55,091 nt of DNA from a virus. Its lineage: Duplodnaviria; Heunggongvirae; Uroviricota; Caudoviricetes. Under the pieces are notes generated by a model, which saw only the letters and a program-made list of their open reading frames with translations, searched no databases and was not told where the DNA came from. The DNA is taken from the IMG/VR virus record IMGVR_UViG_3300046820_001896; one strand, given 5' to 3'. Below, one piece after another: positions 1 through 55,091 of this stretch. How positions within the stretch are numbered: the stretch's first letter is position 1; every line of letters starts with the position of its first letter. The translations under genes were made by a program, and so were the position numbers.

Positions 1-9
1 TGGGAATTA

Positions 10-3000
10 ATGAATGATGGTTTTGCGTGGAAAAACGTATACACACCATCAACATATTACAAAATTAATGACATCGTTGCATACGGTGGTTCATCATATA
101 TTTGTACTTACGCTCATACTGCAGGTGCTTTACTAAACGAAAGTTATTTTGACGTTTTTGCTAAAGGCGTTGAAGTTGAAGAATCATGGGATTCCGAAGT
201 AGAATACCAATTAGGCGATGTAGTTTCATATGGCGGTTACACATATTATGCATTAGAAGCAAACTCTGATGTTGTCCCTACTTCAGACGTTGCTGTGTGG
301 AGACCTTTCGTTGAAGGTATTAATAATCGTGGTCTATGGCAAGCTTCTGGTTCTGGTATTCAACCATATAAAACCGGTGACGTTGTTCGTCATGGTGGTA
401 ACGCATACTTGTGTATTGCTGATGCTACTACTCAATTGCCATCTGATACAGATTATTGGGAATTATTCATTGAAGGTTTTGCATGGCAACAAAACTGGAC
501 TTCAGGAAGTTCATACAAATTAAATGAAGCTGTTAAGTTTGGTACATCAACATATATTTGTATTCAAGCACATACAGCAAGTTCATTAAATTCACCAGAC
601 GTTGACGTAGATCACGATTATTGGGACACATTAGCTGATGGTTCAGCTTCTGCTGTTGTTACAGTTCAAGGTGACATGATTTATCGTGATGAATCTGGCG
701 CACAACGTTTGCCTATCGGTGAATTAGGACCAGAACACACTGATCATGAAGGTACTATACGCGCTATCCAACCGATTTTAGTCGTTAATCCTGATGGTAT
801 AGAACCTGAATGGTCAAGAACAGCACATATTGGTGTTGAAGCTATTCACGTTGATAACCATGTATTAGTTGGTGTAGATGATACTGAAGCTTCAGCAAGC
901 GCATCAGTGTTTATTGGTGTAGATGCACAATCATATTTGGTTGACGATTCACAATTTACAGGTTATGTTGGTTTAACTGACGTTAAATTTATTGCTGTAA
1001 CTGATTTAGATGGTTTCGGTCAAATCGCATTTAAGAACATTAATAGCGGAACATCAGCTTCAACTGACTTTATTATGTACACCGATGATGGTGATAATGA
1101 TTCAGGATGGATTGATATTGGTATTACATCATCTTCATTTGATATCACCTCTGGTTTCGGTATTACTGGTTCACATGATGGTTATATCTTCATGAATGCA
1201 CCAGTAAATTCATCTGGTTTTGGTAATTTAGTTATCGCTACTAGTGAAAATGGTACTGAAAAAGATATCGTTTTCGTAACAGGTGGTTTTGATCCTACTA
1301 CTAATACTGACGCTGAAAAGATGCGTATTATTGGTGAAGCACGTCCTGGCGCAATGTTTACTGGTGAAATCTCTGGTACAACATTAACAGTTACTGCAGT
1401 GTCTATGGGTACTATCTTATTTGATGGTGAACATACAATTAATGGTGCAGGTATTATTGACGGTACTGTAATTACTGCACAATTATCTGGTGCAGCAGGT
1501 TCAACAGGTCAATACACAGTTAATAAGAAACAAACTGTTGCAAGTCGTGCAATGACTCAAGATTTAAATCCAGCTGGTGTTGAGATTTATATTAATACTG
1601 CTGCTACAAACCCATACACTGGTGCTTTAAGAGTTAAAGGTGGTATTGGTGTTCAAGGTGACTTAGATCTTGAAGGTACTATCGAAGCTTACGGTGGTGC
1701 GATTTATCAAGGTACAGACGGTGCTATCACAGCTCGTATGTTAACACTTGATGATTCAGTTTCTCCTGGTTATGTAGGTCTAACAGATGCATCTGCAGTG
1801 TTTACTGGTCATGCAAACTCATTCGTACAAATGGCGTTGAAAAACTTCAGCGATGGTTCAGAAGCTTCTACAGACTTAATCGTATATGCATCTAATGGTG
1901 ATAACGAATCAGGTTGGATGGATATGGGTATCACTTCTGAGAACTATAACGACCCAACATTCACAGTTACTGGCCCATCGACTGGTTACATTTTCATGTC
2001 AGCACCAATAGGTAGTACTTCTACAGGTAACATGTTGGTTGGTACTAGTGAAAATGGTACTGAAAACGACATCGTATTCTTCACTGATGGTTTCGATGCT
2101 GGTAATGAAAAATTACGTATTGTAGGTAATACACGACCAGGTAAAGCTGCGGGTGTTGAGATTTATGCAGACACAGAATCTACATCAACTACTTCAGGAG
2201 CACTTCGTGTTGATGGTGGTGTAGGTATTCAAGGTAACTTAAACGTTGGTGGTAACGTAGCAATTACTGGTACAATTTCTATCGGTGGTTCTGGTTCATC
2301 TTTAGAAACAACAACCCTTGCTGTTTCAGATCCGATGATTCGTATGGCTTCTGGAAACCCAAGCGACTTGATCGACTTAGGTTTCTATGGCACATTTAGT
2401 TCAATTTCAACACTATTAAATGGTGCAATCAATGCATCTGTTACGACATTAACTGTTGATAGCACTACAGCGTTCCCAACATCTGGTAATTTGGTGTGCG
2501 GCACAGAAGAAATATCATACACTGGTAAAACTCCTACAACATTTACTGGTGTTACTCGTGGTGTTAATGGTACTACAGCAGCAGTTCATGGTGATAATTC
2601 TCCAATCTTCGTTGCTTCATATGCTGGTCTAGTAAGAGATGCTTCTGATGGTGCGTTTAAGTTATTCACTAATTTAAATACACTTGCACCAACAGCAACA
2701 GTAAACTTTGGTTCAGCAACACTTGCTGCCTTATCTGTGGGTGCAATTACTTCAACCGGTGATAGTACATTCTCAGGCGATATCGCGGTTAATGGTGGTG
2801 ATTTAACATCTACTGCTACAACATTTAACTTATTGAACTCTACAGTATCTACATTAAATATTGGTGGTGCAGCTAGTACGATTGCATTAGGAGCTTCAAA
2901 TAGCACATTAACATTAGGTGGAAACTTAACAGTTAATGGTATTACAACAGTTGAGTCAATCACTGAAATCATGGATGCTAAAGCTTCTGCTACTGGCACA

Positions 3001-3309
3001 GTAACACATGATTTCAATACAAGCGATGTATTCTATCACACTGGTATTTCTGCTAACTTTACAGCAAATATTACTAACATGCCAACAACTGTTGGTAGAA
3101 TTAGTACTGTTACATTGATCTTAGCACAAGGTGGTACAGGTTACTTACCAACGGCAGTTCAAATTAATGGTACTGGTCAAACTATTAGATGGGCAGGTAA
3201 CACACAACCTACTCCTCAAGCTAACAAAACAGACGTGGTTGTATTCACATTAATTAGAACAGCAGCTGGCGCTTGGGTAGTTTTAGGTCAAATGTCTTCT
3301 TACGGTTAA
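10..3309 (+). CDS. Large tail fibre / adhesin-like virion protein (may be 5'-truncated by the window edge)
   Basis: N-terminal repeats W-x5-Y-x3-D-x-V-x-Y/H-GG-x2-Y (CBM5/12-like). An internal module is duplicated. Contains beta-helix-like GALRVxGGxGxQG motifs and a Thr/Ser/Gly-rich composition. The frame is also open upstream of the ATG at 10. Confidence 0.75.
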   Translation: MNDGFAWKNVYTPSTYYKINDIVAYGGSSYICTYAHTAGALLNESYFDVFAKGVEVEESWDSEVEYQLGDVVSYGGYTYYALEANSDVVPTSDVAVWRPFVEGINNRGLWQASGSGIQPYKTGDVVRHGGNAYLCIADATTQLPSDTDYWELFIEGFAWQQNWTSGSSYKLNEAVKFGTSTYICIQAHTASSLNSPDVDVDHDYWDTLADGSASAVVTVQGDMIYRDESGAQRLPIGELGPEHTDHEGTIRAIQPILVVNPDGIEPEWSRTAHIGVEAIHVDNHVLVGVDDTEASASASVFIGVDAQSYLVDDSQFTGYVGLTDVKFIAVTDLDGFGQIAFKNINSGTSASTDFIMYTDDGDNDSGWIDIGITSSSFDITSGFGITGSHDGYIFMNAPVNSSGFGNLVIATSENGTEKDIVFVTGGFDPTTNTDAEKMRIIGEARPGAMFTGEISGTTLTVTAVSMGTILFDGEHTINGAGIIDGTVITAQLSGAAGSTGQYTVNKKQTVASRAMTQDLNPAGVEIYINTAATNPYTGALRVKGGIGVQGDLDLEGTIEAYGGAIYQGTDGAITARMLTLDDSVSPGYVGLTDASAVFTGHANSFVQMALKNFSDGSEASTDLIVYASNGDNESGWMDMGITSENYNDPTFTVTGPSTGYIFMSAPIGSTSTGNMLVGTSENGTENDIVFFTDGFDAGNEKLRIVGNTRPGKAAGVEIYADTESTSTTSGALRVDGGVGIQGNLNVGGNVAITGTISIGGSGSSLETTTLAVSDPMIRMASGNPSDLIDLGFYGTFSSISTLLNGAINASVTTLTVDSTTAFPTSGNLVCGTEEISYTGKTPTTFTGVTRGVNGTTAAVHGDNSPIFVASYAGLVRDASDGAFKLFTNLNTLAPTATVNFGSATLAALSVGAITSTGDSTFSGDIAVNGGDLTSTATTFNLLNSTVSTLNIGGAASTIALGASNSTLTLGGNLTVNGITTVESITEIMDAKASATGTVTHDFNTSDVFYHTGISANFTANITNMPTTVGRISTVTLILAQGGTGYLPTAVQINGTGQTIRWAGNTQPTPQANKTDVVVFTLIRTAAGAWVVLGQMSSYG

Positions 3310-3322
3310 TAGGTAGTAAAGA

Positions 3323-4960
3323 ATGGCTTTTTTAGGGTCTACTGGTGGAAATATTAGAAACAGCGGAAGGGGTGGTTTCCACCCTGGAGTTGGTCCGCAA
3401 GATATTAACTATCCAGTTTCTGTAAGTACTGGCACAGAGTTGCAATCACCAATTAATGGATTGCAACTTAGAATCAACCCATCTCAAGATTTGTGGACTA
3501 CATATCAAAATTTGCCAGCTTTTTTAACTGGTATTGGTAAAGTTACGTCTACTGTTATTAATGAAACAGATAGTGGCACATTCACCGTAACACAACCGTG
3601 TCGTGTTTGGTTACTTAGATCACCATCATGGAATGCTGTAGATGTTTCAGCATATACATTACATTCTACTTTAAATAGCGTTGGTATTGATGCATCTAAT
3701 ACATCAATCTATTATCGTGATGTTACACCAGGTACATATCCGTATGACAATAATTCAGCAATGTACATTTGGTCATTCGACAATCCTGTCTCAGAAGTAA
3801 GCGGTACATTAGGTACTACTGTTGTTAATGGAACAGGTGATACTACTGCTAACGTAAGTTCAACAAGAATTTCTGGACAACGTGGAACGATTGATCCATT
3901 CCACAATGGACCAGTAACATATTCTATTTCTTCTGGTGCTCTTCCCCCTGGTTTTACATTAAATTCCTCAACAGGTCAAATTACTGGTACATACACAGCA
4001 TCTGGTATCAATACTGATGGTCAAGTTTATAACTTTACTGTTCGTGCTACTGATAATTCTCCAGGAGCTAAATCAACATCTGATAGATCATATTCAGTTA
4101 CACTAAGTGTGCCTTGGTTATATCGTCAAATCATTACAACAATGTATATGGTTGGTGGATATAAAGACTCTACAGCATGGTCAAACTCTAATCGTTTTCC
4201 TCGTTCTACTGAAACATGTACTAACTTAGGAGATGGTTTAATTGATAACTATAATTATAAATCTGGCATGTGTAGCGACACATATGGATATGTGTTTGGT
4301 GCTGGTGGAGGACATTCTACTGCATTAAATACTACATCAAGAACAAACATTCGTACAGAAGCAAAAGCATCAAATCCTGGTGGTCCAGGATTCAATTGTG
4401 GAGATACTGGCACTGCATTCGCTCCAGATCGTAATAGATCATTTACTGTTGGTGGCGGTGTAAATAACTGTTTTAGATTCACTGCATCAAGCGAATCTTT
4501 TTCAACATTAGGTGGTGGTCAGGGTTCAGAAGCTAGTGCAATTTCTGGAGAAAATAAAGGTATTTTCTGGGGAAGTGCTAATAGATCAATTAACTTTTCT
4601 ACTGAAGCACAAGCCACAATTAGTCTTGCTGCTAGCGCACATCACCAACAAAAAGGTTTATCTTCTAAAGTTAATTTAGGTTATGCTGGTAATGAAGGTA
4701 CTTGGAACGGTGGTTATAATTGGCGTAAAACTAATATTGTCAATGAATCATATGGTACAATCACTAAAGCTCTTGCAAATTGCGGTGAAGAAAATTATGC
4801 AATGTCACAAGATAGAGGTTATATCTTAGGTGAGTATAACGGTGCACAGAATAATAACTGTGGTAGAGTAATTTACGCTACAGATGCTATCGCATCTGGC
4901 TTCACAAGTATTCAAGGACATGGCGGAGCTTCTTCAGGCCATTGTTTCTGGAGAGATTAA
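3323..4960 (+). CDS. Virion accessory protein: putative Ig (He_PIG-like) domain plus C-terminal Kelch-like beta-propeller
   Basis: YSISSGALPPGFTLNSSTGQITG ... YNFTVRATD is a putative Ig motif. The C-terminal part has repeated GY/F-x2-GG blades. Paralog of 4964-6211. Confidence 0.6.
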   Translation: MAFLGSTGGNIRNSGRGGFHPGVGPQDINYPVSVSTGTELQSPINGLQLRINPSQDLWTTYQNLPAFLTGIGKVTSTVINETDSGTFTVTQPCRVWLLRSPSWNAVDVSAYTLHSTLNSVGIDASNTSIYYRDVTPGTYPYDNNSAMYIWSFDNPVSEVSGTLGTTVVNGTGDTTANVSSTRISGQRGTIDPFHNGPVTYSISSGALPPGFTLNSSTGQITGTYTASGINTDGQVYNFTVRATDNSPGAKSTSDRSYSVTLSVPWLYRQIITTMYMVGGYKDSTAWSNSNRFPRSTETCTNLGDGLIDNYNYKSGMCSDTYGYVFGAGGGHSTALNTTSRTNIRTEAKASNPGGPGFNCGDTGTAFAPDRNRSFTVGGGVNNCFRFTASSESFSTLGGGQGSEASAISGENKGIFWGSANRSINFSTEAQATISLAASAHHQQKGLSSKVNLGYAGNEGTWNGGYNWRKTNIVNESYGTITKALANCGEENYAMSQDRGYILGEYNGAQNNNCGRVIYATDAIASGFTSIQGHGGASSGHCFWRD

Positions 4961-4963
4961 TAA

Positions 4964-6211
4964 ATGGCATTTTACGGAACTAAAGGCGGAAATAATAGAA
5001 ACAGTGGCCGCGGTGGATTTCACCCTGGAGCGATAACCGATACATCATCGTCTGCACCAGCTGGATCATTAGGAACTGCAACAGTTAGCGGTAGTGGAGT
5101 AGATATTGCCAATACAACTTCCAATTCAGTTTCTGGTCAACGCCAAGTATTTGATCCATGGCATACTGGTATTCAATACTCGGTAGTTTCAGGTTCTCTT
5201 CCTCCAGGATTTTCATTAAACGCATCTACCGGCCAGATTACTGGAACATACTCAGCGTCTGGTATTAATACTGACGGAACTGTTTACAACTTTACTATTC
5301 GTGCATCAGATAATTCTCCTGGTGCAAAAACCACATCTGATCGTTCGTATAGTGTAACGCTTTCAGTGCCATGGTTGTATCGTCAAATCATTACGACAAT
5401 ATACATGGCGGGTGGATATAAGGATTCTACTCTTTGGTCAAACGTTAACAGATTTCCAAGATCAACAGAAACATGTACTAATCTAGGCGATGGTAATATT
5501 GATAACTACCACTATAAGTCTGGTATGTGTGATGAAAATCGTGGCCACGTTTGGAATGGTAATACTACTACTACATTCAATATGCGAACAGAATCCAAAG
5601 TAAATGGAGTAGGTGCACCTGGTTATGCTTGTACAAATACAGGTACAACATTCGCGCCTGATCGCAATAGATCATTTACAACTGGTGAAGGTGTAAATAC
5701 TATGTTTAGGTTTACAGCTAGCACAAACTCATTTGCTAATTTGGGTGGTGGCAACGATGGTCATGCAACAGGAATATCTGGAGAAAATAAAGGCATCTAT
5801 TGGGGTCATGGCGGTACTAACCAAAATCGTAGAATAGATTTTAGTACAGAAGCGCAAGCTACTATTGGTATGGCTGGTGGAGCACACGGTCAACAAAAAG
5901 GAATGTCTGCAAAAACTGGTTTTGGCTATGGAGGTAATGAAGGTACGTATGCTGGTGGCTACAACTTTAGAAAAACTAATATTACCAACGAATCATATAG
6001 TACTGTTGCAAAAATGTGGGGTAATTGCGGTGAAGAAAACATGGGTATGTCACAAGATCGCGGTTACATAATTGGACAATACGATGATAGTATTGGTCAA
6101 AATAACAGATGCGGTAGACACATTTATGCAACTGATGCAGGAGCACAATTAAGTACAGAAGTACAAGGACACGCAGGAGCTTCTTCAGGACATTGTTTCT
6201 GGAGAAACTAA
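4964..6211 (+). CDS. Virion accessory protein, paralog of 3323-4960 (Ig-like plus propeller)
   Basis: Shares the N-terminus RNSGRGGFHPG, the Ig domain, the YRQIITT...GGYKDS block and the C-terminal GASSGHCFWR. Lacks the ~130 aa insert of the upstream copy. Confidence 0.6.
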   Translation: MAFYGTKGGNNRNSGRGGFHPGAITDTSSSAPAGSLGTATVSGSGVDIANTTSNSVSGQRQVFDPWHTGIQYSVVSGSLPPGFSLNASTGQITGTYSASGINTDGTVYNFTIRASDNSPGAKTTSDRSYSVTLSVPWLYRQIITTIYMAGGYKDSTLWSNVNRFPRSTETCTNLGDGNIDNYHYKSGMCDENRGHVWNGNTTTTFNMRTESKVNGVGAPGYACTNTGTTFAPDRNRSFTTGEGVNTMFRFTASTNSFANLGGGNDGHATGISGENKGIYWGHGGTNQNRRIDFSTEAQATIGMAGGAHGQQKGMSAKTGFGYGGNEGTYAGGYNFRKTNITNESYSTVAKMWGNCGEENMGMSQDRGYIIGQYDDSIGQNNRCGRHIYATDAGAQLSTEVQGHAGASSGHCFWRN

Positions 6212-6217
6212 TAAATA
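6210..6217 (+). promoter_or_regulatory. Possible T4-type late promoter (AATAAATA)
   Basis: One mismatch to TATAAATA. Lies directly after a stop codon and about 40 nt upstream of the 6255 ATG. Confidence 0.4.
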
Positions 6218-6254
6218 GTATTAGCTAAATAATTTTTTTGTTAAAGGTAAAAAA

Positions 6255-7163
6255 ATGACTGATGTAGTAGAATATGGAAAATACAAGTATGAAAATTTCT
6301 TCCCTAAAAAGAAAATTTCAACTGATCTTTCTTTAATTCCAAAAAAATCCCAAGAATTACTAGAGTTTTCTTATAACAACTATTGGAGTACTCCAAAGTT
6401 CAAGCTTAAGTGGTTTGTGGGCCAAGCTGAATATACTCCATTCCATATTGTTCGTCAATACCTATTAGAACTTCGTGCTCGCGAAGATTCTTTAGAGTTG
6501 CAAGAATACGAACTTAACAAAATTAAAATCGAATTAAAGATGGCTATTCGTGATCGTGACGAATGCCAAGACGAATTACTTAAAGAAATGTTAGATCTAG
6601 AAGTAAAGAAGAAAACTAATGGAGTTGCTTCAACACAATCTAGAGTAAAAGATCTTTATATTGAACGTCAGTTTTTCTTAGAGTTAGTAGAAGAATTTTT
6701 GAATGGTCCTCATGGTAAAACACCAGATGGTCGTCCACTAACTGAAGTTCTTGGCACTGAAGAAGAAGAAAAATACGAACGCGAATATTGGACAGTTCGT
6801 TTAGCTCGCCAAGCAGCTATGGATCTATGTGCTTATGGACGTATTGGTTCAGGTAACTTAGACGCTATTATGCAACTTGGACCTGAGCAAAGGGAAGAAA
6901 CTCTTGCATTGGCACACACTGTCAACTTAGCAGTTGAACAACAACAAGTCAATATAAGACAAGAAGCTGCAAAAGCATTGCAATTAACTAATGATGGTAA
7001 ATTAAATTATATCGGTTCATTAGATCCACAGTTGATTAATAATGCTATTAACGCAGATTTAGAATTAATTAATGCAGCTAGCGCAAAATTAAATTTAAAT
7101 AATAATCCTTCTATTCCTGAACCTACTTTGCCAAAAGAATTCAATGAAATTTATAACGTTTGA
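6255..7163 (+). CDS. Conserved phage coiled-coil protein of unknown function
   Basis: Helical E/L/K-rich central segment, with motifs TPFHIVRQYLLEL and EYWTVRLARQAAMDL..GRIGSGNLDAI. I recall such proteins next to propeller-type fibre genes in aquatic T4-like phages (unverified). Confidence 0.55.
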   Translation: MTDVVEYGKYKYENFFPKKKISTDLSLIPKKSQELLEFSYNNYWSTPKFKLKWFVGQAEYTPFHIVRQYLLELRAREDSLELQEYELNKIKIELKMAIRDRDECQDELLKEMLDLEVKKKTNGVASTQSRVKDLYIERQFFLELVEEFLNGPHGKTPDGRPLTEVLGTEEEEKYEREYWTVRLARQAAMDLCAYGRIGSGNLDAIMQLGPEQREETLALAHTVNLAVEQQQVNIRQEAAKALQLTNDGKLNYIGSLDPQLINNAINADLELINAASAKLNLNNNPSIPEPTLPKEFNEIYNV

Positions 7164-7860
7164 AAAAAGCGAATATGAAATAGGTCTATTGAGACAATTC
7201 AAACATAGACCTTTGACTAGTTTTTGGACATATGATGTGTATCAAATCGAAGAAGATACACATCTTTTTCCAAAAGAATTGCAAGATATTTTAATTGAAA
7301 TTCCAGAGAGTATTGCTAGAGGATCTATGTTTTCACACATAGATTTAAATCAACGAAATACTATGAATGTCAAAGTAGAACAGTTTGCATTCGAATGGGT
7401 AAAAGATTCTCTTGATATACCAAAAAGTAAGAAGTTAAATCCAAGAGATAAATTCACTTATACGATAACAGAACAAGACGAAAAAGATTCTGTTGAATTT
7501 ATTAAAACCGTGTTGTTAGATTATTTGCAAAAACATTACAATTCTCTTTCTGACGGCAACAAAATAAGATACAATAAAAAGATTAATGGCATTAAAACTG
7601 CCATACAAGAATGTAAAACTAACTATGATTGTCATGTGATAATGCACAATCATTTTAATTATCCGCTATTAGTAGTAAAAGATAAACTTGGAACTTCTTT
7701 ACCTGGTGCTAGATGGAATTTATCAACACCATCTAAGAAAACTGAGGTTTCGTATTTCACTCCAGAAATGCTTGATACTGGACCTACTATAGATAATATT
7801 AGTCCAACAGTATTTGAACTAAAATGGGAAATTGGTGAACCAGTATTAGTTAATCTGTAG
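7144..7860 (+). CDS. Hypothetical protein
   Basis: 238 aa ORF overlapping the upstream stop, suggesting operon coupling. No recognisable motif. Confidence 0.6.
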   Translation: MKFITFEKSEYEIGLLRQFKHRPLTSFWTYDVYQIEEDTHLFPKELQDILIEIPESIARGSMFSHIDLNQRNTMNVKVEQFAFEWVKDSLDIPKSKKLNPRDKFTYTITEQDEKDSVEFIKTVLLDYLQKHYNSLSDGNKIRYNKKINGIKTAIQECKTNYDCHVIMHNHFNYPLLVVKDKLGTSLPGARWNLSTPSKKTEVSYFTPEMLDTGPTIDNISPTVFELKWEIGEPVLVNL

Positions 7861-7879
7861 CAATATATAATTTTATAGG

Positions 7880-9565
7880 ATGAGTATAGTGACTCCCAAA
7901 AAAATCTTCAGTATTCCAATCAATCCTAAGCTTTCGCAAGAAGAGTTTACGGCATTTTATCATTGGTTAGATCAGTACAAAGACTGGATAGCCGATGTAT
8001 ATTTCACTTCTAGAATTAACCCGTTCAATCAAGACGCAATGGGTGAAGTCATCATGTTTAATCAAGATAAGGTAAATCTTATTGAGACAGCATTAAACAT
8101 TCAAAAATATCTTGGTATTAAAGCATCAGCTACATTTAATAATATCCAAGTACCTCCAACACAAACCAATTTAGATACTTTCATCATTAACTTTAAACCG
8201 TTATATGATGCAGGTATTAGAACTGCGACCATCCCTCACACGCATTGGATGGCTACTGGTCAAATTAAAGCTGCATTCCCAGAATTATATGTTAAAAATA
8301 CTATTCTAAGAAATGTTAGACGACCAGCAGAAGTAGTTGCTTTAGCTAAAGAAGGTTTTGACTATATCAATTTAGATCGTGATTTAATGCGAGATAAAGA
8401 TGCATTGATACGATTACAAGATGCTAAAAAATGGATTAAGACAAATCTAAATAAAGATATTCATTATAGCTTATTAGCGAATGAAGGTTGTTTAGGCGAG
8501 TGCCATATGATGGACGAACATTTCGAATATAATAATACTCGAAATGACAAAGATCCTTCATATTTTAATTCTGCAATCAGTAGAGTTAGTTGTCCAAAAT
8601 GGGACGTTGAAGATCCTGCTGTTTATTTAAAGACTGCAAACTTCTCTCCTTGGAAATCAGATTGGGATGAATACTTAAAATTAGGAATTGACGTATTTAA
8701 AATGCATGGTCGTGAAAGTATTCAACGATTAGGCGAGACTATGCGCAAAGTAGAACGTTACGTTGCTAATGAAGAAGTTTTAGATGATAATTTTAAAGAC
8801 TTTATCGACAAAGCACAATTAACGGGTAAACCTATTAATATCTGGCGTGATAAGATTCGTAATTGTAAATTTGATTGCTGGGAATGTCAATACTGTGATA
8901 AGATCGAAGAAAAAAAAGACGAATACGATTATACTGCATTGACAAAGCATGTAGTAGATTCTATTGCTAAGAGCGGTATTCCAAAAGTTAATATCAATAT
9001 TAGTGGTTTAACAAGTTCTCGCGTTCAAACTTTATTAAACACTTTAGCTTCACAATGTGGTTCTTATTTAGAAGTTGGTTCATATTTAGGTGCAACTGCT
9101 GCAGCTGTATTACACAATAATCCTATCAATGCGTATTTCGTAGATAAGTGGGAAGAACAAATTCAACCTGCACGTGATGACATGCAAACTCAAGCAAATG
9201 ATTACGAAACATTTGCACAAAATATTACTCCTTATATCGGTAACTCTAATGTTAAAGTTTTAAAAGGAGATATGTTAGGAATTGATTTATTAGAAATAGA
9301 TCATACTATTGATATGTTTATGTACGATGGTCCGCACGATGTTAAGTCTACTGCGAATGCATTAAAATATTATTGGCCTAAACTATCTAAAGATTGTATT
9401 TTAGTGTTTGATGATGCAAACTGGGAATCAGTATTACAAGGCGCAAGAGAAGCATTACAAGAATTAGATGCACATGTAGTATATGAAAAACTTATTTTAA
9501 ATTCTGAAGAAAATCCTAGAGAGTGGTGGAATGGATTGTATATTGTGGTTATTAGGAAAACATGA
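7880..9565 (+). CDS. U32-family (UbiU/TrhP/RlhA-like) Fe-S protein fused to a class I SAM methyltransferase (Methyltransf_24-like)
   Basis: N-domain has LLANEGCLGECH, SCPKW and FKMHGRE (equivalent to U32 KIEGR), then CKFDCWECQYC. C-domain has motif I YLEVGSYLGAT and MFMYDGPH, plus LVFDD. Confidence 0.7.
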   Translation: MSIVTPKKIFSIPINPKLSQEEFTAFYHWLDQYKDWIADVYFTSRINPFNQDAMGEVIMFNQDKVNLIETALNIQKYLGIKASATFNNIQVPPTQTNLDTFIINFKPLYDAGIRTATIPHTHWMATGQIKAAFPELYVKNTILRNVRRPAEVVALAKEGFDYINLDRDLMRDKDALIRLQDAKKWIKTNLNKDIHYSLLANEGCLGECHMMDEHFEYNNTRNDKDPSYFNSAISRVSCPKWDVEDPAVYLKTANFSPWKSDWDEYLKLGIDVFKMHGRESIQRLGETMRKVERYVANEEVLDDNFKDFIDKAQLTGKPINIWRDKIRNCKFDCWECQYCDKIEEKKDEYDYTALTKHVVDSIAKSGIPKVNINISGLTSSRVQTLLNTLASQCGSYLEVGSYLGATAAAVLHNNPINAYFVDKWEEQIQPARDDMQTQANDYETFAQNITPYIGNSNVKVLKGDMLGIDLLEIDHTIDMFMYDGPHDVKSTANALKYYWPKLSKDCILVFDDANWESVLQGAREALQELDAHVVYEKLILNSEENPREWWNGLYIVVIRKT

Positions 9566-11091
9566 TTAAGAAAATAAAAAACATTGTTATTTTTGGTGGT
9601 GGTACTAGCGGTTGGCTAACTGCTGCTTATATCACTAATCAATTAAACTTTCCATGTAATATTACATTGATTGAAAGTAAAACAATTGGACCTATTGGAG
9701 TTGGTGAAGGTACTCAACCATTTACATCTAGATTTTTGTGGAAAGCAGGATTATCTCCAAAACAATGGATGAAACCCGCACAAGCTGCATTTAAATATGG
9801 AGTATTATTAGACGGTTGGAATAAAGAACCATATTTCGTAGACAATGATTTTATTGAGAATCACATTATAGGTCCTGAATTATATGCACATGACTATTTT
9901 ATTAATAAACCAAATAAAGAGTTTGTAGAATGGTTACCTGCTTATAGATTAGCAATGGCAAATAAAAGCCCTAAACTCGATGGATATGATCACTGTTTAT
10001 CTCAACGATCTTATGAAGATTGGGGTGCAGTGCATTTTTCTGCGTTTGATATCTTAGATACTATTCATGATTTAATTAAAGATAGAATCACATATTTTGA
10101 TACTAAAATTATTGATATTAAAAGTAATGATGATGGTATTGAATATTTGCTAGATGAACAAGACAGAAAACATACTGCTGATTTATTCATCGATTGCACA
10201 GGATTTGAAGCAAAATTAATTAGTAAAGAATTAAATGTTCCATTTGTTGACATATCAAATATTTTGCCATGTGATAGTGCTGTTGCTATGCCTACACAAT
10301 TTAAAGACCCTAAAAACGAATGCCATCCATATACAAAAGCAACTACTATGACTGCTGGTTGGAGATGGACAATTCCAACATTTAAACAAATTGGCAATGG
10401 TTATGTTTATTCATCGAAGCATATTACACCTGAACAAGCTGAAAAAGAATTAAGAGATAGTATTGGTGAATATGATGCAAAAGCTAGACATGTGAAGATG
10501 CGCTGTGGTGCATCTGAAAAAGTTGCTCATAAGAACGTTATTGCTGTAGGTTTATCTGCTGGTTTCGTAGAACCATTAGAAGCAACTGGTATTACGTTCA
10601 CAACAAAAATAGTTGAATCTTTGTGTGCTGGTTTAAATTTCCACAATGGTGTATGGAATGATAATTTACAAGTAGCATTTAATACTGCTTATATCAATAT
10701 GGTAACTGAAATCATTTCATTTGTATGGGCTCATTATCATTATAGCGATAGAGCTGATACACCATTTTGGCAAGAAATTAGAAACCAAAAAATAGAACAT
10801 GCGCCCGAATACGTTCAAGAAATTTTTAGACAATTCTATCCAAAATTACATAGAAATTTTTATTTAGATGATAAGACATCTGGTTTCCATACCGGTCATT
10901 GGTTTAGTATGCTACATGCAAATGATGCATATAAAGATAAAGAAAAATATGAGTTAAGCGAAGAACAGTTGAAATATGCAGAGTACTATATTAAGACTAA
11001 AAAATCTGAGATAGATAATGCTATAGAGTATTTCCCAAATCATTATGAATTTTTGAAGGATTGGTATGCGAGAACCGGTGACGCTGTTTAG
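9562..11091 (+). CDS. Flavin-dependent halogenase, tryptophan halogenase (PrnA) family
   Basis: FAD motif GGGTSGW, IGVGEGT, putative catalytic Lys in AAFKYG, halogenase signature WRWTIP, and GFVEPLEATG. Confidence 0.85.
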   Translation: MIKKIKNIVIFGGGTSGWLTAAYITNQLNFPCNITLIESKTIGPIGVGEGTQPFTSRFLWKAGLSPKQWMKPAQAAFKYGVLLDGWNKEPYFVDNDFIENHIIGPELYAHDYFINKPNKEFVEWLPAYRLAMANKSPKLDGYDHCLSQRSYEDWGAVHFSAFDILDTIHDLIKDRITYFDTKIIDIKSNDDGIEYLLDEQDRKHTADLFIDCTGFEAKLISKELNVPFVDISNILPCDSAVAMPTQFKDPKNECHPYTKATTMTAGWRWTIPTFKQIGNGYVYSSKHITPEQAEKELRDSIGEYDAKARHVKMRCGASEKVAHKNVIAVGLSAGFVEPLEATGITFTTKIVESLCAGLNFHNGVWNDNLQVAFNTAYINMVTEIISFVWAHYHYSDRADTPFWQEIRNQKIEHAPEYVQEIFRQFYPKLHRNFYLDDKTSGFHTGHWFSMLHANDAYKDKEKYELSEEQLKYAEYYIKTKKSEIDNAIEYFPNHYEFLKDWYARTGDAV

Positions 11092-11674
11092 AGCAGATTT
11101 ATTTAGTTATTCAAACGTAGGAACGCCTGAACAAAGGCAAGAATTAATTGATCGTTTACTAGCTCTGAAAGCATCAGGAGCTAGAGATATCAATGAACTA
11201 ACAAATAATGAAGGATGTTGGAGATATTCATATCCAGTAAAAGATTGTGATTGGCTAAATCATGCTCTTTCAGTTATTATGTCAGATGCATTTGAATATT
11301 ACGGAAATCAACCTGGAAGTAGAATTAGATTACCTAGTGAAAAAGATAAAATCTCAATAGGTAGTTGGTGTAATATCAATGAGAAGTATTCTCGTAATGT
11401 ATATCACTCTCATAAAGGTTCTATTTTTTCATGTGTGTATTATCTTCAAGCAACCGATACAGGTAAACTAGTATTATCTAATCCTGCAAACGTATTGAAT
11501 GATTGCAGTAACTTTTCTCCATACACAAGAGACTTTTTCTTTTTACCAAAAGATGGTGATTTAGTGCTTTGGCCTTCATGGATTCCGCATGAAGTAGAAC
11601 CTAATATGTCTGATCGTCAGCGTATTAATATAGTATTTGATATTGATGTTCCATTTATCTATGAACCAAAATGA
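11066..11674 (+). CDS. 2OG-Fe(II) oxygenase superfamily protein (TIGR02466-like)
   Basis: Metal motif HSH (NVYHSHKGS), SCVYY, distal His in WPSWIPHEV, and RINIVFD. Confidence 0.8.
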   Translation: MREPVTLFRADLFSYSNVGTPEQRQELIDRLLALKASGARDINELTNNEGCWRYSYPVKDCDWLNHALSVIMSDAFEYYGNQPGSRIRLPSEKDKISIGSWCNINEKYSRNVYHSHKGSIFSCVYYLQATDTGKLVLSNPANVLNDCSNFSPYTRDFFFLPKDGDLVLWPSWIPHEVEPNMSDRQRINIVFDIDVPFIYEPK

Positions 11675-12152
11675 AGAATTATTTGCTGTACAAATTTTTA
11701 CTGGCAAAATAACACTAACCGAAAAAATTATACAAGATTATTTGAAATGGTTAGAAATCCAAAAGTTATTGGAAGAAGACGTTAGTAATATAAGCACTAC
11801 TATCAATGGTTGGCAATACGCATTTAAACATAGCGATACTCAACCTGAATGGCACAAATCGATTGTGTCACAAATCGATGCCGATTTTCATTTAAAAGAC
11901 AAAAGTAGTTGGATTGTTGACTATGATATTGGCGGATATCAAGATCCGCATATTCATAGAAGTAGTCATGGTACTATGATAATCAATTTAGTTGGTAGCG
12001 GAGATTTATTATTATATGACACTAGACCAACGGGTGGATTTGAAGTTAAAACTTTGAACGCAGGAGATTGGATATATATTCCAGGTTGGTTGATGCATTC
12101 TAGTCGACCATGCAAAGAAAAACGAAGTATATTAGTGATTGATTATAGATGA
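11661..12152 (+). CDS. Cupin / 2OG-Fe(II) oxygenase-like protein
   Basis: QDPHIH ... IPGWLMHSSRP ... RSILV pattern. The start is placed at ATG 11661, overlapping the upstream gene, rather than at 11637. Confidence 0.7.
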   Translation: MNQNEELFAVQIFTGKITLTEKIIQDYLKWLEIQKLLEEDVSNISTTINGWQYAFKHSDTQPEWHKSIVSQIDADFHLKDKSSWIVDYDIGGYQDPHIHRSSHGTMIINLVGSGDLLLYDTRPTGGFEVKTLNAGDWIYIPGWLMHSSRPCKEKRSILVIDYR

Positions 12153-12925
12153 CGAAGATTGAATTTTTTTCTAGCATTGATGGAGTAGCAGATTCTACTC
12201 CTATTTTAGAGGCGAAAGAATACCAACCATTTTGGTTTAATGAGTGTAAAGCTGATTATATAGATCAACTTAATGCAGCAAATGGTGGAACATTTGCACA
12301 CACTTATAGATGTCCAGGAATATTTGATCTTTACAAAAATGGATTTTTTGTAACTGCATGGTGTGATATTAAAATAGAAACAAATGGAGATCCAAATTAT
12401 TTTAAGTGGACTTTACCTAATGTAAATTTAGTAGAGTATATGGATAAGGCAGAAAATAGTCCAATTTTACAAGAACATTCTTTTAATGGTATTGCAAAAC
12501 ATCTTCCTATTCCACCAAACACACTTAGATCAATTATTAAAATTAACACTCCTTGGCATGTTATGGCGCCAAAAGGTGTAAAGTTTATGGTATTACCTGT
12601 GCCATATTCAAATAATTTTACATTTACACACTCGACTGGAATATTGGATCCAAGCGTTTCTTCAGCACTGAATTGTCAATTATATTGGCATCAACTTAAT
12701 GGTTCATATACAATTAAAGCTGGAACTCCTCTTTCGTATATTATACCATTAACGGAGAAAAAGTATAAGTTTGAATGTAGAGATAAAAATGCTAGAGATG
12801 AATTGTGGTTAAAGAAAAAAGAATTTCTTAAAAATTTTACTTTCACATTTAAACGTACTGCTATGAAATCTGCGTATGATAAACATAATGAATCGAAGTG
12901 CCCATTTTCAAGGCTATTTAAATGA
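12149..12925 (+). CDS. Conserved phage protein, beta-rich (DUF6065-like, tentative)
   Basis: CPGIFDL..GF..TAWCD, IKINTPW, GILD and IKAGTPL motifs. I recall this family next to phage oxygenase genes. Confidence 0.45.
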   Translation: MTKIEFFSSIDGVADSTPILEAKEYQPFWFNECKADYIDQLNAANGGTFAHTYRCPGIFDLYKNGFFVTAWCDIKIETNGDPNYFKWTLPNVNLVEYMDKAENSPILQEHSFNGIAKHLPIPPNTLRSIIKINTPWHVMAPKGVKFMVLPVPYSNNFTFTHSTGILDPSVSSALNCQLYWHQLNGSYTIKAGTPLSYIIPLTEKKYKFECRDKNARDELWLKKKEFLKNFTFTFKRTAMKSAYDKHNESKCPFSRLFK

Positions 12926-13272
12926 CAATATATCAAACAATTATTGCCTGTATAATTACAGGCATTTTAGTTTTTGTAGTTTACAAACATGTTGGGTTTG
13001 AAGCTATAAAAAACTGCTATGGAATGTGGTTCACACGTAAGTATTGGACTAACTATAACATAGTAGAAGCTCTATCATGGGGCACAAAAGCGGTCATCAT
13101 TGTCCCAGGTTTAATATTTGGAATTCAAATTTGGTGGTTATACTTCTTAACACTCGCTACAAGTCTTACATTGATTTGGGCAAGTAATAAAAAGTTATTG
13201 CCAACTCTTGTGGCTTTCAATACTCTTTGGACTTGGATTAGCGTGATGGTCTTAGTTAAATCGTTAGTTTAG
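12922..13272 (+). CDS. Small integral membrane protein (about 4 TM segments)
   Basis: Several long hydrophobic stretches. ATGA overlap with the upstream gene. Confidence 0.6.
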   Translation: MTIYQTIIACIITGILVFVVYKHVGFEAIKNCYGMWFTRKYWTNYNIVEALSWGTKAVIIVPGLIFGIQIWWLYFLTLATSLTLIWASNKKLLPTLVAFNTLWTWISVMVLVKSLV

Positions 13273-13281
13273 AGGTAAATT

Positions 13282-14319
13282 ATGGACTTCGTTCTAAATG
13301 TTCTATTAAAGAACATCGATTATCTCTGGATGGTATTCTTCATTATGATCTCTGCGGGACTAGCAAAACAGTATCAACTTTTTGCCCCTGCTTATGCCTA
13401 TGTTAAGAATACATTCAGAAGCAACAAGTTCGTAGTCGTACTACTTAGTGCTATTGGTGGCGTACTCCCAATTGAGGGAAGAGTTACTGTTAGTGCGGGT
13501 CTTCTTGACACCGTGGCTCCTAAAAGTGGTCCTGGTAGAGAGAAGATGGGTATTGTAGACTACTTAGCAACACACCACTATTACATGTGGTCCCCGCTTG
13601 AAAAGACTGTTATTATCCCAATTGCTGCATTTGGTTTAACTTATGCTGCTTGGATTGGAATGATTTGGCCTTTGATTGCAATTAGTTTAATCTTCATCTA
13701 TTGGTATATTTGGCAAAAGGTTAAAGATGATGAAATCGCTATCACACCTGGCAACTTTAAGATATCTGCAGTTGCTCGCGGTGTAGTTCCCATGTTTGCT
13801 GCTATCGCAGCTTATATTGCAGGAGTAAACTTCATAGCGTGTTTTGGATTCTTAACACTTTACTATATGTTTGTGACTCAGCAATGGGACATTAAAAAGC
13901 TATTAGGTTATGTGAATTGGAAAGTGTTGATTATTGTTGGTATCGCTATTATGGCTGGTAACTACTTTAAATCACAAAGCGCTTTCTTTGAAGCCATGAT
14001 TAAAGGCAGTATGTTAGATCCTACTACTTTTATCGGTATGGCAATACTCAGCGCATTAAGCTTTGTGTTCGCATTCTTGATGGGATCTAGTGGTAAGTTT
14101 GTGGCTTTAGCTGTGTTAACAGCACAAGCTTTTGGTCCACAATACTTCTTATGGTTCTTTGCGATTGATTATGCTGGTTACCTATTATCTCCCACTCACA
14201 AGTGTGTGATGGTTGGTAATACGTATTTTGGCACTCCACTAAAAACTTACTATGCTGCTCTCGGAGCGTGGTCAGTGTTATTGGTTGCAGTAGCTGGTGT
14301 TTTTACTTTTTTAATTTAA
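13282..14319 (+). CDS. Multi-pass membrane permease-like protein (DUF401 / ion-transporter superfamily-like)
   Basis: About 10 hydrophobic segments. GGVLPIEG, HHYYMWSPL and GYLLSPTHKC resemble DUF401 motifs as I recall them (e.g. SPxHxC). Confidence 0.6.
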   Translation: MDFVLNVLLKNIDYLWMVFFIMISAGLAKQYQLFAPAYAYVKNTFRSNKFVVVLLSAIGGVLPIEGRVTVSAGLLDTVAPKSGPGREKMGIVDYLATHHYYMWSPLEKTVIIPIAAFGLTYAAWIGMIWPLIAISLIFIYWYIWQKVKDDEIAITPGNFKISAVARGVVPMFAAIAAYIAGVNFIACFGFLTLYYMFVTQQWDIKKLLGYVNWKVLIIVGIAIMAGNYFKSQSAFFEAMIKGSMLDPTTFIGMAILSALSFVFAFLMGSSGKFVALAVLTAQAFGPQYFLWFFAIDYAGYLLSPTHKCVMVGNTYFGTPLKTYYAALGAWSVLLVAVAGVFTFLI

Positions 14320-14331
14320 GTTTAAATGCAT

Positions 14332-14362
14332 AAAAATGGGGGCCTTGGGTCCCCATTTTTTT
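14332..14362. terminator. Intrinsic terminator, probably bidirectional
   Basis: AAAAATGGGGGCC-TTG-GGTCCCCATTTTT stem with A and T tracts on the flanks. Confidence 0.85.
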
Positions 14363-14369
14363 ATAAATA
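14362..14369 (+). promoter_or_regulatory. T4 late promoter (gp55-dependent) for dps-gp13-gp14
   Basis: Exact TATAAATA 22 nt upstream of the dps ATG, directly after a terminator. Confidence 0.8.
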
Positions 14370-14391
14370 GATTATATCAACGGAGCTCCAC

Positions 14392-14829
14392 ATGAATAAA
14401 CTCGTAGAACAATTACGCAAAGTCTTAGCATCTAATTTTACACTATATCTTAAAACTCAAATGTTCCATTGGAACGTAGAAGGTCCTCATTTTAGTGACT
14501 ATCATGAATTTTGGGCAGACGTCTATACAGACTTATATGAACAAAACGATTTATTAGCAGAATTTATTAGACAGTCAAATGAGTATGCTCCAGGATCATT
14601 AGAAGTTTATAAAGAACTTTCTTTAATTCAAGACGAAGAAGGTTTTCCTAAAGCTAAAGAAATGTTTTCTCGTTTCTTGAGCAATAATGATGTAATGATT
14701 ACATTATATAATCAATTATATAAACTTGCAGAAGAATCAGAAGAATATCAGATTTCTGATTTTTGTGCTCAACGTTTAGCAGCACATAAAAAACATGCAT
14801 GGATGGTTCGTTCTATCCTAAAGGACTAA
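14392..14829 (+). CDS. dps: Dps / ferritin-like DNA-protection protein
   Basis: HWNVEGPHF..YH and D..AE ferroxidase-centre pattern, C-terminal KHAWM, and GGAG Shine-Dalgarno. Confidence 0.9.
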   Translation: MNKLVEQLRKVLASNFTLYLKTQMFHWNVEGPHFSDYHEFWADVYTDLYEQNDLLAEFIRQSNEYAPGSLEVYKELSLIQDEEGFPKAKEMFSRFLSNNDVMITLYNQLYKLAEESEEYQISDFCAQRLAAHKKHAWMVRSILKD

Positions 14830-14836
14830 TACTAAT

Positions 14837-15574
14837 ATGGCAATCCCAACAAGCAGAGAAGAATTAAAAGAATATTGCTTGAGAGCACTGGGTCAGCCTG
14901 TGCTTGAAGTGAACATTGATGACGATCAAGTAGAAGATCGTATCGATGAAGCACTTCAAAAATATTATGATTACCATTCAGACGCACAGAAGCGTGTTTA
15001 TATTCCACATCAAGTATCAGATATCGATATAGCTAATGGATATTTGACGTTATCAGATGATGTAATTTCAGTTCAACGTATTTTGCCATTGACTTCTGCA
15101 TGGTCAGGTATGAATATGTTCAATATGAAATATCAGATGTACTTAAATGACTTCTATGCTTTGTATCGTGCAGACTCTATGCAATACTTCGTAGAGATGC
15201 AACAATATCTTTCTACATTAGATTCTTTGCTGAATGGCGTACAAACTGTTCAATATCAACGCCATGGTAATAGACTATACATCGAAACTAAGTGGAGCGA
15301 GAAAGTTCAACCAGGCCAATATATCATGGTTGAAGCTTATGCTCGTGTTGTTAGTGATGAAGTATGGAATGACTTTTGGTTAAAGCGTTATGCAACTGCA
15401 TTGATTCAATTCCAATGGGGTGCAAACTTAGCTAAGTTCGATGGTATGCAATTACCCGGTGGTGTTACGATTAATGCGCGTCAATATATTGATGATGCTG
15501 AGAACGATATTCGTCTTTTAGAAGAAGAACTTCGTAATACACACGAATTGCCAGTAGATTTCTTCTGTGGATAA
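14837..15574 (+). CDS. gp13: Neck protein gp13
   Basis: EYCLRALGQPVLEVNIDDDQVEDRIDEAL and LPGGVTIN motifs; synteny. Confidence 0.9.
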   Translation: MAIPTSREELKEYCLRALGQPVLEVNIDDDQVEDRIDEALQKYYDYHSDAQKRVYIPHQVSDIDIANGYLTLSDDVISVQRILPLTSAWSGMNMFNMKYQMYLNDFYALYRADSMQYFVEMQQYLSTLDSLLNGVQTVQYQRHGNRLYIETKWSEKVQPGQYIMVEAYARVVSDEVWNDFWLKRYATALIQFQWGANLAKFDGMQLPGGVTINARQYIDDAENDIRLLEEELRNTHELPVDFFCG

Positions 15575-15583
15575 GAGTAACTA

Positions 15584-16621
15584 ATGCCAACAAATGTCTT
15601 CTTCAACCCCGGTGTTCTATCAGAACAACGTCTCTATGAGGATATGATCGAAGAGTCTTTACGTATTTACGGTCAAGACATCTATTATATTCCTAGAACG
15701 CTTAAGAACTTAGATCAGGTTCTTAATGATGCAGTAGCATCTGAATTTAATCAAGCATACTTCATCGAAATGTATATCGATGAAGGCGGATATACTGGTG
15801 AAGGTACTATTATGTCTAAGTTTGGATTAGAGATTCGAGATCAAGCTACATTCGTTGTATCACGTCGCCGTTGGGAAAACTTTATTGGACGAGAAAATAC
15901 TACTATGATTGGTGGTCGTCCAAATGAAGGTGACTTATTATACATCCCGCTTTCTGGCACATTTATGGAAATCAAATTCGTTGAACACGAAGCTGCTTTC
16001 TATCAATTGGCTAACGTTTTCGTTTATGAATTACATTGTGAAACATGGGAATACTCTGGCGAGAAGTTCAATACTGGTTATGAAATCATTGATGGTATTG
16101 AAAATACATATGCACCAGCCCAACGCTTAACACTTGGTTCTAACAATGGCATTAACTTCCATCCTAATGAAGAAGTTCAACAGTTTGCTGGTTACGATAC
16201 AAACAATAATCCAATATTTGTATATGGTAATTTAGCTAGTGTTGAATTTACTGGTGGTTTAGCTTCAGTTATTACTGTAAACCAAATTCGTTCTAGCGAT
16301 AATAAACCTAGAAACTTCCAAGAATCTGGCATTGGTGATGCAGCTGTAGAACGTCGTATTATGGGTATGGCTTCAGGAGCTACATACATAATTGAAATAG
16401 CAGGTGATGCAAAAGAATTACCTAATGATCCTAATGCACAAAATATTGACTTTGAAGAATTCGGTGATACTATCCTCGATTTCTCTGAGTCTAACCCATT
16501 CGGCGAACCGGGTGGAGATTATCAACAACAAACATTAACTGATTACGAACCTCAAGTAATTAGATTAGACAATAACATCCTTCGCTTTGATGAAAACACA
16601 GCGACATGGGATTCAGTATAA
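15584..16621 (+). CDS. gp14: Neck protein gp14 with C-terminal extension
   Basis: LYEDMIEESLRIYGQDIYYIPR, SKFGLEIRD, GDLLYIP and DFSESNPFG motifs; synteny. Confidence 0.9.
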   Translation: MPTNVFFNPGVLSEQRLYEDMIEESLRIYGQDIYYIPRTLKNLDQVLNDAVASEFNQAYFIEMYIDEGGYTGEGTIMSKFGLEIRDQATFVVSRRRWENFIGRENTTMIGGRPNEGDLLYIPLSGTFMEIKFVEHEAAFYQLANVFVYELHCETWEYSGEKFNTGYEIIDGIENTYAPAQRLTLGSNNGINFHPNEEVQQFAGYDTNNNPIFVYGNLASVEFTGGLASVITVNQIRSSDNKPRNFQESGIGDAAVERRIMGMASGATYIIEIAGDAKELPNDPNAQNIDFEEFGDTILDFSESNPFGEPGGDYQQQTLTDYEPQVIRLDNNILRFDENTATWDSV

Positions 16622-16636
16622 TAAACAGGAACTAAG

Positions 16637-19600
16637 ATGGCAAAGCAAATATTAAATACTGGTACATCAAATAACGATAAGAGCGGTGATACTCTTAGAG
16701 CTGGTGGTCTTAAGATCAAAGCCAACTTTAATGAAATCTATGCTGCCTTAGCGAATGATGGTTCGAATATCTCTGGCGGTGATTTATTAAAGACTGGTAG
16801 TTATACAGATTTACGTAATCTTCCAGATTTCCATCCTATTTCTACTAGCGGTAGTTTTAATGACTTAGAAGATAAACCTGAATTATCTACATTTGTTGCT
16901 GCGCCTTTAACGCTTGCTGGTATCGAAGGCAACACGACAGGTCAAATCGCTGCTGATGATAATTATGTTTATGTTTGTACTACTGACTGGGTTGAAGCTG
17001 ATACTTATTCTCCATTAACATTTGTGCATGAAGACAACCTTGTTGATTATTTGTTAGTTGCTGCGACAAGCGACGTTGCTTCTACTGTTGTTTTAAAACC
17101 TGGAACAATTGCGCCTGAAGTTGACTTCACTATTACAGACGGTTCAGTTACTAGAACTATCACATTAGTAACTGAGATCGGTGATGGTCAAGGTGGAGTT
17201 TGGTATGAATGTACATTAGACGGTGAATTTACTAGCGTAGCAAACACACAATATAAAATTGAATTTGCCCCTGTTGCTGGAGATTTTGCTGCTCACTTTA
17301 CATGGAATGGTGCATTCCAACCATTAGTTGATGCGCACGCTCAAGGCACATTAGCTGCAAAACTATTTAAGAGCGGTGATAATACTGGTCGAGTAATTAC
17401 TCACGCTGTTCGTGATTCAATTTCTAACGAATTGACTATTACATATACTGGTCCACAGTTTACAAGTTTTACTGGTATGTCCATCGTTGAAGATCAACCA
17501 ATTATTTGGAAGCGTATTCCATTAAATGTTGCTGCCGATAGATTAGTTAATGGTGATTTCGAAATTACTATCAATTCAAATGGTGGATTAACATTCCCAG
17601 ATGGCACAACTCAAACAACTGCTTACACTGGCGAAGCTGGTATTACTAAGTTCGTTGCAGTAAATAATGACGGAGTTATTAGTGGTTCTGACGATGGTAT
17701 TACTTGGAATGAATATACAAGTAACTTAAGCAACATTAATCGTGTTGCTGTTGGTCCAAATAAAATTGTTTATATTGCAGACAGTTCTGATGGTCAAGGC
17801 AACGATCAATCTTTATGGCATGCTGACACTTATGATACACAACCAATTGAAGTTACATCTCTTTCAACAAGAGGATTTTTGGAAGTAAAATATTTTAAGA
17901 GTATTTCTAAGTTTGTTGCTGTGGGTAATGATGGAGATGGTAATCCATCACTATACTACAGCGACGATGGTATTGATTGGATAGGGTCATCTGTAGATCC
18001 AACATATTTACAAACAGTAGTCGATTATACAGGTGCTTCATTCCGTGATATTGCAGAAAATGAATTAGGTTTCTTTGTCATATCTGGTAATAAAACACTT
18101 GGTGGTTTCTTCCTTTCAGACATTACAGATACGATGAATGGAGATAATCATGTAGATTTATCATATTTGTCTGATCATCCGGATGAAGTTGTATGGGCAA
18201 ATTCATTCTATTTCCAAGGTTGGCATCTATTTACTGATGATGATATAGCTACGGAAGCTTGGTGTTATAATAGCGAAAGTAACCCAACTGTAGGAACTTT
18301 CCAAACTGATTTTATTACACTTGATGGTATATGGGAAAACGAAATCGGTATTCCTGGTGGTTCGCTTAAAGAATTTGCTGTTGGTGATTATGCTGGTATG
18401 TCAGTTATTATGGCATCGACTAATGACGGACAAATCCTTTATTGGCCAACTATTCCTGCAGGTCCATATGTTTCTATTCCAAAACCATATACTGCAACTA
18501 TTACTGATTGGACTAGTTCATCAACTTCTGCTATCACTACAACTGGTGCAACTGGTGGACTTGGCGAAAAGTTTATTGTTACAGGTTCTACTACTGATTA
18601 TAATGGCACATACTATCTTGGAGCTGATGGTGCTGTATTTACAGACAACACTTTAACTACTCCATTCGATACTACAAGTTTAGATCCATTTACAGGAACT
18701 GCAACACTTTCATGGAGTCACGGTCAATATATTGATGCGTTACACTATAATGATGGTGTATTCTATGCTGGTAATGATAATGAAGAGATGTTCAAATCTA
18801 CTAACGGTGGTCAGGTGTGGACAAAAGTAGATCAGCTGGGCGGTGGTTCAGGTGAGGGTGATGGTTACTTAAATGATATCGATTCATATATCTCTAGTGC
18901 TGGAGAAATAACATTCAGCGGTGTACAGATTCGTGGTAAAGCAACTGAAGGTAAAACTGGTTTAATCAAACTTGTTCCAAATACAAATATCGATGAACAC
19001 AGTTTCTTAGATAATGGTCAGTTCGTACAGATTTATCCAACAAATCTATATGATGCTCCACATATTCACATTGCTGCTGGTGTTGGTGCTGCTAGCGAAG
19101 GTGATATTTTCCTTGGCGATGATAATAAACATGTTGAAGTTAATCATAATGGTAATGTAAGTATTCAATCATATAATGATAATACTGAGTATACTTACAA
19201 TTGGAGTTTTAATACAGACGGTAGTATGGAATTCCCTTGGATAGAAACAAATATTCACAATGGCGGAAACCAATTTGCTCAAACTTTAAAATTTGGCAAT
19301 CCTAATCAACAAGTAATTATTACTGGTCCTACTCCAGAAGAAAACCAAAATGCTGAACGCATAATCATTCAAGGTCAAAGAGGTCTTGGATCTGGTGAAG
19401 GTGGAGATGTTTATCTTTGGGCTGGCGACACTGATGGTACTAACGGTGGAGATATTAAGATTTATGCTGGTGATGCAGATCAAAATGATTCAGGTTATGG
19501 TGGTTATGTAAACATTGATGGCGGCCGTGGATTTAATAGCGGTGGTAACGTAGAAATTACTGGTGGTTCATCTCCAGGAGGAAACGGTGGTAATGTTACG

Positions 19601-20509
19601 ATTAGATCTGGTAACGGTTCTAATGATACAACTAACGGTGCAGTTTTCATTGAGACTACTAATAACGTTTGGTCATTCGATAGAACAGGCGTTTTAACAC
19701 TTCCTGTAAATGGAGACATCGTAAATAGCAATGGAACTTCAGTTCTTGGTGGCGGTGGTGCTTCAACAGGTGATTTCACATTCGCTAATGCAGACATCAC
19801 AGTTAATGATAACGCATCATTAACTGTCACTGGAAATACAGTATTCACTGCTACAATTTCTAGCAATATGGGTATGGCTTGGTCAGAGGATAATTCATTC
19901 CTTGGAACATATACATCAGGAAGTATAGGATATTCTGATTTTGGTCAATTTGATGGACAAAAAGTAATTTTCTTTGACAACGTAATGTCAACGAATTTAA
20001 GTACACAATTGAACGCTATGGCGATTGGTGATACTATTCTTGTTGATGATCTTTCTAATCCATATACAGTAACATTAACATCAGTATTCTCTTCTTCGAT
20101 GGGAAGATTTATTGCTTCTGTTACAACACCAGAATCAAATCGTACTGTTACTAACCAAGTAGTAATTACTAGAACTGTTTCAGATACGAATCAATTCCAG
20201 TTCAAAGGTAATGGTGAATTAGTAGCTCCAAAAGTAGTAGTTGCAACTGCATTAGTCATTCCTTCTTATACAATAAGCGAATGTGGATTTGGTCATAATA
20301 CTGTTGCAGGAACTAATGGTGCAATAATTTCTGTTAGCGATTCTGATCAAGATGTTTCTAATCCTAACATGACAGCAGGTTACTATCCTCCAAACATGTT
20401 AGCATATTGGGTTGGTAATATTAATCAAAATCCTTCTCCTGGTCAAGAAGCTGGAGCTTGGGTATACTTACATCAAACTAGTTCTAATTATCACTTAGTA
20501 GGCAATTAA
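16637..20509 (+). CDS. Large fibre / receptor-binding protein with a T4 gp9/gp10-like N-terminal anchor
   Basis: N-terminus MAKQILNTG..NDKSGDTLRAGGLKIKANFNEIY. Also GSYTDL/GSFNDL repeats, Asp-box motifs (SDDGITW, SDDGIDW, STNGGQVW) and Gly-rich GGDV/GGNV repeats. Confidence 0.7.
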   Translation: MAKQILNTGTSNNDKSGDTLRAGGLKIKANFNEIYAALANDGSNISGGDLLKTGSYTDLRNLPDFHPISTSGSFNDLEDKPELSTFVAAPLTLAGIEGNTTGQIAADDNYVYVCTTDWVEADTYSPLTFVHEDNLVDYLLVAATSDVASTVVLKPGTIAPEVDFTITDGSVTRTITLVTEIGDGQGGVWYECTLDGEFTSVANTQYKIEFAPVAGDFAAHFTWNGAFQPLVDAHAQGTLAAKLFKSGDNTGRVITHAVRDSISNELTITYTGPQFTSFTGMSIVEDQPIIWKRIPLNVAADRLVNGDFEITINSNGGLTFPDGTTQTTAYTGEAGITKFVAVNNDGVISGSDDGITWNEYTSNLSNINRVAVGPNKIVYIADSSDGQGNDQSLWHADTYDTQPIEVTSLSTRGFLEVKYFKSISKFVAVGNDGDGNPSLYYSDDGIDWIGSSVDPTYLQTVVDYTGASFRDIAENELGFFVISGNKTLGGFFLSDITDTMNGDNHVDLSYLSDHPDEVVWANSFYFQGWHLFTDDDIATEAWCYNSESNPTVGTFQTDFITLDGIWENEIGIPGGSLKEFAVGDYAGMSVIMASTNDGQILYWPTIPAGPYVSIPKPYTATITDWTSSSTSAITTTGATGGLGEKFIVTGSTTDYNGTYYLGADGAVFTDNTLTTPFDTTSLDPFTGTATLSWSHGQYIDALHYNDGVFYAGNDNEEMFKSTNGGQVWTKVDQLGGGSGEGDGYLNDIDSYISSAGEITFSGVQIRGKATEGKTGLIKLVPNTNIDEHSFLDNGQFVQIYPTNLYDAPHIHIAAGVGAASEGDIFLGDDNKHVEVNHNGNVSIQSYNDNTEYTYNWSFNTDGSMEFPWIETNIHNGGNQFAQTLKFGNPNQQVIITGPTPEENQNAERIIIQGQRGLGSGEGGDVYLWAGDTDGTNGGDIKIYAGDADQNDSGYGGYVNIDGGRGFNSGGNVEITGGSSPGGNGGNVTIRSGNGSNDTTNGAVFIETTNNVWSFDRTGVLTLPVNGDIVNSNGTSVLGGGGASTGDFTFANADITVNDNASLTVTGNTVFTATISSNMGMAWSEDNSFLGTYTSGSIGYSDFGQFDGQKVIFFDNVMSTNLSTQLNAMAIGDTILVDDLSNPYTVTLTSVFSSSMGRFIASVTTPESNRTVTNQVVITRTVSDTNQFQFKGNGELVAPKVVVATALVIPSYTISECGFGHNTVAGTNGAIISVSDSDQDVSNPNMTAGYYPPNMLAYWVGNINQNPSPGQEAGAWVYLHQTSSNYHLVGN

Positions 20510-21282
20510 TGTTCGGTCAATATTTTTATAACCAACATCTACGTAAGAGCGTTGCCATTTTTGGTACGCTCTTCAACAACATTAGTATTGTTAAGCGTGA
20601 TGTTCAAGGTGACTTATTAAGTAGTCAAAAAGTACCGCTTGCTTATGGTCCTAAGTCAAAGTTCTTAGCGCGTCTACGTGAAGAACCAGATCTATTGGCT
20701 CCTGAGGTTGCGATTCGTTTGCCACGTATGTCATTTGAGATTACTTCTGTTGCATACGATACTGCTGCTAAGGTAAGTAAGAACATTAAATTACAAAATC
20801 CATCTCCAAGAGGATTGAGTTCAATATACACTGGTGCTCCTTATATTTTAGGGATGCAATTAAATATTATTGGTAAAACACAAGATGAAGTGTTACAAAT
20901 CACTGAACAAATTTTACCATACTTCAATCCAGAATATATCGTAACAGTTAGAGAAATTCCCGAGATTGATTTAGTACGTGATATTCCTATTGTACTTCAA
21001 TCAGTTACAATGTCTGACGATTATGAAGGTGAATTTGAAACTCGTCGTACATTGATTTATACACTTGATTTTTCTATGAAGATCCAGTTCTTTGGTCCAG
21101 TTCAGAAAGATATCGGTGTTATTAAAGATGTTACAGTTAATACACGTGATACAGATAGTAGAAGAAAAATTTCTACTGTAAATGCACAAGTTAGTCCGTT
21201 TGGTGCCAATGCAGAAGATGATTATCAAATCATCCAAACGAATATTCAGTATGATAATGATTTTGGATTTAGTGAAGAGTGA
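20509..21282 (+). CDS. gp15: Tail sheath stabiliser/terminator gp15
   Basis: VPLAYGPKSKFLARL, RLPRMSFEI and EQILPYFNP motifs. Confidence 0.92.
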   Translation: MFGQYFYNQHLRKSVAIFGTLFNNISIVKRDVQGDLLSSQKVPLAYGPKSKFLARLREEPDLLAPEVAIRLPRMSFEITSVAYDTAAKVSKNIKLQNPSPRGLSSIYTGAPYILGMQLNIIGKTQDEVLQITEQILPYFNPEYIVTVREIPEIDLVRDIPIVLQSVTMSDDYEGEFETRRTLIYTLDFSMKIQFFGPVQKDIGVIKDVTVNTRDTDSRRKISTVNAQVSPFGANAEDDYQIIQTNIQYDNDFGFSEE

Positions 21283-21752
21283 ACGACATGAAAAGTATAG
21301 ATAATACTGTAAGCAAGAAAGAAAAGATAGCAGAAGCCCTTAATAAGAATTTGCCGATATCGGCAGTTACAGAATCTTCGCAACCGGTCGATGACTTGCA
21401 AGTCGACTATGATGTGTCGAGAGAGACATATAAAGAGCTTATCACTAAGGGTAATGAAGCTATTGATTTGATGATGGAACTCGCGAGAGATTCACAACAT
21501 CCTCGTGCTTTCGAAGTATTAGCTGGCCTTCTAAAAACGCAAGCCGACAATACTGATAAACTAGCTGACCTTCAAAAGAAGGTACAGAACCTTCGTGCAG
21601 GTCCGAAGGGAAAAAATCAGTCTTCGTCACCTGAAAAAATTACAAATAATAATGTGTTTGTAGGATCAACAACAGACCTACAACGTTTTATTCTCTCACA
21701 ACAGAATAAGAGTACAGTGATCGATGTCAACAGCAACCCACCTAACGAATAA
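21279..21752 (+). CDS. gp16: Terminase small subunit gp16
   Basis: HPRAFEV and NNVFVGSTTDLQ motifs; directly upstream of gp17. Confidence 0.9.
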   Translation: MNDMKSIDNTVSKKEKIAEALNKNLPISAVTESSQPVDDLQVDYDVSRETYKELITKGNEAIDLMMELARDSQHPRAFEVLAGLLKTQADNTDKLADLQKKVQNLRAGPKGKNQSSSPEKITNNNVFVGSTTDLQRFILSQQNKSTVIDVNSNPPNE

Positions 21753-23373
21753 CGAATTTGGTTACCTTGGTAACCCGCTTGTTAAACGCGACGGTGTCGA
21801 GCAAACCTTTTCCCAAGAAGAATTAACCGAATACATTCGATGTATGAATGATCCTGCGTACTTCGCAAAGAAGTACATTAAGATCATTAACTTGGATAGA
21901 GGTTTAGTACCGTTTGATTTGTACCCATATCAGGGTAACATGTTCGACCACTTCAACAATAATCGATTCTCAATCGTACTTGCTTGTCGACAATCTGGTA
22001 AATCTATTTCTTCTGTCGTATACATTCTTTGGTATGCGATTTTTAAACCAGAACAAACAATTGCTATCTTAGCTAACAAAGGTGCAACTGCACAGGAAAT
22101 GTTAGGACGTGTTACGCTTGCGTTAGAAAACTTACCATTCTTTTTGCAACCTGGTTGTAAGACACTAAACAAAAAATCGATTGAGTTCTCTAATAACTCT
22201 CGTATCGTTGCAGCTGCAACATCAGGCAACTCAATTCGTGGTATGTCTGTTAACTTACTATTCCTTGACGAATTTGCGTTCGTTGAAAACGATGGTACAT
22301 TCTATACATCTACATATCCTGTAATTACATCAGGTAAAACAACTCGTGTTATTATTACATCTACTGCAAACGGTTTAGGTAACACATTCCATAAATTATG
22401 GGAAGGTGCAGTACAAGGTACTAATGATTTTAAACCATTCCGCGTGGATTGGTGGGATGTTCCTGGTCGTGATGAAGAATGGCGTCGTCAAACGATTGCT
22501 AACACATCTGAATTACAGTTCGACCAAGAATTCGGCAATAACTTCCATGGTACAGGTAATACACTAATTAATGCAAATGCATTGTTATCATTGAAGTCTA
22601 AAGAACCACTCTATTCAATGAATAATGTAAACGTATATGAAACTCCTATCAAAAGAGATTTGGCAGAACCTGAATCAAAAGATCATAATTATATCATGCT
22701 TGTGGATGTCGCTAAAGGTCGCGGTCAAGATTATTCTACGTTTAACATAATCGATACAAGCACAAATCCATTTAGACAAGTAGCAACATATAGAGACAAC
22801 TTAGTTTCTCCATTATTGTTCCCCGATATCATTTATAAATATGCTAACCTATACAATAAAGCGTTAGTAGTTATTGAAAACAATGACGCTGGTCAAGTCG
22901 TATGTAACGGCATATTTTACGACTTAGAATATGAAAATGTTTATACTTCTAATGGTGTTAAAGCCGATGCCATTGGTGTGTATATGGATAAAAAGACCAA
23001 GAAGATTGGTTGCTCACACATTAAAGATTTGGTTGAACAGAAAAAGATCGAGATTGTGGATGCTGAGACTATTGTTGAGATGTCAACATTTGTTTCTAAA
23101 GGTCAATCATACGAAGCTATGGTTGGTATGCACGATGACTTGATGATGAACTTAGTTATGTTCGGTTGGTTTGCTGCTACACCAATGTTTGCAGAATCAA
23201 TTGACACTGGCATGAGAGAATATATCTATGCTCAGCAAATGAAACAAATCGAGGACGAAGTACTACCATTTGGGTTTAATGATGATGGTAGACAAGAAGA
23301 AAACCCAACACACGTAGATAACGAGGGACAAGTTTGGCGAGAGTTTAATTGGCCAGATACATTTAAAGAATGA
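21724..23373 (+). CDS. gp17: Terminase large subunit gp17
   Basis: Walker A RQSGKS, Walker B LFLDEFAF, nuclease motifs VDVAKGRGQDYS and HDDL. Confidence 0.97.
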   Translation: MSTATHLTNNEFGYLGNPLVKRDGVEQTFSQEELTEYIRCMNDPAYFAKKYIKIINLDRGLVPFDLYPYQGNMFDHFNNNRFSIVLACRQSGKSISSVVYILWYAIFKPEQTIAILANKGATAQEMLGRVTLALENLPFFLQPGCKTLNKKSIEFSNNSRIVAAATSGNSIRGMSVNLLFLDEFAFVENDGTFYTSTYPVITSGKTTRVIITSTANGLGNTFHKLWEGAVQGTNDFKPFRVDWWDVPGRDEEWRRQTIANTSELQFDQEFGNNFHGTGNTLINANALLSLKSKEPLYSMNNVNVYETPIKRDLAEPESKDHNYIMLVDVAKGRGQDYSTFNIIDTSTNPFRQVATYRDNLVSPLLFPDIIYKYANLYNKALVVIENNDAGQVVCNGIFYDLEYENVYTSNGVKADAIGVYMDKKTKKIGCSHIKDLVEQKKIEIVDAETIVEMSTFVSKGQSYEAMVGMHDDLMMNLVMFGWFAATPMFAESIDTGMREYIYAQQMKQIEDEVLPFGFNDDGRQEENPTHVDNEGQVWREFNWPDTFKE

Positions 23374-24413
23374 CATTTGCATTAATACTATTTGCATCAG
23401 CATTTTTAATTTCATCAGTAGCAGCATACTATTCTGTTGCTGGTTTGGTGGCTATTTTCTCAAGCGCAACGCTTGCATCTGTTGTTATGGGTGGAGCGTT
23501 AGAAGCTGCTAAGCTTGTATCAGCTTCATGGTTATATCGTAATTGGAAAGAAGCACCTAGACTTCTAAAATATTATTTTACATTTGCTGTTATTGTATTA
23601 TCAGTAATTACTTCTATGGGTATCTTTGGTTATTTGTCAAAAGCACATTTAGATCAATCGGTAATTATTGGTGGTAGTGCAGATAAAGTTAGAATATTAG
23701 ATGAAAAAATTAAAGTCTCAAAAGAAAATATTGAACAATCGCGCAAAGCTCTTAAACAATTGGATGAGGCAGTGGACCAAACGATGGCACGTTCTACATC
23801 AGAAGAAGGTGCCGGAAAAGCGACTGCGTTGCGTAGGTCTCAACAAGCTGAACGTAAAAGGTTATTATCGGACATCGAAGCCGAACAAAAGCGAGTGTCT
23901 ATTATTAATGAAGAGCGTTTACCACTACAAGCTGAACTCACTAAGATAGAATCAGAAGTAGGACCAATTAAATATGTTGCTGAACTAGTTTATGGTTCTA
24001 GCGATGAAGATATGATTGGTAAAGCAGTAAGATTGATGATTATATTAATCATCTTAGTTTTTGATCCATTGGCTATTTTGCTACTAATAGCTGCGAATAT
24101 GGAAATGAGGAAAAGCACTCCTTCGAAAAGTGTTGAAGAAGTAGCAAATGAGAAGAAAGAGGAAAGAGTCATGGAATGGACAACCTCTGCACTGACACCT
24201 AGGAAACCGCGTAAACCAGTAAAGCCTAAAAAGCCAACTAGAAGTTTACCGATTAAACCTAAAAAGCCAAGTAAACCAAAACCAGTGCCTAAAAAGAAAC
24301 CAACACCAAAGACGCCTAAAAAACCGGTACCTAAAAAACGACCAGTTAAAAAGACGACTAATGACGAAGACATTGTGATTAAGAGAAGCACAGTTTATAG
24401 GTTTGATGGCTAG
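23370..24413 (+). CDS. Membrane protein with coiled coil and Lys/Pro-rich C-terminal tail
   Basis: Three N-terminal TM segments (YYSVAGL, LEAAKLVSASWLY), a coiled coil, a further TM segment (IILVFDPLAILLLIAAN) and KPxKP repeats. Confidence 0.7.
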   Translation: MTFALILFASAFLISSVAAYYSVAGLVAIFSSATLASVVMGGALEAAKLVSASWLYRNWKEAPRLLKYYFTFAVIVLSVITSMGIFGYLSKAHLDQSVIIGGSADKVRILDEKIKVSKENIEQSRKALKQLDEAVDQTMARSTSEEGAGKATALRRSQQAERKRLLSDIEAEQKRVSIINEERLPLQAELTKIESEVGPIKYVAELVYGSSDEDMIGKAVRLMIILIILVFDPLAILLLIAANMEMRKSTPSKSVEEVANEKKEERVMEWTTSALTPRKPRKPVKPKKPTRSLPIKPKKPSKPKPVPKKKPTPKTPKKPVPKKRPVKKTTNDEDIVIKRSTVYRFDG

Positions 24414-24425
24414 AAAACCATAACT

Positions 24426-24433
24426 TATAAATA
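24426..24433 (+). promoter_or_regulatory. T4 late promoter upstream of gp18
   Basis: Exact TATAAATA in the intergenic region. Confidence 0.85.
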
Positions 24434-24514
24434 TATGTAGAAGTGAATAATTCTTATCATGACACATATTATGCTCTCAATAATCCATATTAACTAAAAT
24501 CGAGGTAGAGAAAA

Positions 24515-26197
24515 ATGGCTTTTCAAGTTTCTCCTGGCGTAGCAATACGCGAAATCGATCTGACTAACGTCGTACCTGCAGTCTCTACTTCAATTGGAGC
24601 TGTGGTTATCAACGGTACAAAGGGTCCGATCGAGGAGATTGTAACCATTACTTCTGAGAAAGAATTGGTAGATTCATTTGGTGTTCCAAATGACGACACA
24701 GCAGCTTACTTTTTTAATGCTGCAGCTTTCTTAAAGTACGGTAATAATCTTAAAGTGGTTCGCGCAGCAGGCGCAGCAGCAAAAAATGCTACTGCAACTG
24801 GCGGCGGACTTTTAATCAAGAATAAAGATCACTATGAAACTAACTTCATGGGTGGTGAAGCGACTCAAGGTGCTTGGGCTGCTCGTCACGCTGGTGTTAT
24901 GGGCAACAGCCTAACAGTTTCTGTTGTAACTAATGCAACTGCTTATGCAACTTGGACAGACTATTCAGGTCTATTCGAAACTGCACCAGGCACATCTTCA
25001 TTTGCTGCTGCTAAAGGCGGTTCTGCGGATGAAATGCATATCGTTGTTGTAGACTCAGATGGTGCCATTACCGGTACTGCTGGTACAGTATTAGAGAAAT
25101 TCTCTTATGTTTCACAAGCTCGTGATGCTAAGAAATTTGATGGTACTTCAAACTACTACAAAGAAGTTATCAACGCAACATCTAATTATATTTGGTGGTT
25201 AGATCATGATTCAGGTTTATCAAACGCTGGTTCATTATCAACAGATATGACATTCACAACAGACGATGAAGTATTAGAATACACATTGGCTGGTGGTGTT
25301 GACGCTAACACATTAGATGCAGGTGATATTGATACTGGTTATCAAGTGTTTAACGACGCTGAAACAGTTGACGTTAACCTATTAATCGGTGCTCCAACTC
25401 TTGATGGTGAAGATGGCGAAACTCAAGCCGCTAATCTATTAGCGATTGCAGAAAATCGTAACGACGTTATCGCGTTCGTTTCTCCTCCAGTATCAGCAAC
25501 AGCTGCATCAACAACTCCAAAAGAAGATGTTCTTGCATTTGCTGACACACTAACAAGCACATCATATGGCTTCTTAGATTCTACAGCTGTTAAGATTTAT
25601 GACAAGTACAACGACGTATATCGTTGGATCCCTGCTGCTGGTCACATGGCTGGTCTATGTGCTAATACAGACAACGTTGCTGACGCATGGTTCTCACCAG
25701 GTGGCTTCAATCGCGGTCAATTATTAGGTATCACTAAAGTTGCTTTTAATCCTAAGAAAGCAGAGCGTGATGACTTGTACAAGAAGCGTGTTAACCCAAT
25801 CGTATCATTCCCTGGTGAAGGTACTGTATTGTTTGGTGACAAGACTCTTCAAGCTAAACCATCAGCATTTGATCGTATTAACGTACGTCGCTTGTTTATC
25901 GTTTTAGAAAAAGCTATTTCAACTGCTGCTAAATACCAGTTGTTCGAGCTTAACGACGAATTCACTCGTGCTATGTTCCGTAACATGACAGAACCTTTCC
26001 TTCGTGAGATTCAAGGTCGTCGTGGTATTACTGACTTCAAGGTTGTTTGTGACGAGACAAATAACACAGGTGAGATTATCGATAGCAACCAATTCGTTGC
26101 AGATATCTACATCAAGCCAGCACGTTCAATTAACTTTATTACTCTGAACTTCATTGCCACTCGTACTGGTGTTGACTTCTCAGAAATTGGAGGTTAA
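24515..26197 (+). CDS. gp18: Tail sheath protein gp18
   Basis: SPGVAIREIDLT, AFDRINVRRLF and IKPARSINFITLNF motifs. Confidence 0.97.
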   Translation: MAFQVSPGVAIREIDLTNVVPAVSTSIGAVVINGTKGPIEEIVTITSEKELVDSFGVPNDDTAAYFFNAAAFLKYGNNLKVVRAAGAAAKNATATGGGLLIKNKDHYETNFMGGEATQGAWAARHAGVMGNSLTVSVVTNATAYATWTDYSGLFETAPGTSSFAAAKGGSADEMHIVVVDSDGAITGTAGTVLEKFSYVSQARDAKKFDGTSNYYKEVINATSNYIWWLDHDSGLSNAGSLSTDMTFTTDDEVLEYTLAGGVDANTLDAGDIDTGYQVFNDAETVDVNLLIGAPTLDGEDGETQAANLLAIAENRNDVIAFVSPPVSATAASTTPKEDVLAFADTLTSTSYGFLDSTAVKIYDKYNDVYRWIPAAGHMAGLCANTDNVADAWFSPGGFNRGQLLGITKVAFNPKKAERDDLYKKRVNPIVSFPGEGTVLFGDKTLQAKPSAFDRINVRRLFIVLEKAISTAAKYQLFELNDEFTRAMFRNMTEPFLREIQGRRGITDFKVVCDETNNTGEIIDSNQFVADIYIKPARSINFITLNFIATRTGVDFSEIGG

Positions 26198-26199
26198 TC

Positions 26200-26727
26200 A
26201 TGGCTATTCTAGGCGTAGATGATTTTAAATCGAAACTAGTTGGTGGTGGTGCACGTCCTAACCTGTTCAAAGCTACTATTAACTTTCCAGCTTATGCTGG
26301 TGGTGAAGTTGAATTAACTTCATTCTTGGTTAAAGCAGCACAATTACCTGCATCAACAATCGGTACAGTAAACGTTCCATTCCGTGGTCGTCAAGTATTG
26401 ATTGCAGGTGATCGTACATTTGAACCATGGACAATCACTGTCATTAACGACACTGACTTTAAAGTTCGCAATGCTTTCGAGCGTTGGATGAATGGTATTA
26501 ATCAGCATCGTAACAATACAGGTTTAACTAACCCAATTGATTACCAAGCTGACATGTCAGTAGCACAACTTGATAAAGCAGGCAATGAAGTTAAAGTGTA
26601 CAACTTCCGTGGTACATTCCCAACTGCAGTGTCTTCAATTGAGTTGTCATATGAATCAACAGACGCAATCGAAGAATTCACAGTTGAACTACAAGTTCAG
26701 TACTGGGAATCTGACACAACGTCTTAA
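26200..26727 (+). CDS. gp19: Tail tube protein gp19
   Basis: GGARPNLF and FRGR..IAGDRTFEPWTITVIND motifs. Confidence 0.97.
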   Translation: MAILGVDDFKSKLVGGGARPNLFKATINFPAYAGGEVELTSFLVKAAQLPASTIGTVNVPFRGRQVLIAGDRTFEPWTITVINDTDFKVRNAFERWMNGINQHRNNTGLTNPIDYQADMSVAQLDKAGNEVKVYNFRGTFPTAVSSIELSYESTDAIEEFTVELQVQYWESDTTS

Positions 26728-26735
26728 TTAGAGTT

Positions 26736-26767
26736 GATAAATAGGAGAGAGGAGAAATTCTCTCTCC
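26736..26767 (+). promoter_or_regulatory. Late-promoter variant GATAAATA followed by an 8-bp hairpin upstream of gp20
   Basis: GATAAATA at 26736-26743 and GGAGAGAG-GAGAAATT-CTCTCTCC at 26744-26767. Confidence 0.55.
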
Positions 26768-26793
26768 ACTTTGTTATTAGATAAAGGCATAAA

Positions 26794-28416
26794 ATGGAAT
26801 TATTCGGCTTCGAAATATCACGTAAAAAGCAAGAAGAAGAACAAGCGAAGAAACAATCGTTTGTTGCACCTGACACCGATGACGGCGCGACCGTTGTAGC
26901 GGAGGGTGGTTACTATGGCCAATACGTTGACATCGAGGGCGTTAAGGCTAAAGACGATGCGGACTTAATTAAAAAGTACCGTGAAATCTCTCTTTATCCT
27001 GAATGCGATGCAGCAATCACGGATATCGTTAATGAAGCGATCGTAGCAGATGATGATGTACAACCAATTGACGTTATTACAGACGATCTAAAATATAATG
27101 ATAAGATTAAGAAACTAATTAAAGAAGAATTTGATCAAGTAGTTAAGCTATTAAAGTTTAATGCTAACTCACATGATATCTTCCGTAAATGGTATGTAGA
27201 TGGTCGTATCTACTATCACATGATTATTGACGAGCAAAACCCTAAAGCAGGTATCTTGGAGTTACGTCCTATTGATGCACTTAAGATTCGTAAAGTACGT
27301 TCAGTAATCGAAGATAAAGATCCAAAAACTGGTGCTAAATTAATTAAAGGCTTCAACGAGTTCTACATTTATAATGAGAACGTTGGAAATACAACTAATC
27401 CTGGTGGATTAAATGCTGGTGGTGGTTTACGTAATGCATCTGGTTTAAAGATCGCTAAAGACTCTATCGTATATGTACCATCAGGTTTGATTGAGAGCAC
27501 ATCTAAGAAGATGCTTTCATATTTGTATAAAGCGCTGAAGCCAGTAAATCAATTACGTATGATGGAAGACTCACTTGTTATCTATCGTATGGCTCGTGCA
27601 CCAGAACGTCGTATTTTCTACATCGACGTTGGTAACTTACCTAAAGGTAAAGCTGAGTCATATCTACGTGATATTATGGCTCGCTACAAAAACAAGATTG
27701 TTTATGATGCAACTACTGGTGAGATCCGTGATGATCGTAAACATATGGCTATGTTGGAAGATTTCTGGCTTCCTCGTCGTGAAGGTGGTAAAGGTACAGA
27801 AATTTCTACATTACCAGGCGGCGAAAATCTTGGTCAAATCGAAGATATCATTTACTTCCAAAAGAAATTGTATCGTTCATTAAACGTACCTATGTCTCGT
27901 ATGGAGACAGAGACTGGATTCTCACTAGGTCGTTCAAATGAAATCTCTCGTGATGAATTAAAATTCAATAAATTTGTTTCACGTCTTCGCAAAAAATTTG
28001 CTGATCTATTTTTACAAGTCTTAAAGACTCAACTGATCTTAAAAGGTGTTATCTCCAGAGAAGATTGGGAACAGATTAAAGAAGATATTATTATCGACTT
28101 TAAGAAAGACAACTACTTTGCAGAATTAAAAGATGCAGAGATGTTGCGTGAGCGTATGAATACGCTTCAGCTAGTAGATCCATTTGTAGGCAAATACTAT
28201 TCTCGTCTATGGGTTCGTAAGCATATCCTTCAACAGTCAGATACTGATATCGAAGAGATTGATGCACAGATGGAACAAGAACCTCCATCAGCAGAACAAA
28301 TGGCTATGATGCAGCAACAACAAGAACAAGAAGGTGCGGAAGAAGATCAAGGAGAAGAACCAACTCCAGATAATCCAGCAGCTCCTCCAATTGATGGTGA
28401 TGTAACCACAAAATAA
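26794..28416 (+). CDS. gp20: Portal protein gp20
   Basis: WYVDGRIYYH, RAPERRIFYIDVGNLPK and EDFWLPRREGGKGTEI motifs. Confidence 0.97.
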   Translation: MELFGFEISRKKQEEEQAKKQSFVAPDTDDGATVVAEGGYYGQYVDIEGVKAKDDADLIKKYREISLYPECDAAITDIVNEAIVADDDVQPIDVITDDLKYNDKIKKLIKEEFDQVVKLLKFNANSHDIFRKWYVDGRIYYHMIIDEQNPKAGILELRPIDALKIRKVRSVIEDKDPKTGAKLIKGFNEFYIYNENVGNTTNPGGLNAGGGLRNASGLKIAKDSIVYVPSGLIESTSKKMLSYLYKALKPVNQLRMMEDSLVIYRMARAPERRIFYIDVGNLPKGKAESYLRDIMARYKNKIVYDATTGEIRDDRKHMAMLEDFWLPRREGGKGTEISTLPGGENLGQIEDIIYFQKKLYRSLNVPMSRMETETGFSLGRSNEISRDELKFNKFVSRLRKKFADLFLQVLKTQLILKGVISREDWEQIKEDIIIDFKKDNYFAELKDAEMLRERMNTLQLVDPFVGKYYSRLWVRKHILQQSDTDIEEIDAQMEQEPPSAEQMAMMQQQQEQEGAEEDQGEEPTPDNPAAPPIDGDVTTK

Positions 28417-28435
28417 TAGTGGAAACAAATTTTTT

Positions 28436-28443
28436 TATAAATA
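28436..28443 (+). promoter_or_regulatory. T4 late promoter for the prohead core/capsid genes
   Basis: Exact TATAAATA just upstream of 28459. Confidence 0.85.
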
Positions 28444-28458
28444 TATTGAAAGAAGGCA

Positions 28459-28704
28459 ATGATGAGTGAATTGGCTAATAACCTATTAGACGCTATAGCA
28501 TTAGGCAATGAAGAGCAAATGAAAACAGCTTTTTCAGCAGCTATGAGCGATAAGATTAATGATAGTCTTCAGGCAAGAAAGATTGAGTTGGCGCAGCGCA
28601 TTTATGGCGATGCACTACAGTCTTCTGAAACTAATGATGATGCAAATGATACGGATTCGGAAATAGAAACGGTAGCATCAACAGATGGAACAGAAGAGGT
28701 TTAA
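28459..28704 (+). CDS. Prohead core protein, gp67-like
   Basis: Small acidic protein at the gp67 position between gp20 and gp21. Confidence 0.65.
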   Translation: MMSELANNLLDAIALGNEEQMKTAFSAAMSDKINDSLQARKIELAQRIYGDALQSSETNDDANDTDSEIETVASTDGTEEV

Positions 28705-28882
28705 AAGTCTAAGAGAATCGGTTTCTTTAAAAACATTTGAAACCGATGATTATAGGGTTGAGGTTCGTCAGAACTTCAGCTCTTATGACATTTTTGTAAA
28801 CGACCAATTGGTTGAATCGTTTAAAACTAAGGAGATGGCTTTAGAGGTTGCAGAACAATCTATTGAAGCTTTAAAAAAATAA
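28685..28882 (+). CDS. Small prohead core protein, gp68-like position
   Basis: Synteny and KRFKSLRE N-terminus; overlaps the upstream gene. Confidence 0.5.
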   Translation: MEQKRFKSLRESVSLKTFETDDYRVEVRQNFSSYDIFVNDQLVESFKTKEMALEVAEQSIEALKK

Positions 28883-28886
28883 GAAT

Positions 28887-29534
28887 ATGAAATTAATCTT
28901 AGAACGTATCGAATCAGATATCCAAGTTGTTACCGAATCTAAACAGAACGGTACAAAGGATTACTTCATTGAAGGTATCTTCATGATGGCTGATTCTAAA
29001 AACAAAAATGGTCGTATTTACGAATCTAAAATTTTAAAACCTGCTGTTGAAAAATATATTCAAGAGCAAGTAAAAACAGGTCGTGCTGTTGGTGAGTTGA
29101 ACCACCCTGATGGTCCAACAATCAACCTCGACAAAGTATCTCACTTAATCACAGACTTACGTTTCGAAGGAAACGATGTGGTTGGTAAGGCAAAAATCCT
29201 AAACACTCCAATGGGTCAGATCGTAAAAGGTTTACTTGAGGGTGGTGTAAAATTAGGAGTATCATCTCGTGGTATGGGTAGTCTTGAGCAGCGTGAAGGT
29301 GTTAACTATGTGAAGAATGATTTTCACTTAGCTACTGTCGACATCGTCCAAGATCCATCTGCGCCTGCTGCTTTCGTTAACGGAATCATGGAAGGTGTAG
29401 AATGGATTGTTGAGAACGGTGTATTCAAGCCTCAAGAAATTGAAAAGATTGAGACTGAAATTAAGAGAACGCCAAAGGCTCAGCTTGCTGAAGCTCAAGT
29501 ACGTGTTTTCCAACATTTCCTCTCTAAACTTTAA
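28887..29534 (+). CDS. gp21: Prohead protease gp21
   Basis: NKNGRIY, GELNHP and GVSSRGMGS motifs. Confidence 0.96.
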   Translation: MKLILERIESDIQVVTESKQNGTKDYFIEGIFMMADSKNKNGRIYESKILKPAVEKYIQEQVKTGRAVGELNHPDGPTINLDKVSHLITDLRFEGNDVVGKAKILNTPMGQIVKGLLEGGVKLGVSSRGMGSLEQREGVNYVKNDFHLATVDIVQDPSAPAAFVNGIMEGVEWIVENGVFKPQEIEKIETEIKRTPKAQLAEAQVRVFQHFLSKL

Positions 29535-29552
29535 CACTAAGGAGTGATTTGA

Positions 29553-30620
29553 ATGTCACAAAAAGATCTTAAAGATCAATTAGACGAAAAGCTTAGTGAT
29601 GAACAACTCGTTGAAGTTTCTGAGGAACAATTAGCTGAAGAAGCACCTGCTGCAAAAGGCGACGCTAAGTCTGCCGATTTCGGTCAAGGCGCTGACTTCC
29701 AAGACGACAAGAAGAAAACTCTTGCTGACTTGGGTGCAACAAAAACAGCTGAAGCACCAAAGACTAAAGCGGGAATCATCGCCAAGACAGTTGAAAAACT
29801 GAACGGTCTAAAGAAAGAAGATCTTCAAGTTATCTACGGCCAACTCTTCAATGAAGAGCAAGCTGCAGACGAAGTTAAGGATCCAGCGGTTGCTATCGAT
29901 GTATCAGAAGACCTAAAAGCTCTTGTTGATGCAGACGCAAACCTATCAGAAGAATTCAAAGAGAAATCTGCGGTTCTATTTGAAGCTGCTCTAACATCTC
30001 GTATTGCTGTTGAGGCAGAGAAACTAGAAGAACAGTATCAATCTAAATTGGATGAAGCAGTAGATGGCATCCGTTCAGAACTAGTTGAGAAGATCGATGG
30101 TTATCTCAACTACGTTGTAGAACAGTGGATGGAAGAAAATGAACTAGCAGTTGAAACTGGCCTACGTGCTGAGATCGCTGAGAGTTTCATTGATTCACTA
30201 AAGCAAGTGTTCGTTGAACATTATGTTGAAGTCCCAGAAGGTAAAGCAGATCTAGTTGACGGTTTAGCAGAACAAGTTGAAGAACTTGAAGAACAATTAC
30301 AAGCAGCTACTGAGAAATCAGTTAAACTTGCAGAGTCAGTTGAAGAACTTACTCGTGAAAAGCTTGTTGTTGAAGCGACTGAAGGCATGATCGCGACTGA
30401 CGCTGAAAAGCTAAAGTCACTAGTTGAAGGTATCGAATTTGAAGATCAAGAGTCTTTCGCTAAGAAAGTTTCTATCATCAAAGAAGCACACTTCGCTAAA
30501 GCAACAACTTCTGTAACAATTACTGAAGAAGCTGAAGAAGGTCAATCGATCGAACAGCAAACTGCATCACCACGTATGGCAGCTTACATGGCAGCCATTT
30601 CCCGTACTACTAAGAAATAA
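29553..30620 (+). CDS. gp22: Prohead scaffold gp22
   Basis: Acidic coiled coil with LFEAA, KIDGYLNYVVEQW and C-terminal MAAY; synteny. Confidence 0.92.
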   Translation: MSQKDLKDQLDEKLSDEQLVEVSEEQLAEEAPAAKGDAKSADFGQGADFQDDKKKTLADLGATKTAEAPKTKAGIIAKTVEKLNGLKKEDLQVIYGQLFNEEQAADEVKDPAVAIDVSEDLKALVDADANLSEEFKEKSAVLFEAALTSRIAVEAEKLEEQYQSKLDEAVDGIRSELVEKIDGYLNYVVEQWMEENELAVETGLRAEIAESFIDSLKQVFVEHYVEVPEGKADLVDGLAEQVEELEEQLQAATEKSVKLAESVEELTREKLVVEATEGMIATDAEKLKSLVEGIEFEDQESFAKKVSIIKEAHFAKATTSVTITEEAEEGQSIEQQTASPRMAAYMAAISRTTKK

Positions 30621-30634
30621 AAGGAAAACATAAA

Positions 30635-32023
30635 ATGTTTTTAGCTGAACAAGCACAACAAAAATGGTCTGAGGTTCTTGACCACGCTGAACTACCAGCA
30701 ATTAAAGATCCATACAAGCGTGCAGTTACTGCTGTTATTCTTGAGAACCAAGAAAAAGCTCTTCAAGAAGAGCGCGCTCAAGCTTCTTTCGGTTCATTGA
30801 ACGAAGCAGCTCCAACAAACGCAACTGGCGGAAGCATCGCTAACTTCGACCCAATCTTAATTAGCTTGGTTCGTCGTTCTATGCCTAACCTAATCGCTTA
30901 TGACATCGCTGGCGTTCAGCCAATGAGTGGTCCAACTGGTTTGATCTTCGCGATGAAATCACGTTACACATCACAAGGCGGTACAGAAGCTCTTTACAAC
31001 GAAGCTGATACAGATTTCTCTAGCTCATCATTCTCAGGTAGCTCAGCTACTAACAAGAATGGTACACACGGTGGTACATCTGATGGTCTTCCAGGTACAG
31101 ACGCAGCTATCAACGCTGGTGGTTCTGGTACAGCTGGTACAACTGGTGCTGATACTGTTGCTGATAGCTTCGGTGTTGGTGGTGGTATGACTACAGCTGA
31201 AGCTGAAGCATTAGGTGATTCTTCATCTAACTCTTTCGCTCAAATGGCATTCTCAATCGAGAAAGCTACTGTAACAGCTAAGACACGTGCTCTAAAAGCT
31301 GAGTACACAATGGAATTGGCACAAGACCTTAAAGCAGTTCACGGTCTTGACGCTGAAACTGAATTGGCTAATATCCTTTCAGCAGAAATTCTTGCTGAAA
31401 TCAACCGTGAAGTTATCCGTACAATCAACGTTAAAGCTAAGTTAGGTGCTCAAACAGCTAACTGCACAAACGCTGGTGTATTCAACTTAGTTACAGATGC
31501 TGATGGTCGTTGGTCAGTTGAAAAATTCAAAGGTCTTCTAGTTCAGATCGACCGCGAAGCTAACCAAATCGCTAAAGATACACGTCGTGGTAAGGGTAAC
31601 TTCATCGTTTGTTCAAGCGATGTTGCTACAGCACTTGCAGCTTCTGGTATGTTAGTTTACAACCCAGCTATGTCTACAGACTTAGCAGTTGACGACACAG
31701 GCAATACATTTGCTGGTGTTCTAAACGGCAAGATCAAGGTTTACATTGATCCATACGCAACTCAAGACTACGTAACTGTTGGTTACCGTGGTACAAACCC
31801 ATATGACGCTGGTTTATTCTACGCTCCATATGTACCACTAACAATGGTTCGTGCAGTTGATCAAGGTTCTTTCCAACCTAAGATCGGTTTCAAGACACGT
31901 TACGGTATGATTGCTAACCCATTCAGCAATCCAGGTTCAGCACCAGTTAATGATACTGGTCTAAACCGTACTAACGTTTACTTCCGTATCTTCAAGGTTA
32001 CTGGCCTTTTAGACAACGCGTAA
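30635..32023 (+). CDS. gp23: Major capsid protein gp23
   Basis: LVRRSMPNLIAYDIAGVQPMSGPTGLIFAM and FQPKIGFKTRYG motifs. Confidence 0.98.
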   Translation: MFLAEQAQQKWSEVLDHAELPAIKDPYKRAVTAVILENQEKALQEERAQASFGSLNEAAPTNATGGSIANFDPILISLVRRSMPNLIAYDIAGVQPMSGPTGLIFAMKSRYTSQGGTEALYNEADTDFSSSSFSGSSATNKNGTHGGTSDGLPGTDAAINAGGSGTAGTTGADTVADSFGVGGGMTTAEAEALGDSSSNSFAQMAFSIEKATVTAKTRALKAEYTMELAQDLKAVHGLDAETELANILSAEILAEINREVIRTINVKAKLGAQTANCTNAGVFNLVTDADGRWSVEKFKGLLVQIDREANQIAKDTRRGKGNFIVCSSDVATALAASGMLVYNPAMSTDLAVDDTGNTFAGVLNGKIKVYIDPYATQDYVTVGYRGTNPYDAGLFYAPYVPLTMVRAVDQGSFQPKIGFKTRYGMIANPFSNPGSAPVNDTGLNRTNVYFRIFKVTGLLDNA

Positions 32024-32061
32024 TCAACGTGTTCTTATAGGATAATAACTATAAGATAGTA

Positions 32062-32115
32062 CAAGAGGAACTTCGGTTCCTCTTGCTTTAAAGAGGACTT
32101 CGGTCCTCTTTTTTT
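32062..32115 (+). terminator. Tandem cUUCGg hairpins after gp23; the second has a U-tract (intrinsic terminator)
   Basis: CAAGAGGAAC-TTCG-GTTCCTCTTG (32062-32085) and AAAGAGGAC-TTCG-GTCCTCTTT followed by TTTT (32090-32115). Confidence 0.9.
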
Positions 32116-32128
32116 GTTTGGGGTGGTA

Positions 32129-32136
32129 TATAAATA
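32129..32136 (+). promoter_or_regulatory. T4 late promoter for gp3
   Basis: Exact TATAAATA. Confidence 0.85.
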
Positions 32137-32158
32137 GGTTATATTCGGAGAATATTCT

Positions 32159-32656
32159 ATGAACAAAACTTACGATATTGGTGCACCTACCAATACTTTA
32201 ACGAGAAATAAAAATCCTTTAGTCGTATCAGACGGCTTTAAGATGATTTTTGCTCGAGCACCTAACGTGCAATACTTCTTACAAACATTTAGTGTTCCAT
32301 CTGTTACAGTAAATGAAGCAGTTATACCGCACGGCAAATATAATGCCTATCTTCCAGGTGATCGTATTGAATACGAACCATTGACAATCACGATGCTTGT
32401 CTCAGAAGATATGGACAACTTCAAAGAAATCTATGATTGGTTAAATCGTAATATCAATTTAAATAGTCAGCAAGATAAATTTGATGATATGACGATTTAT
32501 ATCTTAACGAGCAAAAATAATCCTAACAAGAAAATGTTCTTCAAAAACGTTTTCCCAACAAGTATAGGTAATATTAGTTTTAACGTTGCCGAAGCAGATA
32601 TTGTGTATGCAACAGTTGATGTAACCTTTAGATACGACTATTTTACTTTTGAGTAA
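32159..32656 (+). CDS. gp3: Tail completion / tube terminator gp3
   Basis: PGDRIEYEPLTITMLVSEDMDNFKEIYDWL and TFRYDYF motifs; usual position after gp23. Confidence 0.85.
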   Translation: MNKTYDIGAPTNTLTRNKNPLVVSDGFKMIFARAPNVQYFLQTFSVPSVTVNEAVIPHGKYNAYLPGDRIEYEPLTITMLVSEDMDNFKEIYDWLNRNINLNSQQDKFDDMTIYILTSKNNPNKKMFFKNVFPTSIGNISFNVAEADIVYATVDVTFRYDYFTFE

Positions 32657-32670
32657 AAATGTGGTATAAT
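32642..32670 (+). promoter_or_regulatory. Early/middle promoter for uvsY
   Basis: TTTACT-N17-TATAAT with TGTGG extended -10. Confidence 0.7.
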
Positions 32671-32698
32671 AGGGATAGATAAACCCTAACTTTATAAC

Positions 32699-33148
32699 AT
32701 GCTGACACTTGAACAAATTTTAGAACATTGGAAAAAAGACTGCGAGATCGACGACCTTGAACTCGACAAGTCTTCTCGTGAAACACCAAAGTTACACGCT
32801 AAGTATATTGAATTGCTTACGCAAGCTAAACTCCAAAAATCCCGTAAAGAACATGAATTTAAAGTTCTGTTGAAAAACAAATTCATGTGGTACAACGGGA
32901 AGATGGACAAATCAAAGATTGATGAACTTGGTTGGGAGTATGATCCATTCGATGGACTTGCTAAACCAATGAAGAGCGATATGGATTATTTTTATGATGC
33001 TGATCCAGAAATTCAGAAGATTCAATCTGCAATCGAGTACTGGAAAACTGTGATAGATACTTTATCTGAGATCGTTTCCAATATTACGTGGCGACATCAA
33101 ACTATTAGTAACATAATAAAGTGGAGGCAATTCACCTCCGGAGCATAA
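32699..33148 (+). CDS. uvsY: Recombination mediator UvsY
   Basis: W.KDCEID, PKLHAKY and WRHQTI..II.WRQF motifs; upstream of uvsW. Confidence 0.88.
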   Translation: MLTLEQILEHWKKDCEIDDLELDKSSRETPKLHAKYIELLTQAKLQKSRKEHEFKVLLKNKFMWYNGKMDKSKIDELGWEYDPFDGLAKPMKSDMDYFYDADPEIQKIQSAIEYWKTVIDTLSEIVSNITWRHQTISNIIKWRQFTSGA

Positions 33149-34626
33149 TGGAAAAAATTGTAGTCAGCAAAGTAAATGATGTATTCTTACGTATAGAATG
33201 TGAAGGTGGTGCTAGACAAGAGTTAGCAGACTACTTTACATTCTATGTTCCTGGCTACAAATTCATGCCTGCATTTAAGAATAAAATGTGGGATGGAAAA
33301 ATTAGATTATACGACTTACGCACTCATACTCTCTATGTTGGTTTATTAGACTACGTAAAGAAGTTTGCAGATGAACGTGGTTATCAAGTTGAAATAAACT
33401 TCCAGCATACAATCACAAAGGTTAACGAAGAAGACTTAGCTACATTTGTTACTAAGCACTTACATCTTCCATTCCAACCTCGTGATTATCAATATAGAGC
33501 AGCAACACATGGTCTAAGACATAGACGTGCATTGCTTGTATCACCTACCGCTTCTGGTAAATCTCTCATCATCTATTTGTTATTGCGCTTCTATATGGGA
33601 ATGCTGCAAGGCAAACGTTTGCTTCTCATTGTGCCAACTACATCATTAGTTGAACAGATGCGCACTGACTTTTTAGGCTATGCACAGAATGATGATTCGT
33701 TTGACGATTCAATGATTCATACAATCTATAGCGGTAAAGAAAAAGATACACTAGCACCAATCGTAATCACTACTTGGCAATCAATCTATAAGTTACCTAA
33801 GACTTGGTTCGAACCGTTTAGAATGGTTATTGGTGATGAAGCACATACATTCCAAGCTAAATCGCTTTCTTCTATTATGGAGAAGTTGACTGATTGTCCG
33901 TATAGATTTGGTTTGACTGGTACTTTAGATGGTACACTTACACATAGACTCGTCTTAGAAGGATTATTCGGACCAGTTTATCAAGTTACAACTACTAAAG
34001 CATTAATGGATGCTGATCAGTTGGCCAAGTTAGACATCAAATGTTTAGTGATGAAATATTCTGATGAAGAATGTAAAGCACAATCAGGTAATACTTACGC
34101 AGAAGAAATTGATTTCATCATTAGTCATCAGAAGCGTAACAACTTTATTAAGAACCTTACGCTAGATCAAAAAGGTAATACACTTGTTTTGTTTAATCGA
34201 GTTGAGAAACATGGTAAGCCATTGTTCAAACTTATAAGGGACAATGTAAAAGATGATCGTAAAGTCTTTTATGTAAGTGGTGAAACTGATGTAACAGATC
34301 GAGAAGCAATTCGTGCCATTACAGAGAAAGAAAAGAATGCTGTGATTGTAGCTTCTCTTGGTACGTTCTCAACTGGTATCAACATTAAGAACTTGCATAA
34401 TATTATCTTTGCGTCTCCATCTAAATCGCAAATTAAAGTACTGCAGTCTATTGGTCGTGGTCTTCGTAAAGCAGATGATGGTAGAGATACTACGCTTTAT
34501 GACATTAGCGATGATTTGCATTGGAAGACTAAGAAGAATTTTACACTTGTACATGCTGGAATTAGGGTACAAATATATAGTAAAGAACAATTTAATTACA
34601 AAATACACGAGGTACCTCTAACATGA
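33148..34626 (+). CDS. uvsW: SF2 DNA helicase UvsW
   Basis: SPTASGKS, GDEAH and QSIGRGLR motifs. Start placed at ATG 33148 behind GGAG. Confidence 0.95.
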   Translation: MEKIVVSKVNDVFLRIECEGGARQELADYFTFYVPGYKFMPAFKNKMWDGKIRLYDLRTHTLYVGLLDYVKKFADERGYQVEINFQHTITKVNEEDLATFVTKHLHLPFQPRDYQYRAATHGLRHRRALLVSPTASGKSLIIYLLLRFYMGMLQGKRLLLIVPTTSLVEQMRTDFLGYAQNDDSFDDSMIHTIYSGKEKDTLAPIVITTWQSIYKLPKTWFEPFRMVIGDEAHTFQAKSLSSIMEKLTDCPYRFGLTGTLDGTLTHRLVLEGLFGPVYQVTTTKALMDADQLAKLDIKCLVMKYSDEECKAQSGNTYAEEIDFIISHQKRNNFIKNLTLDQKGNTLVLFNRVEKHGKPLFKLIRDNVKDDRKVFYVSGETDVTDREAIRAITEKEKNAVIVASLGTFSTGINIKNLHNIIFASPSKSQIKVLQSIGRGLRKADDGRDTTLYDISDDLHWKTKKNFTLVHAGIRVQIYSKEQFNYKIHEVPLT

Positions 34627-35024
34627 CAGAACATTGGCCAAGAGACATTAGACAAATTAAATTGTGCAATGGCGAAGAAATCTTGACAGAAGTAGTTGGT
34701 GAAGATCAATTTGAAATCTTAGTACGTAATCCATTAAAGGTATACAGAGAACGTGTACAGTTGGGTGATATTGCCCGTGAAGCTAACATGTTTACTAGAT
34801 GGATGGGATTTTGTGATAATGATGAACACTTCTTACAGAAGAAAGATGTGCTTGCTGAAGGATTGGTCAATGACGCTGTAGCGTTGTATTATAATAAGAT
34901 GGTAGTGAATGTAGAACAAGATCAGATCGATCCTATCGTACACGCATCAGATGCTGCAGAACCAGAGGTTGCTAAGAATCCTACTATCATAATCAATGAA
35001 GAGGATGAACCAACCTTTCATTAA
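34623..35024 (+). CDS. Conserved T4-like hypothetical protein (Sm-like beta fold, tentative)
   Basis: IKLCNGEEILTEV N-terminus; usual position between uvsW and gp55. Confidence 0.6.
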   Translation: MTEHWPRDIRQIKLCNGEEILTEVVGEDQFEILVRNPLKVYRERVQLGDIAREANMFTRWMGFCDNDEHFLQKKDVLAEGLVNDAVALYYNKMVVNVEQDQIDPIVHASDAAEPEVAKNPTIIINEEDEPTFH

Positions 35025-35055
35025 TAGTATACCTGCTGGCCCCGGGGGTAGATCT

Positions 35056-35084
35056 ATTATATACTGTAAATAATCTGTTGTACA
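35056..35084 (-). promoter_or_regulatory. Leftward promoter TGTACA-N17-TATAAT (antisense to the 34623 ORF and uvsW)
   Basis: Reverse complement reads TGTACA acagattatttacagta TATAAT. Confidence 0.6.
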
Positions 35085-35117
35085 TAGGCCAATGAAAATA
35101 AATTTTTAAAATAAAGG

Positions 35118-35146
35118 TGTACATTTCTTTCGTTATGCTGTATAAT
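35118..35146 (+). promoter_or_regulatory. Early/middle promoter for gp55-gp47-gp46-def
   Basis: TGTACA-N17-TATAAT. Confidence 0.8.
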
Positions 35147-35189
35147 ATACCATGTGTCCCAATACAATCTCTTGGAGTGAATAACCTAA

Positions 35190-35795
35190 ATGTCTGAACC
35201 AAAGGCTCGTCCTCATTATGTGGACAACAAGAAGTTCGGCAAGGCATTAGAAGAATACGCTGAAACCGTTAATAAAGCCAAAGCCGAAAATAAAACAATC
35301 CCAATCGTACCAAATTATATTGCTGATTGCTTTCTAAAAATTGCAGAAGGTCTATCACACAAAGTTAATTTCATTCGATATACGTATCGTGAAGAGATGG
35401 TTATGGATGCTGTAGAGAATTGCTTACGCGCAATCACAAATTATAATCCTAATGCAGCAACAAGAACTGGTACACAAAATGCATTCTCATACTTTACTCA
35501 AATTTGCTTTTTTGCATTCTTAAGACGTATTGAAAAAGAGAAGAAACAACAAGATATCAAATTTAAGTTTATTGAACAATGTGGAATTGAAGAGTTTATT
35601 GCCAATGTTGAAGGCGATGATACTCATGGCGAACAAGCATTCATTGACTCTCTAAGAGAACGTATTGGTAAGATTAGAGAAAAAGATGCAGCTATTAAAG
35701 ACTTTGCTAAAAAAGAAAAGCAGAATAAATCTTTAGAGTTGTTTATGACTGATGCTTTAGTAGAAGAATATATTAATGAAAATTGCAATCCTTAA
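35190..35795 (+). CDS. gp55: Late-transcription sigma factor gp55
   Basis: HYVDNK, KIAEGLSHKVNFIRY, MVMDAVENCL and NAFSYFTQI motifs. Confidence 0.95.
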   Translation: MSEPKARPHYVDNKKFGKALEEYAETVNKAKAENKTIPIVPNYIADCFLKIAEGLSHKVNFIRYTYREEMVMDAVENCLRAITNYNPNAATRTGTQNAFSYFTQICFFAFLRRIEKEKKQQDIKFKFIEQCGIEEFIANVEGDDTHGEQAFIDSLRERIGKIREKDAAIKDFAKKEKQNKSLELFMTDALVEEYINENCNP

Positions 35796-36837
35796 CGATA
35801 CACATTGCGGAGCACGTAACTCATCAGACATCTTCATGGCTTATCAAGAAAAGTTTTATGAAGATGTCTTTTTCCCACACTTGCTCGCAAATGACATTAA
35901 ACATATCATTCATCTAGGTGACTATTACGAGCACCGCAAGTTTGTCAACTTCAAGGCATTAGAACACAATCGCCGAATCTTCTTAGACAAACTTAGAGAA
36001 CACAAGATTCATATGGATATTATTCCAGGCAATCACGATGTGTTCTACAAAAATACCAACGAGCTTTGTTCACTTAAAGAACTTATGGGTCACTATATTG
36101 ATTGTGTAAAGATTCATATGCAACCAACTAATATTCAACTTGGCGGATTAACAATAGCTTTGGTGCCTTGGATTAATGCAGAGAACTATGCTGACACTAT
36201 GGAGTTTATTCAAAACTGTTCAGCTAATATTGTAGGAGGTCACTTTGAATTCTCTGGTTTTGAAATGTATAAAGGTATTCCAAACCCACACGGTATGGAT
36301 ACGAAAGCGTTCGAGAAGTTTGAGATGGTATTTTCTGGCCACTTTCATACTAAGTCTTCTCGCGACAATATTCATTATCTTGGATCCCAAATGGAGTTTA
36401 CTTGGGGTGATTGTGATGATCCCAAATATTTTCACATCCTTGATACTGATACGCGGCAAATAGAAGCAGTACACAATCCGCATACACTTCATACAAAAGT
36501 AGTGTACAACGATGAAAAAACAGATTATAATGGATATGATGTATCGCAATTAGATAATCAGTTTGTTAAAGTTATCGTAGAGAAGAAGCAAGACTTTTTT
36601 GCATTCGATAGACTAATTGACCGTATCTCACAACGACCTATTCACGAACTTAAGATCGCAGAATCGTTCACAGAGTTTTTAGGTGAAAGTGTAGAAGATG
36701 ACGAGATCACATTAGACGATACACAAGTTTTATTGGACTCTTATGTCGAAGCTGTTGATACAGAAGCAGATAAAGAGAAACTAAAAACTCTATTACGTGG
36801 TTTGTATGTAGAGGCACAAAACATAGAAGTGGTATAA
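35776..36837 (+). CDS. gp47: Recombination endonuclease subunit gp47 (Mre11/SbcD-like)
   Basis: DTH, GD, GNHD and GHFH phosphoesterase motifs. Confidence 0.95.
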   Translation: MKIAILNDTHCGARNSSDIFMAYQEKFYEDVFFPHLLANDIKHIIHLGDYYEHRKFVNFKALEHNRRIFLDKLREHKIHMDIIPGNHDVFYKNTNELCSLKELMGHYIDCVKIHMQPTNIQLGGLTIALVPWINAENYADTMEFIQNCSANIVGGHFEFSGFEMYKGIPNPHGMDTKAFEKFEMVFSGHFHTKSSRDNIHYLGSQMEFTWGDCDDPKYFHILDTDTRQIEAVHNPHTLHTKVVYNDEKTDYNGYDVSQLDNQFVKVIVEKKQDFFAFDRLIDRISQRPIHELKIAESFTEFLGESVEDDEITLDDTQVLLDSYVEAVDTEADKEKLKTLLRGLYVEAQNIEVV

Positions 36838-38567
36838 TGGCTGGAATTATTTTTAAAACTGTACGATGGAAAAACTTCTTAAGTACAGGCGACCAATTTA
36901 CAGAAATCCAACTTGATCGTAGCGAAGCTACTCTTATTGTTGGTCAAAATGGTGCAGGTAAATCTACGCTCTTAGACGCATTATCATTTGGGTTGTTTGG
37001 TAAACCTTATCGTAACATCTCTAAGCCGCAACTCTTAAACTCTATCAACAATAAAGCGGCTGTCGTAGAAGTAGAGTTTAATGTTGGTGCTGCAGAGTTT
37101 AAGATTGTGCGAGGCATCAAACCAAACACTTTTGAAATTTACCAAAATGGTAAACTGATTAATCAAGATTCTAATTCACGCGACTATCAAGCATTCCTCG
37201 AACAAAATGTGTTAAAGCTAAACCATAAGTCGTTCCATCAAGTTGTCGTTATTGGCTCTGCTTCTTTTACTCCTTTCATGCAATTGCCAGCAGGACAACG
37301 CAGAACGATCATTGAGGAATTGCTTGATATTCAAGTGTTTTCACGTATGAATCAGATCTTAAAAGAAAAGATCGCTCGCACAAAGGAACAAATTAATGAT
37401 GTCAACAATCAACTCGAACTCATTGGTGAAAAAGTTCGATTACAAAACAAATATATTGCCGACGTCGAATCACTTGCAAAAGATCAGATTAGAGATAAAC
37501 AGAAAGCCATCGAAGATGGTCAGTTATCAATCAAAGATCTTCAGACCAAAAATGCTGAACTTTCAGAGCAACTTATCACTCTTGTTGAACGACAAAAAAA
37601 TCTCAAGACAGTCGAGACAAAGAAAAACAAGTTGGCCGGATTTGGTCATAAGTTTGAGTCTTCCATTAAGACGCTACAAGAAAACAGAACTTTCTTTATG
37701 GAATCTTCTAGCTGCCCAACCTGTTCTCAAGAAATTACTATCGAAACACGGGACGAGCATGTGCATAAATGTGATTCAGAGATCGGGAAAATTAGTGAAG
37801 GTCTTGAAAAGCTCAAGATTGAATTAGACAACATCTCTGTGCAAGAGACTACACTACTAGAAGAGATTGAAAAGTTTCAAGCAGCTCAAATGGATATCGT
37901 AGCAAATAATGCATCTATCACAGCTGCACAACGAGCTATCGATAAATTAGAAGCAGAGATCTTAAAGATCGAAGGAACTGAAGGCGATGTTGGTGCTGCA
38001 TTAGCAGACTTGAAGATGCTTCAGATCGAGAAAGAAAAACTTGCAGAGTTAAAGCTTTCATATATCGATCAACAAAATTATAATCATCTTGCAAATGAGA
38101 TGCTTAAAGATACTGGTATTAAGACAAAGATTGTCAAGCAATATCTACCAGTAATTAACAAATTAGTTAATCAATACTTACAAATCTTAGACTTCTTTGT
38201 ATTGTTTAACTTAGATGAATCCTTTAATGAGACGATTAAGTCTCGCTATCGTGATGAATTTACGTATGCCTCATTTTCAGAAGGTGAGAAACAACGTATT
38301 GACCTCAGCTTACTCTTCACATGGCGTCAAATCGCTCGCATGAAGAATTCAGCTAACACAAACCTATTGATCTTAGACGAGACATTCGATTCTTCATTAG
38401 ATAATGATGGTATCGATAACTTAATGAAGATTTTGGGTACAGTACAAGACACAAACGTTTTCGTCATCTCTCATAAAGGCGACGTACTTGATTCTAAGTT
38501 TAGAAGCAAGATTGAGTTCGTGAAAGAAAGAAACTTCTCAAGGATTAAAAATGCAACCTCAATATAA
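36837..38567 (+). CDS. gp46: Recombination ATPase gp46 (Rad50/SbcC-like)
   Basis: GQNGAGKST, CPTC zinc hook, FSEGEK signature and LILDE. Confidence 0.96.
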   Translation: MAGIIFKTVRWKNFLSTGDQFTEIQLDRSEATLIVGQNGAGKSTLLDALSFGLFGKPYRNISKPQLLNSINNKAAVVEVEFNVGAAEFKIVRGIKPNTFEIYQNGKLINQDSNSRDYQAFLEQNVLKLNHKSFHQVVVIGSASFTPFMQLPAGQRRTIIEELLDIQVFSRMNQILKEKIARTKEQINDVNNQLELIGEKVRLQNKYIADVESLAKDQIRDKQKAIEDGQLSIKDLQTKNAELSEQLITLVERQKNLKTVETKKNKLAGFGHKFESSIKTLQENRTFFMESSSCPTCSQEITIETRDEHVHKCDSEIGKISEGLEKLKIELDNISVQETTLLEEIEKFQAAQMDIVANNASITAAQRAIDKLEAEILKIEGTEGDVGAALADLKMLQIEKEKLAELKLSYIDQQNYNHLANEMLKDTGIKTKIVKQYLPVINKLVNQYLQILDFFVLFNLDESFNETIKSRYRDEFTYASFSEGEKQRIDLSLLFTWRQIARMKNSANTNLLILDETFDSSLDNDGIDNLMKILGTVQDTNVFVISHKGDVLDSKFRSKIEFVKERNFSRIKNATSI

Positions 38568-39036
38568 GCTTATTCCATATGATGATCCTCTATTAACATC
38601 TCCTTTGGAGTATAGTGAAGTAGAAGATAAGAAAGCATTCGCAGAGCAATTAGAAAATGCAACAAGATTTTTTAATGGCATTGGACTATCAGCAAATCAA
38701 GTTGGTATCAACAATCGTGTATTTAGTGTAGCGACTAATGGATTCTCTGAAACGTTCTTTAATCCAAAGATCGTAGAGTATTCTAAAGACGAAGTCTTAT
38801 TTGAAGAAGGTTGCTTATCACAACCTGGTGTATTCATTAGCTTAAAGCGTCCAAAGCAAATTAAGATTGAATACACAAACAAAGAAGGAGAACGTATCAC
38901 TGCAGATTTTGGTGGTATCACAGCTCGCATTATTCAACATGAATACGATCATATGGAAGGTACAAACTTCTTAAAGCGTGCATCACCTATGAAACGTGCT
39001 TTGGCCCTCAAGAAGGCCAAGAAAAAAAACTATTAA
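38551..39036 (+). CDS. def: Peptide deformylase
   Basis: GIGLSANQVG, EGCLS and QHEYDH motifs. Confidence 0.92.
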   Translation: MQPQYKLIPYDDPLLTSPLEYSEVEDKKAFAEQLENATRFFNGIGLSANQVGINNRVFSVATNGFSETFFNPKIVEYSKDEVLFEEGCLSQPGVFISLKRPKQIKIEYTNKEGERITADFGGITARIIQHEYDHMEGTNFLKRASPMKRALALKKAKKKNY

Positions 39037-39058
39037 AATCATAGACTTGCATTAGGCA

Positions 39059-39087
39059 TGTACAGCATGCTATTTTTGTGGTATAAT
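39059..39087 (+). promoter_or_regulatory. Early/middle promoter
   Basis: TGTACA-N17-TATAAT with TGTGG. Confidence 0.8.
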
Positions 39088-39112
39088 ATATACATATCAT
39101 GGAGAAAATAGC

Positions 39113-41395
39113 ATGCAATCTGGTGTCCAAAAGCTAGAACAAATTTCGGTCAACTTTGACCAACAATCTACCTTAGCACGACTATTGGCTAAGGAAAACA
39201 TTTCCGTAATCCACGGAGCATATCATACAGCGTGGTTCGACCCACAAAAACGTGTACTCGCTTTGCCGATTTGGAAGAATCGTGGTAAAGCAGTATATGA
39301 CTTACTTACTGGCCACGAAGTTGGTCATGCGCTCTACACTCCTGCTAAAGGTTGGCATGATGCTGTAGACGACATCAAGGGTGCACCTCGTGCATATTTA
39401 AACATTCTTGAAGACGTTCGTATCGAGCGTAAAGTTCAAGACTTGTACCCTGGACTTCGTTCCCAATTCCAAAAAGCATATAAGAATCTTGCTGAAGACG
39501 ACTTCTTTGGTATTGTCAAAGAAAATATCGATATCAATGGTATGCGCGTGATTGATAAGATCAACGTGAAAGCTAAACTTGGTCCTCACATCACAGTTGA
39601 CTTTTCACCTATCGAATACGAATACTTTGCTCGTTCATTCGAAACAGAAACGTTTGAAGATGTAGTTGCACTTGCTAAAGAAATCTATGACTATCAAAAG
39701 TCATTGATGAAAAAAGTAAAAGCACGTCCAATGCAGACTCTTCCGCAAGTTGAAGAACTTGATGAAAATATGGTAATGCCACCAAATGATGCTGAAAAAT
39801 ATGAAAAGCCAGAGGAGCAAGAAGTTCCTCCAGCGAATGAAGATAAAAAGCAAGAAGTTGTAGACGAAACTGAACCCGAAGAAAGCAAGCCACAATCTGG
39901 TAAAACTGGATCTGGTTTGGACGGTGAACAAAAACAACTACATAAAGATGACTTCAAAGATGGCCCATCAGAAACTAAGACTGATGATCCTGGTGAAGTA
40001 GATCTTGAGTCAGTAACTGATAAAGCTTTCCGCGAACGTGAAGCAGAGTTGCTTGCAACTGAAGAGATGAAAGGCACTATGGTGTACAACATCTCTAAGC
40101 TTCGCCAACCCGAAATCATCATTGACTACAAAGAATATTTCCAAGAATGGAAAAAAGAACTCTTTCAAGTCGACTCTTATTATGGTGATGTGATCGCTCG
40201 TCAACTTTCAGAGTTGGATGAAAGCTACAAGAAGTTCCGTAAGGACACAGACGTTGCTGCTGCATACATGGCAAAAGAATTTGAGATGCGTAAAGCTGCA
40301 TATCAGTATTCTCGCTCAAGTATTCAAAAAACCGGTATCATCAACACCAATAAGTTGCACGCTTACAAGTATTCAGAGGACATTTTCCTAAAGTCTACTA
40401 AACTTGCTAACTACAAGAATCACGGTATGATGATGTTCATCGACTTTAGTGGTTCAATGCAAGATAATATTGGTGCTACTATTCGTCAGTTGTTGAACTT
40501 GACTACATTCTGTCGTATGATCCAGATCCCATTTGAAGTGTATGCATTCACTACTCGTGTACGTAACTGCAAAGAAGACGAAGACGTTAAGTATGATGAA
40601 TACTCTGACTGCGAGATCATTCCTCAGAAGTTTAACCTGCTAAACCTAATGTCATCTCGTATGACACGTAGCGAATATGGTGATGCTTCTCGCATGCTTT
40701 GGAATCTTTCCCAAGCTTGGGACGGTAAACTTAACCAACGCTATATCAATGCATGGAATCACTTGCACAGCACTCCTCTGAACACATGTATTGTGTATGC
40801 AAATGATCTTATCAACAAGTTTAAGTCTAAGCACAACATTGAAAAGATGACTGCTATGTTCTTAACCGACGGTGAATCAGATGCTTTCCAGATCCGCATG
40901 ACTGAGGAAGGTGATGCACACCGTACAACGAAAGATGCATACTATGGATATCGTGGCAAACCAGCAATCATCCGTGTTGATGGTAAAGCTATCCAAGTCA
41001 AATCTGTTAACTCAGCTGACATGACTGCACAACTGTTGGGGTTCTTGAAACAATCTACCAATGCAAATGTGCTTGGATTCTTCATTAGCGAGTATCGTAA
41101 TCAAGCTGTTGCTAAAGCGGTTGGCGAAGCTCCTATCGGCAAATATGGTCACTATCGTGACAAGTATACTGAGCAGATGAATAAGAATCGTTGCTTGATT
41201 GAAGACGGCATCTTCGGCTATGATCGTTACTTTGGTCTATGTGCCAAATACATGGATATTCCTGACAACGAATTTGACGAGATGGTCGAAGATGGTGCGA
41301 GCAAAAATAAGATTAAGACTGCTTTTGCAAAGCTATCAAAGTCCAAGCGAGTTAATCGTATCTTGTTGAATGCTTTCGTTGATGCAATTGCTTGA
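39113..41395 (+). CDS. CobT-like protein: HExxH domain plus von Willebrand A domain
   Basis: HEVGH, NILEDVRIE, acidic linker, MIDAS DFSGS and TDGE. Adjacent to a MoxR-type ATPase. Confidence 0.8.
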   Translation: MQSGVQKLEQISVNFDQQSTLARLLAKENISVIHGAYHTAWFDPQKRVLALPIWKNRGKAVYDLLTGHEVGHALYTPAKGWHDAVDDIKGAPRAYLNILEDVRIERKVQDLYPGLRSQFQKAYKNLAEDDFFGIVKENIDINGMRVIDKINVKAKLGPHITVDFSPIEYEYFARSFETETFEDVVALAKEIYDYQKSLMKKVKARPMQTLPQVEELDENMVMPPNDAEKYEKPEEQEVPPANEDKKQEVVDETEPEESKPQSGKTGSGLDGEQKQLHKDDFKDGPSETKTDDPGEVDLESVTDKAFREREAELLATEEMKGTMVYNISKLRQPEIIIDYKEYFQEWKKELFQVDSYYGDVIARQLSELDESYKKFRKDTDVAAAYMAKEFEMRKAAYQYSRSSIQKTGIINTNKLHAYKYSEDIFLKSTKLANYKNHGMMMFIDFSGSMQDNIGATIRQLLNLTTFCRMIQIPFEVYAFTTRVRNCKEDEDVKYDEYSDCEIIPQKFNLLNLMSSRMTRSEYGDASRMLWNLSQAWDGKLNQRYINAWNHLHSTPLNTCIVYANDLINKFKSKHNIEKMTAMFLTDGESDAFQIRMTEEGDAHRTTKDAYYGYRGKPAIIRVDGKAIQVKSVNSADMTAQLLGFLKQSTNANVLGFFISEYRNQAVAKAVGEAPIGKYGHYRDKYTEQMNKNRCLIEDGIFGYDRYFGLCAKYMDIPDNEFDEMVEDGASKNKIKTAFAKLSKSKRVNRILLNAFVDAIA

Positions 41396-41400
41396 CCGGC

Positions 41401-41446
41401 ATAGCTCGAAAGGGCTATGTACAAATGTGTGAAAGTGTGGTATAAT
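41401..41446 (+). promoter_or_regulatory. GNRA hairpin followed by an early/middle promoter
   Basis: ATAGCTC-GAAA-GGGCTAT (41401-41418), then TGTACA (41418-41423)-N17-TATAAT (41441-41446). Confidence 0.8.
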
Positions 41447-41495
41447 ATACTATGTATTGCAAATATAATGTGTAAATGTGAAAGGTGTCCAAACC

Positions 41496-42641
41496 ATGAA
41501 ACAAGAAATCAAAACAGCGTTTGTAAAAACTCTCGGCGATAAGTATCCCGGTCGTTCAGTGTTCGATGTAAAAGAACTTATCGACCATGCTAATGATATG
41601 GGCTTGAATTATCCAAGCTTTGTCACTAAACCAGAAAATCGAGTTGGACGTGGTAAGTACCAAATCCAAATGCTCGCAACAGTAACTCAAATGCCAAAGC
41701 GAAAAGAACCTGAAGTTCAAGCTGAAGCTATTAAACAATCGGTGTTCGAACAAGTGAAAATCGAAGTCCCACAAAAAGATAAAAGCTACGTATCATGGGG
41801 ATTTTTCCGTGACGTTAAGCAAATCATTGAATCAATGCAATTCTATCCTGTGTTCATCGCGGGTCTTTCTGGTAACGGTAAGACTATGATGGTTGAACAA
41901 GCATGTGCACAATCACAGCGTAAGTATGTACGTGTTAATATCACTGAAGAAACTGACGAAGACGATCTTATTGGTGGTTTCCGTCTCGTAAATGGCGAGA
42001 CTGTATGGTGTGATGGTCCAATTCCACAAGCTATGAAACAAGGCGCAATCTGTCTTATTGACGAGATCGACCGCGGTTCAAATAAGCTGATGTGTTTGCA
42101 AGCTGTGCTCGAAGGCAAACCACTATACATCAAAAAGACTGGTGCGGTTATTCAAGCACAAGAAGGTTTCAACGTAATTGCTACTGCTAACACTAAAGGT
42201 CGTGGTTCAGAAGATGGTCGATTTACAGGCGCACGTATCCTTGACGAAGCTTTCCTCGAGCGATTCGTTGCTACCATGGATCAACCATATCCTACTACTG
42301 CAGTAGAAAAGAAAATTATCCTAAACGCAATGGAAACAAGCGGTAAGCTTGATGGTGAATTTGCAGATAATTTGGTTACATGGTCAGACATCATTCGTAC
42401 GACATACAAAGATGGTGGTGTTGACGATCTAATTTCTACTCGTCGTCTTGTACATATCGCTCGTACTTATGGCATCTTTGGCGATCGTGCAAAAGCAATC
42501 GAGTTGTGTATCTCTCGCTTTGATGAAGACACACGAGTAGCATTCCTTGATTTGTATAGTAAAGTTGATTCTAAAGTAGTACCAACTGCTGAAGAAAAAA
42601 TTGAAGTGCAACAGTTTGACGATAAAGCTGTTCCTTTTTAA
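41496..42641 (+). CDS. cobS: CobS-like MoxR AAA+ ATPase
   Basis: GLSGNGKT, LIDEIDR, ATANTKGRGS, LDEAFLERF and ISTRRL motifs. Confidence 0.88.
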   Translation: MKQEIKTAFVKTLGDKYPGRSVFDVKELIDHANDMGLNYPSFVTKPENRVGRGKYQIQMLATVTQMPKRKEPEVQAEAIKQSVFEQVKIEVPQKDKSYVSWGFFRDVKQIIESMQFYPVFIAGLSGNGKTMMVEQACAQSQRKYVRVNITEETDEDDLIGGFRLVNGETVWCDGPIPQAMKQGAICLIDEIDRGSNKLMCLQAVLEGKPLYIKKTGAVIQAQEGFNVIATANTKGRGSEDGRFTGARILDEAFLERFVATMDQPYPTTAVEKKIILNAMETSGKLDGEFADNLVTWSDIIRTTYKDGGVDDLISTRRLVHIARTYGIFGDRAKAIELCISRFDEDTRVAFLDLYSKVDSKVVPTAEEKIEVQQFDDKAVPF

Positions 42642-42722
42642 GAACACCCTCGGGAGGGATTTACACACTCCCCTTCCGGTCGCTGGGTGATATTGAGTGT
42701 GATTATGTAATGGAGTTTTAAT

Positions 42723-42986
42723 ATGACTAAGCAAGCTAAACTATTGACCGCATTTGCACAAGGTAAAGAACTTACTGGTAAGCAAATCACTGCAACTTTC
42801 GGTTTGAAGGATCCTGCAGCTTCTGTTCGCAATCTTCGCGAACAAGGTCATTGCATCTACGCCAATAGCGTTAAGTTGCATGATGGTACTGAGGCAACTA
42901 AGTACCGTTTAGGCACACCTAGCCGTCGCATGATTGCAATGGCAGCACGTGTTGGTGGTGCAAGCGTATTCTCAAGCAACGTTTAA
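42723..42986 (+). CDS. Small winged-helix-like protein conserved in T4-like phages
   Basis: LTGKQI..FG......V..LREQGHCIYAN ... YRLGTP pattern; GGAG Shine-Dalgarno. Confidence 0.55.
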   Translation: MTKQAKLLTAFAQGKELTGKQITATFGLKDPAASVRNLREQGHCIYANSVKLHDGTEATKYRLGTPSRRMIAMAARVGGASVFSSNV

Positions 42987-43000
42987 TAGCTTGAGTTGAT

Positions 43001-43035
43001 GGAGGGAGGAGAGACTGGACACCGCTCCTCTCTCC
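43001..43035. other. 11-bp purine/pyrimidine hairpin (terminator or processing site)
   Basis: GGAGGGAGGAG pairs with CTCCTCTCTCC (one G-U pair); 13-nt loop. Confidence 0.55.
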
Positions 43036-43058
43036 TTCATTGTTTTGGAGTCTATATA

Positions 43059-43226
43059 ATGAACGTTTGGAATCGAGTTGTAGAAGATCTACAGAAATAC
43101 AGCGAACCTAAAGTTGAGCAAACATTCCTTCAAAGAATGTGGAATATTATTTTTAGTGATGATGGTTGTAAGAGTGATGGATGTCATCAGGGCAGAAATC
43201 CTGGAGGTTGTAACTGTGGCCACTAA
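43059..43226 (+). CDS. Small protein with Cys/His-rich C-terminus
   Basis: GGAG at 43047-43050 before ATG 43059. Ends GCKSDGCHQGRNPGGCNCGH. Confidence 0.5.
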   Translation: MNVWNRVVEDLQKYSEPKVEQTFLQRMWNIIFSDDGCKSDGCHQGRNPGGCNCGH

Positions 43227-43554
43227 AAAGGATTTGATTAAAGCATCTCAGACTGCAACGACAGGCGGTCGAAAGTTTGATGGTGGAAAACCACGTTATG
43301 GTTTGCTACCTCCTTTGGCGATGAAAGCCACTGCAGAAGTTCTTACATTTGGTGCAGAGAAATATGAGCCAGATAATTGGAAGTATGTACCTGAATCAAA
43401 GACCCGTTATTTTGATGCATTAGAACGACATGTTTGGGCATGGAAAATGGGTGAGCAAATGGATCCTGAATCAGGAATGCATCACTTAGCACATGCTCTT
43501 TGTTGCTTGATGTTTTTGTATGAGCATGATGTGAAATATTCTAAGGAAGATTGA
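43216..43554 (+). CDS. DUF5664 / dATP-dGTP diphosphohydrolase-like protein
   Basis: GRKFDGGKPRYGLLP, VLTFGAEKY..DNW and HHLAHALCCLMFL motifs. Start placed at GTG 43216 behind GGAGG. Confidence 0.8.
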   Translation: MATKKDLIKASQTATTGGRKFDGGKPRYGLLPPLAMKATAEVLTFGAEKYEPDNWKYVPESKTRYFDALERHVWAWKMGEQMDPESGMHHLAHALCCLMFLYEHDVKYSKED

Positions 43555-43901
43555 TGTTTAAATTTATTACAGATAATAATGTTTTTAGCAATGAGAACAA
43601 AGAACTAAAACTTGAAGTTGAGTCACTAAAGAAAGAACTTGCTGCAAGCAAAGATGTAATCAAAAGCATCAACGACAATATTTCTAAAGGACCATTTGCA
43701 TTTGACTTTAAAAAGATGAATGTCTTTTCTATTGAGCGAAATGTCAATGCGAATAAACCATGTACTATTATTGGTTATATTTTAAAAGAGCCAAAAGAAG
43801 ATTCTGATGGTAGTAAAGATGTTGTTCGCGAATGGTACTTCTATTGTGACGAAGATTCACATAAGAAGCTTGTAAAAGAATTTGAAACAACACGAAAATA
43901 A
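43551..43901 (+). CDS. Hypothetical protein
   Basis: 116 aa ORF coupled to its neighbours. Confidence 0.55.
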   Translation: MMFKFITDNNVFSNENKELKLEVESLKKELAASKDVIKSINDNISKGPFAFDFKKMNVFSIERNVNANKPCTIIGYILKEPKEDSDGSKDVVREWYFYCDEDSHKKLVKEFETTRK

Positions 43902-43904
43902 TTG

Positions 43905-43933
43905 TGTACAAAATATCATTTTTATGGTATAAT
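43905..43933 (+). promoter_or_regulatory. Early/middle promoter for gp45
   Basis: TGTACA-N17-TATAAT. Confidence 0.8.
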
Positions 43934-43961
43934 AGTTACAATATAACTTATAGGATATATT

Positions 43962-44633
43962 ATGAAATTTTCTAACGACACGCTTGCAATCTTAAAAAAC
44001 TTTGCAATCATCCAACCAAACTTGATGTTCCGAGCTGGCAATGAAGTGAAAACTATTGCAGAAGCTAAGAACATTGTTGCTAAGGCAACTATTACTGAAA
44101 CTATCCCACAAGATTTTGGCATCTATGATGTCAATGATTTCTTGTCTTCAATGTCTTTGTTTACAGATCCTGAGATTAGTCTCGGCGATAAGAGCGCAAA
44201 GATCGCTGAAGGCAAATCGAAGTTGACTTACTTCTTCTCTGATGAGGCTTCACTAACATATCCACAAAAAGATGTGTCGATGCCTGCGATTGACGCAACG
44301 TTTACGCTTACATCAGAAGTATTAAAGTCATTGCAACGAGCTTGCTCATTGCTTTCAGTCTCTACAGTTACAGTAGAGAGTGCTGAAGGAACTGGTATTG
44401 CTATCAGCGTACAAGATGCCAAGAACAGCACATCAAATTCATATGGTACTGAAGTAGAAGGTCACAACGGTGGACATACTTTCAAATTCCATTTTGATAT
44501 TAGTAACTTTAAGATTTTGCCAGGTGATTATACAGTATCAATCTCTGGTAAACTTATCTCTCACTTCCAACACAAGACACTTCCAGTTGAATATTGGATT
44601 GCTCTTGAAAAATCTTCAACTTACGAGGCTTAA
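43962..44633 (+). CDS. gp45: Sliding clamp gp45
   Basis: LKNFAIIQPNL, FGIYDVNDFL, ILPGDYTVSIS and YWIALE motifs. Confidence 0.93.
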   Translation: MKFSNDTLAILKNFAIIQPNLMFRAGNEVKTIAEAKNIVAKATITETIPQDFGIYDVNDFLSSMSLFTDPEISLGDKSAKIAEGKSKLTYFFSDEASLTYPQKDVSMPAIDATFTLTSEVLKSLQRACSLLSVSTVTVESAEGTGIAISVQDAKNSTSNSYGTEVEGHNGGHTFKFHFDISNFKILPGDYTVSISGKLISHFQHKTLPVEYWIALEKSSTYEA

Positions 44634-44638
44634 TAATT

Positions 44639-44845
44639 ATGAGACTAACTGACCTACAAGTAGTAGTGCAGATCATCGATCTTGCCACCGAAAAAGGTGT
44701 ATTTAAAGGTGCTGACTTGAAACCAGTCGGCGAAGTACGTGAACGCATCATTGAGTTCATCAAGCAAAATGCAAAACCTGTTGAAGGCACTGCAGAAGGT
44801 AAACAAGAAGGAGCAGCAAATGAGTCTAGCAAAACAACTGAGTAA
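44639..44845 (+). CDS. Small hypothetical protein
   Basis: 68 aa; IIDLATEKGVFKGADL..VG motif; GAGG Shine-Dalgarno. Confidence 0.55.
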   Translation: MRLTDLQVVVQIIDLATEKGVFKGADLKPVGEVRERIIEFIKQNAKPVEGTAEGKQEGAANESSKTTE

Positions 44846-45080
44846 TCCAGCAGATCGTAAGGCAGTGTATGATGCCTTAGTTGAAATCTCTAACTCAATG
44901 ACTCGTATGGAAGCAGAACGCGACCTAATCAAAGAGACATTGAATATGGTTAAAGATAAGTATGAACTTCCACAGAAGTATACACGTACGCTAGCAAAGA
45001 TTTATCACAAGCAAAATTTCCAAGAAGTAAAGTCAGAGCAATCTGAAGTGGAAGACTTGTATGAATCCCTTACGTCGTAA
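44820..45080 (+). CDS. dsbA: dsDNA-binding protein, T4 DsbA-like
   Basis: AAGGAG Shine-Dalgarno. IKE..............LAKIYHKQN...E...LY pattern resembles T4 DsbA. Confidence 0.7.
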   Translation: MSLAKQLSNPADRKAVYDALVEISNSMTRMEAERDLIKETLNMVKDKYELPQKYTRTLAKIYHKQNFQEVKSEQSEVEDLYESLTS

Positions 45081-45393
45081 TTTCTTTAAAGGATTCGGCG
45101 TACTAGGAGCGGTGGTTGCAGGTGCGACCGCCGTTAAAGTTACTGTCGAAGAAGTTAAAAAACCAAGCGAAGATCATTCACATCTAGCGCCAGAACCAAA
45201 CACTACACTCACTATAATGGGTGATAATCGAACTGCTGAAGAGAAGCAAGCATCAACACCTTCTCCAAACGGCATGTATGCTTTCCAACAAAATCCACAA
45301 GTAACCAATCAAGTTGCACTTGCTGTTGGAAAAGATAATCGATTGTGGATTAAAATGGAAGATAAATGGCATAGGGTGTCAATTGACTCATAA
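45061..45393 (+). CDS. Protein with twin-arginine (Tat)-like signal peptide
   Basis: MNPLRRNFFKGFGVLGAVVAGATAVK has RRxFxK followed by a hydrophobic stretch. Confidence 0.65.
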   Translation: MNPLRRNFFKGFGVLGAVVAGATAVKVTVEEVKKPSEDHSHLAPEPNTTLTIMGDNRTAEEKQASTPSPNGMYAFQQNPQVTNQVALAVGKDNRLWIKMEDKWHRVSIDS

Positions 45394-45405
45394 TTGTGGT
45401 ATAAT
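45377..45405 (+). promoter_or_regulatory. Early/middle promoter for gp44
   Basis: TGTCAA-N17-TATAAT with TGTGG extended -10. Confidence 0.7.
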
Positions 45406-45429
45406 ATATTTTTGTAATGGAGTCTTTGA

Positions 45430-46368
45430 ATGCAAGATCAATTTTTGTGGGTAGAAAAGTATCGTCCTAAAAAGATCGAAGAGTGTATCCTTCCTAAGCA
45501 ACTAAAGGAAACATTCCAACAGATTGTTGATAGTGGCGAACTTCCTAACCTAATGTTTACTGGAACTGCTGGTCTTGGTAAGACTACGGTTGCACGTGCT
45601 TTGTGTGAACAACTTGGTATCGACTATATCGTTATCAACGGTTCTGAAGAAGGTAATATCGATACGCTTCGTACAAAGATTCGTCAATTCGCATCTACAG
45701 TTTCCCTTCAAGGAGGTTACAAGTGTGTAATCCTTGACGAGGCAGACTATCTAAATCCTCAATCGACACAACCTGCTCTTCGTGGTTTTATCGAAGAATT
45801 TGCTAACAACTGTCGATTCATCCTTACATGTAACTTTAAGAATCGTATCATCGAACCTCTCCACTCTCGTTGTGGTGTGATTGACTTCAAATTTACTAAG
45901 CAACAACTTGCTGGTTTGTGCGGTCAGTTTATGAATCGCCTTAAACAAATCCTTGACGCTGAAGGCGTTACATATACTGAAGCTGTACTCGCTGAACTAA
46001 TTATGAAGCATGCTCCAGATTGGAGACGTGTTCTTAACGAAGCACAGCGTTATAGTATCACAGGTACTATCGATGAAGGTATTCTTGTTACACTTAATGA
46101 CAAGTCTATCCAAGATTTGATGTCTGCGCTTAAAGCTAAAAACTTTAAAGGCATGCGTGAATGGGTTGTCAACAATATTGACACAGAACCACATGCAATT
46201 TTCCGTAAAGTTTATGATGTATTAAGCGATCATTTGCAACCACAATCAATTCCTCAAGTAATCCTTACACTTGCAGATTATCAATATAAGAATGCTTTTG
46301 TTGCCGACCACGAACTTAATGTTGTTGCATGTATGACTGAAGTTATGGCATCTGCGGAGTTTAAATGA
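45430..46368 (+). CDS. gp44: Clamp loader large subunit gp44
   Basis: WVEKYRP, GTAGLGKTT, ILDEADYL and SRC motifs. Confidence 0.96.
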   Translation: MQDQFLWVEKYRPKKIEECILPKQLKETFQQIVDSGELPNLMFTGTAGLGKTTVARALCEQLGIDYIVINGSEEGNIDTLRTKIRQFASTVSLQGGYKCVILDEADYLNPQSTQPALRGFIEEFANNCRFILTCNFKNRIIEPLHSRCGVIDFKFTKQQLAGLCGQFMNRLKQILDAEGVTYTEAVLAELIMKHAPDWRRVLNEAQRYSITGTIDEGILVTLNDKSIQDLMSALKAKNFKGMREWVVNNIDTEPHAIFRKVYDVLSDHLQPQSIPQVILTLADYQYKNAFVADHELNVVACMTEVMASAEFK

Positions 46369-46547
46369 CATCAGCTAAGATTTACCCAAAAGATGATTTA
46401 TGGTGTGTAGACTATATAGATAGTAATTACGAAGCATTGCCCACTGTAGGCATATTCAAAACATTAGAAGAAGCCAGACAATCTGCGATTGTCTGGGCTG
46501 AAGGAGAAGCAAAAAATGTGGCGATTGTGGGCCAAAGCACTTGGTGA
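46365..46547 (+). CDS. Small hypothetical protein
   Basis: ATGA overlap with the gp44 stop. Confidence 0.45.
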   Translation: MTSAKIYPKDDLWCVDYIDSNYEALPTVGIFKTLEEARQSAIVWAEGEAKNVAIVGQSTW

Positions 46548-46671
46548 AAAAGCTGGTAAAGATAATGAAGAAGCAGATACAGTTGCAATTATTCGTACAG
46601 TCATAGTCGCTTGTTATATAATTACTAATATTTTTATTGTGGCTGGTGTCATACGACACTGGTAATATATC

Positions 46672-47046
46672 ATGAATCCATTTGAATTTGTAAACGCTAT
46701 CTGTGACACAAAGCAAAACTTAATCACAGATGATGCCTCAGAAAAAGCATATAATCCATTCATGGTTAATAGGTCTTTGTCCTATCACTATGATACTGTT
46801 TTGTTAGCCAATGAAATGAACATGCGTCATTTCTTAGATAAGAAGCTTCAAAACGACTTTCTTATAAATACAGTTAGGAAGAAAAAACGGTTTGCCAAAT
46901 GGGCAAAACCTACTTCTTCCGATGATTTGGAAGTCGTTAAAGAGTATTATGGCTATAGCAACGAGAAAGCTCGTACCGTTTTACCTTTACTCAATGACGA
47001 TCACATGGGACAATTGAGACAAAGGGTATTCAAAGGTGGAAAATAA
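46672..47046 (+). CDS. gp62: Clamp loader small subunit gp62
   Basis: YNPFMVNRSLS, ANEMN, RKKKRFAKW and YYGYSNEKA motifs. Confidence 0.92.
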   Translation: MNPFEFVNAICDTKQNLITDDASEKAYNPFMVNRSLSYHYDTVLLANEMNMRHFLDKKLQNDFLINTVRKKKRFAKWAKPTSSDDLEVVKEYYGYSNEKARTVLPLLNDDHMGQLRQRVFKGGK

Positions 47047-47461
47047 CGAAAAGAGCGTCGAGTGGACACCAGCTTCTATGCTGGAAGTTACACTAAACGA
47101 GCCGGACGATTTCCTAAAAGTACGCGAAACATTAACTAGAATTGGTGTTGCTTCTCGTAAAGATAGAAAGTTATATCAATCTTGCCACATTTTACATAAG
47201 CAAGGCAGATATTTCATCGTTCATTTTAAAGAATTATTTGTATTGGATGGCAAACCGTCAACCATTACAGAAAACGATATTCAACGTCGTAATACGATTG
47301 CAGTCTTGCTTTCGGATTGGGGTTTGTTGACTATAAATAGTGTTGAACAGTCCAAAGATCGAGCACCTCTACGACAGATCAAAGTATTGTCGTTTAAAGA
47401 GCGTGACGAATGGGAACTGTGTCCGAAGTATAATATCGGAAACACACGTAAAGAATTCTGA
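47036..47461 (+). CDS. regA: Translational repressor RegA
   Basis: DDFLKVRETLTRIG and LYQSCHILHKQGRYFIVHFKELF motifs. Confidence 0.97.
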   Translation: MENNEKSVEWTPASMLEVTLNEPDDFLKVRETLTRIGVASRKDRKLYQSCHILHKQGRYFIVHFKELFVLDGKPSTITENDIQRRNTIAVLLSDWGLLTINSVEQSKDRAPLRQIKVLSFKERDEWELCPKYNIGNTRKEF

Positions 47462-47546
47462 TCCCCATCGGGGTGGGAACATGGCGGCAGTAACCATGTA
47501 AATAACTGTCACCTTATGCCATATGGGTAAGGGAAATATTATAAAC

Positions 47547-47572
47547 TAACTCGCTTAATAGGAGCTAATATG
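47547..47572 (+). promoter_or_regulatory. ROSE-like RNA thermometer hairpin occluding the hsp20 Shine-Dalgarno
   Basis: C-TCGCT-TAAT-AGGA-G: the UYGCU motif pairs with AGGA with a bulged G, 6 nt before the ATG. Confidence 0.65.
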
Positions 47573-48094
47573 ACATTAGTAAAACAACTATTCGAAAAAC
47601 CATTCGAAGTATTAAACGTTTCTACAAAGGATTTCGATAAGTTCTTCGTAGGTTTCGACAAGCAATTTGACGAAATGGCTAAGCTTACACAAGAGCTTAC
47701 AAAAAACGTACCAAACTATCCTCCATTCAACATCAAAAAAGTATCTGATAACAAATATACTATCGAGATCGCCGTTGCTGGTTTCTCACAATCAGATGTA
47801 GATGTTACTATCGAAGGCAATAAACTTGTCGTAGCTGGTAAAACTACAGATGATACAGATGCTGACTTCTTATTTAAAGGCATTGCTAATCGTGCATTCA
47901 CACGTACATTTGCATTAGCTGATAAGATTGAAGTTCAATCTGCAGAGATCGTAAACGGAATGTTGAAGATCGCTTTAGACAAGATTGTTGATGCACAACC
48001 AGTGCGTAAGATCGAAGTTAAAGGTGCAAAGAAATCTAAGAAAGAATTCTTGACGGAAGAGGATGCGTATGACAAAGCTGCTGAAAAACTTTAA
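47570..48094 (+). CDS. hsp20: Small heat-shock protein Hsp20 (IbpA-like)
   Basis: NYPPFNI, IEIAVAGF, FLFKGIANRAFTRTF, NGML and RKIEV motifs. Confidence 0.95.
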   Translation: MTLVKQLFEKPFEVLNVSTKDFDKFFVGFDKQFDEMAKLTQELTKNVPNYPPFNIKKVSDNKYTIEIAVAGFSQSDVDVTIEGNKLVVAGKTTDDTDADFLFKGIANRAFTRTFALADKIEVQSAEIVNGMLKIALDKIVDAQPVRKIEVKGAKKSKKEFLTEEDAYDKAAEKL

Positions 48095-48170
48095 AAACTT
48101 TTTAGTTGCTTGTGTGTCTTGTGTCCAAGAAGCAAAACAGATGCAAGCCAAAAGTAGGAGACTTCCATGA
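48069..48170 (+). CDS. Small ORF, 33 aa (absent from the ORF track)
   Basis: MTKLLKNFKNFLVACVSCVQEAKQMQAKSRRLP. GAGGA upstream; the stop overlaps the next ATG (ATGA). Confidence 0.4.
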   Translation: MTKLLKNFKNFLVACVSCVQEAKQMQAKSRRLP

Positions 48171-48253
48171 ATAATTGGGTTCCTATGACAGATGATGATT
48201 GGGATTGGGTAAACGGTAAAGTACCTCCAACTCCTAAGCAACAACTTAAGTAA
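48167..48253 (+). CDS. Small ORF, 28 aa, Trp/Asp-rich (absent from the ORF track)
   Basis: MNNWVPMTDDDWDWVNGKVPPTPKQQLK. AGGAG Shine-Dalgarno 6 nt upstream; followed immediately by a terminator. Confidence 0.55.
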   Translation: MNNWVPMTDDDWDWVNGKVPPTPKQQLK

Positions 48254-48257
48254 AAAA

Positions 48258-48285
48258 TGGGAGGCGAATGCCTCCCAACTCTTTT
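48258..48285 (+). terminator. Intrinsic terminator ending the regA/hsp20 unit
   Basis: TGGGAGGC-GAAT-GCCTCCCA followed by ACTCTTTT. Confidence 0.75.
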
Positions 48286-48297
48286 ATAGATAATACT

Positions 48298-48498
48298 ATG
48301 AAAGACGTAAAACAAAAATTAGTCTCTATGGATACTGTCCAATTAGGCGATTGGTATATAAAAGCCAGTCAAATGAAAGGCTATATTCTTTTAATGATGA
48401 TTAATGTTTATAATGGAAAATTTGTAATGCAGCATGTTGATGATGTGCACAAAGCAAATTTAATTGTAGAGTATGTTATTGAAAAAGGTGATTTATGA
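48298..48498 (+). CDS. Small hypothetical protein
   Basis: Start placed at ATG 48298; overlaps the next gene (ATGA). Confidence 0.5.
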   Translation: MKDVKQKLVSMDTVQLGDWYIKASQMKGYILLMMINVYNGKFVMQHVDDVHKANLIVEYVIEKGDL

Positions 48499-48788
48499 TT
48501 AAGTGTATTCAATTAGTAAATGGTCATGATTTGATCGGTGATATTGAAGAACAAGGTCCTAATTATATTATTAAGGATCCAGCAGCAATTCACATGGTAC
48601 CATCACAAAATGGTAACGGACAATTTGGCATCGGTTTAATTCCATTCATGCCATTCTCAGAAACAAATAAAATTTCAGTAGTTAAAGACAAAGTCGTAAT
48701 TGAGTTTGAACCTTCTATTGAGATGCGAAATAACTATAGCAAGATGTTCGGCAGCGGGATTGAAATCGCTAACGTTATGCCACGATAA
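48495..48788 (+). CDS. Conserved T4-like hypothetical protein (Sm-like, tentative)
   Basis: IQLVNGHDLIGDI N-terminus similar to the 34623 ORF; directly upstream of gp43. Confidence 0.6.
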   Translation: MIKCIQLVNGHDLIGDIEEQGPNYIIKDPAAIHMVPSQNGNGQFGIGLIPFMPFSETNKISVVKDKVVIEFEPSIEMRNNYSKMFGSGIEIANVMPR

Positions 48789-48802
48789 GTTTTAAAAGTC
48801 TA

Positions 48803-48831
48803 TGTACTTTTTTAACTCGTTATGGTATAAT
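48803..48831 (+). promoter_or_regulatory. Early/middle promoter for gp43
   Basis: TGTACT-N17-TATAAT. Confidence 0.75.
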
Positions 48832-48838
48832 GGAAGCT

Positions 48839-51355
48839 ATGGAATTCTACACAAACATCTCTCGCTACGGCAATCAAATCCTTTATCGTGGTTATAAAGA
48901 CGGTAAACGGGTTACAACAAAAACACCATTCTCCCCAACATTATTCATCCCTGTAGAAAAACCTACGGGATGGATCTCTGTTGACGGCAAGCATGTAGAA
49001 CCTTACACATGCGAAACGATGCGTGATGCCAAAGAATTCATCGAACGCTACAAAGATGTATCGAACTTTGAAATCTATGGCAACACCAACTACATCGCTC
49101 AGTTTGTAACTGAGAAATTCCCAGACGTAATTAAGTTTGATCCTACGATCATCAACATTACCACAATCGACATCGAGGTACAATCTAACGAAGGTTTCCC
49201 AGAACCTGAAGAAGCAAAGTATCCAGTCACAGCAATCACAATCAAAAATAATATCGATAATACTTACTACACTTGGGGTCTCGGACCTTATGATGTAAGT
49301 AAATCAATCATGCGTGACAATCGTGTGGTGTATACTCAATGCAAAGATGAATCTGAATTACTAGTTCGTTTCATCAATCACTGGGGTTCTGCTACACACA
49401 TGCCAGATGTTGTTACTGGTTGGAACATTCGTAACTTCGATATTCCATATATCATCAACAGATGTGCACGCGTCATTGATCCTGACACTATTCGAAAGCT
49501 CTCTCCATGGGGTAGAGTCGAAGAGCGTATGGTTGCTATGCAGAAAAAACAAGTGCAGATGTTCGATATCGTTGGTATTGCACAACTTGATTGGATGGAT
49601 TTGTTCAAGAAGTTCGGTCACACTTATGGTCCACAAGAAAACTATCGTCTAGATACGATTGCTAATACTGTGCTTGGTGAACATAAGCTTGAATATGATG
49701 GTACACTACATAGCTTGTACATGACTGACCACCAAAAATTCATCGACTATAACATTCGTGACGTAGATCTTGTTGTACGTATGGAAGAAAAAGTTGGATT
49801 GATCGTATTGTGTTTGACTATGGCGTACAAAGCTGGTGTCAACTATAACGATACTTTCGGTACTACTTCTATTTGGGATACACTCATTTATCGTAATCTA
49901 ACTCCACAGAAGATCGTAGTACCGCCTAATAAAGAATCCTTCAAAGAAGCTTATGATGGTGGTTACGTTAAAGATCCTCAGTGCGGTGTACATGATTGGG
50001 TTGCATCGTTCGACGTGAACTCACTGTATCCAAACATTATTGTGCAATGGAACATGTCACCTGAAACTATTGTCAAAGGTCGTCACGATCATCGTGTAAA
50101 TCCAGATTCTATCCTCGAAGGTTATGTACCAGAGAAGACTGAATACGGCATTTGTGGTTCTGGTCAAATGTTCTCTAATGAAAAACAAGGTTTCATGCCT
50201 AAAATCATCGAAGAACTATACGATGAACGTGTTAAAGTTAAGAAGATGATGATCGCTTCTAAGAAAGAACTGGAAGCATGCGATCAGACCAACAAACAAG
50301 AAGTGTATCGTATTGAACGTGATATCGTCAGATATGAAAACGAACAGACTGCTATTAAGCTTCTTCTGAACTCTCTTTATGGTGCACTTGGTAACAAGTA
50401 CTTCCGTTACTTTACGATGGAGATTGCAGAAGGTATTACACTATCTGGTCAATCGATTATTCGTTGGGCAGAAAAAGCAGTTAATGACTATCTAAACAAA
50501 GCACTTAAGAATGCTAAGTACAAAGATTACGTTATCGCTATCGATACAGATTCTGTGTATGTTGCACTCGAAGATGTTGTCAAAGCAAGTGGTCTAAAAG
50601 ACAAAGAAAAGATCACTAACTTCCTTGATAAACTTTGTGGTGATGCATTAGAATCTGTACTCGACAAAGCATTCATTGATATCACTAACAACATGAATTG
50701 CTTTAAAAAGCGTCTAACCATGAAACGTGAAGCTATTGCAGATCGTGCTATTTGGACTGCTAAGAAGCGATACATCTTAAACGTATTAGATAACGAAGGA
50801 GTTCGCTATGCGAAATCTAAACTCAAGATCATGGGCATCGAAGCGATCAAGTCGTCTACACCGGGCACGTGTCGCGAGGCTTTTACAGAGTTGTTCCAAG
50901 TGCTCATCCACGGTACGGAAGCAGAAACTCAGAAATTTATTTCGGATTATCGAGCTAAATTTGAAGCTCTCCCACCAGAAGAGAAAGCTTTCCCGCGCGG
51001 AGTTACGTCGGTCAAAGAGTACCAATCTCGTGACACGATCTACAAAAAGGGTACGCCCATAAATTCACGTGCAGCTATCTTATATAATCACATGTTGAAT
51101 AAAAACGGGTTGAAGACATACACTCCAATTCGCGGCGGTGATAAGATCAAGTATATCTATTTGTATCCTAACAACCCAATGAAAGAAGACGTCATCGGTT
51201 TCGTTGATATTCTTCCGCCAGAATTTAAGCTGCATAAGTTTATTGATAACGATACGCAGTTTGAAAAAGCATTCCTCGAACCAGCAAAACTAATCTTAGA
51301 TGCTATCGGTTGGAAAGCAGAACCAGTAGCCACACTAGAAGACTTCTTTGCTTAA
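48839..51355 (+). CDS. gp43: Family B DNA polymerase gp43
   Basis: Exonuclease DIEV, SFDVNSLYP, KLLLNSLYGALGN and IDTDS motifs. ATG 48830 overlaps the -10 box, so 48839 is preferred. No intein seen. Confidence 0.97.
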   Translation: MEFYTNISRYGNQILYRGYKDGKRVTTKTPFSPTLFIPVEKPTGWISVDGKHVEPYTCETMRDAKEFIERYKDVSNFEIYGNTNYIAQFVTEKFPDVIKFDPTIINITTIDIEVQSNEGFPEPEEAKYPVTAITIKNNIDNTYYTWGLGPYDVSKSIMRDNRVVYTQCKDESELLVRFINHWGSATHMPDVVTGWNIRNFDIPYIINRCARVIDPDTIRKLSPWGRVEERMVAMQKKQVQMFDIVGIAQLDWMDLFKKFGHTYGPQENYRLDTIANTVLGEHKLEYDGTLHSLYMTDHQKFIDYNIRDVDLVVRMEEKVGLIVLCLTMAYKAGVNYNDTFGTTSIWDTLIYRNLTPQKIVVPPNKESFKEAYDGGYVKDPQCGVHDWVASFDVNSLYPNIIVQWNMSPETIVKGRHDHRVNPDSILEGYVPEKTEYGICGSGQMFSNEKQGFMPKIIEELYDERVKVKKMMIASKKELEACDQTNKQEVYRIERDIVRYENEQTAIKLLLNSLYGALGNKYFRYFTMEIAEGITLSGQSIIRWAEKAVNDYLNKALKNAKYKDYVIAIDTDSVYVALEDVVKASGLKDKEKITNFLDKLCGDALESVLDKAFIDITNNMNCFKKRLTMKREAIADRAIWTAKKRYILNVLDNEGVRYAKSKLKIMGIEAIKSSTPGTCREAFTELFQVLIHGTEAETQKFISDYRAKFEALPPEEKAFPRGVTSVKEYQSRDTIYKKGTPINSRAAILYNHMLNKNGLKTYTPIRGGDKIKYIYLYPNNPMKEDVIGFVDILPPEFKLHKFIDNDTQFEKAFLEPAKLILDAIGWKAEPVATLEDFFA

Positions 51356-51357
51356 TA

Positions 51358-51386
51358 TGTACAGCAGAGAAAAAATGTGGTATAAT
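51358..51386 (+). promoter_or_regulatory. Early/middle promoter for the nucleotide-modification cluster
   Basis: TGTACA-N17-TATAAT with TGTGG. Confidence 0.8.
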
Positions 51387-51406
51387 ATAATTTTAGGAGT
51401 ATTATA

Positions 51407-51850
51407 ATGAGTAAAAATTGGGTACAAGATATTGCAGATATGCATGCAAAATATGGTGTGCATCCTGTAGTAAAGCAATTCGATCGCGATAAGCTAGAAG
51501 CTTTCTTAAAGTTTCGCATTGACTTCTTGCAAGAAGAACTAGACGAAATGCGCAAAGCTGTAGTAGATCGTCAAGCTGGTAAAATCCATGCAATTACTGC
51601 AGCAGATGATACTGTCGATGCATTAATTGATCTATGCGTTGTTGCAATCGGTACACTCGATGCATTTAACGTTGATGCACACACAGCTTGGGATCGTGTA
51701 TTAGAAGCCAACATGAACAAAGAAGTCGGTATCAAAGAATCTCGACCAAATCCATTGGGTTTACCAGACTTGATTAAGCCTGCAGGTTGGACAGCACCAA
51801 CTCATGCAGACAATATTGGTTTGTTAAACAAAACATATGGAAAACAATAA
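51407..51850 (+). CDS. All-alpha NTP pyrophosphohydrolase (MazG / PRA-PH-like)
   Basis: FLQEELDE, DALIDLCVVAIG, ANMNK and LIKPAGW motifs. Confidence 0.8.
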   Translation: MSKNWVQDIADMHAKYGVHPVVKQFDRDKLEAFLKFRIDFLQEELDEMRKAVVDRQAGKIHAITAADDTVDALIDLCVVAIGTLDAFNVDAHTAWDRVLEANMNKEVGIKESRPNPLGLPDLIKPAGWTAPTHADNIGLLNKTYGKQ

Positions 51851-52109
51851 GATAACTGCAGTTGCTACTACATACAATACCACCATTGCCAATCTTGGTA
51901 CGGTGGTTGGTACTTCATCTATGCGACAAGTTGATGATAACTTCAAAGAAGATTTCTTTGCATTTATGAAAGAAAACCTTCGTGTTGCTGAATATGTAGA
52001 TGAGAACGGTAAAGTTGAATATGTACAACTACAATTCAGAACTGGTCTTGGATATGTGTGGGAAGAAGTTAGACGAGTGAAATTAAAACCTACTGATAAA
52101 CCTTTTTAA
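51837..52109 (+). CDS. Hypothetical protein
   Basis: 90 aa ORF coupled to both neighbours. Confidence 0.5.
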   Translation: MENNKITAVATTYNTTIANLGTVVGTSSMRQVDDNFKEDFFAFMKENLRVAEYVDENGKVEYVQLQFRTGLGYVWEEVRRVKLKPTDKPF

Positions 52110-52110
52110 T

Positions 52111-53103
52111 ATGACATATTCTTTGACAGCGTTTAGTTCTATTTTTGATAATAAGACTCATCGCCAAATACATCATGACAAATGGGAAGATTTCGAAGCC
52201 ATGCTTTATAAGATGGCTGAAACTCCTGGTTATAAATTAAAACGTGGAGAACGTAAAGCACCTAAAGGTCTTAACGCTTCTCCGCTTATTTCACCAGCTA
52301 TTTTTCCAGAAGGTAAGACACGTGCCAACGATAATGTGATCGAGTGGGCAGGTTGGGCAGCTCTCGATATTGACGATCACAAATTTGAAGGCGATCTGCA
52401 AAATGAATTACATTCTCGTTTTGGCACTTATTATTATGTGTGCTATTCTACCTCTTCTAGTACTACTGAACATCCGAAATTTCGGCTTGTATTCCCACTT
52501 AACTCTAGTGTGCGGAAAGAATCGATCAAACATTTTTGGTATGCACTCAACAAAGAGTTCGGAGACATCGGAGATGGTCAGACTAAAGACTTATCGCGAA
52601 TGTATTATGTTCCAGCAATTTATCCTGGCGCTCATAACTTTATTTTCACTAATAGTATTGGTGCTTTTATTAATCCTACTGCTTTAATGGACAAACATCC
52701 ATTTGCGATTGCAAAAACTGGTGCAGCTACATTCATGGATAGACTTCCACCAGAAGTACAAAAGAAAGTTGTAACACATCGCGAAGAGTTGTTAAAGCAA
52801 CAAGCTAACTATAACTTTGAATGGACTTCATATCGTGACTGTCCATTTGTCAACAAGAAAATGGTCAATGAGTATTCTGCAATCTCAGGACAAGATGGAT
52901 CAGGTCGTTATGCAATGATTTATAAACTTATGACGTCAATTGCATGTAATGCGATTAAGCGTAGGTATCCTATCACCTCTAGTCAGATTGCAGAACTTAT
53001 TAGACAACTCGACCGAGACACATCTAGACGTTATCAAAAACGTCCACTACAAACAGAAGCAGAACGTGCATTAGAATATGCTTACCGTACTGCTGACATC
53101 TAA
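52111..53103 (+). CDS. Primase-polymerase (AEP/VirE-N)-like protein
   Basis: LDIDD (DxD), YSTSSST..HPKFRLVFPL, D...KDLSRMYYVP and a helical C-terminal PriCT-like region. Confidence 0.65.
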   Translation: MTYSLTAFSSIFDNKTHRQIHHDKWEDFEAMLYKMAETPGYKLKRGERKAPKGLNASPLISPAIFPEGKTRANDNVIEWAGWAALDIDDHKFEGDLQNELHSRFGTYYYVCYSTSSSTTEHPKFRLVFPLNSSVRKESIKHFWYALNKEFGDIGDGQTKDLSRMYYVPAIYPGAHNFIFTNSIGAFINPTALMDKHPFAIAKTGAATFMDRLPPEVQKKVVTHREELLKQQANYNFEWTSYRDCPFVNKKMVNEYSAISGQDGSGRYAMIYKLMTSIACNAIKRRYPITSSQIAELIRQLDRDTSRRYQKRPLQTEAERALEYAYRTADI

Positions 53104-53106
53104 CTA

Positions 53107-53135
53107 TGTACTGCAGGATATTTCTGTGGTATAAT
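53107..53135 (+). promoter_or_regulatory. Early/middle promoter
   Basis: TGTACT-N17-TATAAT with TGTGG. Confidence 0.8.
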
Positions 53136-53160
53136 ATAACCTATACTCAAGGAAAATAAC

Positions 53161-53535
53161 ATGTCAAAACAATACTCACGTCCATCTGCAAATATTTTGC
53201 TCGAAGCTGCTGATATTCAAGAACGCAAAGGTCAAGATTATAATAATGCTGTGTCAAGCGTAGAACAAGCAGACTATTATCCACGCGGTGTAACATCCAT
53301 TCTTGATATTATTAATGCAAAATATCTTCGTATGGTATCTGTACTTGAAACTATGCAAGCTGGTGGTAATGTCAACTTCGAATCAGTCGAAGATTCTGCA
53401 CTTGACATGATTAACTATGCATCATTTGTTGTAGCTTATATGCGCGGTCAAGTTCCTGGTCAAAAACCCGGTTATGACATCTTCAATCGTAAATCTGACG
53501 GCAATCCAGCATTGCTTCCATCTTCTAAGGAATAA
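53161..53535 (+). CDS. DUF1599 / nucleotide-modification-associated domain 1 (Nmad1)-like protein
   Basis: RKGQDYN ... K.LR ... ESVEDSALDMINYA pattern. Confidence 0.65.
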   Translation: MSKQYSRPSANILLEAADIQERKGQDYNNAVSSVEQADYYPRGVTSILDIINAKYLRMVSVLETMQAGGNVNFESVEDSALDMINYASFVVAYMRGQVPGQKPGYDIFNRKSDGNPALLPSSKE

Positions 53536-53536
53536 T

Positions 53537-54226
53537 ATGATTCGTAATTTTGTTTATGATATTCAATGCGAATTTGCTGACAAGTTAAATGCTGGCGATT
53601 TTGTAACCGATAAAGGTGGTGCTAAAACAATCGAAATCATCAATGCTTCTTTTATTGCTGATGAAAAATCTATTTTTGGCGAAGTAAACGAAGATTATGT
53701 TAAGCGCGAACTTGAATGGTATCGTTCATTGTCACTAAGCGTCAATGATATTCCCGGTGGTGCACCTGCAATCTGGAAACAAGTTGCAGATAAGAATGGT
53801 ATGATTAACTCCAACTATGGTTGGTGCATTTATTCCGAAGAAAATGGTCATCAATTTACTAAAGTTGTAAATGAACTAGTAACATCACCATTGTCTCGTC
53901 GTGCAACAATGATTTACATTCGTCCAACAATGCACGAAGATTACAATCGCAATGGTATGTCAGACTTTATGTGTACATATTCAACTCAATATTATATTCG
54001 TGATGGTCAACTTCATGCATCTGTATTCATGCGTTCGAATGATGCTGTATACGGTTATAAAAATGATTATGCGTGGCAACGTTATGTTCAAAAAGAAGTA
54101 TTGCAAGCAGTTAATGGTAAATCTGGCACTGTGTACGGCTTAGGTGATTTGCATTGGAATGCTGGTAGTCTTCACGTATACGAACGTCATTTTGATTTAG
54201 TAAAGAGTTGGAATGCAAACCAATAA
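53537..54226 (+). CDS. gp42: dCMP hydroxymethylase (T4 gp42-like, thymidylate synthase fold)
   Basis: DFMCT, MRSNDAVYGYKNDYAW (Asp at the pyrimidine-specificity position) and GSLHVYERHF. Closely parallels T4 gp42 as I recall it (DFMCT..MRSNDVVFGFRNDYAW..GSLHVY). Confidence 0.85.
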   Translation: MIRNFVYDIQCEFADKLNAGDFVTDKGGAKTIEIINASFIADEKSIFGEVNEDYVKRELEWYRSLSLSVNDIPGGAPAIWKQVADKNGMINSNYGWCIYSEENGHQFTKVVNELVTSPLSRRATMIYIRPTMHEDYNRNGMSDFMCTYSTQYYIRDGQLHASVFMRSNDAVYGYKNDYAWQRYVQKEVLQAVNGKSGTVYGLGDLHWNAGSLHVYERHFDLVKSWNANQ

Positions 54227-54662
54227 TAAATGGAATGAACGCTACATGGCTATGGCCAAAGAAGTAGCTTCATGGTCTAAAGATCCTAATACTAAAGTTG
54301 GCGCTGTAGCAGTAGGATCTAAAGGACAAATTCTATCTCAAGGATTTAATGGTTTCCCACGCGGAATTCTTGATTTGCCTGAACGTCTTAATGAACGTGA
54401 AGTGAAATATCAGTTTGTAGTTCATGCTGAAATGAATGTGATTTATAATGCTACATATTCTGGAGTATCATTAGACGATGCAAAACTTTATGTTTATGGT
54501 TTGCCTGTTTGTAATGAATGTGCTAAAGGTATAATTCAAGTCGGCATTAAAGAAGTTTATGTAGCACAAGAATGTATAGACCTTCGTCCTCATTGGTTAG
54601 AATCATATCAGAAGACGTTAGACATGTTTAATGAAGTCGGAATTAAAGTATTTGCAATATGA
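54213..54662 (+). CDS. cd: dCMP/CMP-type deaminase
   Basis: SKDPNTKVGA, HAEMN and PVCNEC zinc motifs. Confidence 0.9.
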   Translation: MQTNNKWNERYMAMAKEVASWSKDPNTKVGAVAVGSKGQILSQGFNGFPRGILDLPERLNEREVKYQFVVHAEMNVIYNATYSGVSLDDAKLYVYGLPVCNECAKGIIQVGIKEVYVAQECIDLRPHWLESYQKTLDMFNEVGIKVFAI

Positions 54663-55091
54663 TTGAAACAACTAAGTACTACGATGAATATATTCGTTAT
54701 TTCAACCTAGCTTTAGATCAACAAAACAAATGTAATGTATCTGATACAGCTCCTTATGGCATGTTGTCACACGCTGAATCAGATATGAATGACGAGTTGT
54801 TACATCATGTAGAACTTTATGATGTAGTAGAACGTAAGTATGCTGGTTTTTCTCAAATTGTAAACGATTGTTTTTATGGTTGGACAGAACAACATCCATA
54901 TTGGAAAAAGATGGAAGCTGGTAAGATTACACGTCAACGCGAAGTAGTTGCTAAAGATTGGACAGGTAAACATGCAGACTTTAAACTTCCAGAATGGCTT
55001 TATATTTTTATATTGCATCGTGTTTGTGGCTCCGCTATTAATTACTCTACTAAACCTAGTGGATACCACAACACTCTCCTCTTCAATCTTC
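54659..55091 (+). CDS. Uncharacterised protein running off the window end (absent from the ORF track); candidate DNA base-modification enzyme
   Basis: ATGA overlap with the deaminase. 144 open codons: MIETTKYYDEY...LYDVVERKYAGFSQ...EWLYIFILHRVCGSAINY...SGYHNTLLFNL. Confidence 0.7.
   Translation, partial: MIETTKYYDEYIRYFNLALDQQNKCNVSDTAPYGMLSHAESDMNDELLHHVELYDVVERKYAGFSQIVNDCFYGWTEQHPYWKKMEAGKITRQREVVAKDWTGKHADFKLPEWLYIFILHRVCGSAINYSTKPSGYHNTLLFNL

Follow-up and report, generated by a model that had tools for sequence, protein, structure and literature searches.

The viral DNA analysed here, a window of 55,091 nucleotides, comes from an uncultured marine T4-like myovirus. It carries a cassette of nine genes, O1 to O9, placed directly 3' of two fibre-type genes and 5' of gp13/gp14 (Table 1). 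The sequence-only reading of this locus had described nine co-oriented, mostly overlapping ORFs, and this layout is borne out at 6255-14319, where neighbouring genes share 4 to 38 nt at six of eight junctions and are separated by 19 and 9 nt at the other two. The late-like start signal that it had proposed is AATAAATA, located 38 nt 5' of the ATG of O1; all eight matches to WATAAATA in the window lie on the + (coding) strand, several of them close 5' of structural genes. The strong terminator claimed at 14332 is also present (-18.6 kcal/mol, z -2.94), and was not called by a consensus scanner. We infer that O1 to O9 are co-transcribed and that this occurs late in infection.

Table 1. Features of the cassette and its upstream genes (positions are those of the window).
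Feature	Position	Strand	Description or basis
p1417a	3323-4960	+	fibre-type, 545 aa; phrog_1417 1.2e-36; He_PIG 4.6e-8
p1417b	4964-6211	+	fibre-type, 415 aa; phrog_1417 1.5e-28; He_PIG 1.6e-7
Late-promoter-like AATAAATA	6210-6217	+	overlaps stop codon of p1417b gene; consensus match only
O1	6255-7163	+	first of nine co-oriented ORFs, 302 aa
O2	7144-7860	+	238 aa
O3	7880-9565	+	two-domain fusion
O3 N-terminal domain	7880-8929	+	Cys-rich TIM barrel; alignment, structure model, hhalign
O3 C-terminal domain	8972-9565	+	class I O-methyltransferase; Methyltransf_24 1e-10
O4	9562-11091	+	509 aa
O5	11066-11674	+	
O6	11646 (ATG; alternative TTG at 11637)-12152	+	
O7	12149-12925	+	
O8	12922-13272	+	116 aa
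O9	13282-14319	+	
Intrinsic terminator	14332-14360	+	13-bp stem, A run 5', U run 3'

The two upstream genes are paralogues. The product of p1417a is rich in Gly, Ser, Thr and Asn, contains a He_PIG Ig-like domain, and ends in the tail ...SSGHCFWRD (...SSGHCFWRN in p1417b). It is 30% identical to the cyanophage T4-GC351 'sericin-like' protein, is invariably encoded 5' of the cassette, and is a candidate substrate of the cassette enzymes. O1 is a Leu/Glu/Lys-rich, helical protein (phrog_1409, 2.1e-34) with no Pfam or Atlas match. It is found in 78 of the 80 IMG/VR loci carrying O3 and is the counterpart of cyanophage T4-GC353, matching Syn19_045 and PHM2_100. O2 is poorly conserved (detected in 23/80 loci, at 22-97% identity) and has no match in Pfam, PHROG, NCBIfam or Atlas.

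O3 had been read as a U32-methyltransferase, a description of which the methyltransferase half stands and the U32 half is reduced to a remote relationship. The C-terminal domain is of the cation-dependent, Mg-type COMT/CCoAOMT/TrmR class; its Foldseek matches are COMTs, its VIA Z scores to MeT1, SpnH and TrmR are 17.4-15.4, and E398, G400, G404, D422, D483, D511, D512 and N514 are invariant. The best PDB sequence match of O3 is TrmR/YrrM, a weak one at E 0.011. Seven Cys residues are invariant in the barrel (C204, C208, C238, C329, C333, C336 and C339), which resembles the U32 protein Mk0906 with a VIA Z of 13.9, a score tied with other barrels. O3 has no Pfam U32 match. Comparison of profiles by hhalign gives TrhP at 87% (P 4e-6) and RlhA at 54%, with seven controls at P of at least 0.058, and the barrel profile has no match to UbiU or UbiV alone. 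The barrel is thus remotely related to the U32-type hydroxylases TrhP and RlhA. Of its distant homologues, a stand-alone one adjoins a tail assembly chaperone, another lies 3' of a tailspike-like gene on a 58-kb phage contig, and one belongs to a DNA-replication module, with UvsW and a nucleoside deoxyribosyltransferase as its neighbours.

A similar pairing is known from Bacillus subtilis, where yrrM-yrrN-yrrO encode TrmR with TrhP2/TrhP1 of the mo5U34 pathway, and Escherichia coli has TrhP and RlhA (PMC6599085). Both O3 and the yrr genes pair a U32-type barrel with a cation-dependent O-methyltransferase, which suggests a shared logic of hydroxylation followed by O-methylation, a likeness backed by the TrhP/RlhA profile match and by the resemblance to TrmR in both fold and sequence. 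Unlike that system, O3 carries both domains in one chain, lacks a Peptidase_U32_C domain, has the motif E-x-C-x3-C rather than E-x7-C-x6-C along with an extra C-x3-C-x2-C-x2-C cluster, and is surrounded by phage fibre genes rather than tRNA genes.

O4 is predicted to be an intact flavin-dependent halogenase, in line with the initial claim, as it matches Trp_halogenase (PF04820) at 9e-95 (318.6 bits) and retains GxGxxG, K78, GWRWTIP and EPLE. Its PDB matches include 8fov (6e-71), BrvH (6frl, full length) and VirX1 (9e-52), an enzyme with a large accessible site whose native substrate is not known (PMC8407142). Only the open-site halogenases BrvH and 9luq align with O4 over its full length; VirX1 aligns over the C-terminal part, and alignments to Trp-specific enzymes end near residue 410-450. 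Oxygenases had also been claimed, and two genes hold up as such. O5 (TIGR02466/2OG-FeII_Oxy_5, 2.4e-17; conserved H114, H116, H175 and R186) and its short DSBH/cupin paralogue O6 (phrog_81, 4.6e-8, with weak cupin matches; conserved H102, H104, H151 and R160; found in 23/80 loci) are probably three-His DSBH oxygenases, and the catalytic motifs are invariant in the alignments of O3, O4 and O5/O6. O7 (phrog_7084, with an invariant Cys55) belongs to the Syn9 gp43 family, which adjoins a halogenase in Syn9, Syn10, S-RIM44, P-TIM40 and S-CREM1. In a VIA search with its structure model (pLDDT 86) the top 22 matches all belong to the dUTPase/dCTP-deaminase superfamily (Z 9.7-5.4, next unrelated 4.8). 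There is no Pfam dUTPase match, and by eye the dUTPase motifs can be made out only in part. O7 has the dUTPase fold in common with its relative Syn9 gp43, and is not an oxygenase.

The last two genes encode membrane proteins. O8 is hydrophobic and found in 9/80 loci, only within the subclade of the window. The polytopic O9 appears from its profile matches to be a DUF401/TIGR00529-like permease of the ion-transporter superfamily type (DUF401, PF04165, 1e-6, 28.8 bits against a cut-off of 24; TIGR00529 4e-11, far below the cut-off of that family), and its homologues occur in the same phage cassette. A permease is therefore present as had been claimed, but it is not a core member because it is missing in 60/80 related loci; the membrane pair is variable and was added in some lineages, O9 being found in 20.

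Most of 80 related viral contigs retain the order O1-O3-O4-O5-O7 at 50-60% identity, and overlaps are conserved for O3/O4 in 45/73 loci, O4/O5 in 53/69 and O5/O7 in 39/58. There is therefore no free assortment of these genes within this lineage, and the order and overlaps support a tightly coupled unit of tailoring-type enzymes behind fibre-type genes. The suggestion of a single undescribed system does not stand; the cassette is a fusion of two older phage modules, each previously seen separately in cyanophages. Module A (T4-GC351/353/354) comprises the fibre-type protein together with O1 and O3. Module B, which corresponds to the Syn9/Syn10 (VirX1) cluster, comprises the halogenase, the dUTPase-fold protein and the oxygenases, and had already been described in 2010 and 2021 (PMC2938197, PMC7824862). 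The two modules are apart in four cultured phages: P-HM2 and Syn19 have the O3 module with no halogenase genome-wide, and Syn9 and S-RIM44 possess halogenases but lack O3. In P-HM2 and Syn19 GC351-353-354 lie 3' of a tail fibre gene, while in Syn9 and S-RIM44 module B lies 3' of tail-fibre and 'tail fiber assembly' genes. Once fused, the modules keep their synteny throughout a clade of 60 uncultured phages.

In Sullivan et al. 2010 (PMC3037559), every member of the T4-GC351-354 block (P-HM2 PHM2_098-101, Syn19_043-046) is annotated as 'hypothetical'. The cassette shares with this block the 'sericin-like' protein, O1 and O3 in the same order 3' of a tail fibre gene, with O3 43-45% identical to GC354 over its full length. 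It differs in that GC352 is replaced by the unrelated O2, and in that the GC351 proteins of P-HM2 and Syn19 have Tyr/Phe-rich tails where those here end in ...SSGxCxWRD. The dioxygenase-halogenase cluster gp41-gp54 of Syn9 was described by Iyer, Abhiman, de Souza and Aravind in 2010 (PMC2938197), and the Syn9/Syn10-type cluster includes VirX1 of Syn10 (PDB 6QGM). Common to both are a Trp-halogenase-family enzyme, TIGR02466-type DSBH oxygenases, a conserved-Cys dUTPase-fold protein directly beside the halogenase (O7 and Syn9 gp43, 37%), and a site between tail-fibre genes and gp13. Whereas Syn9 encodes two halogenases and ten oxygenases, the cassette encodes a single halogenase, 28-31% identical to the Syn9 pair, and two oxygenases; it also lacks a JmjC/MINA member, adds the DUF401 permease, and is fused to the U32-like/O-methyltransferase module absent from Syn9 and S-RIM44. 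A phage cluster described in 2021 (PMC7824862) likewise brings together a halogenase, 2OGFeDO, cupin-like DSBH and O-methyltransferases, but is built on carbamoyltransferases, a HemK-like methylase and HAD phosphatases, none of which was found in profile searches of the cassette ORFs.

The cassette is AT-richer than the core, as had been judged by eye (gene GC 0.333 vs 0.377; Mann-Whitney p 0.001). The difference arises from GC1, plus GC2 relative to the Gly/Ser/Thr-rich fibre genes, and reflects amino-acid make-up. As GC3 is in line with that of the neighbouring fibre genes, AT-richness does not signal a foreign origin; O8 (GC3 0.33) and O9 deviate. In its major capsid protein the phage is nearest to pelagimyophages (61-64%, cyanophages 59%), so a cyanomyovirus label is not established, and nor is a cyanobacterium as host.

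What the unit acts on can be read in several ways. Profile searches of its ORFs found no NRPS, PKS, ATP-grasp or precursor-like gene, and with no scaffold-building enzyme the substrate would have to come from elsewhere. Our tentative preference, held with less than even confidence, is that the fibre-tip proteins of the phage itself undergo oxidative tailoring late in infection. It draws on the position of the unit 3' of fibre-type genes, with a late-type promoter motif, terminator and overlapping junctions, on module A travelling with fibre genes in very different phages, on module B also lying 3' of tail-fibre genes in Syn9 and S-RIM44, on the gene order and overlaps retained among related contigs, on the invariance of the catalytic motifs, and on the likeness of O4 over its full length to open-site halogenases rather than Trp-specific enzymes. 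Against it, the U32 enzymes known so far act on RNA and quinones rather than on proteins (PMC6599085), the fold of O7 points to nucleotides, O9 suggests small-molecule traffic, and one barrel homologue lies beside UvsW. T4-like structural regions are, besides, syntenic anyway, so that a retained gene order says little about a shared function. The sole sequence-level test of fibre decoration compares the C-terminal Trp tail with halogenase presence. This association is a single phylogenetic contrast, the Trp being missing in eight halogenase-bearing clade members and kept in one halogenase-free clade, and the correlation is without statistical weight once phylogeny is allowed for.

For the halogenase/dUTPase-fold/dioxygenase module, and for clusters of the Syn9 and S-SSM6a types, the published interpretations instead favour a secondary metabolite (PMC2938197, PMC7824862). 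It is possible, with somewhat lower confidence, that a host-derived aromatic (indole, phenol or an amino-acid derivative) is halogenated, hydroxylated and O-methylated, with O9 (and O8) carrying substrate or product across the membrane, the product serving during infection as an antibiotic, a signal or a siderophore-like compound. O4 is indeed nearest to bacterial small-molecule halogenases, the COMT-type fold is typical of small-molecule O-methylation, and the permease, where present, is about 70% identical against 40-55% for neighbouring genes; yet the permease is absent from most related loci, and the unit lacks a core biosynthetic enzyme, sits inside a late structural block under a late-type promoter, and consists of modules that both recur beside fibre genes. 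Modification of nucleic acid or nucleotides, giving modified phage DNA or RNA, seems very unlikely. Here O3 would form a 5-hydroxy and then a 5-methoxy pyrimidine, O7 would bind the nucleotide, and the halogenase and DSBH oxygenases would modify either that same base position or a deazapurine. The RNA C5-hydroxylases TrhP and RlhA in the barrel matches, the fold of O7, the homologue beside UvsW and a nucleoside deoxyribosyltransferase, and TrmR, whose mo5U-pathway partners YrrN and YrrO are U32 proteins (PMC6599085), all argue for it. The weakness of the TrmR match, the U32 signature spacing not retained in O3, and the lack of a Pfam dUTPase match and of fully recognisable motifs in O7 argue against it. 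Late-operon placement among virion genes is, moreover, unlike that of the known phage base-modification genes such as those of T4, and flavin-dependent halogenases are not known to act on nucleotides. Finally, the interval from the fibre genes to gp13 may simply be a tolerated insertion site for independent accessory genes whose order is kept by vertical descent, which we regard as improbable. The separation of modules A and B in complete cultured genomes fits this, as do the coming and going of O6, O8 and O9 and the deviating GC3 of the last two. Halogenase presence switches only once on the O3 tree, so its co-occurrence with O3 is a single historical event. Conversely, the halogenase, dUTPase-fold protein and TIGR02466-type oxygenase adjoin in phages as distant from one another as Syn9, P-TIM40 and the clade studied here (28-37% identity), start/stop overlaps are conserved, and the catalytic residues are all under strong constraint.

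In the tailoring of fibre tips that we tentatively favour, the enzymes would target aromatic residues with electron-rich side chains (Trp, Tyr or His) in the proteins encoded just 5' of them. O3 would hydroxylate an sp2 carbon and then O-methylate the new hydroxyl, with SAM and prephenate supplied by the host and FADH2 for O4 by a host flavin reductase. Hydroxyl, methoxy and halogen groups may in this way be added to the fibre tips late in infection, before or during virion assembly.

The window spans the core genes of a T4-like myovirus, those for virion structure and those for replication. Its structural side comprises a tail-fibre gene, two fibre-type genes, gp13, gp14, gp15, terminase, sheath, portal and capsid, and its replication side is made up of UvsW, gp46/47, the clamp loader and DNA polymerase. 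Behind the fibre-type genes, nine plus-strand ORFs (O1 to O9, in gene order) fill the cassette, overlapping by 4 to 38 nt at six of their eight junctions and leaving gaps of 19 and 9 nt at the other two. A late-promoter-like AATAAATA lies just ahead of the cassette, and the end carries a 13-bp hairpin followed by a U run (-18.6 kcal/mol, z -2.9), after which the next gene is preceded by its own TATAAATA. The co-oriented nine-ORF unit with a late-like motif and a strong terminator, as described in the sequence-only reading, is thereby confirmed. All eight WATAAATA motifs in the window lie on the plus (coding) strand, and several immediately precede structural genes; this bias fits T4-type late promoters driving a structural block of single orientation. 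Sigma-70-like promoters numbered 49, with 48.1 expected by chance, and tRNA and Rfam scans of the 55-kb window found neither tRNA genes nor Rfam elements.

Coordinates of the cassette, its flanking features and barrel homologues in related contigs
Feature	Contig	Position	Strand	Remarks
Fibre-type gene p1417a	window	3323-4960		phrog_1417
Fibre-type gene p1417b	window	4964-6211		phrog_1417
Late-promoter-like AATAAATA	window	6210
Cassette, O1 to O9	window	6255-14319	+	nine ORFs
O8 and O9	window	12922-14319	+	membrane-protein genes
Internal hairpin	window	12945-12964		within 5' part of O8
Terminator hairpin and U run	window	14332-14360
TATAAATA of the following gene	window	14362
Ferritin/Dps-like gene	window	14392-14829	+	between cassette terminator and gp13; PF00210 7.7e-23; phrog_3636 'DNA binding protein'
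1290-aa protein	window	16637-20509		between gp14 and gp15; without PHROG match
Major capsid protein	window	30635-32023
CobS-like ATPase	window	41478-42641		AAA_5/CbbQ_C
Stand-alone barrel homologue (446 aa) and surroundings	L086	8001-10526		58-kb phage contig
Distant barrel homologue (506 aa)	L152	7001-8521		T4-like replication module
Distant barrel homologue (506 aa)	L153	1018-2538		T4-like replication module

Several features around the cassette deserve mention. The ferritin/Dps-like gene holds the same position in the related contigs L091 and L092, and the presence of an iron-storage protein beside Fe-S and Fe(II) enzymes may be no coincidence. The hairpin inside O8 is a perfect 8-bp palindrome with a T run on either strand and is called a terminator on both strands by the scanner; it is possibly an internal attenuator before the membrane-protein genes, or chance. 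The 1290-aa protein may be a neck- or baseplate-anchored fibre, and its 689-aa counterpart in L091 contains a T4_gp9_10_N domain. The CobS-like ATPase is one of the accessory genes that are a signature of T4-like phages from the sea.

That the cassette is AT-richer than the core, first judged by eye, is borne out by mean gene GC (0.333 vs 0.377, p 0.001). The deficit sits in codon positions 1 and 2, and GC3 is that of the adjacent fibre genes, so the AT-richness reflects protein composition and not recent import; a foreign origin argued from low GC is ruled out by the same equality. O8 and O9 are the sole GC3 outliers at 0.33-0.35, the other cassette genes lying at 0.18-0.24. The cyanomyovirus frame in which the cassette had been placed is not secured, because the major capsid protein is closer to those of Pelagibacter phages Mosig and HTVC008M (61-64% identity) and of the Methylophilales (OM43) phage Melnitz (61%) than to those of cyanophages (59%).

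The most unusual enzyme of the cassette is O3, which is modelled as two domains (pLDDT 77). The C-terminal domain matches PF13578 (Methyltransf_24) at 42.8 bits against a cut-off of 26.3, a family also matched in all 21 relatives examined, and its best VIA fold matches are MeT1 (Z 17.4), SpnH (16.1) and TrmR (15.4); as modelled, it is a cation-dependent class I O-methyltransferase of the COMT/CCoAOMT/TrmR type. Its invariant residues, E398-x-G400-x3-G404, D422, D483 and D511-D512-A-N514, are presumably SAM motif I and the acidic and Asn metal ligands. The N-terminal domain folds into a TIM barrel, whose seven invariant cysteines lie in two loops left unplaced by the model (loop pLDDT <50). Pfam has no family that fits this barrel or its 394 representatives at 50% identity; many of these are stand-alone proteins of 330-450 aa.

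The sequence-only reading assigned this barrel to the U32 family, and that claim stands only in part. PF01136 (U32) has no match at E<=10 in the 21 O3 family members or in 10 distant homologues, nor in a related viral contig scanned for it. A profile of 85 O3 barrels does match TrhP (hhalign 87%, P 4e-6), RlhA (54%, P 1.3e-4) and a four-sequence U32 alignment (84.5%), with all controls, radical SAM included (TpiA, MetF, FsaB, HisA, HisF, YhbW and PflC), at P>=0.058. Structurally, the barrel matches the U32 protein Mk0906 (5d88) with a VIA Z of 13.9 over 199 residues at an rmsd of 4.6, a score tied with those of MTHFR (14.6) and SleL (14.1), and an AFDB 'Peptidase U32' cluster ranks 23 among its fold matches. 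In TrhP, residues E162, C170 and C177 of the U32 signature E-x7-C-x6-C are all essential (PMC6599085). O3 has invariant E202-G-C204-x3-C208, in which the signature residues are present but the U32 spacing is lost, and its FKMHGRE (274-279) aligns with the U32 fKIEGR only in a low-confidence stretch. Because the fold is tied with other barrels and the signature spacing is altered, we call the domain U32-like by remote profile homology and do not file it as a member of the U32 family. The C5 hydroxylation of U34 and C2501, which depends on prephenate, requires the U32 proteins TrhP and RlhA, and the B. subtilis U32 genes yrrN and yrrO make ho5U, which is later methylated to mo5U (PMC6599085). 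A contig scan of cellular genomes found the O3 barrel on only two MAG contigs, at 52-57% identity, both of which are probably viral; no U32 family protein was found in those two MAGs or in 31 relatives. Our search of the literature on U32 and cyanophages returned no description of a family that fuses a U32-like domain to an O-methyltransferase.

O4 is, by its motifs, a full flavin-dependent halogenase. PF04820 (Trp_halogenase) covers residues 7-455 at 318.6 bits (cut-off 21, E 9e-95), and the flavin motif G12-G13-G14-x-S16-G17, the catalytic K78 in FKYG and the GWRWTIP motif are intact, with W267, T270, I271 and P272 invariant and the second Trp being W or F across the clade; a conserved Glu motif, E337-P-L-E340, is also present. 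Alignments to the Trp 5-, 6- and 7-halogenases stop near residue 410-450, apparently before the substrate module of those enzymes, full-length alignment being obtained only with BrvH (6frl) and 9luq, and VirX1 aligns over 188-501. VirX1, from phage Syn10, iodinates many unnatural substrates; its site is large and open, and it has no known native substrate (PMC8407142).

Downstream of the halogenase, O5 belongs to the TIGR02466/2OG-FeII_Oxy_5 type (PF13759, 63.6 bits, cut-off 27), and O6, a shorter paralogue of O5, stays below the cut-off at 14 bits and matches phrog_81 (4.6e-8). Both conserve an Arg and, in place of the HxD/E...H triad, H-x-H...H, and are candidate 2OG-type DSBH oxygenases. 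O7 had been counted among the oxygenases, which its predicted structure (pLDDT 86) does not bear out: every one of the 22 best VIA matches falls in the dUTPase/dCTP-deaminase superfamily (Z 9.7-5.4), the best match outside it scores 4.8, and a dUTPase/dCTP-deaminase fold is the clear assignment from the model. This fold rules out a cupin or oxygenase. It does not make O7 a dUTPase enzyme, as dUTPase Pfam families have no match at E<=1 in 22 family members and, by eye, of the five dUTPase motifs only a motif-I-like CPGIFDL and a motif-III-like GILD are discernible; Cys55 is invariant. A link of O7 to DUF6065 comes only from Atlas language-model neighbours, with no PF19541 match, and was dropped. 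A complex prediction of O4 with O7 scored 0.00 and carries no weight either way. At the end of the cassette, O8 is a small hydrophobic protein and O9 matches PF04165 (DUF401), which is also annotated in its homologues, at 28.8 bits (cut-off 24) and scores 42.8 against TIGR00529, whose equivalog cut-off is 378. Where the remaining cassette proteins of a locus are 40-55% identical, O9 keeps an identity of about 70%, and the O8-O9 pair looks like a separately moving sub-module. O1 is helical (phrog_1409), and neither O1 nor O2 has a usable match in Atlas searches.

Megablast found no match to the cassette among 50,697 phage records. IMG/VR contains at least 197 relatives of O3, 80 of which were retrieved with 10-kb flanks. 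Of these 80 loci, 78 have O1, 73 the halogenase, 69 O5 and 61 O7, followed by O2 and O6 (23 each), O9 (20) and O8 (9). The commonest order, O1-O3-O4-O5-O7, occurs in 34 of the loci, and the full nine-gene order in 9, all within the window's own subclade. Synteny holds across related phages, with the core order and the overlapping ORF junctions conserved. A further scan seeded with a distant O3 added halogenase-free clades, and in a tree of 79 distinct O3 sequences the halogenase changes presence once, being found in a 60-member clade and absent from its 19-member sister group.

Cultured phages carry the two halves of the cassette separately. The complete genomes of P-HM2 and Syn19 have, after the tail fibre gene, the fibre-type protein T4-GC351, the O1 homologue GC353 and the O3 homologue GC354 (43-45% identical to O3), and no halogenase. 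Conversely, Syn9 and S-RIM44 have two or three halogenases and no O3. In Syn9, Syn10, S-RIM44, P-TIM40 and S-CREM1, an O7 homologue directly adjoins the halogenase and is followed by TIGR02466-type oxygenases, the whole set lying between tail-fibre or 'tail fiber assembly' genes and gp13. O7 is 37% identical to Syn9 gp43, with a conserved Cys common to both, and the cassette shares O4, O7, O5 and O6 with the Syn9-type cluster (Iyer et al. 2010). Gene content shows the cassette to be a fusion of two separable modules, one made up of a fibre-type protein, O1 and O3 and the other of the halogenase, the dUTPase-fold protein and the oxygenases, with the permease added. As put forward, the idea of a single undescribed system is not supported; the cassette is a fused form, with its permease, of a kind known since 2010.

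More distant barrel homologues occur in other settings. One stand-alone homologue adjoins a tail assembly chaperone, and that in L086 follows a 988-aa tailspike-like protein and has a haem oxygenase and then a ferredoxin-dependent bilin reductase directly after it. In a cellular contig, another has an S8 peptidase and Calx-beta surface proteins as neighbours. The homologue in L152 and L153 is located between UvsW and an Sm-like protein, nucleoside 2-deoxyribosyltransferase and gp47/46, with 2OG oxygenases nearby.

Taken plainly, the cassette is a coupled unit of intact tailoring enzymes with no scaffold-forming enzyme, and each module is recurrently placed behind fibre genes. Pfam, PHROGs and NCBIfam revealed no NRPS, PKS, ATP-grasp, terpene synthase, cyclodipeptide synthase or RiPP precursor among the nine ORFs, O1 and O2 being unmatched to any function. 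Tailoring of fibre-tip proteins is the best reading, tentatively held; it is favoured because both modules, in independent lineages, adjoin fibre genes in the late structural block, and because the substrate must be supplied from outside and the halogenase belongs to the open-site type. The cassette would be transcribed late as one unit, O3 would hydroxylate and then O-methylate, and O4 would halogenate with FADH2 fed by the host. The fuller scheme, in which the halogenase, O3 as an oxygen-independent hydroxylase/methyltransferase and the DSBH oxygenases edit aromatic residues at the receptor-binding tips, in the Ig-domain fibre proteins of the upstream genes, with halogen, hydroxyl and methoxy groups, is doubtful. 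The phrog_1417 fibre-type proteins of the window and of L001-L080 are present in 1 to 3 copies per locus and are conserved at both ends, with MAFxGxxGGNxRNSGRGGFHPG at the N-terminus and the tail G-x-SS-[GA]-x-x-x-[WHFQ]-R-[DN] at the extreme C-terminus. In halogenase-bearing loci the tail reads G-x-SS-[GA]-x-x-x-W-R-[DN], and the fibre-type proteins of halogenase-free clades, P-HM2 and Syn19 mostly lack such a W-R-[DN] ending. The raw counts are 67 with halogenase and Trp tail, 14 with halogenase only, 2 with Trp tail only and 28 with neither, but after correction on the O3 tree, where the halogenase changes once, a single independent pair is left (sign test p 1). In eight members of the halogenase-bearing clade the Trp is replaced by H, Q, F or G, and one halogenase-free clade retains a WRD tail. 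The C-terminal Trp as halogenase substrate was dropped as evidence, being a single phylogenetic contrast, and is kept as a lead. The earlier interpretation is partly supported: it stands for a coupled tailoring unit behind fibre genes and gains nothing for fibre decoration from the Trp tail. Table S8 of Sullivan 2010 (PMC3037559), in the part consulted, lists neither T4-GC351-354 nor the halogenase among virion proteins; it is uninformative for the O3-containing module because O3 is absent from Syn9, which is among the three phages for which a proteome exists.

Alternatively, the enzymes may act on a small aromatic metabolite. This is the published view, as Iyer et al. proposed halogenated secondary metabolites for the Syn9-type cluster (PMC2938197), and both the permease and the nearest characterised enzymes favour it; we regard it as possible, if rather questionable. 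Mere accretion of unrelated accessory genes is unlikely. Base modification, to which the likeness to TrhP, RlhA and TrmR, the dUTPase fold of O7 and the one barrel homologue in a replication module would point, is improbable.

Reports of halogenase and 2OG-oxygenase genes in marine phage genomes go back to 2005, and VirX1, one of these enzymes, is a sought-after iodinating biocatalyst. The present analysis separates the halogenase/dUTPase-fold/oxygenase set from the U32-like/O-methyltransferase fusion as modules, each available in cultured phages, and indicates that uncultured marine T4-like phages of a large and abundant clade joined both into one compact predicted late operon. The fusion represents a phage-specific U32-like/O-methyltransferase family, with its 394 representatives and no Pfam model. 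The question is narrowed to three substrate classes: fibre protein, host aromatic metabolite and nucleobase. If the fibre-tailoring reading is true, the native substrates so long sought for VirX1 and other viral halogenases would turn out to be virion proteins, which would also be the first proteins to serve a U32-type enzyme as substrate, and enzymatic halogenation or methoxylation of the fibres would add a new kind of determinant of host range.

Follow-up and report, generated by a model that had tools for sequence, protein, structure and literature searches.

A U32-type barrel fused to an O-methyltransferase domain in a conserved aquatic phage cassette, and its possible role in tailoring aromatic targets

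The fusion gene and its conserved neighbourhood

The window, that is, the whole stretch of 55,091 nucleotides analysed here, belongs to a virus of the Caudoviricetes (IMG/VR record IMGVR_UViG_3300046820_001896). Positions 7880–9565 hold an open reading frame of 561 aa (P0001) on the plus strand, as are all the features described below, and its product is predicted to fuse a U32-like Fe-S barrel to an O-methyltransferase. Its ATG follows the stop codon of the upstream gene after 19 nt, and its own stop overlaps the start of a halogenase gene by 4 nt. This is not a chance reading frame, since a search of 8000 candidates returned 1871 homologues, phrog_1458 matches the protein over its full length (E 3e-162), and each of the 80 related viral loci has an intact copy of the fusion. 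The N-terminal domain (aa 1 to about 350; 7880–8929) was placed as a (beta/alpha)8 barrel of the U32 superfamily on its predicted fold and on a match to phrog_36869 (E 1e-80). Within it lie a first cysteine group (NEGCxGxC...EH and SCPKW; 8480–8602; alignments A1 and A5), which here reads NEGCLGEC...EH at aa 201–214 (nt 8480–8521) and VSCPKW at aa 236–241, then the FKMHGRE motif (aa 273–279; 8696–8716; alignment A1 and hhalign), and finally a second cysteine group, CKFDCWECQYC (aa 329–339; 8864–8896; alignments A1 and A5 and the structural model). The C-terminal domain (aa 366–561; 8975–9562) was recognised as a class I SAM O-methyltransferase by Pfam, profile comparison, AF2 and Foldseek, and contains motif I, LEVGSYLGAT (nt 9068–9097), as well as YDGPHD (nt 9314–9340) and FDDANW (nt 9404–9424). 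The reading frame, and the cysteine cluster, FKMHGRE and CKFDCWECQYC strings singled out in a first-pass annotation of this DNA, are each present where that annotation had placed them.

The gene is part of a cassette (6255–12925) that lies behind fibre-like genes (3323–6211) in the order phrog_1409, U32-methyltransferase (U32-MT), flavin halogenase, 2OG oxygenase and DUF6065-like gene; the neighbours recur in 62–78 of the 80 loci, and the cassette is conserved down to 52% identity. As these syntenic loci come mostly from one phage lineage, they are not independent observations. The conserved upstream partner, a phrog_1409 protein of 302 aa (6255–7163), was found in 78 of the 80. Downstream follow a flavin-dependent halogenase of the Trp_halogenase family related to VirX1 (9562–11091; Pfam E 9e-95; 73/80 loci), a 2OG-Fe(II) oxygenase (11066–11674; 70/80), a cupin-like ORF (11637–12152; 23/80), a phrog_7084/DUF6065-like ORF (12149–12925; 62/80), and a DUF401 membrane protein resembling transporters (13282–14319; 22/80). 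Against PDB sequences, the halogenase matched the tryptophan 5-, 6- and 7-halogenases at E 6e-71 and VirX1 at E 9e-52. Some loci add a DUF401 permease and ferritin to the cassette, which contains no radical SAM gene.

Parts of this arrangement recur at greater distance. A halogenase gene also lies downstream of a homologue that is 26–31% identical (locus L006), and in Ralstonia phage RP31 an unfused U32-like gene is adjoined both by a relative of phrog_1409 (ORF137, E 3e-13) and, directly, by a DUF401 gene (34% identity, E 7e-57). The linkage to the halogenase is not found in some cultured cyanophages: the downstream gene in P-SSM4 is denV, and the halogenase of S-ShM2 lies 20 kb away. The fusion itself is common and abundant in aquatic phages, phrog_1458 having carried the label "hypothetical" since 2005 in the genomes of over 120 cultured cyanophages; P-SSM4, P-HM2 and S-RIM2 are cultured phages with the gene.

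Several other searches returned nothing of use. Phmmer with the whole protein against PDB sequences gave no hit, the plasmid collection contained no match, and an Atlas feature search with phrog_1409 yielded no usable match. Among sequencing runs, none of RNA was listed for this DNA, and the best DNA runs bear the label freshwater metagenome and may be where it came from. In the window, a tRNA scan found no tRNA genes, promoter and terminator scans stayed at chance level, and there was no precursor-like small ORF adjoining the U32-MT gene. The T4 late-type sequence TATAAATA was not enriched in the window and was absent upstream of the U32-MT gene, its closest copy being at 14362. Among the homologues, the alternative C-terminal extension of P0125 was considered as a fibre-like region and rejected, as tblastn against the fibre-like proteins of the window gave no similarity; the extra regions of P0139, P0150, P0232 and P0244 contained no Pfam domains.

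Predicted folds and conserved residues of the two domains

The relationship of the N-terminal domain to U32 proteins is visible only at the level of the fold and in a borderline profile–profile alignment. The AF2 model of the domain has a pLDDT of 92.1, and its best PDB match by two aligners was the U32 protein Mk0906 (PDB 5d88), with a Foldseek E of 2e-7 and a VIA-align Z of 16.6 (rmsd 3.2 over 226 aa), the next family following 4 Z units lower at 12.6. This bears directly on the U32 TIM-barrel fold that the first-pass annotation had made its own point of refutation, and which structure prediction did recover. In Swiss-Prot, the top eight Foldseek rows included seven U32 proteins, among them MJ1657, TrhP, TrhP2, PrtC, TrhP1 and RlhA; MJ1657 aligned at TM 0.66/0.73 over aa 9–345 with 18% identity. 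Canonical PF01136 clusters in the Atlas matched the model at TM 0.59–0.69, and a cluster of 622-aa radical SAM proteins did so at TM 0.70. No radical SAM structure appeared among the top 50 PDB matches with either Foldseek or VIA-align, and the protein has no match to PF04055. The C-terminal domain of TrhP is absent from the phage protein.

Sequence comparison gave a different picture from the fold, and the Peptidase_U32 match expected earlier did not materialise: neither Pfam nor NCBIfam matched aa 1–375, even at E 10. Twenty diverse homologues likewise lacked a PF01136 match at E ≤0.01, and a single one of 66 family members reached E 0.033. A profile built from these 66 N-domains retrieved from PDB sequences only insignificant de novo TIM barrels and a zinc finger. 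Comparison by hhalign of the family alignment A1 with a shallow profile of four E. coli U32 proteins was borderline (probability 55%, E 1e-4, aa 63–178); in it, the family-conserved N87, P134, G159 and R167 coincided with N, P, G and R residues conserved in U32. Forcing a global or greedy alignment extended the match, with near-zero confidence around the cysteine region. Within FKMHGRE, K274, G277 and R278 are each shared by at least 90% of the 66 homologues of A1, and the motif may correspond to the "KIEGR" strand motif of U32 proteins, the two (KxxGR/KIEGR) being aligned only in the forced comparison. On the strength of the predicted model, we consider the N-terminal domain to be a U32-type TIM barrel that belongs to a separate clade of the U32 superfamily, one that Pfam does not name.

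The cysteines of the clade follow a pattern of their own. Across alignment A1, which comprises 66 N-domain homologues 23–62% identical to the window protein, all seven cysteines of the domain are invariant. Three form the first group, C204-X3-C208-X29-C238, near which E202, E213 and H214 show conservation of 90% or more. This is not the U32-type cluster that had been read into the sequence: the canonical pattern is CX6CX15CX3C, and only the forced, low-confidence hhalign alignment paired the CX3C of the domain with the CX3C that closes the U32 motif. Reviews deem the canonical motif essential for U32 oxidases, its four cysteines binding a [4Fe-4S] cluster (PMC11574389). The other four cysteines, C329-X3-C333-X2-C336-X2-C339, lie in the AF2 model on the loop that precedes the last long helix. 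This second box had been taken for a linker between the domains, a description we correct here: it is just as invariant in homologues that are unfused and about 340 aa long (alignments A1 and A5) and so belongs to the barrel. Its probable role is that of a second site for a metal or an Fe-S cluster and, judging from conservation, the seven cysteines together most likely ligate one or two such centres.

The methyltransferase assignment fared better. Pfam Methyltransf_24 (PF13578) matched aa 397–512 over profile positions 1–104 of 105, with E 1e-10 and a score of 42.8 bits (cutoff 26.3), which bears out the Methyltransf_24-like domain proposed before. The AF2 model (pLDDT 92.8) alternates beta and alpha elements, and alignment A4 of the domain shows invariant E, G, G, D, D and D residues, the E, G and G belonging to SAM motif I. 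In profile searches of the PDB, the only credible matches were 3ntv and TrmR (5zw3), both marginal (E 0.01–0.025); the invariant D483 of YDG and D511-D512 of FDDANW align with the "IDA" and "DN" metal motifs of these two proteins. Foldseek ranked B. subtilis TrmR first in Swiss-Prot (E 9e-10). In the PDB the fold search returned COMT, TrmR, Rv0187, an Anaplasma OMT, MycF and TomG, with TrmR second to third and tied with COMT, Rv0187 and the Anaplasma enzyme at E 1.5e-8 to 5e-8. JGI names the homologues "predicted O-methyltransferase YrrM". Taken together, model and alignment identify the domain as a predicted class I SAM O-methyltransferase of the COMT/TrmR class, cation-dependent by virtue of a putative metal site placed by alignment.

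Unfused homologues and the proposed function

Homologues that lack the methyltransferase were found within RiPP and radical SAM clusters of non-phage origin. One such cluster contains PqqD, two rSAM-SPASM genes and a 47-aa peptide, and another an rSAM gene and a creatininase-family gene. Two independent peptide-arginase clusters of the "DD(I/V)LF" type also carry a homologue, at most 37% identical to the N-domain of the window, beside arginase, S41/S8 peptidase and rSAM/SPASM genes and DEILF-ending precursors, which in one of them number six in tandem. Within the regions fetched, neither of these two clusters contains a cupin or 2OG oxygenase; the characterised flm and ohk clusters have 2OG/JmjC/cupin oxygenases instead, and no U32-like gene (PMC12703449 supplement). 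Overall, a radical SAM gene lies no more than two genes from the homologue in 8 of the 10 non-phage contexts examined, its reading frame often overlapping or abutting that of the homologue (L097, L098, L102); one context is a sugar-modification cluster.

The reading that we tentatively favour, and hold to be a good possibility that falls a little short of even chances, is that of a bifunctional tailoring enzyme whose target, to be hydroxylated and then O-methylated, is most likely a small aromatic compound or else an aromatic residue in a peptide or protein, and not tRNA. On the analogy of UbiU/V, TrhP and RlhA, the barrel would carry out an O2-independent oxidation or hydroxylation of an sp2 carbon, and the C-terminal domain would methylate the newly made hydroxyl with SAM, so that the net product would be a methoxy group. 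The enzyme would act inside the cassette together with phrog_1409, the VirX1-like flavin halogenase and the 2OG and cupin oxygenases, possibly on a virion or fibre protein. The analysis establishes the domain architecture, predicted folds, conserved residues, synteny and gene-cluster settings of the homologues, and from these we infer that the barrel binds Fe-S and hydroxylates, which reaction comes first and what class of substrate is used; the chemistry comes by analogy only, since the N-domain is not a member of Pfam U32 and does not carry the canonical cysteine motif. Hydroxylation followed by O-methylation, as the first-pass annotation had suggested, is accordingly plausible for a U32-type fold joined to an O-methyltransferase, with its oxidative half resting on that analogy. 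From the range of targets offered at the same time, an aromatic ring or protein is more likely than tRNA, rRNA or DNA. The halogenase and oxygenase neighbours fit such a target, and the peptide-antibiotic-type clusters of the homologues suggest a peptide or protein; for RNA there is no pointer in sequence or context, no tRNA gene in the window and no TrhP C-terminal domain, and DNA is the poorer fit as well.

The case for RNA nevertheless has a clear origin. If the protein were a fused TrhP and TrmR, it would convert U34 of host or phage tRNA, or C5 of an rRNA or DNA pyrimidine, to the 5-hydroxy and then the 5-methoxy form, retuning decoding during infection. Both domains do have their closest characterised relatives in the two enzymes that make mo5U34: the best fold matches of the barrel include TrhP, TrhP1 and TrhP2, TrmR heads the Swiss-Prot matches of the C-terminal domain, and the TrhP1/2 and TrmR genes are operon neighbours in B. 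subtilis. However, the barrel is far from TrhP, with no Pfam match and 12–15% identity in structural alignments, its best match is the uncharacterised archaeal MJ1657, the C-terminal domain of TrhP/TrhP1 is missing, and TrmR leads COMT, Rv0187 and further O-methyltransferases of small molecules by no more than noise, all E values lying between 1e-8 and 1e-7. With a halogenase and oxygenases, not RNA enzymes, as conserved neighbours and homologues in peptide and natural-product clusters, we regard an RNA-directed enzyme as improbable. Less probable still, to the point of being hardly credible, is a non-redox protein, either a U32 "collagenase-type" peptidase or a degenerate barrel with a structural or assembly role in the adjacent fibres. 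The family was historically named for the PrtC collagenase, itself a fold match, and the gene does lie among fibre-like structural genes; but the seven cysteines and the SAM-motif and metal-site residues are invariant over deep divergence, which points to conserved cofactor-dependent catalysis, and homologues occur in non-phage biosynthetic clusters. Moreover, the U32 proteins to which genetics has assigned a function are all O2-independent hydroxylation factors (PMC10990095, PMC11574389).

A different chemistry on the same fold carries more weight, although we still find it doubtful. Here a U32-fold Fe-S enzyme would perform electron transfer or radical reactions with a radical SAM partner, dehydrogenation, or the formation of C-S or C-C bonds on peptides or sugars, and the methyltransferase would act on a pre-existing O, N or C. 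The spacing CX3CX2C is typical of radical SAM enzymes, and it occurs in the barrel, whose cysteine pattern is unlike that of U32 oxidases. The frequent radical SAM genes near the non-phage homologues, the sugar-modification cluster and the radical SAM Atlas cluster, whose TM is on par with those of canonical U32 clusters, all agree with such chemistry. On the other hand, the CX3CX2C box (aa 329–336) lies at the C-terminal end of the barrel and not after strand 1, no radical SAM protein was among the top 50 PDB matches with either aligner, and radical SAM genes are missing from the phage cassette. Catechol-type O-methyltransferases act on aromatic-ring hydroxyls, and the simplest reason for fusion to one would be a partner that makes hydroxyls. 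It also counts against non-hydroxylation chemistry that, in the regions fetched, the DD(I/V)LF clusters with a homologue are those without the cupin/2OG oxygenase carried by published versions.

Beyond hydroxylation and O-methylation by the phage enzyme itself, we entertain as unlikely but worth stating a broader idea: that the clade comprises new O2-independent peptide or protein maturases, which would work with radical SAM enzymes in bacterial RiPP pathways in place of cupin/2OG hydroxylases, the phage fusion placing methoxy groups and halogens on aromatic residues of its own fibre or virion, or on a small peptide. If phages do decorate their fibres or virions in this manner, host recognition or virion stability could be chemically tuned. 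To our knowledge, U32 proteins are the sole enzymes tied to hydroxylation with oxygen from prephenate, and no in vitro system exists for them. A single polypeptide that joins the barrel to a product-trapping methyltransferase could make U32 chemistry easier to assay, since its product should be a stable methoxy group. As the two genes adjoin, finding the substrate of either the U32-MT or the VirX1-type halogenase should explain the other, and the tie with orphan RiPP clusters opens another way to the function, from the bacterial side, and possibly to a new class of peptide maturases.

Comparison with known systems

No characterised phage enzyme is known to have this architecture, as the first-pass annotation had stated, and our literature search found no paper on a U32 plus O-methyltransferase architecture, on U32 in cyanophages, on a U32-phage hydroxylase or on a link between U32 and RiPPs. 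The closest structures to the barrel, those of the uncharacterised archaeal U32 proteins Mk0906 (PDB 5d88) and MJ1657, are both free of a methyltransferase fusion. In comparison with the DD(I/V)LF clusters flm and ohk (PMC12703449), neither a precursor nor an arginase or rSAM gene adjoins the phage gene. VirX1, the halogenase of cyanophage Syn10 (PDB 6qgm), takes bulky aromatic substrates (PMC8407142). It is a relative of the downstream halogenase and not of the U32-MT, and the halogenase of the window is closer to the bacterial tryptophan halogenases.

COMT, the CCoAOMT-like Rv0187, TomG and MycF/TylF (Methyltransf_3/Methyltransf_24) share with the phage C-terminal domain the Rossmann fold, SAM motif I and the acidic residues of the metal site. 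At about 195 aa the phage domain is short, the N-terminal helices seen in COMT and TrmR being absent; relative to COMT-type enzymes it also has a conserved His in YDGPHD, a WWNG motif and the fusion to the barrel.

In ubiquinone biosynthesis, newly introduced ring hydroxyls are O-methylated by a separate enzyme. The hydroxylation factors UbiU and UbiV, which share the U32 barrel with the phage protein, contain 4Fe-4S clusters and support O2-independent hydroxylation of the ubiquinone ring with prephenate as oxygen donor; they also function in aerobically grown cells (PMC10990095). Even for such canonical U32 proteins the evidence for hydroxylation comes from genetics and not from direct activity in vitro (PMC10990095). 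Their cluster ligands, C169, C176, C193 and C232 in UbiU and C39, C180, C193 and C197 in UbiV (PMC10990095), provide a precedent for ligands that vary in position. The phage protein differs from them in its borderline sequence similarity (hhalign E 1e-4), its extra four-cysteine box, its fused methyltransferase and the lack of a UbiT-like partner.

The nearest parallel to the fusion as a whole is provided by TrhP1/TrhP2 (YrrO/YrrN) with TrmR (YrrM), and by TrhP of E. coli, which likewise bring together a U32 fold and a COMT-class O-methyltransferase. Unlike these enzymes, the phage N-domain has no PF01136 match, carries CX3C-X29-C and CX3CX2CX2C in its cysteine groups and lacks the U32 C-terminal domain, and its gene lies in a halogenase and oxygenase cassette behind fibre genes, where no link to RNA was found. 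In B. subtilis, trmR, trhP1 and trhP2 lie in one operon, yrrM-yrrN-yrrO (PMC6599085), as neighbouring genes, whereas in the phage the two activities would reside in one polypeptide. In combining a U32-type barrel with a TrmR-class O-methyltransferase, the phage fusion mirrors that operon.

The gene and its U32-like barrel

The window stems from an uncultured T4-like myovirus, with gp13/14 neck, gp15 and gp9/10-like genes and a major capsid protein sharing 61-64% identity with those of Pelagibacter and Methylophilales myophages. The sequencing runs that match it best as DNA carry the label freshwater metagenome and may be where it comes from. Its gene for a fused barrel and methyltransferase, here U32-MT (7880-9565, plus strand, 561 aa), is tightly flanked by a 238-aa ORF on one side and a halogenase gene on the other, whose start overlaps the U32-MT stop by 4 nt. 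All strings quoted in the first-pass annotation were found in the protein at the positions it gave, and its observation was confirmed with three corrections, concerning the Pfam U32 assignment, the cysteine motif and a proposed linker.

The Peptidase_U32 assignment of the N-terminal domain (N-domain, aa 1 to about 350) failed the HMM check: aa 1-375 matched no Pfam or NCBIfam model even at E 10, and none of 20 diverse homologues gave a Pfam match with E 0.01 or lower. Searching the representatives exhaustively brought up 247 relatives; 66 of them (23-62% identity to the window protein) were aligned, and just one of these 66 reached E 0.033 with the Peptidase_U32 model. The expected U32 barrel was nevertheless predicted by structure. 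The AlphaFold model (pLDDT 92.1, pTM 0.88) is a beta/alpha barrel whose best PDB match in Foldseek was the U32 protein Mk0906 (5d88, E 2e-7); VIA-align, which is independent of Foldseek, also placed Mk0906 first (Z 16.6, rmsd 3.2 over 226 aa), with the next TIM-barrel family at Z 12.6. The Swiss-Prot fold ranking ran MJ1657 (TM 0.66/0.73, aa 9-345), TrhP, TrhP2, TrhP, TrhP, TrhP, PrtC and TrhP1, with RlhA lower, and canonical PF01136 clusters of the Atlas gave TM 0.59-0.69. Alignment of the family with four E. coli U32 proteins by hhalign was borderline (55%, E 1e-4) and in register, and in it the family-conserved N87, P134, G159 and R167 coincide with conserved U32 positions. Based on the modelled fold and these alignments, we conclude that the N-domain probably belongs to the U32 superfamily as a genuine but highly diverged member, in a clade of its own. 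Separately, an ESM Atlas cluster of Acidobacteriota radical SAM (rSAM) proteins, 622 aa long, matched the N-domain model (m6f4c49d0f128) with TM 0.70 over 303 aa, as good a match as canonical U32 clusters; the similarity may lie in the rSAM barrel or in a U32-like second domain fused to it.

In the 66-sequence alignment, the N-domain columns without any variation are exactly its seven cysteines (C204, C208, C238, C329, C333, C336 and C339), and E202, E213, H214, K274, G277 and R278 are conserved in at least 90%. The U32-type cysteine cluster that had been reported does not follow the CX6CX15CX3C motif that has been described as essential for U32 oxidases (PMC11574389), but reads CX3C-X29-C plus a second box, CX3CX2CX2C. 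This box had been taken for an extra linker; since unfused proteins of about 340 aa also keep it without exception, it belongs to the barrel and was not made by the fusion. As cluster ligand positions also differ between UbiU and UbiV, both bona fide U32 members, the altered pattern is compatible with a cluster, and by analogy the N-domain may bind Fe-S.

The methyltransferase domain

The claim of a Methyltransf_24-like domain was borne out by a Pfam match at aa 397-512 (E 1e-10, above the curated cutoff). In an alignment of 15 fused homologues, LEVGSYLGAT (SAM motif I), YDGPHD, FDDANW and WWNG are invariant or nearly so. A profile of these sequences had just two credible solved relatives, S. 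aureus MW1564 (3ntv, E 0.01) and B. subtilis TrmR/YrrM (5zw3, E 0.025), both of which have their metal-site motifs IDA and DN opposite YDG and DD. The nearest PDB folds to the AlphaFold model (pLDDT 92.8) were COMT, TrmR, Rv0187, Anaplasma OMT, MycF and TomG, and the nearest in Swiss-Prot was TrmR (E 9e-10), although it does not outscore small-molecule O-methyltransferases by more than noise. From the Pfam match, conserved motifs, profile relatives and modelled fold, we assign the domain (aa 366-561) to the catechol-OMT/TrmR class of cation-dependent O-methyltransferases.

Distribution and gene neighbourhoods

The fused architecture is abundant, with 1871 homologues among 8000 scored candidates. 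In cultured phages, 126 records match at about 40-46% identity, nearly all T4-like cyanophages (for example P-SSM4 PSSM4_035, T4-GC 354, labelled 'hypothetical protein'), and the barrel alone occurs in three Ralstonia jumbo-phage records. As the first-pass annotation had stated, no phage enzyme of this kind appears to be characterised: databases list the architecture solely as a protein of unknown function (in PHROGs, phrog_1458 for the fusion and phrog_36869 for the barrel alone), and it is absent from the searchable literature. The barrel is joined to more than one kind of partner, as some homologues differ in the C-terminal domain: protein P0125 carries a Gly/Asn/Tyr-rich domain (aa 340-553) without counterpart in the window in place of the methyltransferase, and protein P0126 is missing the YDGPHD region.

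We compared the window's neighbours with 80 IMG/VR loci whose U32-MT protein is 52-93% identical. The recurrent neighbours were phrog_1409 (6255-7163, plus strand, 302 aa; 78 of 80 loci), the halogenase (73), He_PIG fibre-like proteins (72), 2OG-FeII_Oxy_5 (70), the DUF6065-like phrog_7084 (62) and DUF401 (22), counts that overstate independence because most loci come from a single phage lineage. Order and strand were nearly always unchanged. The halogenase (9562-11091, plus strand) is flavin-dependent and of the Trp-halogenase/VirX1 family (Trp_halogenase E 9e-95; bacterial Trp 5/6/7-halogenases E 6e-71; cyanophage VirX1 E 9e-52); VirX1 has a large open active site and its natural substrate is not known (PMC8407142). 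A homologue of just 26-31% identity also has a Trp_halogenase gene directly after it, and in cultured cyanophages the halogenase linkage to the fused gene is not kept. The unfused barrel of Ralstonia jumbo phage RP31 (42% identity) has a phrog_1409 relative directly before it (E 3e-13) and a DUF401 protein directly after it (34% identity to the window's, E 7e-57), a three-gene link across unrelated phages; the DUF401 (CitMHS-like) membrane protein is encoded at 13282-14319 in the window and at 6016-7056 of the RP31 locus L002. The window also encodes a ferritin-like protein (14392-14829; Pfam Ferritin, E 8e-23), preceded by a T4 late-promoter-like box, TATAAATA, at 14362; it may be an iron source for the putative Fe-S and Fe(II) enzymes upstream. 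Two tandem He_PIG (Ig-like) fibre-like paralogues (3323-4960 and 4964-6211; 66% identity over 399 aa) follow a 1099-aa protein with three CBM_5_12 carbohydrate-binding modules (10-3309).

Outside phages, we surveyed ten distinct contexts of unfused homologues, eight of which have a radical SAM gene at most two genes away, often overlapping or abutting the homologue. Single clusters combine two rSAM-SPASM genes with PqqD and a 47-aa Tyr/Cys-rich ORF; rSAM with a PP-binding protein and a creatininase-family gene; rSAM and B12-rSAM with Asn synthase; or rSAM-SPASM with a 50-aa ORF and an amidohydrolase. Two more are rSAM-rich, one with sugar-modification genes. The 47-aa ORF (locus L008, 4996-5139), Tyr/Gly/Cys-rich in its C-terminal half, lies just 3' of the unfused U32-like gene, the rSAM-SPASM pair and PqqD, and is likely a RiPP precursor. 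In a deltaproteobacterial MAG contig, a canonical Pfam Peptidase_U32 gene (locus L101, 1456-2388, 310 aa) and a divergent-clade member (414 aa) are 3 kb apart, so both kinds coexist in one locus.

Two independent peptide-arginase (PF12640) clusters with S41 and S8 peptidases also carry an unfused homologue. One of them, locus L100 (14821-15883 and 9001-11152) on a 6.7-Mb bacterial chromosome, has six tandem 50-54-aa precursors with DEILF ends and, besides the arginase, the peptidases and the U32-like gene, a radical SAM gene. It is an uncharacterised addition to the orphan 'DD(I/V)LF' RiPP family, to which this cluster type belongs (PMC12703449). The flm and ohk clusters, which have been characterised, encode 2OG/JmjC/cupin oxygenases but lack a U32-like gene (PMC12703449, supplementary tables), whereas the two U32-like-bearing clusters contain no such oxygenase in the regions examined. 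This would fit a barrel that takes over the role of a hydroxylase without O2, and it also suggests that the divergent clade acts on peptides.

Proposed function

By analogy with UbiU/V, TrhP and RlhA, which use prephenate as oxygen source (PMC10990095), the N-domain, as a putative Fe-S enzyme of U32 type, would oxidise or hydroxylate an sp2 carbon, and the fused catechol-type O-methyltransferase would then cap the fresh hydroxyl. The halogenase and the 2OG/cupin oxygenases (11066-12925, plus strand, with the DUF6065-like ORF) could put on further marks, and the DUF401 permease and ferritin could supply substrate or iron. The suggestion that U32-MT hydroxylates and then O-methylates was therefore upheld in part, by the U32 fold and the O-methyltransferase class, and not by Pfam U32 or the canonical cysteine motif.

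The closest characterised relatives of both domains are tRNA enzymes; even so, we regard action on tRNA as very improbable. Judging by the gene context, the target is more likely a peptide, an aromatic small molecule or a protein, perhaps the fibre-like proteins encoded next to U32-MT. The altered cysteine pattern and the rSAM neighbours lend support to a different Fe-S chemistry of the divergent clade, partnered with radical SAM enzymes, which we consider a serious though rather unlikely alternative. For hydroxylation coupled to O-methylation, the strongest argument is the fusion itself: trmR, trhP1 and trhP2 form one operon (PMC6599085), and U32-MT mirrors the same pairing within one polypeptide.
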